A stretch of 45,366 nucleotides of DNA, the filler included, from Jimgerdemannia flammicorona (lineage: Eukaryota): the NCBI GenBank assembly GCA_003990765.1. It is 2 parts of 2 records of this genome, joined end to end, with 100 filler letters (N's around TTAATTAATTAA, not from the genome) between each part and the next. Parts side by side here need not be neighbours in the genome. Positions count along the whole stretch, not along the records: positions 1 to 22,637 come from RBNJ01001236.1; 1 more part is not named here. One strand, given 5' to 3'. A program made the position numbers and the translations under genes. Below the pieces are notes generated by a model, which searched no databases, had not been told where the DNA came from, and worked only from the letters and a program-made list of their open reading frames with translations. This document shows, one piece after another, positions 1 through 45,366 of this stretch; within the stretch, counting starts at the first letter, position 1; each line of letters starts with the position of its first letter.

Positions 1-19
1 TTTTTTTCTTTTTAAATCA

Positions 20-1071
20 ATGTCTGAATTTTTTTCCTAATAATATTCGAAATATACATATCCTCCAGCTTCTAAGCCTGGGCCAGAGTGCAAATCTTGC
101 TACAATTGCCATTTTTGCCATCAAGTTTGTCCAAATACTACCTGGAAGCATTGCCAAATCAATTTCCTGGATGCCCTAAACCTCACAGAGAAAAGGCCTT
201 ATAAATCAAACATTAGGCATACTTTCGCTGCAGCCAACAAACGCATTAAGAAAGTACATAATGACCAACTGAGGCAAGAAGTCATAAGAGCAATAGAAAA
301 CTGTGTGAAAATCATAGAATGTTCATCATACCACACCAGCTTCAAGATGAATGCCAAAGTATGGAACAAGTGAGGTTGTCCAGATAGAATTGTCATCATG
401 GATGAATATGAAAACTGCTGGCCATATTTGAATGAGTACTGGTGAAGAATAACAAAATGCTTTATATGTGACTGATGGATGGCAGGCTTGTGCATTTTGT
501 TGAGAGGGTGGTGGTGGAGGAGATAGAGAGGTGGGAGAGGTTGGTGCTGGTGGAGGAGTCGGCACTGGTGGAGAGGTCAGTGCAGAGGAGGTCAGTATGG
601 AGGAGGTTGGCACGGGGGAGGTTGATGTGGGGGAGATCAGCATGGAGGAATATGGGGAGATTGGCACAGGGGAGGTTGGTATAGAGGAACATGGAGAGGT
701 CAACATGGAGAAGGTCAGCACAGAGGAATACGGAGAGGTCAGCATGGAGAAATACAGAGAGGTTGGTACAGAGGAACATGGGGAGGTCAGTATGGAGGAA
801 CACAGGGAGGTCAGTATGGAGGAACACAGGGAGGTTGGCATGGAGGATGAAATGGAGGTTGGCATGGAGGAGGTTGGCACAGAGGAGGATATGGAGGAGA
901 AGGATATAGAGGTTGGTGCAGAGGAGGATATGGAGGAGGAGGATATAGAGGAAAGCAGTTCAGAATATATAGAGGAAGATAGTTTGGAATATGAGAAGGA
1001 AGAGGATCAGTTGGTTTATAGTGATGAAGAGGAGGAGGATCAGTTGGTTTATAGTGATGAAGAGCACACCA
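20..1071 (+). pseudogene. Decayed gene: N-terminal Cys cluster, central helical region, CxxC...CxxC, then Glu-rich 8-aa repeats
   Basis: The frame from ATG 20 reads MSEFFS**YSKYTYPPASKPGPECKSCYNCHFCHQVCPNTTWKHC...WNK*GCP...YW*RITKCFICD, with TAA/TGA stops explicable as CAA/CGA C>T. After a frameshift it continues WQACAFC*EGGGG into ORF 531..1139 (EEHGEVSM repeats, 24-bp unit). GTAAGT donor at 1072, plausible TAG acceptor near 1178. Confidence 0.5.
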
Positions 1072-1254
1072 GTAAGTTCTTTATTTTTCTAATTTACTTC
1101 CTATTTATTTCTAATTTCATTTTGATTTCTGATTCCTAATTATGTTTCTGTTTGTTTATTCTAAATATATATCTTAGATGTGCAATATATTTTTTTTAGT
1201 ACCTTGTAGCTTAAAGGCAGATTAAAGACAGGTCTGTATCAGGTTAAATATGGG

Positions 1255-1595
1255 TCAGAGTCAGGTCATATATATTTCTTGGGTCAGGTCACATATATTT
1301 CTCAGGTCAGGTTATATATATTTCTCAGGTCAGGTCATATATATTTCTCAGGTTGGGTTAAAGACAGGTTATGTATAATTCTGGATCAGATTAAAGACAG
1401 GTGATGTATATTTCCAGATCAGGTTAAAGATGGATGACATATAATTCTGGATCAGGTTAAAGATGGGTGACATATTATTCCAGGTCAGATTAAAGATGGG
1501 TGACATATTATTCTGGGTCAGGTTAAAGACAGATGACATATAATTCTAGATTGGGTTAAAGATGGATGACATATAATTCTGGGTCAGGTTAAATA
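1255..1595. repeat. Compound minisatellite: ~4 x 23 bp (GGTCAGGTCATATATATTTCTCA) then ~7 x 33 bp (GGTCAGGTTAAAGATGGATGACATATAATTCTG-like)
   Basis: Periods read directly (T of GGTCAGG at 1284/1307/1330; 33-bp offsets at 1419/1452/1485). The core looks like CpG-decayed GGTCGGGT. Confidence 0.85.
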
Positions 1596-1628
1596 TGTAC
1601 ACAGGTTGGCTTGGGTTACAATACACTA
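1596..1628. mobile_element. Possible right end (TIR) of a DNA transposon, reading TAGTGTATTGTAACCC inward
   Basis: The subterminal-type repeat array ends in ...GGGTTACAATACACTA. A TAGTG terminus is compatible with hAT-like or CACTA-like ends. The partner end is not in the window. Confidence 0.3.
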
Positions 1629-2099
1629 TCAGTAGCAAGGGGCAGCCCAAGCCACAAGAGTCCAGAATGGGTGGGGCAGGCAGAGGGAGTGTGCAAAATT
1701 TGCAGCCCTCCACTAGCAGCATAGGGGCAGCCCCAAGCCACTAAGAAGTCCAGGGCAGAGGGTGCTTCTAGCAGTCGGAGGGTGCTTCTGGCAGTCGGAG
1801 AGTACTTCTGGTGGTCAGAGGGTATTTCTGGTAGTTGAAGTCCACCACAGATTTGGGCCCCATTGCTAGTTCAGGTCCCACAGGCACCCTGGCCCTGCAC
1901 CACAGCACCGTACCAGCGGTACTGCAGAGCAGGGCCAAGGGACCAGTAGGGCCCTGCATAATAGCTAAGCTAGTACTACAGAAGAGGTGCCTGACCCAAC
2001 TCCCTACATAAGACTGCCCAACCCACACAAAATGACTGCCTAACCCTCACAAAAGACTGCCTATCCCTTGCAAAAGATTGCCTAACCCTCACAAAAACT

Positions 2100-4170
2100 G
2101 CTCCACCCACCAGTCCTAGGCCTTGATGAGCCTATCATCTATTATGAGTGCAACAACTGTTATATCCTAGCTCTCCTCAAAGGTGATAGTACTGTGGTGG
2201 TTGTGTGGTTGGAAGAGGACAGCCATATTAGCCACAAATGGGACTCTGAAACCATAGGTGAGGTTATACCAGACTCCGCCACTATCCTCCCAGGTTGGGC
2301 CCTTCTTTTCCAGAATGTAAAACATTACCGAGGTAATATTGTTGTCTGTGTATGTGGGCAGAGAAAGGTTGCACACAATATATCCTGATGTGATGCAAGT
2401 GTATGATTGGGTGAACCCTTGGCCCAGAATCTCATACTACTAGGCTGTGCTGATAGATGTCTGCCCTTAGTCTAGCCCCAGGAGCCCCGGCTTGGAAACC
2501 TGCCAAAACAAACAGCAACCAGTCAGTCCTTTTTGCATACAGGGGGGCAGAAACCCCCCAGGCCACAGAAACCCCCCAGACTGCAGAAACCCCCCAGGCC
2601 ACAGAAACTCCCCAGGCTGCAGCACCCCAAAAAAGCAGAGCTCCTCACCTCATATGGCACACTAAATTGTACCAAGAATGTACATATAGCTATGCTGAGA
2701 TCACCACCAAGCTGGTCTGCTGTACACTCTACCAATCTGCTCAAAGAACCCCAGATCATAGCTGCTATCACTACACAGACCATGTTGTGCTCACATGCAG
2801 TTTGCTCTTCAATGGCACTTCTAAAGTTCTGGTAGGAGTACAGAATCTTATGTATCCCTAGATTTGTATCAAAAAGAGTATGTCAGTAAAGAGTGTGATT
2901 TATCTGGGGAGGAGTAAAAAAAAAGAGAGATAAGTGTAGAGGATTTCAGAACTCTGGAACCCACTCTTCACCAGTATTGCAGTATACTTAATTTCTATCC
3001 AAACCCCCCCTCCTTGCTTTTTTCACCCCCTCTTTTCTGCCACCTGATATTTGATACAATCCTCACAAATCTTGTTGATGTGGTGGTGAAGCTTGTTGCC
3101 CTAGAGGTTCCTTACCATCATCACAACTATCTCTCTACATTCATTAATAAAGATATGGTTCTCTTCATCATTGATTACTCCTGCTGGCCAATGGACCCCT
3201 TGGTCGAGAATGATTGGCTCTGATTTGAATATAGACCCCCAAGCCTTAATGATGATGCTAGTACTGCTCATGCTGAACATCTTACCCTTGAATTTCTCTA
3301 TTTAATCAGATGCCAGATATGGTTAAACTCAGGTAACTTTGAACTCTCCTTTCCAATGGAACTGAGCCCTGATCTAAGAGACTGAGATAAGTGTATAGAT
3401 GGGTTACATGTGGACAGGTTGCATGCAGACAGATTGCATGTAGATGGGTTGCATGCAGGTGAGTTGTATGCAGGTGAGTTATATGCAGGTATGGGTGTTT
3501 TTTAGAGGGAGACCATGTAAAAAATGAAATTAAATAAAATACAGAGATGGGTATTTCAGAAAAAGAGCATGAGTGAGTGAGTGAGTGAGCTGTATACCAA
3601 TGAGTTGCATACTGACAAGTTGCACAAGTTACACAAGATTGCTCACAAAGGCTTACTTCTGTTCCTTTTGAGACCTCTGCCATGCAATGCATTGACTCAA
3701 TGGCTCAGTCACTAAAGGCATGCCCTGCAATGTCCTTCAACCTTTCTTCATCTTGACCAGATATTGCAAATAAAGTCAGCAGATCTCGCCATAGAGCTGT
3801 GGACCCTAAGAAGAGCACGAGGTGAATCAGGTCATACTGGGGGAATTTAAACAAGTAAAAAGTAGCAGCAGAAAAAAGCAACCTACATCTACTATCAGCT
3901 GCTCCAAAAAAACTACCACATATATAGCTATGAGGTCTGTGAATTCCTAGGTCCAAAGGGCCATCATGAGTTGTTGCCAGAATTCACCCTCATCTCTGCC
4001 ATCACCATTACCATCACCATTACCATTGCTATTGCCATTGCCACTGCTATCACCCCTTTGGCTCTCGATGAGCAGCTTGTGTGCTGCCCATATAATAACA
4101 TTGTCAGCAGAGAGTGCATTTCTACCTTGAATACTCTCTTTTTTGATGATCATTGCAGGGTGAAAAATGA
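2100..4170 (-). pseudogene. Multi-exon 2OG-Fe(II) dioxygenase pseudogene, TET/JBP-like
   Basis: The catalytic exon (2499 downward) reads ...SYTCITSGYIVCNLSLPT[Y]TDNNITSVMFYI...DSGGVWYNLTYGFRVPFVANMAVLFQPHNHHSTITFEES*DITVVALII. This fits the N-x5-H-x-D...GG...H double-stranded beta-helix pattern if TAC (2350-2352) is a C>T-mutated CAC. Intron 2500-2648 (GTGAGG...CTGAC...CAG) joins exons in phase 0. Further phase-compatible exons lie at ~2649-2857, ~3045-3220 and ~3287-3374. The extent above ~3400 is less certain. Confidence 0.6.
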
Positions 4171-4359
4171 GTAGACTGGACCAATGTATGAATTAAGGAC
4201 TGCTGTTTTGTTTGCTCTTGATGTGGTAGAAAAGAACAAAGAAAAAGAACAAAGAAAAGAGAGAGAACAAAGGAAAGAGTGATGTCACCAAAGTACAGCA
4301 GGAAAAAAAAAACAAGAGTGAAATGAACAAAAGAAAGAGTGATGTCACCAAAGATTTCA

Positions 4360-4486
4360 ATTCAGATGGATCAATCCAGATCAATCCAGATCAGATCACA
4401 AGACCAATCTGAGTTGATTTGAATCCATCACATAATGAATCTGAATTGAATCTCATCTGGATCAACTCCATTCATTCAGAGTACTA
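4360..4486. mobile_element. Probable DNA-transposon end (terminus TAGTACTCT read inward) with GATC/GAATC subterminal repeats
   Basis: TTCATTCAGAGTACTA (to 4486) matches TTCATTTAAGAGTACTA (to 22984). Both are preceded by short decayed GATTCGAATC-like repeats. Confidence 0.4.
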
Positions 4487-4490
4487 TCAC

Positions 4491-4886
4491 TGATATAGAC
4501 AAAGAGCTATTTTCCAATCTCATTACTGAAGACTCTATTTATCATTCACTAAAAACTTGCTGGGGTATTGTATATTCTGAATAGCATTTGCAGATAGATA
4601 TAGATGGCATCAGGTGTAATGAAGGCTGATGTTAGAGGGTTGCTTTTTAGGGTAACTGTTACATAGTTCTGGAAGGGTTTTCTGGAAGTTCTGGATGTTC
4701 TGGAAGACCATTTTCTTATGGTCAAGATCAATTTCATATGGAGTACATCCTCTACACTTATTGATTTCAAGTTCAGGTTGACATCTCAACTAAAGTCCTT
4801 TTTCGAACTAGTTCTGGATGTTCAGGATTTTCTGTATTTCAGAAAGTTCAAGAAACTAAGACTAGCTTAGTTGAATTGGCGTATCA
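4491..4886. mobile_element. Probable solo LTR (396 bp)
   Basis: TGATA...TATCA inverted termini (TGATATA/CGTATCA, consistent with ancestral TGATACG) and LTR-like low-complexity TTCTGGAAG blocks. No clean TSD. Confidence 0.4.
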
Positions 4887-5340
4887 CTGCAGACAATACC
4901 CAATTAGGAAATTTCGTGATGGGGTTAGGAGTGGGACCTAACAAGGAGTGGATTTACTTAAGAGTGGTTTGTGGGTTATTAAATAGATTTATTCACTATT
5001 CATGATATTGCTATACTAGGGGTAGTAGTGTGAAGGGATATTATGGGGAAGTGTTCAGGAATGTTCTTGTGTGTTCGAGTCTGAGATTCTGAGGTCTGGG
5101 GGAGGGGGTACATATTTATACTAGTGAGGGGCTATCTAGACTATGCTGAATATAGATGTAGCACTAAGTACCTTACTGAGTTGGAATGTAGTCACATAGT
5201 ACAAGTGTGATCTGATATATCAAGAGATTGTCTGACTGCTGAGTCAGTTCACAGTCACATTGTACAAAGCTAATCTAACTATACTATGACTGCTAGGCTA
5301 TTTATAGATTTAGGTACTGTCTGGGTAGTCCTCGATGATA
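4882..5340 (-). mobile_element. 3' LTR (family B) of a minus-strand Gypsy element
   Basis: Termini TATCACTG / CGATGATA (decayed TGTCACCG inverted repeat). Minus-strand TATAAATA (~5113-5120) and AATAAA (~4989-4994). Confidence 0.5.
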
Positions 5341-6677
5341 TCACCATCAATTGCATCATCTCTGATGAAGTAGTCATCTAGGAAGAGTGGTTTGTGGATT
5401 ACTTCTCCTTGTTCACTGAGGTAATAATACATTGGAACTTTGTCTCCATCCCACAAGATGGCATCATCAGTCTTGTATGCTGGATAAGATGTTGGTGGGC
5501 AAAGGAGGGGTGCATCATTTTTGCTTTCATTGGTTTCACTATCTGCATACCTTCTATAGATTATAGCACTATAAGTTGCAGGGTTGTAGTAAGCTGGTGG
5601 CTGTAGTTCATGTCACTCATACTCAGGTAGTGGAGTAATTGGTTCAATCTCGAGGGTTGTCTGGATGTATAGGTTGTGTTCTTCAGTCTCTTCATTATAG
5701 TTGAAGTAATCAGGGGTGAATGCAGGTTGGTATTTGTGCCAGTGGTCATTGTCCCAATAAGTCTCATAGGCTGTTATGAATTGTTGTAAGTTCATCGGCA
5801 AGGTTGGTGGTGTGATCAGGGTTGGTAGTGATCCTTGACTTAAGGTCATGTCGGCATCAGAGAGATCATTGTCTTCTGCTTCATCTTCATTGAAGTGGAT
5901 TATATTGTAGATGTCCTTCATAGCATATCCGACTTGGGATATTTGCAGGATATGATCATTGGGGTGGGGGAAGGTTCTGTCTGTGGTTTCAATATACTCA
6001 AGGTACTTGTGGTTGAGTTCTTGTATTATGTCATTGATTTGGCCATAGGACAGGGTAGCAACCATTTCGGCTGTAGTAACTCAGAGGTGGAGAATAACAG
6101 TGCTATACTTATAGAAGAGTTCTCAATGTTTGCAGGCAATGAGCTTCTAGTGTTGAGACATCTAGGTAATGTCTGTATCATAGTGGTATTCGACCATGTC
6201 TTCCAGGAGGCAGCTGATCTGGTAGTAGCTTGAGATTTGTCTGATTCGGTGGGCCTCGCTAAGCATGTTCAGGGCATTCCATCAGGCTTCTACAAAGTAG
6301 AGGGGTGCTAGGCTATGGATATTCATGAGGGGCAGAGGGGGTGTGGCTCAGTTGACAATGGTATTCCAAATGTCAGCATGGATACAGTTATAGATCTCAG
6401 TGGTCATGTTTGTGTGTTGAAAGTTGTGGTTGTTGTTTGTTTTGGTTCTCTGTTTCGATGTGTCTTGGTGCTCAGTATATATGCATTTGGTTCTGATTGG
6501 TAAGGTTCCATTTGTATGAATCTTGTATTCTGTGACTTCATATTGACTCAGCTTTGTGCACTGTGACTTTGGTTGACTCAGCTTCATGATCAAGCAGGTG
6601 ATTTCCAGATTTGTTCAGAGGTTATGTGTGATTTCAGATGGTGACATATGATTTCAGTGGCTTGGAGGTTGTGCGCT
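5341..6677 (-). mobile_element. 3' internal part of a Gypsy element with an uncharacterised extra ORF (includes ORF 5613..6065) upstream of LTR B
   Basis: Coding-like frame with C>T stops, starting MTTEIYNCIHADIWNTIVN near 6408 and containing ...NLYIQTTLEIEPITPLPEY. No RT/IN/env motif is recognisable. Confidence 0.45.
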
Positions 6678-9600
6678 TACAGCTGATTTCTCACTGGCAT
6701 CTTGAGTGAGACCAATCTGATGGAAGCCTGAGAACAGATCCAAGATAGTGTAGTATTTGGCTTCACTTCCAAGGATGGTAAGGATTTCTTGAATATTTGA
6801 TAAGGGCTGTCTATCCTTCTTAGTGATTACATTGAGCTTCTTATAATTAATACAGAGTCTTGAAGTAAACTCTCCAGACTTGCTTCCTTTCTTCAGGACA
6901 AGAACAATAAGTGAAGCCCAGAGGCTGATAGCTTGCTTGATGATTCCAGCTTCTTCTATTTCCTTGAGTTCTGCTTGCAGCCATTCTCTGTAGGCAGATG
7001 GTATAGGTCTGGCTTTCTGGTAGATGGGCTTGGTATTACCAGTGTCAACTTCATAGTAATACTTGGGTTCTTAATTGTGGATGTCTCTGAAGTTTGTGGC
7101 AAGTACTTCTTTATTCTGGTGCAGGATCTTGAGAAGTTATTCCTCTAGGAGAAAGTTTTCTCCAATAGTATATGTATGTGTGCTTGTTCTGGTCCTTATC
7201 TTTTAGGTGCTCAAGTTTGGTAATCTTAGTGGCAGCATAGGCTCCTCTTCCAGTAGATCCAAAGCCTTGTTCTCCTCTCTTAGTCTTGATAAGTTCAATG
7301 GCTTCAGTGATCTTGAGCTTCTTGACTTCATAGATTAGCATCTGGCCAATCTTATCATACTTCTTGACTTCAAATGAGGTGGTGGAATTGTGATTCCTAA
7401 CTATGAGGAAGATCTTGCTAGTGTAATCAGGGTCAATTACTCCTTCTTCAACTGAGATTTTGCTTTTGGCCAGACTGCTCCTGGTCTTGATAATTCCAGT
7501 ATTGTTCTCTGGCAACTTGACTTCAATTCTAGTGCCAAGTAGAGTAGTGGTCTGTGGTTCAAGAATAGTATTTTGAATGCTGGCAAGGTCCATTTCTATG
7601 GCTCCTTCAGTCTTGTATTCTGAGATCTTGGCTTCAGAGTGAAACTTCTTAACCTTGAGGGTAATGTCTGGTTCTTGTTCCTCCTCATCATCACTGTTAG
7701 CTTGAAGCTCTGGGGGCTGGTCATCTTCTTTAGCTTCCCTTTTTGCTTCAGCAGCTTCTTGATCATACTTTTGTTAGTGGATTTTCTAACTTCACTAATA
7801 TAGGACCAGCAGTCATTCAGGTGTTCAGAGCAGTACATCCTAGCCATGGGGGCATCTTCCTTAGAGGATATAGCTATCAATGATCTTGTTATACTACTGC
7901 TTATCTGTGAGCTTGAGTGTCTTGCTCTTATTCTTATATACCAAGTACATGAAGACTTCTGTGTCTTCTTCATCTCCTTCCTCTATATCTGATAGTACTC
8001 CTTTACAGACATTAATAGAGACTTGTATCATTCTTTCTTTATAGTTGATCTGTATCTTCTAAGCATTGAGATCAATAATAGTCTTGGCCTTGTGAAGCCA
8101 TTAGTTGCCAATGAGGATGTCATAGTTGGTGGCACTTGTAACAATCACATCTACTGAGATGGTAGCTCCTCTTATCTTGATGGAGACTTCTCAGATTTTG
8201 CCTAGAGGAGTAGCTCATATACCATCTGCTGTAATATAGACCATCTTAGTAATCTCTTCAATGTCCTAGCCTAGGCAGTCAATTGTCTTCTTGCTTATGA
8301 GACATCTTCTAGTACTGGTATCAATGATAATATTTAAGATACAATCTTCAATCTGACATAGAGTATAGACTGATATCTTTGTACTGGTCTTCTGTATTGT
8401 AAGCTTCTAAAATCTTATACTCTTGATTCTTAGCTGTAGTTGCAAGTTCTACTCTCAACTGCTGTCTGAAGGCAGAGACTTCAGCTAGTTGTCCAAAAGT
8501 AGCATTGACCTTCTGTTCCTTAAGGTCTTTATAGATATCATATTAGTAGATCTTAGTCTTGTACAACTTCTGTCCTTCTTATTTTCACTTTCTCCTAAGA
8601 CTGGAGTAGTGCCTTCAATGATTTGACAGGTAGCTTCATCTAACTCCATATCTTGATCAATCTCCTTAGGTTGGGTCTAACTTTGAATAGTGATAGCTAG
8701 AGTCTTTTTTAGTCTTCAAACTAGCTTATTATTGCCCTTCTTGTTATAGGGCTTGGACTGAGTTCTGGCATCTTTAGTAACAGGGTAGAATTCAAACTCC
8801 TTATAGTATTCTTCATCATTAGTATTACCAATCTCCTCAATGACTACTACATTGGTTTGTTCTCTGGTTCTGATAACATTGCTGGGTTGGGCCTTGCATC
8901 TTGTTTCAGTTATGTAACTCTTTGCATAGTGGTCTTCTTCTCCATATCTGAAGCATATGATATTGCATTCTTCTGTAGTAACTGTAAATCTCTGTACTAG
9001 TCTCTTATTAGTGCTTCAGACTTCTCTAACAATATTATCAAGATATACAGTTATCTTGGCAAACTGCTTGGTGAGTTCCTTCACTAGATCAGCTTTAGCT
9101 ATCTTAGAGATGGTGGGGATAGTTGTCTATTTACAACTGTGGCAGATATGATACTGGTTGGCTTTGGTGGTTCTATCTTGATACCAGATATTTCTCTATT
9201 GAGTGTTTGGCAGGGTGTCTAGCAGTTCAATATTTCTATGCAAAGACTACTTCCTGATCAAGGGTCAGAGCAGCTGGGGTAGATCAGATTGCTAGGGAAA
9301 TTTCAGAGTGAACTTTTTGGAGAAAGATTGAATCTGCTATTTATTTCTTAAGAGTATCATCATAGCCAGCCAAGACAATCTAGTGGTAGATTTGGGTGTA
9401 GAATGAGTTGAGATCTTTACTGAGTTCCTGGCAAATAGTATTAAGTTAATCCTTAAGAGCCTGCTTAATCTCTTCAGTATAGTATGTAGTTCTGAGGAAG
9501 GTCTTCATATTGATAAGTTTGACTGCACCAGTATCAGCAATAGTGGCTATATTGAACTTATCTCTGGTAGGTCCTCTGAGACTAATAAGTAAAAGAACTA

Positions 9601-9780
9601 ATTGTACATCTACACCAAGGGCTTGTATGGTGGCAAATTGTTCAAAGTCTTCAATAAAGATCAGGATTGACTCTTCAGTAGTATATTCATAGAATATAAG
9701 AGGATGTATTTCTATCTTGTCTTGAATTCTTGTAGGGGTGACTCTTATAGTCAGAGTAGTTATTGTGGTGGTTATTTGTT
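6678..9780 (-). pseudogene. Ty3/Gypsy gag-pol relic: gag, CCHC knuckle, protease, dUTPase, N-terminal RT (truncated)
   Basis: Knuckle CFR[Y]GEE[D]HYAKS[Y] (~8915-8960). Protease IIDT[S]... (~8310-8330) and DILIGN*WL (~8095-8125). RT: WLQAELKEIEEAGII...WASLIVLV.KK...RLCINYKKLN...LDLFSGFHQI...EKSA, breaking off at ~6678 before YxDD. Confidence 0.9.
7249..7655 (-). pseudogene. dut: Retrotransposon-encoded trimeric dUTPase domain (between protease and RT)
   Basis: Motifs EGAIEMDL, TRSSLA, GVIDPDYT[S], DKIGQM and RGEQGFGSTG in and just upstream of ORF 7111..7593. Confidence 0.93.
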
Positions 9781-9814
9781 TTTTAGCTTAAAAGTGAGGG
9801 ATTTGTCTTGAATC

Positions 9815-9832
9815 ACCAGCCAATGGGCACCA
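9815..9832 (-). promoter_or_regulatory. Primer-binding-site-like sequence (TGGTGCCCATTGGCTGG)
   Basis: Begins with TGG three bases after the LTR-terminal ...GTGACA on the minus strand. The cognate tRNA cannot be assigned by eye. Confidence 0.65.
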
Positions 9833-9835
9833 AGT

Positions 9836-10550
9836 TGTCACATAGTGGTCACTGAGTTCTTCAAATATGTCAGATTCTCTCCAAGGTATATCTCTTAGAC
9901 TAACTATAAGTTTGTTATAAGCAAGTTCTTATTGGAGTGCCTTCCTAAGGTCTTATAGTCCTCAAACTTCTTATCTTTAAACTGTCTTGTTATCTTTTAA
10001 ATTACTTACATGGAATTGAGAGTAAGTGAACTGGAACTGACTTTATTTCAAAGGAAATAAGAGGGGTATTTATACAAAATATAATTTAATGATTGCTAAG
10101 TTATAAAGCTAAATATAAATTCCAATAACTAAATAAAATACTAGAATACAGAAAACTACAGTTGTCTATACAAGTAGTTGTACAAGTTTAAGATATCAGT
10201 AAAATTTCAGTAGTATAGAAAAAGAATACCAGAAGATTTTCAAGTTACACAAGATCAGAATATCAAAAGAATTATAGTTACACAGAAAAAAATACTGGTA
10301 GAATCTGGTATTACCAAGAACTTAAAGCAGAAGGTTCAGAACTATGAGAGCTTCATCTTTATTACTATCAAGGCCAGAGGTTGGAGATAGAATATCTTCA
10401 AAGAAGATGAGGTCTGCAAATATTTTATCTGTCTTGTTATATAGGTTGTACATTTCACATATGTCATATAGGATAATATTATTGCTGATGATGTCATCAT
10501 GTTTGATGGTGGGGAGAACAAGGAGATCTGGGGCTCTCCAATCTATGACA
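9836..10550 (-). mobile_element. LTR (family A, 715 bp)
   Basis: TGTCA...TGACA termini and minus-strand TATA-like ATAAATA (~10067-10073). Followed by a PBS and preceded by the purine tract AGAAGAGAA (10551-10559) on the minus strand. Confidence 0.8.
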
Positions 10551-11420
10551 TTCTCTTCTAAAAAATAAGGAACAAATGTAGAGTCTTGGAGAGGTCTAAT
10601 CTGGATGCTGGGGCCTTAGAATGCTGAGATCAATCCTTGTATAAATTGATCTGGATTGTTCTGAAGAATGGAATACCAGAAGTCTCCTACTTCATCACTA
10701 TTGAGAGTGATAGTTAACTGGACTTCAGTGGCCACTATGGCCTCCAGTGCATTGGTATGGTGAGCTGATAGTTCCTTGAAGTCTGAGATCCTAGTGTACT
10801 CTAAGTTGGAGATTGACCATGGTATATACTGGAAGATCTGATGAATCTTCTTTACTGTTCTTATTTTATATATATTTATAGAGATGGTATCTTGAATCTC
10901 CTGAGGACTGGCCTGAGAGAACTCTCAGCAGAAAAGATTTCTTATTTTATACTCCTGCTATATCCAAAGGTATTTGGTAGCAATGGTGATCCTTGTTTCC
11001 ATTTTATAGTAATAGAGAATATAATGATAGGGGTCACCAGTACCCAGGTTGATGCTAGGAGTTCTTCTTGTGTAGGTCTCCATGGCTCTTCTGATGTCTT
11101 AAAATATTCTTTTCTGGACTGAGGGGCCTTGATAGTTCCTGGACCTTGAGGTTTGGCAAGCAGCAGATATTTTGTTTGTGGTAAGTCTTTAGAATTATTC
11201 TTGTGAGCTTTGTTTGGATTACTACTACTGTGGTTTCTTGATCCTTCTTTTATATTCCCCAAGATGTCTGTCTTGTGGTCACAATAACTCATAGTTGGTC
11301 ATCATTGCTCATCTTGTAGCTTGGATGAGTCATGCTATATAATCTTCTTGTACTCCAATCTAGTAGCTTATAAGGAAAGACTGTCTCCTATACTGATATC
11401 ATCATTCTGAGATCACTATT
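10551..11420 (-). mobile_element. 3' end (PPT plus decayed extra ORF) of an upstream Gypsy copy sharing LTR A
   Basis: T-run plus AGAAGAGAA directly before LTR A. Coding-like but stop-riddled frames (e.g. ORF 10942..11292). Confidence 0.5.
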
Positions 11421-11889
11421 ACAATAGATTGGCTTGAGCTCTCAGTTACTTTGTCAAAAAGTAATAAAATATTCAATTGATTTCTAAAAGTATAAGTTTT
11501 CTTATTTGATAATATAGATAATTTTGATTGTTTTTTAATAAATGTAGATTCTATATAATATAGTAATTTGGTAAATTTCTCTAAGTTCTTCAGACTTTAT
11601 CCAGCAAGCAGACCAAAATATGATAGATATCTCAAAGTTCTTAAGACTTAATCTAGTAAGTAAACCAAAATTAACAGACTTCTTTATATCAGAAAGTAGA
11701 CTGAAGTAGAAAAGGAAATAAAGCTCACAATCTCCTTAATAATAACTTTAAAGTGGGGATTTCTTCTAAGTATTATAATTATTTCCTTATATCAAGCAGT
11801 ATATCTCTTAAAGATATTATAGACAGACTTGTCTTTTGTTTTTTCTTTGACTTTTTAGACTAAGATTTATTCACTTGAATCCTTGGGGT

Positions 11890-12177
11890 ATTTTATATAA
11901 GTATGGTTACTATCTGGTTATTATTTGAATAATTATAGAATATATAGTAAGACTAATTTAGGAAAGGTATGACTACTTGTTCTCTTGGGAGATGAGTATT
12001 TCTTATAGAATAGATATTTCTATATAAAACAAATATTCCTTCAGAGATCAGTATATCCTGATTTAATACATCTGATTATTTATATAAATTGGTGGTACAT
12101 GTGATAACTATGTGGGGTAACTATGCTAAGTGTACTTTGTACATCATCTGGCTATACTATAGTATTCACTTGTCACA
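11890..12177 (+). repeat. Old LTR 3' end, homologous to 29244-29543
   Basis: Shared blocks TATTTTATAT..GTTA(C/T)TATCT(G/A)GTTATTAT, TAGTAAGACTAATT, ATTTATA(T/C)AAATTG..GTACAT, ATAACTAT and terminal T(G/A)TCACA. Confidence 0.7.
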
Positions 12178-12370
12178 GTATCAAGCACATGATTATGCGA
12201 ATGCATAACATTTTCGATCTAAAACACGTGTGATTACACATATGCTAAAGAATGTAGGAAAATCCAGGAGCTTTTACCAGTGTACATTCGTCTTTACCCC
12301 AAAAAACATTTCATACTCAACCATGGCCACACGATTCTACAAAACATTCAAACTTCCCTGAAAGTACTTT

Positions 12371-12404
<34 letters not shown>

Positions 12405-12581
12405 AACCACGGAGACCGGCAAGGCGTCGATGGAAATGATGTCACAGATGCAACATATAATACAGTTCATGGCGCTCCTAAGCGATGACGGAGGACATCC
12501 TGATCATTCTAGAAGAATCTTTTCTTGATGTTTTGATAAAATCCAGGTCAATTGCAATGTTGCTTCGTTACAAAAGGACTA

Positions 12582-13591
12582 TTATACGAGATCGAACCGA
12601 TTACTTCCAAAAATAAAAGGATTACCATCACAAACCTCCACCAGGGTTTCCTTGTCAGTATATTCATGAGTGCTTACACAATCCATGCGTGCTTTCGACC
12701 CAAACTCACATTCAACGCACTCGTTCTCCACACATGCCACGCACATCACCTTTTCGCAGTCAGCGCAATTCCTCCAACCACTTCGCCCAACATTCGTCAC
12801 ACCGCACGCATCTGCCTGACGTGCTGATACGAACTGTTCTACAATCTCTACAAGTCTCCTGTCTCTCGGTGTCTCTGATGCAGGTAGTACATGTCAGAGC
12901 TGCACAAGAAGACCTTGTACACCTTGTCAGGACCTTCATCTTTTGCACGCACTCACTTGAACATGCCCGTTTGACCTGCTGGCATGGCGAGCATATAATT
13001 GCATGTGCGCCACAGATTCTCATCCCGCGTCCATCACAGGTAGTCAGCATGGGTGCGGTTGTATAAGGGATGACGCAAGTCTTGCATTTTGTCGTGAGGC
13101 ACACTTTGCAAGTGGACGGTTTGTGAGCGATGCAAAAGTAAATATGGCGTCGGCATGTTGTACAAGAGAGAACGTTTGTTGAGTAAGCAGCGCAGCATCT
13201 TTCGCATATATTGATCTCCAGAGCTGGCCGAAGATTGCAGCTTAGCGTGCGAATAGATTGAAGAGTCTTCGGGAGATTAATGCTTGCCTCATATTCGGAG
13301 CCACATGAGGAATGTAAAATTCAATCAAGTTCCTGTGCACAAACCGGTTACTGCCAAGATCATTCAATGCTTGATTGACTATTTTTGCAGCGACATAAAA
13401 TTTCCGGAGATCAAATATTTGATGACGGTGGTGTTGGCGAGTGCAGAAGAAAAAGGTGTGCCAACATCTTGCAAGGTGATGAGCTCAAAGGAGGCACCAT
13501 GTTTCCGGTGCATTGAGACCCGTGTGTTCCAGTCGCCCTCAACCACGATCGTGAGCAACATTTCAGTGGCAAGGTTTGAAAATTGCGACAT
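12582..13591 (-). pseudogene. F-box-like N-terminus plus long CxxC-rich C-terminus, frameshifted
   Basis: Starts MSQFSNLATEMLLTIV (F-box-like). At least three frame changes. Then ALEINICERC...CTTCRR...CKVC...CKTC...CSPC...CTTC...CRDC...CVRCDEC, with a frameshift to CADC...CVAC...CVEC. Confidence 0.6.
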
Positions 13592-14106
13592 GTCGTAAAG
13601 GTCTAGGTCAAACTGGCGAAGTAGGAGATGATAGGTTTGATATGTCACGACGACTAACAAGGAAAAACAACCAGTGGAGCAGAGGAGCTAACACATACAC
13701 CACATTTGAGAAGGACGCGAGACTATGAGAAGAACACGACACTATAAGGATGCGGTGTTGATAAAGGACAAAGTTTTTTGTTTATTGTTTACCAGATTGA
13801 CGTCGCTGTTGTCCAATCAAAAACTATTGTTGTAGGCTGAATTCCTCTGAAAAATCGCAATAATTAATTAATTACTTTTTCCGGAACCATTGCACATCTT
13901 TTTGCCAGAACCTGGAAGCTTGTCCTTAGCCAGGTCGTAGAGTGGCGACCACGTTGTGTATTTTAGAGGTTCTCGGAATTTTCGCAGAATTTCCTTCGGT
14001 GGGTGTCGAGGTCCTTGAAGGTTTAGCTGTTGTCAAGTTCGACATCCTCATACTACTCTATTATAATACATACTTCGTTTTGTTTACATCGCTATTAACT
14101 TGCCAA

Positions 14107-14640
14107 GACTACCACACGAGAATAGACCGGCCCTACACACACACTATCTTCGCACACTCTTCGGCCCCGTACAAGGTATGAAATCTGACGCTCCCTCCCA
14201 CTCTCCCATTCGCAAACTCCTTGTACTAATTCCCCAGAACCTCGCGCCTAGGCCAAAATATCCATCCTGGTCACACGCTCCGACGCTCACCCTCCGTCAA
14301 GCCGTTAAGTTTCCCCAACCTTGATGGGGAAGAGATGAGCTGGCAATAGAGTGGAGACATTGAATGTGCGGGTGGATTTTTTGGATGAATACGTTAGAGG
14401 AGGCCTGGATGGGAGAGGTTGGAATGGATCACACCGTCGAACTCTATTGAATGGACTCTACCCCCCCTGGTCACCACTTACTCCCAACACGTCGCAGGCG
14501 TCAAGATTGAGGACCAGTACATTGAAAACTGGTTTACTTTGACATTTCGGGCGGGGAGGAGGAGGAGAGGTTTTCTGGGTCATATGCGAGTCTCTTCCCG
14601 CTCGCCAAACACCGCAGCTTGATGAGTATAAAGATGCTAC
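14107..14640 (+). pseudogene. Unidentified spliced coding remnant
   Basis: Canonical 62-bp intron 14176-14237 (GTATGA...CTAAT...CAG) and an upstream acceptor at ~14106, but no continuous frame or recognisable domain. Confidence 0.25.
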
Positions 14641-15749
14641 CTCCACCCAGCAGACATTTCAAAAAAAAGCATTCCAAGTAATGTCTTACATCCTCGCATC
14701 AAACCCAAAATACTCTCCAAATACCAATTTTCGGGCACGCGTCTGTTTGTCTTTAACCAAAAAAGAAAAAGCAAAAAAAAATTCAGCAAATACCGCATCT
14801 GTGGGAAGCCTTTGGTATCCGAAGGGATCTGTACGCTGTGCCAACCTGACAATGTCGGCCGTTGAGCCCGTGACGACGATGTTGAGCTGGGAATCGATCC
14901 TCCCCTCCCGAGTTGATGTTTGAATTTGTCATCGTGTGTGGGAGCGGCGGATGGGTTAGCATGAAGGGGATTTTTTTTTTTTTTTAATACTGTTCTTGGC
15001 TACTCTAAATAAGGGGAATTTATCAGATGTGATTCTTGGGGTGTAAAAAGGCAACATCAATACAACAATGGAAAAACTGCCAGCACGCCTTATAAAAATT
15101 TGAAGAAAATGATGGGAGGGAGCCACCATCATCTCAACGTGGCACATTAGAATAGAGCGGAAAGGGAATAAAAATGAGCCGAGACAAGACCCACCACTGC
15201 CAATTCCGTTACGGTTTGTTTCCGGTAGGTTTCGTCCTTGCTCAGGGGATTCGTCAGTTGGCATAGTGGAGGGCGGAAAAGGCCAAGAGATGAACAAAGA
15301 ACGAAAAAAAGTATGGAAATAGAGGAGTAGGCCTGTGATTCTTGCGATCCTTGGGGACGGGCGCCTTCAGTTGGCCGTCGCGACGTTCGGACTCCTCCCT
15401 GGCGCCGGATGTGTCGTTCCGGTCGCTCGCGCCGCGCCCGTGGCCAAGGAGCTGGTCGACCTTGTTGCGAGGGTAGGGTATGCGACGTTGGAGATGGTCA
15501 AGGGCAGGAAGGGGTCTATCTTTGACGAATGGGATCGCTCATTTTGGAGACCACGCCCAAATTTTCTGCATCCCATAACCGCCCCGTCTTCCATGTAGAT
15601 TTTGTGTTAAGGCTGAGGGTGGGCACGGATGGCTTGGTGGTAGGTCAGGCGCTTAATAAATCTGGACTGGACTGGTACGGGCTGTCATATTTTTTTCGCT
15701 TTCATTGTCAAACACTGTGCAGTGCCTTTCTGGTAGCGCTTATTGCTTT

Positions 15750-15905
15750 TTTGCCTTCCACCTCCCATACTCATTCTCCCTCTTCTACTCTCTCTCCTGC
15801 TCCCTTTTCTACTCTCTTTTTTACTCCTTTTTTTACTCTTCTTCTCCTCTGTTCTCTCCTCTCTCCTCTACTCTCTCCCCTCCTCCCTCCCCTACTCCTC
15901 TCCCA
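15750..15905. repeat. Polypyrimidine (CT-rich) low-complexity tract
   Basis: About 155 nt almost entirely C/T with CTACTCTCT/CTCCTC units. It generates the Leu/Ser/Pro-rich spurious ORFs here. Confidence 0.85.
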
Positions 15906-18638
15906 TAATGCTCGTCGTCAGCACCTCGGAAGCTCTGTTGATTCTCCCTGCTCTTTGAGGCCGACTCGGACTCGCCCACACCCTTCTTCCACCTGCACAT
16001 ATGTGAATCTTTCCTTCTCTCTCGCCTGCACGATGGCGAGCCTGGCATGTCTAACGATGAGGACCACCTGCGCCCAGGACGTGGTCAACGAGTGCGTGCG
16101 TCACGCAGGAAATGTATTTCCTGAGGCTAAGTATTAGGGATGCGTTATTGCCGCGCATACAAGGAAGAGAATGGTAAGGCGGCGGCGGTGGTGAGGGTGC
16201 TTGACCGAAGCAAAACTACGGAGCCACGGCTATGTGGGTTTGTCAGGCAGGCTAAAAAGTCTTGTTTATTCAATCCAGATATATTTTTATTACGTTTGGT
16301 AAAAAGAAGACCAATCCAGAATCCCGACACACCACGAAAAAAGAAAATTATTAATATCCAACCTCGCACTGTCACTACCCTTCCCCCTCTCCCTCCCTCC
16401 TCGTAACATTCTAAACCCCCACTCGACCTCTGCGCATATCGTTAAAAATGGTACGTAGAACTGCGCCAAAGACGGCAATTGTTATTCCGTCCACCAGGGA
16501 ACGACACCCTTTCCAACATTCAGGCCTCTTTAATGTTACATATTACACGGGAATTACCCAAACTCAATAAACGATCGCCCAGTTCCTCATTTCATCCTTT
16601 CACACGCTACCAGAACACTATCTCAGGGACCGGAACCGGAAACTGGACAACCCTCCCCCCCTCTGCGTATCAGGTTTCCGAAATACCCCAGGCCCTCAGC
16701 CCATTTCACCAGTCTGGTCGCCAGCCAGGTACCAGAGGGCACCAGAAAATGGCGGGCTTAAATGTTTGAGGTACTAAAGGCCTCTCCTTCGACGTGCCTA
16801 CGATTCTCCTCCCGTTACCAGCCTAATCATCATGACATCGTCACCATCGGGTAATCACGTAAAGAAATGCCATGTGGTCATCACCCCAAAGATAAATAAA
16901 ATCATTTCCATCGCCAGTGGGTCAACGTCACGCCCTTGGCCTGGCTCCAAAATTTAAAACCTCAAACTCATCCAGTCTCACCGCCAACAATAATTTCCTT
17001 CCTCGCCCGCGCCGTGCTGCTCCGCCCGCCCGTCTGCCCGCCCGTCCGCTCTTCTATCGCCGTCCCACGTCGCGCGTATGCGGACCATGCCAATCACGGT
17101 GCGCCCAAGCGCGGGAATTCAACAAGAAGTTTTTGGTAAGTCCACTTCTCCGAGTAGTCCTGGCTTCCTTTCGTCGCTCAAGGGTCTTTGGTGTCGCAAC
17201 CGTGGCGTCATGCCAATTCGTAAGACTCATCTCTCCTCTGTTCTCTCCGTCGCCATTGTGAGTGCTTTCGTGCCGTCTTTTTTGTATCTTATTTGGTGTA
17301 CTTCCCGGGCTCGTTTATATATATACGATTGTCTGTTTTTCTTTCAGCTTTTCTACCTGACGCGAAAACGCCCAAGCAAAAAAATCACAAGGACGATGTA
17401 TCGCGTTTCCTGAACCACCCTCAATCAAAGTCATTTCATAGACATACAAGTAGCCCACTACGGTTTTATCTAGTTCCCTTTAATAGCCTCGAATTATCGT
17501 CTTCCTTATGCTCGGGCGCGATATTGAATTAGCTTATATTGAAACATAGAGTATGATCATTGATTTCTCACATCGCTCACGACACTACATGTCCAAACGC
17601 CACAATTTCAAACCAAATGTCTTTCCTCAGAAGTTTGAGTGAGGAAATCCGAACCAATAGACTTGAGGAAAAAAAAAAAAAAAAAAAAATGCTGATGTCA
17701 CGGTAATTTATATAACTGGATCAAACAAAGAATATTGGAAATAAAACATGATATTTGATTGGTTGTAGGTCACTTACCATCTCAGGGGACGCGCATAGAC
17801 GCGATGTATGGTTCTGATTCTTCCTTTTTCGCTTGTTCATTGACCTTGCCTTATGGCTCGAGTTCACTCGTACACTCTCCTCCATTTGTCACTGCGGGAA
17901 TTGTGTGTGCTACGCCCAAATATAAGGAAATATTGTTACGACTGCACGATGTTGGTCTATGGGCCGCTTGATGATGGTTGTTTATTGGGAGCGATTGAGC
18001 GTTTTTAGGATGAGTTATCCATTCAAATAGCTTCCAAGTAAACATAACGTAAAGTTGCCTATGTTGAAATCTTTAGCTTTGCCTATTATTTCCTTGTATT
18101 TGCCACGATATCGTGCTTTGTCTCATTGCATTGCGTACGCCTTCGAGTACGGGCTTTGGTTAAACATATTGATCCAGTGATCCAGTGGTTGCTGATTTGA
18201 TACCTCCCCTTGCCAATTGCTTGAGTAAAATCTCGTCGCACGAATCGGATCTGAATTTATTTATTTTTTTTTCTTTTTCAATGTTTTGGTGCTAGCACGA
18301 GAGTTACTGAACATTTGGAAAAGAAACCGGTGCGCTGTCTGGCCGAACCGACGCTTTCGATCAAGACCTGCTAGCGGGTGTTACTGCAGGCTATTGATGT
18401 GGTGCGAGGAACTGCCAGCAATTGGTCTTTGTTTCCATGACCCGATAACATCTTCGACCTCTTTTAACTATAGTAGAGTTCTCGTGAGTGGGTTTCATTA
18501 TCTATAATAACAATAAAGGAGGGGAGGGATTGAATATGTCAGCTTTAAGTTTTTGTAGCCTTTACTGTATTAATCATTTGTCTAGTTTGTTTTACATTCT
18601 CGCATACATCTACGGTATTTGGCAACACAACTTTGCTC

Positions 18639-18669
<31 letters not shown>

Positions 18670-20709
18670 ATCCTTTAGTTCATGCTATTATATATCATGA
18701 TTATATATATATATAAGTTACTTATAAAAATATAATTAACTTAATGCCCCATGTAAATTTAAATGTAAAACAAACTAAGGGATATGTTCCTCACGCGAAG
18801 TCAGGTTTCCAATTTAGAGTTTTTGGCATGCGTCAAAATACTGACACAACTTTAACCTGATCTCGGAGGTCACTCGGGTAATTGTCAAACCTCGTGGTTG
18901 AGTGCATAAATACATAAATACAGCAATTTCTGGTATACTAGAGGGTCTAAGCCAGCATCGCGCGGGATTAAGACATTAACAGCGCTGATGATGGTTGTAC
19001 GATATCATTTGGGATTGTTTGAGTTGGATGTATGGCTGGATAAGTGATTCCAGTCAACAAAAGAATATGAGAGAGGAGTAACAGTCTATTTATAATATCT
19101 CCCCCTCAATGCTGGGTTAAATCACGGGACCCAAAGGCACGACTCAGGATTTCCACAGTATACCTGCATTATCATCCTCCTCCTCATTGGCTGTACCCAC
19201 GACCCTCTTGTCCATCCAGTCGCGAACAAACAGGAAATCACCCATCTCACGCAGTACCGAGGATGCTGGATTGCCCCGCGCCCATTGATCCAGGAGATCA
19301 TCCACCGAAACCACCCCTTCGGCAAGAGGCTCAAGAAGCTATCCTGTCCGTGACCAGCACATCCTTTTCGAGCATAACCCCGGCGCCCACCACATATCTT
19401 GAGATCACACTATCGACCAAGACGCAGGAGCTCGCCTCGTCCGCTACAAAAGCACCGAAACCAGCATTAGAATGAACTCCCTAACTCGTCACCGTCGACC
19501 GACGCTCAGGAGGTAGCCCCGCTTCCCTGGCGTGTCCAACAAGCCGGAACCTCAACACCTGAACGAATACAACCACAACCATTAACGGATCCCGAGGGGT
19601 TATAGACAGCTAAACAAAAGGTAGTGGGTCGTAGTGCAGTATGAGAGCGAGATCACACGATGTACCTTTGAAGCATTGTATTCGGAATAAACATCGAGTT
19701 GGTACATACATGCATACGTAACAAGGTGTTTGCAATATACATAAGTCACTGGAATGAAAATAAGAGACCACGTGCTGATACAATTTTGGTTTCCCTAGGA
19801 TTAGATAAAGGACATGCATAAACGGATGCTTTTATTAATTTCAAGCCGAGGACCTCCTCGGAACCTAACTCATGGTAGGTTAGGTAGCTGTCGCGATCTG
19901 CATAAGTCAAGGTGTAACTAGACTTCGATTGGGCTTGGGTTGTTATACAATTAAGAATAATGCTCTGCTTGATTTTCGTGTTGGGACCTGTATGCGGTTG
20001 AGGTTACTGTTATATGATGTACCTTTTGTCGTTCATTCACTGGGATAATCCTGTCAGTCGCTGATCTTCATCTCTCCGATGAAGTACTACTGCTATCTTC
20101 ATCTGTACTTCTTTACTTCCAACATCTCCTCATGCAGGGACTTTGCAAAATAATGAAGCTTAAATTCAAACTCTCCAAACAAACAAAACTTTGTCGAGAT
20201 CCCTCCGCCGAGATCCCTCCCGCTACTGAGATCCCCTTTTGCCTGAAGTGGAACGGTTTAAAGCCCTTGACTATTGTACAAAACTTGATACCTCATGACT
20301 GTCACAGTAAACCTGAATGATGAGCATTCCGAAGCATTCCGATTTCAAATCCGGAACATTGTACCCTGCACGACTTTGGGGATCGCAACTTTTATATTAG
20401 ATAAGCGCTTTCAATCTAAACAATCAAGAATTTGCGCAAACTAATTGCACTAACAATTTGCTAATCACTTGCTCGCTGTTTTCTATTTTGTGGTGATGGT
20501 TGCTAAACGACGGTCGCGAAATTTTCCGCCTTTGTTCAGATGAAAACCGCCACTAGCGTTCGGAGGTCACAGACTCCCAAGTTCATTACAGTTTTAAGAT
20601 AATCAGCGATCCGGTTTCCAACCACCATCCCGTTTCGTGGTATGTCGATCGCCGGTTTAAATGCCCGTCCGAAGAAACCTCGACCCACCCAGGCAAACCA
20701 AGATAAGCC

Positions 20710-21798
20710 ATGAACTCCACCACGGATCAATTAACCCCACCGATCCCGCCCGAGGACATAGCCACCATTACCGGCGCATGGTCTGCCCTCGCCTTCAGTA
20801 TCCTCAGCTGTGTCATCATTGGGAGAAAAGCCAGGGTGGACTTCAGCGCTATCCGAGCCTGTTGCTTTCTCGCAGAGATCCTGACTGGTGTCGGCCTGGC
20901 CAGTGCCAACGTAATGCGGCTTTCATCCCAGATCCCTGAACCTATCTTCAACATCCTACTGTGTCTCCTACAAATTCTATTCATAGACCTCATGATCGCC
21001 GCAACATTCCACCTGGGCGTCAAGCTTAATGGGACCAAGAAACACCGCTTCAATGCACTCTACAAAATGACCATTGTGTGGGGTGTGCTGATGAACGTAG
21101 GGGCTGGTGTGAGCCTCGTTTTGGGGCAATATTTGCACCTGTTTGATGCAGGGAATAATGCATTCTTAGCGGCACGATGCTCAGGACTTGTTGCCTCGGT
21201 GTGCGCGTTCTTGTATGCATTTTATCCGGTTCTCCAAGTGAACGATATGAAGGATATGTCTTCTGTGCCTTCGAGTGTTGTACCGGTGGCAATTTGGTGA
21301 GGCCTATTGGAATCCGACGCGCACTGATATTTCACATGACCGCATGAAATGCACTAAACTTGGCCTGTTTCCTTTTTATGACATTGATAGGTACCTATCT
21401 GGGTTCGCCCTTGTTATCACACTGACTGTCATTACCTATTCAATCTCTGCCGTATATCCTCGGCAACAATACAGAGCAGTTGATATTGGCACAGCCACCA
21501 GCTCGGTTTTCATTAGGTATTATATCTATCTAACATGTCCGTTCACCAGAACATCACTTCCTTTCACTCACACGTCCAACCTCAATACCACAGATCGGCC
21601 TTTCTAGTCTTCTACTCCTTCCAGGCCCCAAGTGCGGCCATCATGGCTATCCGTCAACAGTTCTTCACAGACCCATTGATCTCCAGCGGTGACATCGAAA
21701 AGCAAATAAGAGCAGTGAACGTGCTCTCGGACAAACAAGTGCTGTCAACGGAGTCGACAATGCCGAAGGAATATAGTTTGCGTAATTGCCCGCAATGA
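20710..21798 (+). CDS. Intact 3-exon orphan seven-transmembrane protein (305 aa), GPCR-like topology
   Basis: Exons 20710-21296, 21391-21516 and 21594-21798 are joined by GT-AG introns in matching phase (TG|G = W, AG|A = R), total 918 nt. Seven hydrophobic stretches, N-terminal NST sequon, polar C-terminal tail. Confidence 0.85.
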
Positions 21799-22637
21799 AT
21801 GATACCCACATTAGGCTCCAATATATTGAATCTTGCTTCCAATTTTGAACGCAATATAGCAATTGAGCTCGTTTTATTCTTTCTCTAGTCTTTCTTTTCT
21901 ATTTGTACTAAATACCACGCCTTTGTCTATTTGCTGCACCGCATGGTACTGGTACTGAATGCTGTAAAAGTTTTTGTTTTGCATATGATACATTGAATAT
22001 TTGTAGCAAATAAATAGTTATGATCAAAACATAAGCTAGATCTTGAAATAAATATCAAAAAAAAAAAAAAAAAAAAACTTCAGACCCATTTTGCCTATCC
22101 TATCCTATCCAACGCAGCTGATCCGACAGTTCAATCCGCGGACAGTCAAGCGTTCCAACGCGACATTACCCGTCGTTGCCAAAGGTGAACGGGTTTGGGC
22201 GTTTCACAGGCCACATGTCGATCACATCATTATTAAATCTTCACAGCACGGTTCAGGTGTAATACGAAATGACAAACATTGCATCTTTATCAATACCGCA
22301 AAACGCATAAACGAATACAGAATATACTAGAGCAATTGAATGATGTAGTCGCCATCTCTGATCCGACCATTCATTGGCGTTGCGCTACGGAAGGTCAAGG
22401 GGGTAAATCGTCAGGGACTTAAACTGCAGGAAATGTGTGTTTTAACATCCGGGGCGTTTGTCGCAGGGACGCTTAGGTATTGCACGACCTCGTTTCAATT
22501 TGCCATAAAAGTCAGCACAAGAAATTACATTGAACACATACAAGTTTTCTTCATCCTTTCCCCCAATATTTCAGCTTGGCGAGTAATGGGCCCAACTTTG
22601 CTCGTACAGATTCAGAGAAAGTCCCCCTTCTCCCCCC

Positions 22638-22737
22638 NNNNNNNNNNNNNNNNNNNNNNNNNNNNNNNNNNNNNNNNNNNNTTAATTAATTAANNNNNNN
22701 NNNNNNNNNNNNNNNNNNNNNNNNNNNNNNNNNNNNN
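22638..22737. other. Assembly spacer: 44 N + TTAATTAATTAA + 44 N
   Basis: A six-frame-stop linker embedded in Ns, 100 bp in total. Confidence 0.97.
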
Positions 22738-22869
22738 AATATATTAACTTTATTAATATATATATAAATTTAATAGTCTTTATCATGTTATATTCTTCTA
22801 TATAAGACAAATCTAATAGCTAATAATCATTAAATTTGGATATATTTTTGTTGAGATATTATATTCTAA

Positions 22870-22984
22870 AAATAGAGTTCAAATTAGACCCTTGATTTGA
22901 TTCAAATTTGATTCAAATTTATTCAAATTGAAAAATCCCCAATTTAATTCAATTTAAATTGATTTGATTCATTTAAGAGTACTA
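22870..22984. mobile_element. Probable DNA-transposon end, same family as 4360-4486
   Basis: GATTTGATTCAAATTT repeats ending in AGAGTACTA. Confidence 0.4.
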
Positions 22985-23082
22985 GTTATATGGTTACTAT
23001 TTGTGTCTTTTTTTAAAAATTATTTGATATATAATTCTATTACAAAATACTTCCTTTTTTTACTTAAATAAAGCTCAGCTTA

Positions 23083-23485
23083 TGTAATATTTTACCAAAG
23101 TTTATTTCTTTTCTTTGTCTTTCTTCAATATTCTACAACCTTCCAGTACTTTCCAAATGCTTAGAAATCCTTTCTTGGTACTGAGCATCCTCTAGTACTT
23201 ATTTAGCTAGTCACTGAACATCCTGGAAACTTGTAGAACTTTATTTATCATCATTTGTCATCTTTGCCAAGAACTTTTCTCTTGGCATTTTCCTTTGATT
23301 TCTCAGATCCTTCCAGATCCTTCTTTCAGATCTTGTATTAATATCCCCTTTGTTCTCATGAATAAAGTCTCAGAATATTTTCTCTCAGAAATCCTTCAAG
23401 AATACTTAAATTCTTTGTATCTCTTTGAGCTACTTAGGACTACCAGAATTAGTTGCTTCCTCATTTAGAAACTAGAACCATTATA
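23083..23485 (+). repeat. 5' LTR
   Basis: TGTAA...TTATA (decayed TTACA), AATAAA at ~23361, about 93% identical to the 3' LTR by manual count. Confidence 0.97.
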
Positions 23486-23487
23486 CT

Positions 23488-23500
23488 TGGTAGCAGCAGT
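23488..23500 (+). promoter_or_regulatory. PBS, initiator tRNA-Met type (TGGTAGCAGCAGT)
   Basis: Lies 2 nt after the 5' LTR. TGGTAGC is complementary to the ...GCUACCA end of eukaryotic tRNA-iMet. Confidence 0.8.
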
Positions 23501-24597
23501 TAAGTTACACCTAGCCTTATTAAGACACCTCTCAAGATATCAGTCTCAACACTATGGAGGACAATAGGTGGAACCCTTCATATAGTACCTACGGTCCAGG
23601 CAATGTCTCATACAATCAGTATAATCAGCAAGAAGAAGAGGAACAGCAAAACCCTACTCAGTCGAATGGGGCCATTGAGAGTCTTTTGCAGACTACACTA
23701 GCTCAGATTGCTCAACTTCAAGAATGCATAGAAAGAAAGGAAAGCAAGGCCTCCACTTACACCTCCACATCTCTACCAACATCAATATATCTGACAGCAG
23801 TCACTATCAAGCCTCAGAAGCCCGATACCTTTGATGGTCAAAGAGGAGGACTGTCTACCAATGCCTGGCTTTTCCAATTAGAGCAATATAAAGAACTGAT
23901 CAATTTGGAAAAAGCAACACTAGTCCAATTTGCCGCCACACTCTCCTGAGGGAATGCTGCAATCTGGTGGCAAAATTATATCCAGAATACCAGATTCTCT
24001 GGTCAAATCAAGACTTGGGGCAAATTCTCTGATGCTATTTAAGGCCAATTCAAACCAGTCAACAGCACCAAGGCCATGTGAGACTGTCTGGCAAATGTCA
24101 AACAACTCAAGTCTATGTAAGCATACAATGTACAATTCCTGTCAATCCTGCTAGAATTACCACATGTTACTGAAGATGAGAAGGTCAACAAGTACATCTG
24201 AGGCCTGAAAGGTCAAACCCAAGTTTGTATCGAACTAGAAGAACCCAAGGACCTAGATATAGCAATGAAAATTGCTGATAGGTTTAATGTCATTACCTAT
24301 GGTCACTGCTTTGAACAGAAGAGACCACCTTTTAACAACAACAACAACCACCACAGAAGGGAGGAACCCAAAGTCAGAACTGTGGGATCTGCCTCCATGG
24401 ACCTAGACACCATTGACAAGAGCAAGAAAGGCAAGCTTACACCCAAGGAAAAGGAGCATCTCAAGAAGGCTAGAGCCTACTTCTTTTACCATCAGCCTGG
24501 TCACATTGCAACCAAATGTCCCAAGAAAACTGCCAAACCAAAGAGGATCCTGGTCCTGTCTAAAGACACTCAAGGTCAACCAGTTGAACAAGAAGTT

Positions 24598-25007
24598 GTA
24601 CTCAATTTCATGTGAGTTAACCCTAAGGCCCAGATCCCTCAAGCACAGTCAGAAGGAGCCATTGGTTTAGACCTTCAAGCAGTACAACAAGTTACTATCC
24701 CTGCACATGAAAGAAGGCTCATTCTAACTGGCCTTTCAATCGAAATCCCCAAAGAATATTATGCAAGAATTGCACCAAGATCTGGCCTCAGTTTTAAGCA
24801 CTCATTGGATGTTGGTGCTGGAGTCATTGACTCTGACTTCTGAGATGAAATGCAAGTCCTACTAGTTAACCATAAGAATCAACCATACACTGTCAATGAA
24901 GGAGACAGAATTGCACAGCTCATTCTGGAGTGAGCCACCCTACCAGTCATCAAAGAAGTCACCAAGCTGTCTTCCACCAAGCGAGATCAGAAAGGTTTGG
25001 CAGCACT
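24598..25007 (+). pseudogene. dut: dUTPase domain between gag zinc knuckle and protease
   Basis: In frame with gag: EGAIGLDL, IAPRSGLS (24778-24786 = RSG), AGVIDSDF*, GDRIAQL, KRDQKG(F)GST with a 1-nt deletion. Confidence 0.93.
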
Positions 25008-28000
25008 GATAAAGTTGCAAGCATAGCTAAGAACTGAGCCAATTAAATGCTCATTTTCAAAGGCCTAGTCAAGGAACAAGAGCTAGATATTCTCATAGAC
25101 AGTAGAGCTGTTGGGAACTTCATCAACAAGAACCTCATCGCCAAGCTCAAGATTCTCACCAAACTAGCCAGCAAGAATGGTGGAGTTGTCACTACAGATG
25201 GTACCATCTTACCAATTGACTCAATTGCTGCTAAACTTCCCCTTAAGATCCAGAAGTACTGAGAATGTTTAGATTTCGAGGTAGCACCACTAGGAGACCA
25301 TGACCTGATCCTAGGCAAACTCTGGCTTACATGGCACAACCCTCAGATTGATTGGACCAAGAATGAAGTCACCTTGATTCAGGATGGAGCCAACATTACC
25401 ATCAAGTCAGACAAGACTCAGACGAGAACCCCAATTGCAACCCTTTCAGCAATTCAGTTCAAGAAGGCCCTCAAGAAAGCTACCTGTGCCTTTGTGGTAC
25501 TGATCTGATCAAAGAAAGAAGACAAGAAGCTATTGATTAGTGAAAGCATCAAGTTACTGCTGAACAAGTATAAGGATGTCTTCCCAGACAAACTACCTGG
25601 TCTACCACCTTCAAGAGACCATGACCATGAAATTAAGTTGGTACCAGATGCAGCTATACCTAAGAAGAAAATGTACTGCATGTCTCTACTTAAAATTGAA
25701 GCAGTCAAGAAGGAACTCAATGAACTCATTGAGTGAGGAGCCATTCAGCCAAGCAAGTCACCCTTTGGTTCCCCAGTCCTATTTGTCAAGAAAAAGGATG
25801 ATACTTTGCGAATGTGCATAGACTACCATACACTCAACAAGATCATAGTCAAGAACCATTATCTGCTACCACTCATAGATCAAATCTTTGATGCCCTCAA
25901 GAATGCCAAGTACTTCACCAAGATTGATCTCACCTCTGGATATCACCAAATTCGAATCAAGCCAGAAGACATACCCAAGACTGCCTTCATGACACCCTTT
26001 GGACTCTATGAATTTCTAGTCATGGCCTTTGGTCTCACCAATACATCAGCAATCTTTCAAGACCTCATGCAAACCATCTTCAAGGACCAGCTCTATATCT
26101 TTGTACTTGTATACATTGATGACATCCTGATCTTCAGTGGTACTGAAGAAGAACACCTCAAGCACATTGAACAAGTCCTCAAGATCCTCTGCAAGAACAA
26201 GCTCTATGCAAAGCTCAAGAAATGTAAATTTTTCAAGGATCAAGTCAAATACCTTGGACACATTGTATCAGCCAAAGGAATTCAAGTAGACCCAAGGAAA
26301 ATACAAGCCATTGAACAGTGGTCTGTATCAGCAAACCTCACTGAACTCAGGTCCTTCCTTGGTCTGGCTGGATACTACTGTCAATTTGTCAAGAACTTCT
26401 CTAGTATTGCAGAATCTTTGACAAATCTCCTGTGAAAGGAACCCAACTCTGACCTCTATGTCCCCTACATCTGGAATGCCTTCTGTCAACAAGCTTTTCA
26501 AGAACTCAAGAACTACCTGACTCATGTACCTGTCCTTAGAAACATGGACCCAAACTTGAAGTTCATGGTTACTACAGATACATCTAACTTTGTCATTGGT
26601 GCAGTCATTTTTCAAGATGATGGTCAAGAACACTGACCTATTACCTTTGAGTCAAGAAAATTGTCCCCAGCAGAACAAAAGCTGGCTACTCACGAAAAGG
26701 AACTCCTGGCAATCATGCATGCCCTCAAGACCTGGTGATACTATCTAGAAGGAGTTGAGTTTGATATGATCACCAATCACAGGTTCCTTCAGTATATCAA
26801 CACTCAACCAACCCTTTCTTACCAACAAGCCAAATGGAGCCAACTACTTCAGACCTTTACCCCAAACATCATCTACAAGCCTGGCAAAACTCTAGTTGTA
26901 CCAGATGCACTTTCAAGAAAACCTGACCTCGCCATGATTTTACAAGTCACTGTGGCACCTGAATTCCTCAACTAGATCAAGAAGGTATATGAACAAGACT
27001 CTCTGGTTCTACAAAGGAATACCAAGGAATTCAAGGAAAAGTACACTATCAAGGATAACCTCATATACTATTAAGACAAAGTATATATTCCTGCCAACCC
27101 CGAACTACAGTACAAGATTCTTCATGAACATCATAACTCTCCACTAGCTGGTTACCTTAGAACTGAGAAGGTTATCAAGAATATCCAATGAGACTACTAC
27201 TGGCCAAATATGCTCAAGAAAATCAAGAAGTATGTCCAAAGCTGCAATCTCTGCCAAAGAAACAAGTCAAGCAATCAAGTACCTGCCAGTCTTCTACAAC
27301 CCTTGTCAATTCTGATCAAGAAGTTCAAACAAGTCACAATGGACTTCATTGTACAACTCCCATAAACCAAAACAGGCTATGATGCCTTTTTTGTGTTTGT
27401 GGACCATCTCACCAAGATTACAATCACCAAGTCAACCACAACCAATGCCACTGCCTCAGAAATTGCAAGAATCTTCTTCAAGACTGTCTTCTACCATTAT
27501 GGACTTCTCTGAGTAATTATCAGTGACCATGACCCCAAGTTCACAAGTTACTTCTGGTAAGTACTCTTTAAGACCCTTGAAACCCAAATTGCTATATCCA
27601 CTGCCTTCCATCCTCAAACTGATAGACAGATAGAGCAAATGAACAGAACACTTGAACAAATGCTCAGAAACTATGTGTCTTATGAGCAAGATAATTGGGA
27701 CTACTATCTGACCTATGCTGAGTTTGCCTACAATAATGTCAACCAATCATCAACTGGCCTTTCTCCATTTCAGCTACTTCATAGTCAAAACCCTAAGACC
27801 TCTATGAGCCTAGTCCAATTCTAGCAATCCAGTCACACACAAGTCCCCACAGCCCAGAACCTTATCGACAAAATGGACTCTCTTCTCAAGATCACCACTA
27901 TAAACCTGCAAAAGGCTCAGCAATATCAAGCTAAGTATATAGATAAGAAGTGACGAGATGTCATATATAACATTGGTGATATGGTTCTACTCAAAGCTGA

Positions 28001-28238
28001 CAATATCAAGACTCAATCTCAAGTCAACTGTCAGTTAGCCAAATTCCAGCCCAAGTACCTTGGACCCTTCGAGATCACTGAGCAAGTCTCTATCTGGTCT
28101 TACTATCTCAACTTGCCAACAACCATGCATATATATCCAGTATTCCATATGTCACAACTCAAGACCTGGAACCAGTCACCCCCATACCCTGGCCGAATTC
28201 TGACACTATCAGCACCAGTTATAGTTGAAGACCACATT

Positions 28239-28390
28239 GAGTATGAAGTTGAGAAAATCTTAGACAAGTAAGTCTGATACCGTCGCACAGAATACATAGT
28301 CAAGTAGATGGGTTACCCTAAATATGATGCTACCTGGGAACCTGCCACCAATCTCAAGAACTCCCAAGATCTCATCCAAGAGTTTGAGCA
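28239..28390 (+). other. Chromodomain at the integrase C-terminus
   Basis: EYEVEKILDK*V*YRRTEYIVK*MGYPKYDATWEPATNLKNSQDLIQEFE. Confidence 0.92.
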
Positions 28391-28706
28391 AAAAGGAACT
28401 CATTGACTGCCCATGAGATTCTCTCCTTGGATAGTAGATGACCTACTATGCTGATCAGGCACATTACACATTGAGGCTCTCTAAGGGATACAGCATCAGA
28501 AGCAGGAGATATAGGAGAACTCTATAAATCCTGCAACCAATGAGGTTTGAACCAGTTCTCATCTGATCAAGATGATACTTTGGCCCTCACCTTATACAAG
28601 GATGGCCAATCCTTGCCAATGAGTTGGTATATTTAATTTGAAGTTTCTTTTAGTCTTATTGTTTATTATGTGTAACTTTGAGAATTCAACAAGGACATTG
28701 ATTCTT

Positions 28707-28719
28707 AAGGAGGGGGAGA
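28707..28719 (+). promoter_or_regulatory. Polypurine tract
   Basis: AAGGAGGGGGAGA immediately before the 3' LTR. Confidence 0.93.
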
Positions 28720-29122
28720 TGTAATATTTTAGTGTAGTTTATTTCTTTTCTTTGTCTTTCTTCAATATTCTACAATTTTCTGGTACTTTCCGAATGCTTA
28801 GAAATCCTTTCTTAGTACCGAGCATCCTCTAGTACTTATTTAGCTAGTCACTGAACATCCTGGAAACTTGTAGAACTTTATTTGTCATTATTTGTCATCT
28901 TTGCTGAGAACTTTCCTCTTGGCATTTTCCTTTGATTTCTCAGATCCTTCTGGATCCTTCTTTCAGATCTTGTATAAATATCCCCTTTGTTCTCATGAAT
29001 AAAGTCTCAGAATATTTTCTCTCAGAAATCTTTTGAGAACACTTGAATTCTTCGTATCTCTTTGAGCTACTTAGAACTATCAGAATTAGTCACTTCCTCA
29101 TTTAGAAACTAGAACCGTTATA
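28720..29122 (+). repeat. 3' LTR
   Basis: Same length as and colinear with the 5' LTR, followed by the TSD. Confidence 0.97.
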
Positions 29123-29127
29123 GCTTA

Positions 29128-29543
29128 TTTTTTTCAGAAATCATTCAAGACTACTTAAACATATAAGTATCTCTTTGAGCTACTTTAGACTCTCTAGAAA
29201 CTTCTAGATTTAGCTACTTTCTCTTAAAGAAACTAGAACTAGATATTTTATATAGATATAGTTATTATCTAGTTATTATCTGTATAATTATAAAGTATGT
29301 AGTAAGACTAATTATAGAAGTTATGACCTCTCAATTCTTTGGAGAATAGTATATCATCAAAGTATAACATATCTGCTAGAAAAGCATTTTTACTAAAAAT
29401 AATATATATAAATATTGGGTGTTTAGATATTTATACAAATTGATAGTACATATAAATAACTATATTATATTTGTGATATATTACTGTTGTACTATAATGT
29501 TTACTCATCATACTACAATGTAGCCAATGACAACTATTATCAC
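29128..29543 (+). repeat. Remainder of an older LTR interrupted by the chromovirus
   Basis: 29128-29240 resembles the chromovirus LTR 3' third. 29244-29543 is homologous to 11890-12177. Confidence 0.7.
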
Positions 29544-29629
29544 AATGGGCCTAGTTGTGTAATAGTAGATGGTAACAGAAAACCACATTGAAACATATTC
29601 TACAAATAATTCAAGAATATCAATAGGAG

Positions 29630-32600
29630 GCCTACTTATGATTTACAGAGCAGTTCCATAGATCCAAAACATTCTGTCCTTGAGCAAAGCTGTCAGGTCT
29701 CTCTGATTTATCCTCTCCCCTAACCGAATAGACCTTCCTGCAGATGTGATCATAAATGGACCACATGCTGGCAGTATTTTGGTGCTGGCAGAAGAGAGAG
29801 TCATGGTCTCCCATGAATGAGTGGAAAGAGGCGTCGGTCCCTTCGAACGGACATCGTTTGCGCCAAAGTGCTGGCCCCACCATGCCAATAATGAGGGTGT
29901 CAGTCACTGATCTGAAATGTGATACCAATATCTTCTAGCGTATATTGGTGACAAGGGAGGTGCTGATCAAGGAAGGTGGCGAGTTTAATAGATGAGAGCA
30001 TCAATCTAGTTCACTTTGCAAAGGCACTGAGAATTTCACTGCCAACATCCTGAACAATAAGGATGCCAAGAAAATGAAATAAAGTACCATATGGTCCTCA
30101 TTCGCAGGCAACAGCCTACTTGCTTCGTGATGACTCATTTTTCTCGAAAGGTCTGTACAATTTCAACAAGAGATAGAATGTTTCACATGCGGGTCAGCAA
30201 AGGTGTCTTTTTCTAACTGTAAAGCATTCCACACTCAACACTCGCACTGCCCACCACATCTCTCCTTTATGCATAAAAGCGCATTTTTTGTATATCAATA
30301 AAGTGCCGCTCTTGAGAAAAACCAAATATTACAACAGCTATTAGTTCTGTCGGCGATCAATATTTCTTTTTGAGTAGGATCGTTTAAATCGGTTTTACAG
30401 ACTGGAAGATTCTTTGTTTTCCTTCCAAAGGAGCATATAAAATATGTGCAAAGGGCAATTATGGCAAATGACAATTATATCCCAATGACGCAACGCGTGA
30501 ACTGAGCGATGCTTGCCACTGACCACCAGGTAATCGCACTCCAGAGAACCAGCGTCCCATTCATATAACCAAGATAACATTTCAAGCGGACGCCATTAAT
30601 AAAATGGAATGAGGCCAATTCCTCAAACATGTCGGGCAAAGCCAGAACACGATAACTATCCATTGGTAGAGCTTTATTAAGAAAATATGCCACGTTCGGA
30701 TATCTTGAATCGCGCAGCGTCTGAACCTTGTTAGAAGGTTTCCCATACCATGGCAGAAAGGGTCTGTGTAATGTGAAGTAACCAAACAGCCGAGTGGATT
30801 TTATTATTAGATTTCCTGCGGGAAATTGTCACACGACTTATTGCTCCAGAAAACCCCTTATATAAATAGAATGGAAGAGGTCCATATAGGCCGAGTATAG
30901 GCAAACAGAGTCGCAGTTTCATTACAAAATTACATTGTCTCACACCTTCTCTAAGTGCGACGTGAATCTTGTATTCGTCGTCTCTTTTCAACAATAACTT
31001 GCCATCGCAGAGTTGCGACAGGTTCCCTCTTATGGTGTCAATGCTGGAATCGACCATTTCCGACGATGAACCAGTCAAATGAACAAAATATCGTACGAAC
31101 GCGAGCACCGATTCCGTGATTGGTCCCGTGAAAAGAGAACACATATACAGTAGCATGCGCTGCTGCGTTGGAAGCTTGTCGATTGTTGGTCGGAAACGGA
31201 ATTCGAATTTTCTACTTTCATATGAGCCATCTGTTAGCATTGCGTCGAAACGATCACGAACGATTTCTTTAAGTGATACATTTTGATGCTGTGGTTTGGT
31301 GGTGGCATGGCCAAGGAACTCCAAACATAGTGGATGCCCGTCTACGAGCCTGACGAGTTCGTGTAGCAACTGCGTCGCATTCGCTTCATTCTTCACCCTC
31401 TGCTTCACTTGAGCGTCAAGATTTCGAATGAACAATTCGACGCCACTCTCAATGTCGGAATCCGTCGGACCGTCGGAATCTGTAAAACCGTCGAGGTGCA
31501 TCTCTTCCTCCTCTGCTGTCCATTTCAAATGTTGATTCGATGTTGCGAGAATTCTTCCGAAACCAGTCTACCAACATTACGGCGCCCTCATCGCCTCTGA
31601 CTTGTGCACGCTTCAAGTTATCAGCTTGATCGAGGACCAGCAAACTTGTCCTTTGCGACTTAAATCTGTCGAAGATGGCCCGTTCCACCATGTGAAAGTC
31701 ATTGCCAAAATCTTCCTTGAACATAACCTGACTCAGGCCTTGGAGATATTTGATAACCGATATCTCGCGCGAAGGATCGAATTGCCAAGCGAAGATCCCA
31801 CCGGGGAAGAGATGCGCCATCCGCCTGACTGCCTTCTCAGCCAACGCCGTTTTTCCCTGACCAGCAATACCTTCAATGATGTACATGGGACAGGTCTGTG
31901 TCCCTCTCTCCGCCATACGCCTCAAAACGCGGGTTATCTCGATAAGCTCCTCCTTGCGTCCGCAAAAAAATCGCGTGAAAGAAATGTCTTGAAGGTTGTT
32001 GCGGGGCACACGGGATTCGATTGTGGGCCTTCCCTCCACGCACTTGAACGCGCCATCCTCTTCCCGAAACGTGGATGAGTAGAGCATAATGGCACCGGGG
32101 AAGTAGTCGTGTTGTCTGATGTCTTTTGGGTCTTTCATGGAGGCGCGCGCCTCCAACATCGCTGCTTCGACCGTGCAGCCACCGGAAAGGCACAGGTAGA
32201 ATTTGCATTCGAACTTGCGGGCAAGGTCGTCTGGCAGGGGAGAGTATGAGCCAATGGTGTATAGAACGCCGTGCTCAGCCAGGTCTCGGGCGACACTGCG
32301 AGTATTGCAGGCAGAGAGAAATGCCAGTCGTAGGTTCTTGGCGATGGTGTCGAGGCGCAACGCGTCAACGTCAACGAAGTGGGGTTTTCCTGTGTCATGA
32401 TCTTCAAAGATGAGGGCCCTCACACCGCCTTTTTGCGAGTCGCAGTGTCCCATGAAATGAAGCACCGTGGCCATCTCAGGCTTGCCACTGAGCAACTCGT
32501 ACATTTGGTCGACGGTCGGCGGGAACACACGCTGCATCAATACCGCTCGATTGTTTTTCTCATACGCATCACATAATGTTTGAAATTGATCGCTCAGATG

Positions 32601-33137
32601 TAGATCTGGAAATTGGTTTGCGTTGGGATCGCTCAGCGGAATGATGGGGTCTGGTACGACGGCGACGATACGCAGTGGAAGTCGCTGAAGTTCTGACAGC
32701 TGAGGAATCTTCCGTCTGTGAACACGTGTGAATATGCACTTGTTGGTCAAATACCCACTGGTTTTCAGCTCCGCATTATCGGACAGAGGTGTATTGTTGC
32801 CCCAAGCGTACTCCCAGGGAATGATATCGAGGCCGTGGTCGCCGTTGAGATCGAGCAGGATCCGACGCTTGGAGAGAGGCTGTAACATATCCTGCAACAG
32901 ACGCCAGGCGTAGCTGGACTCGTTTTCTGAAAAGAGGGCCCAGAACAACCTTTTGCTGTATTTTCTGAGATCCGCAGAGTTGGGTTTCAAGTTGAAGACG
33001 TCGACGGTGATAGACCGACCTTCGTGGATTTCTTGAAGGTTGAAAGAATGGCTTTCAACGAGCTGAGCCAGATAATCATCAGCGGCAGAAACCTTGACAA
33101 GGACTCTGGTTTCTTTGGAATTGGCGCTGTTGGTATC
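29630..33137 (-). pseudogene. CHAT (caspase-like) protease fused to an NB-ARC/STAND NTPase (NLR-like), frameshifted
   Basis: IPWEY, VLHFMGH (catalytic His, ~32445-32459), FLSAC (catalytic Cys 32307-32309), FCGRKEEL, Walker A GIAGQGKT (31848-31871), Walker B LLVLDQAD. A frameshift at ~31550 leads into ILATS (sensor-1), DGHPL and YKIH (MHD-like). The C-terminal part below ~30930 is broken by several shifts and stops. Acceptor at 33138; the first exon is unresolved. Confidence 0.85.
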
Positions 33138-33573
33138 CTTTGACAAGGATATTATCATATTTGTGAGAGTGTGTGTGTGTAGGTGTGTCTTCTCTCTGTT
33201 CACTCTGAGCGTTCATGTGGAGGTGAATATACCCGGATTCCTGGGGTTCGTATCACAAACCGGGTTTGACCCGAAAAGGACAGACCCGGCGAATCGGTTT
33301 AACAACCTTCAAACTATGGGTAAGACAAAGGGAACCGCCTATTCGATTTATCCCTTTCATCATTTCCTGTACCTCCCAACATATCGACACACCAACATGC
33401 CACCGCCATGGCCGTACCAATCTTTGGGGTCCCTCATGATCATTTCCGCCCACCCTCATCAGCACGGCCTTTATCGGTATTTAAGATAATCGTTCAACCC
33501 CTAACCTCGACCATCATCCAAAATATTTCTTCAAGCCAACAAAACCTACGATCCCCCGAGATACGACATGACC

Positions 33574-34751
33574 TCACTGCAGCTTCTTCTCCGCCAGTAT
33601 CTTCTTCCGCTCCTGCAAGACCACGAAATCCATGTAGGTCAAAAATTTCGAGGAACCGATGTGTGTGTATGTGTGCGTGTATGTTGGGGTAATATGATGC
33701 CAGGAACAGGTTCGATAAACGGGAGGAAGAGCCGGAAAAATGAGCAAAAGGACAAGGAAATCTCACATAAGCAACGTCGGCGAGCGCCCAATCTAGAACC
33801 CAGTTGCTGCTAGGGCTTAGGCCAGGGAACAGAGGAGGAGAGTGGGAGAATCGATAGTGAGAAAATCATGCGAAGAATGTCGATGCCATTTATGAGCTCA
33901 TGTCTACCAAATGTATTATTACTCCTCTTCCGTCGCTTGGCTGCAATTTTGCAATTAGCGACTTCGCACCCTCCCACCTCCCTGTTTACTGTATTCTACC
34001 TGTCGGGTTCGCTTATGCCGAACTGACCATTCGCCACGCAATGTCGATATTCCGCACCGACATCAACCCATCCTTCCCCATAAACCTACTATATGTGGCG
34101 GACCGCAAGAGCGACCTGTGCAAGTCAGTCCCGACGAAATAATATCCATTCTGGAGACCTGCAATTATCAACCAGACATGATCAAAAACAGGCACGCATC
34201 AGACACCGCACTCGAGTCCAACCCCACACGGTGAATTCCCCCAACTTCTCCCGTACCCACCTTGATCACCATTCCTCGGCCGTCCGCGGCGTGTTGGCAC
34301 CCTCGATCCTCGCCGTGATCTCGGGCTTCGCCTTATTCTGCGGGCAAAAGACGCGGAGATCCGATTTATGAGTCAAATAATTATGAGGGGAAATCAACAA
34401 GTGAGGTGGGAAGCTCACCTCGGTCCCCCAAACAGAGGAGAGGATGCCGCCGGGGAAGTAGACGTGGATATTGATGCCGTACAAGCTCGTTAAGGAGGCC
34501 ATCGGCAAGACGTAGGGTGGTGGATAAAATTCGTTGTGAAGTGAGGCGGAATAGTGACGACGAATATAACGAGAGCGAGTGCATGTGTATATCGCGTTGT
34601 GGGGACCTCCCACGAAATCGCCGCCTTTACAACCAAACCCAACACCTTTCTCCTCCTGAGACCATAAAGACCCTACCACGGATCATGATGCCTAGCACGG
34701 AGGACACGAAGATAATTTTGCCCAGGGTGCCAGCATACGACTGGTGGATTC
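33574..34751 (-). pseudogene. TSC10: 3-ketodihydrosphingosine reductase (TSC10/KDSR-like SDR), C-terminal half, degenerate
   Basis: Exon pieces GKIIFVSSVLGIM (~34684-34722), SLHNEF, LYGINIHVYFPGGILS...TE|NKAKPEITARIEGANTPRTAEE, GLQNGYYFVGTDL..SLLR, and a last exon YMDFVVLQERKKILAEKKLQ* (KKxx ER signal; stop 33574-33576). The YxxxK motif and the Rossmann N-terminus are not seen. Confidence 0.75.
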
Positions 34752-35799
34752 CTGTTGGAGAAAGGGGGCGCGCAAGGAAACATGTAAACTAGAAACCGTC
34801 ATACAATAATCGGCCACTGGAGCACATGTATTTTCTAAAAACTGCCGAGTACCACCAAACCAGAGATGGGAATCTTCAGCGTGCACTCCGCTGTGGAGAA
34901 AAAGGCAGCAATACATCGCGGGGAGATATAAGCCATTCCTCCGAAATTCGTTTATTTTGTGGCTGATTGCAGTTGTGTGAGTACGCTGAGAAATTGATCA
35001 CACTAAGAAATTGATAATAAAGGGGTGTGTTCGTGGCCCGAAATTGTTGGGTCTAAGAGGACGTGTTTACTAATGATTTACTCTTGGGGCCACCAGGGGA
35101 GCCTGGAAAGCAACCTCTCGTGTGTAGATTCCTTGAAATCGGATCCTTGCGAATGCATGCCCTTTTTCGAGATTTTCAAGACTGTAAGCATATCCAATGG
35201 GTAATCCTACCATGTGGTGTAGCTATAGCCCGAAATACCGTTGCGCTAGCGTGCCTTGGATTTAGGACATGTCAATTTTCGGGCACGTGCCCTTACAAGT
35301 GCAGGGGAAGTTCCGCCAAAAAAAAATTTTAGAGGCCCGATAAATGGCCTCGGAAATTGCCTTTCAACCCAATAGCTCACCATAGAGCTAGTCTGAAAAT
35401 CCCTGAAAATTATTTTTATGTTTATTGATATCTCTTTCATCAAGTACAATGATAATTTATATTATATATAGCTACTCTCTATCATAAAATACTTTCTTGT
35501 GAGCACACTTCATTGAAATCTGAGTGAAATCTGAGTGAAGACAGCTTTTTCTGTTTGATCAATCCAATCAATAATTACACTGTCAATGTCCAACATTCTC
35601 TTCAACATACAAACATCCAATATTCACCTGAACATATCCAATATTCTCCTCAATATATCAAACATATTTTTCTACCCAATTTCTAAATCTATCATCCTCT
35701 CTTACTAAATTACCCTATTGCTGGTTCACCCTCTATTCTTTGCTCTCTATTGCCAAACCCATTCATTATTATTGTCACTATTCATTGTCATCCCAAATT

Positions 35800-36660
35800 C
35801 ACCATCCATCATCATTGCTGGATTACCCTTTATTGCTGAATTGTCAGTTTGCCTTGTCTCCTATTATCAAACATATCAGTCATTATCTCAAATCCCTTGT
35901 TTACTGTTCTAGAAATTCAAATTAGAGAAACCAGCACTCAGGAAATCATCTGAACAATAGTATAATTACTAGAACAATTAGCATCTGGCTACTAAGATCT
36001 TCTTGCATCAAATCAATTACTCACAGTCTCACTAAATCTGAGATAAGGAAACTACTCTGTCTTCCAAATCAAGTAATCAAGACTATCTTTTATTTCTGCA
36101 TTACCAGATTGACTGGTCTCTATTGCTAGATTGCTCGATCAATCTCTATTACTTGATTGCTAGATTGACCTCTATTACTAGATTGTCAGCTATTGTCAAA
36201 CACATCATATATTATCTCAAATTTCTCATTCTCTATTATAGAAATTTAAATCAGAGAAACCAGTACTCAGATATTAGGAAATCATCTGAAAAATAGTATA
36301 ATCACTAGAATAATTAGTATCTAATAACTAATATCTTTAATTAGGATAAGAAAACCACTCTGTCTTCTAAATCAAATAACTAAGACTGTCTTTTATTGCT
36401 AAATTGCTAAATTGACAACCTCTATTACTAGATTGCTAGACTACTAGATTGATCTCTTGCTAAATTGCTAGATTGCTAGATTGATCTCTATTGCTAGATT
36501 GTTGAATTGATCTCTATTGCTGGATTGCTGAATCAATCTCTATTGCTAGATTGCTGAATTATTCTTTAGTACTAGATTATTAATTATCTTCTATTGCTAG
36601 ACTGCTAGATTGTCTAGATTGTCCTCTATTACTGGATTTCTGGATCACTCTCTATTATAA
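35800..36660. repeat. ~330-bp tandem duplication plus ATTGCTAG/GATCTCT microsatellite-like array
   Basis: CTATT(A/G)TCAAACA...AGAGAAACCAG(C/T)ACTCAG...GGAAATCATCTGAA recurs at ~35861 and ~36190. Repeated CTATTGCTAGATTGCT units at 36120-36190 and 36400-36650. Confidence 0.8.
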
Positions 36661-36699
36661 GAATTTGTCAAATTATCTACCATTATTGAATTATCCTTA

Positions 36700-39550
36700 C
36701 CAACTTAAAAATAGATACATATATATTGAATATATCAATCAGATAACTTATAAAGATTTTGTACTTTGGTAAGAAGATAGAAGAGCTAACATATATATAA
36801 AAAATATCTAATTTGAGTAGGCTGGGCTAGCTTCTATACTCAATCAACTGATCAAAAAACATTTCAATTTGATATTTCTATAACTAATAATAAACTAGTT
36901 TTCAGAGTACAAAATCAGACAATATATTAAATATTTATTAAAAAGATACTAACAGAGATATAGAATCTTACTTTAAATGGAAAAGTTAGTAGACTAAAAC
37001 TTTTTAGACTTGATACAGATTTCTACAATATATTAATTGAATGCTATCTTTGTCAAAGTCAATCTATATTACCAAAATAGCTATATGAAGATTTCTAATA
37101 ACTTTCTGATAGTAGTAATTAATACATTTGCTCAGAATATAATCAATATCAGCAATATCAATCTATTGATATTATTGATAAATCTAGAATATCAATTATT
37201 AGTAAACAAACTTTAATTGACTTTATTATAATAACTTTTAGCTATAGAAATAATAAATATCTGATAATATATAATGAAATTATATCTCAATATCACAAAG
37301 GATGATGTCATCAAGCTGATATCATTAGATTCAAATTACCAGCAAGGCTATATACTAGAAAAATCAAGAATATTAGTAAGATCATAATGATTTTGCACTA
37401 ATTTCAATCCTTTTCAGTTAGTGATATTATAGTAGTCATACTAGTTTATATACTAGTTTAGTGTATACTCACAATAACATCACTATTAATATATCTCAGA
37501 AATAGACTAAGGATGCTAAAAATAGCATGAGACTAAATTAGTCTTTAGCTACATTGATACATAAACTAAAATAGATTATGATATTATAGAAACTAGAGTA
37601 TATCAAAATTAGCTACTGACATCATCAGCTCTCTGATGTCAGGAACTAGTAAGATCTTTAAGGCCAGCAACTTCATGGGCTAAACTAGACCATGACAAGC
37701 TATGAAATCATAGTTATCATATACTAAAATAGTTTGTTTAGTAAATAAATAAAAAGCTAACAAATTAGCTCTGGGAAATAATCAACCAAATAATTACTAT
37801 ACAAACTCAAAGATATCCCCCAAAAAACAAAACTAAACATAAACAAATTATGCCCTCTTCTTCTGAATATATCTATCAAGTACTCTGGAATGCTGTCTTT
37901 TACCATCAACACCAGTTCTCCTAAGAATATATTAATATAGATACTTATAATCTTGAGCAGTATCTATAAGCTGCTGAAAAAGTTATATCTAGAATACAAC
38001 AGATCATCAGATACTTTATAACATTGAGAAACTATTAGGCAGATAGACTCATTGTTGAATATTTCAGAGATACTAGATGAATATAATGTATCTATACTTA
38101 AATAGTATATTTTACTCTATATCTATCAATTGTTCAGGAAAATATCCTTTGCTATTAGTGACATATAAGAGATAGCTCCTGTCGAAATTGGAAGTCTCAA
38201 TGATATGTATACAATACAAGTAGAGTTAGATCTTATAAATGACTTTAATCTTTAAGACCATTATAATGATAATACTTGACTATATGAGAATGAGGTATTC
38301 AACTCTATCATCAGTCTCTTTCAAGGACCAATTACACAAGTCTCCATTCTTGTCAACACCTGGCCACCTAGCTTTTCTGTTCTCTCAAATATTAGACTAG
38401 TCTCAGACTGGTCTACTACATCATCCAAGATTACAAGATCAGAAGCTGGCTTAGAAGAGCTAACCTCTTCTTTATCTAGAATAAAGTCAGATAAAAGACC
38501 TCCAACCCCTTATACAGAAGTTCATTACTATTATATAATGTAATGAAATATGTACTACACCATAAGTCTCAGTCGAAATCTAGAACAATTACCTCATAGC
38601 TAGCATATGAAAATGATATCATTAAATAGCATCATTATAACTTTATAATGACACCATTATGGTATAATATTTACATCATTTCTAGCAAATTTCTCTCTTA
38701 TATTTCTTAGCCAATAGTTAGTCAATATTAAGAGACCTTCAAAATATATAAATACTACTAGAGAAATAACTTAAGAACTTTCAAAATTTACTGAATACAG
38801 AATAAAAGAATAATTAAGACTTAAGTCTATAATATATAGATCAGTCTCAAAATAATCTCCAATAAAAATACTATATCTAAAATTAGATATCCTGAACTCT
38901 ATAAATACTTGAACTCTGAAGAATCTAAATATAATTCTCTGAACCAGACTATATCTAAAAGGATATACTAAAGGACTTAGACTTTAAAGAATTAAAGTCT
39001 ATAATTGCTAAATTATTATCCAAGTCTACCAGAAGGAGACTAGATTAATTAAAAGTACAACAGACAGTACTTGGGAATTAAAACAGCCACTTTCTCAAGC
39101 TACAGATATCTGACATAAGTGCATTTAAGTTATTAATATCAAGAATCATTAACTTAAATAGTATAACTACTATAATAGTGAAGATAAACTATTACAATTG
39201 ATAGCAGTGGAATCTATGAGTCAATCTGGCATAAGACAAATAAAGGATTGTTAAACAGCCTACAAGCTATTACTGAAAATATCCTTTAAGAAGTGACTAG
39301 ATACTCTGGACCCTCAAACAAGAGTAAAACAGAATATAAGAACTATTGTTGACTGAAAAAGCCAATATAATAAATAACAACAAGAACTTATTGAACATTT
39401 TGCTCAAAATTTATATTCAGAATTCTGTGAACTACATCAAGTATTAAGAAAGGATACAGATCTTCAGAAAAAGTTTTACAGACTTATATATAAGACAATA
39501 TACATGTCTTCCATAAGTACCTCTTGGGTTATACAACTTTTGAAAAGTAA
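36700..39550 (+). mobile_element. Heavily decayed Gypsy debris (integrase end, extra ORF from ~37850, possible LTR and gag fragments)
   Basis: Very AT/TpA-rich coding-like frames: integrase-tail-like FSVSDIIVV (~37410) and an ORF start MPSSSEYIYQVLWNAVFY at ~37850. Confidence 0.45.
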
Positions 39551-39586
39551 CAACAACATTATTTTTGGAGAAAAGAGACTAGCAAC

Positions 39587-41611
39587 ATGGTAACTGACAG
39601 GCAATCTGAGGTGTATACTGAGCAGGGCAGCCTGAGTGTGTTCAACTAGCAGTATGTGGGGAGAGGTACTGGCCTGGGGGGAGGTATGAGGGGGCTGCTG
39701 GCAGGTGGATGCAGAAGGGAAGGAGGCAGTAGTAGAGGACAGAGATCTGGGAGGGCGAGCTTTGCTGAGACAGTGAAGGAGAGAGGACAGATATTGGGGC
39801 TGAAGAGTTGGTTGAGGAAAGGCAAGGAAACGGAGAAGGCTACATATATGGGGGAGTAGTCCTTGGCAGAGGAGGCATGTGGAGCTAGAGGTATAGTGGC
39901 TGGGGGGGGTGTGACAGCTGATGGAGATGGGACTGCTAATCTGGAAAAAAATCCAGATATGACTGTGGATGGTGCAGCTGAGTGACTGGGGCTTGGGAGA
40001 TAAGGAGATTTGACAGATGGTGTGATAGGCCTGGCAGTGGCACCATTACTCAAGAAATCAATCTCGGTATTCACAGTAATACTGTGCTTCCAGGGTCTAG
40101 CAGTAATGATGAAAATGGTACTGAGGCTTATTGTTAAGCAGATGGCTGGAGTGGCATCCATAAAGTTTTTGAAGGGACTAGAGGGAGTGGAGGTGGGCTT
40201 TGAGGAGGCTGAGCTTTTGGAGGAAGCATTGAAGGTTGGATTGATAGTTGGGGAGGTGTGTGTTCTGATGGCACGATGCCTGAAATGGGATCCAAGAGTG
40301 GTCCAACTGCTGGTGAAAGGGGTGCCTACAGTGATAGCAATAGAGACAAGAAGGAGAGTTAAGGAGGTCATGGCAGAGTATGGCGAGGTGGTGGATATTG
40401 GATTCAGAGTCTGGGAGGGGATCTTGCTCAGGACTGGGGATATGGATGTGAGGATTTGGCTGACAGAGAAGGAGGCCACTGGGAAGGCAAGAGACTGGCC
40501 TTCCAGTATGGTCTGAGGGGTGATTGTATGCAAGGTAACGAGGGTGAAGGGGAGTGAGGAAGAGTAAGAGGACCTATTGGAAGTGCTGGAAGAGTTGAGT
40601 GGTGCAGTAGAATGGTGGGCAAAGGCTTGGAGGGCCTTTGAGGAGGCAACACACTTGGAGGTAGTGGATGGGAAGCAGATTCGAGTGAGCAAGGAGCAGT
40701 AGGAATGAGATCAGAGATGTAAGAGATAGAGGAAATTGCTGGCAAAGATGAAGGGTGGGCCTCTGAAGGATACGAGTGAGATGGTGGACACAGGGGGGGC
40801 CAAAGCAAGTGTCTGGGCAGGTGAGGGGAGTGGGAGTGCTGGGAAGGGGACAGGCAAGAACAGGGAGGTGACTGGCAAGGACCCATATGCGGATGGTATA
40901 CTGGAGGTTTGGAATGAGACATGGGAGGACTCCCCTACTCCTACTCTCCTTATCAGGTGGGGCCCAGCTTCCCAAAGCAGAGTAGTGGAGGATGTGCTAA
41001 TGTGGGGGACCCAGCAAGTACAATTTGGAGTTCTGGAGGTGGTGCAAGGGGGACAAGTGGTGGTAGTCAGTGAGGAGGAACTAGTGGATGTCTCAGAGGA
41101 GTGGGATGAGGCTGCGAGTGCTGGGGCTGACACCACAATGCTGGATGGTGGGAGGCTGGTGACCCCTGGAGGAAAGGAGGTGGGGAACCTACTTTGGATG
41201 TGCAGGATGATGAACAACCTGGTGGCCAAGGAGCTGGGAGAGGTGGATTTGAGGGTAATGAGCGACAAGCATTGGGCAAGGATTCTGCAGAAGGAGGGGG
41301 TGGTGATGGCATTGAAGGTGGAAATTCTTGTGGTGTATCTGGAGGAGGAGGGCTATGAGGTAGATAAGGAGTGGGAAGTGGAGATGGCAGGAGTCATGGG
41401 AGAGAGGGCTGAATACTGCTGGACCAAGCATCATGGACTGCAGCTCTGGCAGGAAGCCTGCCTAAAGTACCAAGAGGAATTCAAGGAGAAGGCAGATGGA
41501 GAGATGAATGAGCTGTTGGCTGGACTGGAGGCTCAGAGGGCTGAAGAGGAGGCAGTGACTGCAGAACATAATCTGGACTTGGCACAGAAGGAGATGAACA
41601 TAGAGCAGTAG
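39587..41611 (+). pseudogene. LINE ORF1 (RRM-like region, acidic helical C-terminus)
   Basis: ORF pieces 39656, 40010 and 40736 share one frame with ATG 39587 and are separated only by TAG/TGA. RRM-like VQLLVKGVP...VMAEYGEVVDI...RTGD. Confidence 0.75.
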
Positions 41612-41641
41612 AGAAAGCATGATAATACACCATTCTTCACT

Positions 41642-44600
41642 ATGAATAGTACAATCAACATTTTTTCTTTGAATGTGAATGGGTTATGGGGTACTTATTG
41701 ACATAAGAACATTTTTACTTGGCTGAAGGGATTGGAGGCTGATCTCTTTCTCCTGCAGGATGTCAGGTGTAAGGATGACTTGGATAGACTGGAATGGATG
41801 AAGAAGTGGAGAGGTGAGGCAGTCTGGAAGGACAAGGTTGGGATTCTGGTGTGGAAAGGCAGAGGGGAGATAAGGGATATGCAGAGCTGGGGGGATAGAT
41901 TGGTCTGGGGAGAGTGGATATACACAGGTTGAGAGCCAGTCACAGTGGGCTTCTGCTACTACCCTGCAGTATGGGGTGAGCATGTGAATTGGGTGAAGGG
42001 CCTACAGGAGAGTGGAATTCTTATGGAGGTTGGGGTGGATATGCTCAGTGGGGACTTCAATATGGTCCAAGATGTATTGAGGGATAGAACTGATAGAGGA
42101 TGAGGTGCTGAGGGTCGGAGTGGAGGACTGGCAGCATGGGAGGAAGTGGAAAGACTGAGTGCTCTGGTGGATGTGGGTAGAGAATGTTGAGGGGATAGGA
42201 GGGTGTACATGCACTGGGCTGGGGGCCTGGGGATGAGAATTGATTGGATACTGACAGCCAGTTGCTGGGGCTTGGATGTTTGGAAGTCGCTGGAGGTGGA
42301 ATGGTGTTCTTGGTCAGATCATTGGGGGCTTTTAGGGCAGGGGCATTTTGGGGGGAGTGGGGATGAGCCTGGACATTGGTGGCTCAATTCCTCCTTACTA
42401 GATAATAAGATCTGGTGGGATGAGTAGACTGAAGACATTCAACTACGAGTGGAGTGCTAGAGGCAGAAAGGTGCCCCAGTTGATATTCAGTGGATGAGGA
42501 TGAAGGAGATGGCCAGGACCTTCTGGAGTGAGGCTGGTAAGGAGGCTGGGAAACAGAGGAGGCGGCAGGTGCAGTGGGCATCTAGTAGACTATCTAGATT
42601 CTTGGAGGACTGGGTGAGACTGGTGATGTTGGAGGGGGAGGAGGACTGGAGATTGATGATGGCAAGAATGGAGGTGGTTGAACTACAACAGGTGCTGCGG
42701 AATGAGGAAGAGGCAAGGGTCCAGGGTCTGGTGGTGTGGCTTCACTGGCAGAGGTTGGAGGAAGGAGAGCAGCCCTCAAAGTTTCTCTCAAGAGCCCTTT
42801 AGGCAAGAAGGATGCAACAAAGGCGGGAGGGGGTGCTTAATACTGATAGTATATTGGTACATGGTGTACAAGACATTCTTGGATCATTAAAGGAGCAGTG
42901 GAGTGGATTGTGGAGTGAGGAGGAGGGTGGGGCAGATACTGAGGACATTGACCAAGCATTGGAGGATTGGTACCCTACATGAGCAGATGGGCTGGGTGAC
43001 TTAGTACTGCTGGTGCAAGAGGAGGAGATCCACTAGGTTCTTGCTGTGACAACCTTGGGTACAGTGCCTGGGGAGGATGGTCTGCCCTGGGACTTCTGGA
43101 AAAAGATGGTAGGAGTTCCTGGGGTACTGGGAGAGATGATAGCACTGTGTGATTGGATTCTACAGACAGGGAGATGGGTGGGAGAACAGGATCTGGAGCT
43201 GGTGACATTGCTTTATAAGAACAAAGGAAGGCAAGAGGACTGGAAGAACTGGAGGCCGATTATGCTACTGGATATGGACAGAAAGTTGGTTACCAAGGTG
43301 GTAGTCACAAGGTTGCAAAAGGTGGCCCAGCAGGTCTTAGGTGATGAGCAGAGGGGCTTTGGAGAGGCCAGCTCATCAGGGATGGCACAGCATGAGTTCA
43401 TGGAGTGATTGAAGGGGCGTGAGCCAGTGGACTGGATGGGCATCTGGTCTTTCTGGACCAGGAGAAGGCTTATGACCAAGTGCAATGGGTCTGACTGACA
43501 AAAGTATTGGATAGGATTGGGGTCCCGCACCAGTTCAGGACAGCCATGGTCAGCCTACTGGAAGGAAGTAGGGCTGCACTCATGTGTAATGGATACAGAG
43601 GGGTAGCATTTCCCCTGGGTAGGGGGGTGCCCCAGGGGGACCCACTGTCCCCCATTTTGTATGCTCTCTCTCTGGAGCCCTTTATGGACAGAATCAGATA
43701 GAAGATAGTGGGGCTCTCTATCTTTGGCATTGGGTGAAAAGTAGGGGTATTGCAGATAACATAGTGGTCAGCCTGGGATCAATTGTGGATGTTGAGAAGT
43801 TCAAGGAAACAGTGAAGTGGTATGAGGTGAACTCTGGGGCTAGGCTTAATTGGCATAAGTGTGAAACAATAGTGTTAGGCAATGGTCTGGTGGGAGGGGA
43901 GATTATTGGTACCATTGTCCCTGCTGGTGAGACAGTACAGTACTTGGGTATTTATCTATCAGTATATGAGTCAGTTCTGCTCAGACTTTGGTGGGAGCAG
44001 TGGGTTGGCATCTGGGAGGAGGCCCTGTGGAGTTGGGGGGGCCGCCAATTGTCTCTGGCAGGATGCATTTCAATTCTGAACGTCTACTGGCTGCTGAAGT
44101 TGTGGTATCTGGCTTATCATCTGGACTTCCTGGCTTGGGTGGTGAAGCAATTGATGAAGCTGGCCAAGGGGTGGATCTGGGCTGGAAGGCAGAGTCAGAT
44201 CAGCTAGGAGGTCTTGTCCTTACTGGTGGCAAGTGGGGGACTTGGGCTGGTTGACTTTCCTAGGAGGCTGTACTGCTTGAGAGCGTGGTGGCTGAAGAGA
44301 GCAGTGGAGTTGAGAGGGAGTGGTTGGGTTCCCCTACTGCAGAAAGTCTGAGAGATGAGATCCTCTCTAAGGGGTTCAACTGGTAATCTCCTAGCACTTG
44401 TGGGCCTTCAGAACATCAAACAATTGTGATACAAAGGCTTCTGGTGAGGAGTGGCAGAGGGGGTGCACCACATTGGAATTAGGTGGCAGGGAAATGAAGG
44501 GGAGGCAGCTTGGGACCCAGCAATGTGGAGATGGGACCAAGTGTTACTGAGCAGTATTCCCTTAATTGAGTTTGATATTAGTGATGGGATCAAATGCCAA

Positions 44601-45300
44601 TGGGGACCAGGCCAGGACCTGTGGCCTAGCAGTTGGCAAGGAGTAGGAATCAGCAAGGAGTGGGACTAGTGTAGCATTTGGGCCTGGAGTGCTGAGGTGA
44701 GGAGGTGGCTGCCACCGAAGTACTGGGTGGTCTGGTGGCATGTGCTGAGGCGGAATGTCATGCTCAACTTCCACTCAGGTCACCTTATCGAGAGAGGTTG
44801 CTATGACTGTGAAGAGTGTTATAATGTAGAGCAGGAAGGGGGATATGTATAGATGCCTGAACATTGGCTAGGAGAGTGTGAGGTACTTAGTACCTTTTGG
44901 CAGAACATTGAGGATCATTTGGGGGTAGTGTGTAGGGGAGCTGGCATGCAGGGGTGATGGGAGGATTTAAAGGATAGATTGGATGGGGGGGTGGAGAAGG
45001 AATGGCTGATATTAGGCTGGGTTTTGGCCATTTAGGTGGGGCTGACCAGTCACTGGTTATTTGTTTTTGAGGATGGGAGGAGACTTGGCTCAGAGGTCAG
45101 GCTGCTGAGGTGGCGTAGTCTTATGGAAGACACCTTGACAAGCTGGTGGCTTGGTTGGGGGTTGCAGGGGGGTCGAAGGCATCATTTGGTAGAGAAAATC
45201 TATAGACAGAGTGGGGGGAGGGTTGGTGTTGCAGGTGGGAAAGTGGTCTTTATATATGTAGGTGGGGAGAGTGGCACCCCTATGGGGATCAGGTAGTGGG
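41642..45300 (+). pseudogene. LINE ORF2: APE endonuclease, reverse transcriptase, C-terminal CCHC zinc finger
   Basis: SLNVNGL, LLQD, GDFN, RIDW, SDH (APE); KNWRPIMLL, LDQEKAYD, GVPQGDPLSP, IADN (decayed ADD) (RT); CYDC...EHWLGEC (~44799-44880). Confidence 0.93.
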
Positions 45301-45366
45301 AGGGTATACTGTAAACTTATTAATAGATGGGTAATAAATGGCAGAGTCCAAGTGACTATAAAAAAA

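Follow-up and report, generated by a model that had tools for sequence, protein, structure and literature searches.

The window, the whole 45,366-nucleotide stretch of Jimgerdemannia flammicorona DNA analysed here (filler included; assembly GCA_003990765.1), carries at positions 2089–3280 on the minus strand a three-exon pseudogene with seven premature stops and no frameshifts in the spliced model. The exons (Table 1) join into 936 nt in frame across two GT..AG introns, and the spliced frame aligned with residues 91–343 of the relative P0005 at 68 of 244 identical positions, with stop codons as the sole interruptions. By tblastn, exon 3 matched P0001 through five in-frame stops (E 1e-59, 70.5% identity over 132 aa, window 2490..2095) and P0002 at E 1e-27, and exon 1 matched residues 92–167 of P0005 (3187..2963, E 6.7e-07). 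Both introns sit at the positions, and in the phases (1 and 0, read by eye), seen in the gene at L001, an intact metagenome locus; together with the three colinear exons, this bears out the spliced minus-strand gene with phase-matched introns proposed by an earlier, sequence-only reading of this DNA, and the motifs which that reading quoted from the catalytic exon were all found in an 89-aa frame (2167–2436, minus strand). Its extension of the gene to about 4190, some 300 bp inside a proposed element end at 4486, did not hold, as the ORFs at 3708–3983 and 3950–4192 are unrelated to the family (hhalign against the family profile, probability ≤0.13%), and read-through of 3281–4486 in six frames gave no Pfam match. 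An 18-bp tandem repeat lies inside intron 2.

Table 1. Features of the pseudogene, its repeat unit and its neighbours, in window coordinates.
Feature	Position	Strand	Basis or remark
Exon 3, catalytic	2089..2499	-	HxD...H triad remnant; tblastn with P0001 and P0002
Terminal stop TGA of exon 3	2089-2091	-	Spliced frame
Premature stops in exon 3	2467-2469 (TAA); 2440-2442, 2437-2439, 2167-2169, 2116-2118 (TAG)	-	Spliced frame
Distal metal-binding His and next residue	2191..2196	-	CAC-AGT (His-Ser); His kept, Ser replaces Gly
Decayed HxD metal-binding motif	2344..2352	-	TAC-ACA-GAC (Tyr-Thr-Asp); His-x-Asp in relatives (alignments)
Cys codon TGC	2371..2373	-	8 residues before the HxD His; Arg in 4/6 relatives
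Intron 2	2500..2648	-	149 nt, GTGAGG..CAG, phase 0; L001 intron at equivalent position
Exon 2, helical insert region	2649..2857	-	Stop-free; tblastn with P0005 residues 167-227; spliced model
Intron 1	2858..2964	-	107 nt, GTGGGT..TAG, phase 1; L001 intron at same position and phase (by eye)
Exon 1, to limit of homology support	2965..3280	-	Homology from 3187; tblastn and spliced model
Premature stops in exon 1	3101-3103 (TAG); 3023-3025 (TGA)	-	Spliced model
Possible start ATG of exon 1	3278-3280	-	Spliced model
Upstream non-coding part of repeat unit	3281..4486	-	Several short tandem arrays; non-homologous to the gene family
Proposed element end TAGTACTCT	4478..4486	-	2 window copies; weak similarity to 22785-22984
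Neighbouring unrelated retroelements (dUTPase, RT, protease)	6657-8367	-	Domain scan

A phmmer search of 1.84e9 representative proteins returned seven matches at E ≤ 1e-3, five of them true relatives (P0001, P0002, P0004, P0005 and P0006), P0001 being 71% identical to the 89-aa frame (E 3e-38). The other two, P0003 and P0007, were rejected as repetitive proteins whose matches are scattered over many short stretches. A protein search added P0008, and the metagenome loci L001 and L002 were also included; word-indexed protein searches returned P0005, P0008 and P0001 as the only relatives. No relative was found in scans of viral contigs and genome contigs, and tblastn of P0005 against phages gave chance matches only (E 7–9). 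Profile searches were likewise empty: at E up to 10, Pfam assigned no family, Tet_JBP and the other 2OG-Fe(II) families included, to the window exon, P0001, P0002, P0004 or P0005, nor did it assign any to the read-through exons at E up to 0.01 or to the ORFs flanking L001. NCBIfam and PHROGs held no relevant match for family members, and sequence and profile searches of the PDB yielded only chance similarities to antibody CDRs. The gene family is tiny, unannotated and eukaryotic, most likely fungal. L001 and L002 may be alleles rather than transposed copies.

Alignment with the relatives showed which catalytic residues the window copy has lost. The first triad His stands at the window's TAC codon in all six relatives, followed by Asp in five and Asn in P0004, and the distal His, present in 6/6, begins an H-G-(S/T) motif in each of them; in P0005 the triad is H283, D285 and H335, conserved across relatives with a spacing of about 50 residues. 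The family thus carries the 2-His-1-carboxylate triad of the 2OG-Fe(II)/DSBH superfamily, and the window copy itself has Tyr. Two of the single transitions proposed earlier as restoring the active site, TAC from CAC and AGT from GGT, accordingly recover residues that every relative retains, and relatives lacking His at the TAC position, which would have spoken against the proposal, were not found among the six. The third, TGC from CGC, agrees in part, since Arg stands here, within a GRC motif, in P0002, P0004, P0005 and P0008 (also in L001), but His in P0001 and Cys in P0006. Inactivation proceeded by point substitutions alone, overwhelmingly C-to-T and G-to-A, with His-to-Tyr (in HxD), Arg-to-Cys and Gly-to-Ser as the active-site losses. 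Killing by cytosine mutation, as claimed before, fits this predominance, but the mutations private to the window lie mostly outside CpG. The window copy is a dead gene for a putative HxD...H oxygenase.

The gene lies in a multi-copy unit of at least 2.7 kb, coding and non-coding, inside a CpG-erased block. The CpG observed/expected ratio is 0.06 in 2100–4486 against 0.85–1.1 in gene blocks, in line with the depletion noted at the outset, and in soil metagenome run X1, 674 contigs aligned to 1900–4600 at ≥80% identity and covered all 30 bins (188 below 90%, 255 at 90–95%, 159 at 95–99% and 72 at ≥99%). X1 was the sole sequencing run matched (word share 0.05), with no RNA run among the matches. 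Between these contigs and the window there are 246 variant places, of which 233 are transitions, 149 of them A/T in the window and G/C in the contigs; the window stop at 2116–2118 is TGG in 12/12 contigs. Hundreds of diverged contigs also span the introns and the 1.2 kb of non-coding DNA upstream, which points to amplification of the unit as a whole rather than of selected coding sequence. The repeat unit may extend past the left edge of the window.

Whether a transposon carries this unit was addressed through its proposed end and its neighbours. TAGTACTCT occurs twice in the window against 0.35 expected, a count reached in 4 of 100 shuffles. The similarity of the 4486 end to 22785–22984 stops exactly at TAGTACTCT, with a weak score of 20 against 12.5 ± 2.2, AT-rich controls scoring up to 18; the recurrence of the end thus comes to one look-alike, at 22892–22984, and a weak one. 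The second copy, at 22976–22984, was considered as the start of a Gypsy LTR and rejected, the LTR beginning near 23078. No inverted partner of the 4486 end was found within the window, leaving the TIR element claimed earlier without its second terminus there. The inverted pair 4479–4498/7981–8000 was not accepted as the limits of an element, since a retroviral protease, at about 8043–8367, lies outside it; no LTR pair was found for the retroelement with dUTPase, RT and protease. A scan of 105 of the 143 ORFs of at least 80 aa, together with six-frame read-through of 1–2100, 3281–5302 and 8000–12000, found only RVT_1, dUTPase, aspartyl protease, SH3_Tf2-1 and CHAT/NACHT domains, with neither a transposase of any class (KDZ/Plavaka included) nor a Helitron Rep in the window.

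Of the claim of a TE-borne gene, the multi-copy repeat at 1900–4600 stands, and a transposase and a TIR pair are absent from the window. These absences, the statistical weakness of the 4486 end and the unrelated retroelements next to it would all suit an ordinary host gene that belongs to a multigene family and has decayed in a repeat-rich methylated region, with no transposon carrier. We consider this doubtful, given that introns and upstream non-coding DNA appear to have been amplified along with the exons, that the unit is CpG-erased like the surrounding TEs, and that the other subfamily, too, has decayed copies (L002, P0004 and P0006).

For the fold, the ESM Atlas contains the exact P0001 sequence, with a predicted model of pLDDT 0.69. 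Its ten structural neighbour rows have TM 0.54–0.63, and all seven of the named or Pfam-bearing rows are 2OG-Fe(II) oxygenases, one neighbour cluster having Tet_JBP in 28% of its members. The fold suggested here relies on Atlas predicted models alone because both AlphaFold2 models had low pLDDT (37.3 with P0005 first, 37.9 with P0001 first); Foldseek of the latter against the PDB gave nothing at E ≤ 1e-3, its rows being unrelated. Among feature neighbours, P0001 lies close to a 'Tet-like 2OG-Fe(II) oxygenase' cluster (PF20515 in 72% of members; score 0.91, 178 shared features) and to one with PF12851 (score 0.88), and the 30 Atlas clusters nearest to P0005 include six with PF20515 and 12 with PF12851 (top score 0.96), a nearness of language-model neighbours rather than an alignment statistic. 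The earlier assignment to TET/JBP-like dioxygenases thus draws support from the nearest named Atlas families, PF20515 and PF12851, but none from Tet_JBP HMMs. Our literature search returned no mention of PF20515 or 2OG-FeII_Oxy_6.

Fungal TET/JBP enzymes of the AG type, together with CcTet, and of the PU type reside on Kyakuja, Zisupton or Dileera elements and fall into Pfam families PF12851 and PF20515, and CMD1 of Chlamydomonas is a TET homologue that uses ascorbate in place of 2-oxoglutarate. Like the window family, the AG and PU types exist in multiple copies and are linked to repeats subject to CpG methylation; their two Pfam families are its nearest named Atlas clusters, yet neither matches it as an HMM. 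The CcTet triad (His326, Asp328, His376) has the same HxD...H order and spacing of about 50 residues as the window family, whereas Gly331 and Asp337 of CcTet correspond, counted by hand, to Val/Leu and Tyr, and its Arg385 (+9) has no counterpart (available text of PMC11040006). In that text, Arg385 is highly conserved and salt-bridges 2-oxoglutarate, and such an Arg lies 9–15 residues past the distal His in TET enzymes (PMC11040006). Counted by hand, positions +9 to +15 hold no Arg in any of five relatives; four of the five have it instead at +20/21 and four at +28. As the canonical 2-oxoglutarate-binding Arg is missing, the family may use another co-substrate, as CMD1 does, a parallel between the family and this divergent TET-fold enzyme that is drawn from the missing Arg alone.

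The same missing Arg, together with the lack of a Tet_JBP or PF20515 HMM match, would be expected if the pseudogene derived from a 2OG-Fe(II) oxygenase acting on proteins or small molecules, prolyl-hydroxylase-like and with no DNA role. Generic oxygenases do share the predicted fold of P0001 (TM 0.54–0.63), and clusters of P4H, HIF-PHD and 2OG-FeII_Oxy_3/5 stand at a TM similar to that of the cluster containing Tet_JBP. However, these generic families also lack an HMM match and are not the nearest feature clusters, PF20515 and PF12851 being the only named nearest feature families of both P0005 and P0001. In addition, the colinear motifs described below fit, by eye, PE-type TET/JBP enzymes and not the P4H signature, and the multi-copy unit with introns and flanks resembles transposon passenger genes, making such an origin unlikely. 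Two of the seven phmmer matches being repetitive could hint at a chance ORF or composition artefact, which the P0001 E-values (3e-38 and 1e-59) and three colinear exons, joined at canonical splice sites and with intron positions conserved in L001, make extremely improbable.

PE-type enzymes are thought to oxidise methylated DNA bases, countering methylation-based silencing. In the available text of PMC12730594, PE-type TET/JBP-like dioxygenases come from Pezizomycetes and from Agaricus, where Helitron, IS3EU, Zisupton, EnSpm and Plavaka elements carry them, HxE is their hallmark, and CMD1 is among their best structural relatives; HHpred gave e-values of 1.4 against CMD1 and 19 against NgTET. 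PE type and window family alike escape ordinary HMMs, have domains of similar length (about 250–290 aa) and lack an Arg directly before the last strand. Compared by eye rather than by formal alignment with eight PE rows from the available part of Table S1 (PMC12730594), the window family has seven colinear motifs in the same order: QN.I.VD...E.V, (Y/V)SAG and LPR(M/L)D..G before the metal His, and GG.F...DYG, N..V.(W/F), HGT(T/S) and G/S-L-S-x-x-T/V-x-x-R thereafter. From GG to HGTT, the PE-type Helitron-1_MoIm and L001 are identical at 13 of 33 ungapped positions (by eye; Table S1, PMC12730594), and PU sequences in the available part of that table appear, by eye, far less similar to the window family than PE sequences do (PMC12730594). 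The two also differ: all eight PE rows have HxE, in contrast to HxD in five of six window-family relatives and HxN in one; the window family has spliceosomal introns, unlike the PE type; and its exact motifs were not found in the available part of Table S1 (PMC12730594). On these likenesses we place the family, tentatively, as a divergent relative of PE-type TET/JBP-like enzymes.

Taking the homology, gene structure, decay pattern and multi-copy state together, we favour, at a probability of roughly 55%, a dead copy of a fungal DSBH dioxygenase gene that is a divergent relative of the transposon-borne PE-type TET/JBP enzymes. The intact protein, of about 310–375 aa, would bind Fe(II) with His-x-Asp plus a distal His some 50 residues further on. 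PE-type enzymes ride fungal DNA transposons and Helitrons; for the window family, the fold, action on DNA, a part in opposing silencing and transport by a transposon are inferred. In the window copy, point substitutions inactivated the gene inside a CpG-erased multi-copy unit, leaving a fossil in which a cytosine-mutating host defence beat a gene that was perhaps once its opponent. To our knowledge, transposon-borne TET/JBP enzymes are the sole proposed 'anti-silencing' cargo of fungal transposons.

The kind of enzyme would be a known one, TET-like and transposon-associated, and the family looks like a new branch of it. In the available text of both papers, transposon-borne TET/JBP enzymes are reported to date only from Pucciniomycetes, Agaricomycetes and Pezizomycetes (PMC12730594; PMC13297926). 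A more tentative extension, which we hold as a possibility well short of even odds, is a fourth, hitherto undescribed kind of TET/JBP-like dioxygenase borne on repeats, the sister of the PE type, with HxD, introns and no canonical Arg, in soil fungi beyond these three classes. If true, a further HMM-invisible branch would widen the picture by its HxD motif, its introns and its different arrangement of the cofactor-binding Arg, and the intact homologues P0005 and L001 offer a handle for testing the function of such enzymes. The few taxon labels of the Atlas clusters nearest to the window's own subfamily are mostly Basidiomycota and lend no support to the early-diverging fungus proposed at the outset; one of the clusters near P0005 bears mostly Mucoromycota labels, a group which the spread of a fourth type would perhaps include.

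The decayed minus-strand gene at 2089-3280, which the sequence-only reading had taken for a transposon-borne TET/JBP-like dioxygenase, proves to be an inactivated copy of an oxygenase gene of the HxD...H kind, rare and unannotated, within a multi-copy unit. A phmmer search of 1.84 billion representative proteins with an 89-aa query from the window returned seven matches at E 1e-3 or better, five of which are true relatives (P0001, P0002, P0004, P0005 and P0006); P0001 is the closest (E 3e-38, 71% identity), P0002 matched at E 1.8e-18, and P0005, with 374 aa, is the only full-length protein among the five. The other two, P0007 and the CHU_C secretion protein P0003, were rejected as repetitive proteins with similarity scattered over many short stretches. 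A word-indexed protein search added a further relative, P0008, and a metagenome scan added two further loci, L001, which is intact, and L002.

By tblastn, P0001 aligned with the window along 2490..2095 (70.5% identity over 132 residues, E 1e-59, five in-frame stops read through), and P0005 aligned in three colinear pieces, from which we built a spliced model of three exons. The model comprises 936 nt and stays in frame, with seven premature stops and no frameshifts, and pairs with P0005 residues 91-343 in a single local alignment (68/244 identities). Two introns interrupt the intact L001 gene, at positions and in phases (phases read by eye) that are those of the window copy. Because L001 is broken at the same two places in the same phases, the proposed spliced gene with phase-matched introns is real, and the motif frame quoted for it agrees exactly with 2167-2436 on the minus strand. 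Its proposed extent of 2100-4486 was not borne out: support covers 2089-3280, P0005 residues 1-91 had no tblastn match in the window upstream of 3280, and the upstream frames at 3708-3983 and 3950-4192 are unrelated to the profile of the family (hhalign probability at most 0.13%).

Coordinates of the pseudogene, its diagnostic codons, neighbouring elements and compositional blocks in the window
Feature	Position	Strand	Remark
P0005 residues 92-167	3187..2963	-	tblastn
P0005 residues 167-227	2858..2649	-	tblastn
P0005 residues 239-343	2490..2173	-	tblastn
Spliced-model exons	3280..2965, 2857..2649, 2499..2089	-	built from tblastn pieces
Intron 1	between exons 3280..2965 and 2857..2649	-	GTGGGT..TAG, 107 nt, phase 1
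Intron 2	between exons 2857..2649 and 2499..2089	-	GTGAGG..CAG, 149 nt, phase 0
TGC codon	2371-2373	-	Cys in window; Arg in 4/6 relatives, His in P0001, Cys in P0006
TAC codon	2350-2352	-	Tyr in window; His in 6/6 relatives
AGT codon	2191-2193	-	Ser in window; Gly in 6/6 relatives
RT	6657-7070	-	in 5313-8367 retroelement remnant
dUTPase	7114-7773	-	E 8.6e-23; between protease and RT of remnant
Aspartyl protease	~8043-8367	-	in 5313-8367 retroelement remnant
Ty3/Gypsy LTRs	23082-23381, 28719-29018	+	~94% alike
RVT_1	25737-26432	+	in Ty3/Gypsy element 23078-29117
SH3_Tf2-1	27954-28268	+	in Ty3/Gypsy element 23078-29117
Gene blocks	12-22.5 kb, 30-36 kb		CpG o/e 0.71-1.1
Repeat blocks	1-12 kb, 22.5-30 kb, 36-45 kb		CpG o/e 0.0-0.29

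The triad is formed by H283, D285 and H335 in P0005, with a spacing of 50-52 residues in the family. The sequence-only reading had restored the decayed motifs of the window copy by single transitions, and the relatives bear the residues it inferred, with the His at TAC and the Gly at AGT invariant and the Arg at TGC present in most; overall its observation was mostly right and its residue-level inference accurate. In exon 3, three of the five stops fall at the Trp, Gln and Trp positions of P0001, each one transition from TAG. P0001 itself carries His at the GRC Arg position of other relatives and, near its C-terminus, Trp-Trp versus Arg-Arg in P0002. Each of these changes is a single CpG transition from an Arg codon, and judging from such comparisons the ostensibly intact P0001 may be partly decayed itself.

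No curated profile in Pfam, NCBIfam or PHROGs recognises the family, those of Tet_JBP and the 2OG-Fe(II) families included: Pfam assigned no family to the window exon, P0001, P0002, P0004 or P0005 (E up to 10) and had no match for the read-through exons, and NCBIfam, PHROGs and the PDB profile and sequence searches returned nothing relevant. AlphaFold2 models from alignments of 6-7 sequences reached pLDDT 37 and 38, with only about eight strands in a run; one of these low-confidence models, when used as a Foldseek query, gave no meaningful match. In the ESM Atlas, where P0001 is present letter for letter with a predicted model of pLDDT 0.69, the rows of structural neighbours (TM 0.54-0.63) that bear a name or Pfam family, seven in number, are without exception clusters of 2OG-Fe(II) oxygenases, including one basidiomycete cluster with Tet_JBP in 28% of members. 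By features, the named clusters nearest P0001 are one titled 'Tet-like 2OG-Fe(II) oxygenase' (score 0.91 with 178 shared features; PF20515 in 72% of members) and one of PF12851 (score 0.88), and the 30 clusters nearest P0005 carry PF20515 in 6, PF12851 in 12 and no family in 12. As leads rather than statistics, these predicted neighbours point to 2OG-Fe(II)/Tet-like oxygenases, consistent with the triad and its spacing. The nearest clusters are mostly labelled Basidiomycota for both proteins, with one mostly Mucoromycota for P0005, few members being labelled. The early-diverging fungus of the sequence-only reading found no support for the window itself.

Transposon-borne fungal TET/JBP enzymes comprise three types in Kojima 2025 (PMC12730594): PU in rusts, carried by seven transposon lineages; AG in agarics, carried by Kyakuja and Zisupton; and PE in Pezizomycetes and Agaricus, carried by Helitron, IS3EU, Zisupton, EnSpm and Plavaka. 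The PE type is divergent (its HHpred e-value is 1.4 against CMD1 and 19 against NgTET), and its hallmark is HxE instead of HxD. Set by eye against P0005, P0008 and L001, the PE sequences in the accessible part of its Table S1 share with them, in the same order, QN.I.VD...E.V, (Y/V)SAG, LPR(M/L)D..G and the metal His, then GG.F...DYG, N..V.(W/F), HGT(T/S) and a final G/S-L-S-x-x-T/V-x-x-R, and Helitron-1_MoIm and L001 are identical at 13 of 33 residues, ungapped from GG to HGTT. By contrast, all eight PE rows compared have HxE, whereas the window family has HxD; the PU sequences there are by eye much less similar to the family than the PE ones. The family also differs from CcTet, whose Arg385 follows the distal His by nine residues and, according to PMC11040006, is highly conserved across the superfamily: none of five relatives has a counterpart at +9 to +15, and Arg lies instead at +20/21 in four of five and at +28 in four of five, the former coinciding by eye with the final Arg of the PE motif. 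The family's exact motifs were not in the PMC12730594 supplement (187,118 characters searched). On the best reading, the family would be a new HxD branch with kinship to the transposon-borne TET/JBP-like enzymes of the PE type. A 2026 review (PMC13297926), in its available part, places transposon-encoded TET/JBP only in Basidiomycota and Pezizomycetes, and a limited literature search (JBP plus Mucoromycota) of partly accessible sources found no report of such genes in early-diverging fungi. The window gene is a fossil, and the transposon-borne TET/JBP phenomenon is, from these sources, already known from other fungi.

Contigs of one soil-metagenome run were placed on 1900-4600 with an identity threshold of 80%, giving 674 contigs across all 30 bins, with introns and the upstream non-coding part covered besides the exons; 72 had at least 99% identity, 159 had 95-99%, 255 had 90-95% and 188 fell below 90%. 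Such coverage at spread identities indicates that the whole unit, beyond conserved coding sequence alone, is a repeat present in many diverged copies. Transitions account for 233 of the 246 variant places, 149 of them with A/T in the window and G/C in the contigs, which supports the earlier claim that the gene was killed by cytosine mutation. Position 2117 is C in 12 of 12 contigs, turning the window stop TAG (2116-2118) into TGG as in P0001, and at 2331 and 2306 the contigs give back the Pro and Arg of the relatives. Among the 37 best-supported window-private transitions, 15 imply CpA-to-TpA, 14 imply CpC-to-TpC, 5 a change at CpT and just 3 one at CpG; the latest changes on the window copy thus lie mostly outside CpG, and CpG loss is presumably older and spread across the repeat family as a whole. 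The other subfamily is likewise decayed, with two stops in L002, HxN in P0004 and truncation in P0006. L001 and L002 come from separate metagenome samples, yet their contigs agree at 99% over gene, introns and flanks; the alignment of L001 (1-2716) with L002 has 28 differences in 2715 bases, of which 23 are transitions, 13 of those transitions lying in CpG, and the changes in L002 yield its stops and an Arg-to-Cys in the GRC motif.

The unit is multi-copy and shares its CpG erasure with neighbouring repeats, and by analogy with the known carriers transposon carriage of the pseudogene is plausible. No transposase was found in the window when 105 of its 143 ORFs with at least 80 aa were scanned, or in six-frame read-through of 1-2100, 3281-5302 and 8000-12000, the domains from these scans being reverse transcriptases, dUTPase, aspartyl protease, SH3_Tf2-1 and a CHAT/NACHT protein only. 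The unit may well extend past the window's left edge, and its part there could include a transposase or Rep. The transposon end proposed at 4486 (TAGTACTCT, 4478-4486) is weakly supported, with one recurrence and no inverted partner in the window at up to 3 mismatches in 17 nt. The second copy lies at 22976-22984, preceded there too by TTGATTTGA(A/T)TC repeats, and a local alignment of the 200-bp left flanks stops exactly at the motif, its score of 20 comparing with 12.5 +/- 2.2 for shuffles (1 in 300 reaches it) and with up to 18 for unrelated AT-rich stretches. Right of 4486 lies a decayed minus-strand LTR retroelement remnant (5313-8367), for which no LTR pair was found.

The window is eukaryotic, with CpG-normal gene blocks interleaved with CpG-erased repeat blocks, the first of which holds the pseudogene; the repeat blocks show TpG/CpA excess and depletion in all four NCG contexts, down to 0.04-0.13. 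Short tandem repeats with periods of 12-72 bp are densely packed at 500-2101, downstream of the pseudogene as far as its stop codon. Where a gene block meets a repeat block, two 45-N runs (22637-22681 and 22693-22737) stand on either side of 'ttaattaattaa'. The plus-strand element at 23078-29117 is a CpG-depleted Ty3/Gypsy-type LTR retrotransposon, and a CpG-normal block contains a long minus-strand open frame (30734-33212) for an NLR-like protein with CHAT and NACHT/AAA domains. At 39500-45366 a CpG-depleted plus-strand block combines very strong GC skew (+0.3 to +0.5) with weak RVT_1 matches (43037-43405) and probably represents a non-LTR retroelement. A segment of ~225 bp (11889-12111 and 29244-29463; 69% identity, E 8e-23) recurs at the right-hand edge of two repeat blocks and looks like another repeat family bordering both.

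Follow-up and report, generated by a model that had tools for sequence, protein, structure and literature searches.

Does this locus in the genome of Jimgerdemannia flammicorona encode a working NLR-like immune sensor? The first-pass annotation had read positions 29630..33137 of the window (the whole stretch of DNA analysed, 45,366 nucleotides with filler) as a single exon in which a CHAT protease is followed directly by an NB-ARC-type module and then by a possibly atypical sensor region. An open frame of 569 residues, on the minus strand, starts with an ATG at 33158 and ends at 31449 (31449..33158). It comprises an N-terminal extension, CHAT, the first half of a nucleotide-binding domain (STAND1) and about 35 out-of-register residues before the stop; residues 1-533 are 84% identical to G000:C6297. 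The CHAT caspase-like peptidase domain (32112..32891, minus strand) was matched by Pfam PF12770 over residues 90-349 (E = 2.3e-15, 57.3 bits against a cut-off of 24). Both members of the dyad described in the first reading are present and in frame, with the His in HFMGH at 32459-32445 and the Cys in LSAC, which starts at 32318 and has its Cys codon at 32309-32307. The dyad is almost invariant among the paralogue loci (His in 40 of 41, Cys in 41 of 42). By profile and by dyad, the domain is a CHAT peptidase with predicted proteolytic activity.

The nucleotide-binding module has fared less well. Its in-frame part (31556..31967, minus strand) contains GR near 31960, the Walker A motif GIAGQGKT at 31871-31848 and the Walker B motif LLVLDQAD at 31643-31620. 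ILATS (31552), GHPL (31339) and IH (30973-30959) are read in a different frame from CHAT, behind a 29-nt gap. They belong to the rest of exon 1 (30883..31552, minus strand), which holds a helical and winged-helix region, YKIH and the first residues of a GTPase-like domain and is 97-99% identical in DNA to paralogue L021. The single-exon arrangement of CHAT with NB-ARC motifs is thus correct as far as Walker B and breaks down behind it. No complete NBD-HD1-WHD is found in one frame, since a frameshift lies behind Walker B, and the tripartite layout of effector, NOD and repeats is missing from this copy, in which the repeat exons are deleted. A profile search placed CHAT above its cut-off and all three STAND models below theirs (AAA_16, 24.9 against 32.6; NACHT, 21.1 against 26.7; AAA_22, 20 against 27).

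The locus is one of a large family. Searches of the genome gave 91 matches for CHAT-STAND1 (from 81 scored of 437 candidates), 181 for the domain that follows STAND1 (from 150 of 249) and 128 for a second STAND domain, STAND2 (from 113 of 301), so the family has at least 81 loci. The layout of intact members is CHAT, STAND1, GTPase-like domain, STAND2, SEL1 and ANK, often followed by LRR exons. Among 32 loci taken with longer flanks, eight show the unbroken CHAT-to-ANK layout under a strict pattern (open exon 1, exon 2, STAND2-SEL1-ANK), and a further three (L024, L029 and L035) were judged unbroken by eye; the rest of the 32 run off their contigs, have decayed or are differently arranged. NB-ARC, Sel1 and Ank were confirmed by Pfam in L022 and L024, with the STAND2 of L022 scoring 43.8 bits for NB-ARC against a cut-off of 23.5. 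STAND1 of the paralogues has the motif order, scores under the cut-off and is partly degenerate. Intact paralogues therefore have the effector-NOD-repeats layout (CHAT, STAND, SEL1, ANK), and their oligomerisation and any role in cell death are predicted only. Selection is purifying throughout, with dN/dS of 0.21-0.44 in all nine domains, across two subfamilies. The NLR-like identity first proposed is upheld for the family and has to be withdrawn for this copy, a twice-deleted pseudogene. The C-termini of intact paralogues, which the first-pass annotation proposed to define, consist of SEL1, ANK and often LRR; the same paralogues also have the GTPase-like domain and a further STAND.

The C-terminal parts are not always the same. 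In L094, L095 and L097 CHAT-STAND1 is joined to a different NB-ARC with DUF7779, TPR, ANK and LRR; in L031 CHAT-STAND1 and the GTPase-like domain are followed by a protein kinase in place of STAND2; and the public relatives P0002 and P0003 run from CHAT-STAND1 straight into ANK. Most likely the CHAT-STAND core has been grafted onto varied C-terminal parts by intron-mediated shuffling.

The domain between the two STANDs, of about 160 residues, is alpha/beta in our own model (pLDDT 75; a first model, at pLDDT 66, was poorer). The top eight rows of its language-model (ESM) neighbours are P-loop GTPases at 0.90-0.91, and the Atlas model of the public protein P0057 gave its best TM score, 0.63, to a G-domain cluster. 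In structural comparison of our own model the highest Z, 6.2, went to IF3-C, and the GTPases, at 4.4-5.8, were tied with unrelated folds. A Pfam search of the domain returned no GTPase match, sequence profiles found no relative in the PDB under E = 0.28, Foldseek with our models gave nothing at E = 0.001 and P0057, used for a feature search of the Atlas, brought no usable match. Public relatives at E = 0.001 or better number 44, of which the weakest look spurious. The P-loop GxxxxGKS/T is degenerate, reading HVKS in the retrocopy L037 and HGIS in L022, and GKS is kept only in the public P0079, within a longer loop. We regard a 'dead GTPase-like' domain as the likely description.

The two STAND domains are unequal. 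The Walker A, Walker B, sensor-1 and MHD-like motifs have established functional roles, and they were counted with one locus per contig. In STAND2 the Walker B Asp and the sensor-1 Arg are present in 36 of 36 loci each and the MHD-like His in 33 of 34. In STAND1 the Walker A Lys is invariant (42 of 42), whereas 33 of 41 loci have the Asp, 11 of 40 the Arg and 18 of 29 the His. From these counts we infer that regulated switching would fall to STAND2, with STAND1 as a relaxed module that is linked to the protease and probably structural in role. The sensor-1 Arg is likewise missing from P0002-P0004, relatives of which two pass directly from STAND1 to ANK, so relaxation of STAND1 does not require a second STAND.

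A candidate sensor is found behind ANK. On contig C150, 18 exons lie in this region, all exactly 84 nt long and each encoding one LRR-type repeat of 28 residues. The LRR_6 profile scores under its cut-off on the unspliced DNA, and arrays on eight further contigs were recognised from exon patterns or translations. The repeats are near-identical save at a few positions. At position 27 pN/pS is 2.5 (66 exons in six arrays, the pairs being non-independent), and the residue after it, which is split by the intron, may be G, D, R, W, Y, F, H or others. These two we take to be the exposed positions of LxLxxN. The hypervariable LRR face is most likely the putative ligand-binding site.

As predicted from sequence, the family is probably one of NLR-like receptor-proteases acting as immune sensors. 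A non-self ligand would bind the repeat region, most likely at the hypervariable LRR face; STAND2 would then exchange nucleotide and oligomerise; its oligomerisation would cluster the CHAT-STAND1 cassette and switch the protease on; and the activated CHAT would cut an effector, leading to local cell death or defence. No link to a gasdermin emerged. No conserved coding neighbour was found in 36 stretches, many of them cut by contig ends, the flanks being mostly transposons, and a search of the genome with PF04598, which we take to be an animal-based gasdermin model, found nothing. A less likely proposal is that the family's protease is nucleotide-gated and signals in symbiosis or development, sensing a partner or endobacterium and processing a regulator, rather than triggering cell death. 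A pore-forming partner was indeed not found, the kinase of L031 replaces STAND2, and purifying selection acts on the ANK and SEL1 regions, all of which would suit such a role. The large copy number, many pseudogenes, mosaics and hypervariable LRR positions nevertheless fit an arms race, and TIR and membrane-protein genes adjoin the bacterial relatives. We retain the immune receptor-protease as the preferred reading.

What, then, has happened to the copy in the window? Two lesions separate it from intact members. The first is a frameshifting deletion at 31554..31555 (minus strand), where 29 bases are missing relative to all three paralogues aligned (L021, L022 and L023, with the same gap in each comparison). 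A 13-nt GT..AG micro-intron that might have repaired the frame was rejected, as the paralogues carry 29 additional coding bases there. The deletion sits at the edge of a mosaic tract (31555..31808, minus strand), identified from identities in 150-nt windows to ten paralogues. Over this tract the copy is 77% identical to L021, elsewhere its closest relative at 90-99%, and 83-87% identical to L022, L025, L026 and L027; it is therefore a recombinant. The second lesion opens the stretch 29121..30882 (minus strand), which is non-coding and matches DNA normally found behind the last LRR exon. Similarity to the family stops at 30882-30883, and the flank aligns with G000:C1169 over 1808 nt (86% identity) and with C5257 over 93 nt (95%); each match begins at the point of the lesion and, on the other contig, a short way past a terminal LRR exon. 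An internal deletion that would have removed the GTPase-like, STAND2, SEL1, ANK and LRR exons is the simplest reading. Two open reading frames in 30882-29121 (100 and 117 residues) have no Pfam match. The atypical, repeat-free sensor that had been placed at 29630-30880 is thus non-coding 3' flank, present on two other contigs, and the repeats are to be found in the intact paralogues.

The locus is in all likelihood a pseudogene and not a working sensor. It would be a casualty of family turnover by paralogue recombination and birth-and-death, and is itself of value only as evidence of that turnover. There is little probability that it is a functional short form, either a freed CHAT protease or a dominant-negative of CHAT with half an NBD. 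Such a product would draw on the 569 codons still open, the intact dyad and the preponderance of synonymous changes in the CHAT codons against L021 (23, with 16 non-synonymous), and a second subfamily likewise closes exon 1 behind the NBD. Here, however, the frame is broken inside the NBD, ahead of the ILATS strand, and in its 3' part the copy has kept 97-99% identity to L021; the lesions are therefore recent and the open frame requires no selection. It is slightly less probable still that both lesions are assembly artefacts from collapsed paralogues. The assembly is fragmented (35,354 contigs), with many copies 75-90% identical, and the copy is a mosaic, but two separate lesions would be required and the joined sides at both junctions have few bases in common, too few for an overlap-based misjoin.

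The surroundings add a few details. Upstream, 33190..34780 (minus strand) is common to the paralogues and is a probable promoter or 5' region, partly inverted relative to them; blastn matches to L021, L022 and L023 are 77-88% identical, in blocks of mixed orientation. A supposed Zn2Cys6 exon upstream was discarded, the motif being absent upstream in all ten paralogue loci checked. On the other side, outside the gene, lies a decayed Ty3/gypsy-like element (23082..29122, plus strand) with paired LTRs (23082-23485 and 28719-29122) that are 92.6% identical. Reverse transcriptase and chromodomain-like fragments were read in this relic by eye.

That the intact loci are single spliced genes follows in the first place from L037 (contig C3107), an intronless, 5'-truncated copy whose STAND2 carries a stop and a frameshift. 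L037 reads STAND1, middle domain and STAND2 in one frame of 838 residues, and lacks exactly the three GT-AG introns (72, 100-104 and 85 nt) of L024 and L039. The alignment comprised seven paralogues, the other five having noisier gaps. L037 is a processed retrocopy, made from a spliced mRNA. Among public proteins, P0079 and P0057 cross the intron 1 joint, P0053 runs from the middle domain to STAND2 and P0006-P0008 stop at the same exon boundary, so the layout is found in other samples; together with the retrocopy, these proteins establish that STAND1 to STAND2 are spliced into one protein. The contig of L037 ends within the ANK repeats, leaving LRR splicing outside its reach, and the adjacent, phase-matched exons suggest that the LRRs are attached to the gene. 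The least probable alternative of all, that each intact locus is two adjacent genes (a CHAT-STAND1 helper and a STAND2-SEL1-ANK sensor), can point to stops behind exon 1 in the genomic frame and to the rarer AAG as the last acceptor of one subfamily, but L037 and public P0053, P0057 and P0079 read through the joints and L025 lacks an in-frame Met before its STAND2. One sequencing run, RNA by our guess, has contigs on L022 and on LRR-exon joints; the three key joints are absent among the matches listed, and the run carries no weight in the argument.

The exon 1 homologues comprise 12 close relatives (37-52% identity) and then bacterial CHAT-STAND-TPR proteins at about 30%, from Ktedonobacteraceae and Anaerolineae where named. 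Bacterial CHAT-STAND-TPR proteins are also the best full-domain matches of STAND2 outside the family. Chloroflexota account for 33 of the best 34 of 79 genome loci. A longer homologue search gave one bacterial-type protein from 5251 candidates, and a metagenome scan gave 32 loci, two of them short at 42-43% identity and the others at 26-33%. In a tree of 48 rows, a subset of 120 segments collected, fungal STAND1 and STAND2 each group with a Chloroflexota-type clade (support 100/100), and fungal CHAT does so in a quick tree (SH-aLRT 100). The fungal clades are sisters of the Chloroflexota clade, not nested within it, and none of the rows in the trees come from Dikarya, plants or animals. The phylogeny suggested at the outset thus bears out a bacterial affinity and suggests, rather than establishes, a horizontal origin. 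The CHAT-STAND core most likely derives from a Chloroflexota-type conflict gene transferred from bacteria to fungus. The direction is suggested by the narrow eukaryotic range seen and by the repeated STAND acquisitions described, in outline, in PMC8195603; it stays an inferred one because the clades are sisters, Dikarya rows are absent and the CHAT tree is a quick one. STAND1 and STAND2 are not sisters in the best tree, and as their monophyly is not rejected (p-AU 0.13) one transfer with duplication is compatible with the data. Of the best 34 bacterial loci 29 were examined; 14 of these are followed by a TIR-domain gene and 12 by a gene for a small membrane protein, which suggests a candidate conflict operon; one protein query each found neither partner in the fungal genome. 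The bacterial relatives point to a candidate three-gene defence operon, and the family would offer a traceable transfer of an immune protease from bacteria to a fungus.

The Chloroflexota proteins are about 30% identical over 72-78% of exon 1, in the same domain order and with HFMGH and GQGKT in common, but have a single STAND, a TPR sensor and TIR or membrane-protein gene neighbours. In its working the family would resemble fungal CHAT-NLRs, as far as the available text of the reports goes (PMC8851545, PMC10197012, PMC9815663). The CHAT NLR-like or HET-Q2-like proteases outlined there (PMC8851545, PMC10197012) likewise combine CHAT, NOD and repeats in one polypeptide, a proposed receptor-borne protease, and CHAT cutting a gasdermin is summarised as a precedent (PMC8851545). 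Against these outlines, the present family has two STANDs, a GTPase-like spacer, a SEL1, ANK and LRR tail and a non-Dikarya host, and no gasdermin neighbour was found for it. No protein named from Dikarya is among the 41 exon 1 and 83 STAND2 homologues listed. The tandem-NBD NLR WTN1 of wheat, as outlined in bioRxiv 10.1101/2024.08.30.610185, also joins two NB-ARC-type domains and LRRs in one receptor, but with a coiled-coil channel effector and, in that outline, neither protease nor GTPase-like spacer. This likeness is probably convergent because the fungal NBDs group with bacterial proteins, plant sequences being outside the trees. Candidate receptors of the brown alga Ectocarpus (PMC3341825, abstract), ROCO-LRR and NB-ARC-TPR, share one repeat per exon, diversifying selection and rapid birth and death; they differ in having a ROCO GTPase or a single NB-ARC, and CHAT is absent from that abstract.

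Fungal NLRs are described as lacking LRRs (PMC4986451, PMC12881547, available text), and NLRs as absent in 20 Mucoromycotina genomes or proteomes (PMC7928374, available text) and in mucorales and chytrids (PMC4986451, available text). Both statements of absence would have to be revised for a family with two NTPase modules and diversifying LRRs, present at 81 or more loci in a fungus outside the Dikarya. No published description of a CHAT-double-STAND-LRR architecture was found in a search that excluded supplements, and its novelty may depend on the architecture datasets that belong to PMC8851545 and PMC9815663. A tentative picture, which we put forward as a possibility and no more firmly, is a bacterially derived 'inflammasome in one chain' in a fungus of early-diverging lineage. 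An exchangeable Chloroflexota-type CHAT-STAND effector would have entered independent fusions, with a second STAND via a dead GTPase decoy, with an unrelated NB-ARC-TPR, with a kinase and directly with ankyrins. Exon shuffling or alternative splicing of the LRR exon arrays, whose variable residue is split across exon joints, could then give rise to new binding surfaces. If true, these would be true fungal NOD-LRR receptors with a combinatorial repertoire.

The identity of the host agrees with the first reading. Chitin_synth_1 genes are present in the genome, and one contig carries a B12-dependent methionine synthase domain, matched as three pieces. Mucoromycotina are described in the available text of PMC7928374 as having an animal-like B12-dependent methionine synthase beside the B12-independent enzyme encountered in Dikarya. 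Chitin synthase and the B12-dependent enzyme together make a non-Dikarya fungus likely.

The Chloroflexota relatives of the fungal family, in which CHAT and STAND domains precede TPR repeats, lie in a conserved run of three genes (loci L147-L180; for example L150:3352-9005, L154:6001-10982 and L158:6001-11664). The CHAT-STAND-TPR gene is followed by genes for a TIR_2 protein whose C-terminus is rich in Cys, present in 14 of the 29 CHAT-STAND-TPR loci, and for a membrane protein of about 155 amino acids (12 of 29), for which PycTM-like matches were weak only. Comparison of the run with PADLOC gave nothing beyond weak scores. We consider it a candidate bacterial defence operon.

Within Jimgerdemannia flammicorona a second subfamily is represented by L094 (C767), L095 (C2656) and L097 (C8022). 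These loci begin with CHAT and the NBD alone of STAND1, the nucleotide-binding domain behind CHAT, followed by an intron, past which lie exons for an unrelated NB-ARC with DUF7779, TPR, ANK and LRR. The public proteins P0009, P0011 and P0012 end at a boundary matching that of this subfamily.

Other copies have features of their own. At L031 (C33, 2759-4904) protein kinase exons replace STAND2, the second nucleotide-binding domain, behind the CHAT-STAND1-GTPase-like exons. The most divergent CHAT-STAND1 copy, L036 (C135), is basal in trees; it is followed by short exons of unassigned kind, one with a kinase-like stretch by eye. At L032:4787-5365 and L039:749-1222 an acidic repeat of the DDDSI type is expanding within one loop of the GTPase-like exon, and L037 (C3107, 3131-6924) is a 5'-truncated processed retrocopy.

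In the window, an N run (22638-22737) separates contigs C1236 and C1237. ORFs encoding a hydrophobic multi-helix product (20707-21600, plus strand) and a Cys-rich product (12763-13320, minus strand) had no Pfam match. Inspection by eye identified relics of a retroelement with dUTPase and RT fragments (6600-7800, minus), an LTR-bounded Ty3/gypsy-like element with a chromodomain (23082-29122, plus) and a LINE-like element (39500-45366, plus). Elsewhere, past the LRR array of L079 (C5257), fragments of a decayed permease-like gene were identified, also by eye.
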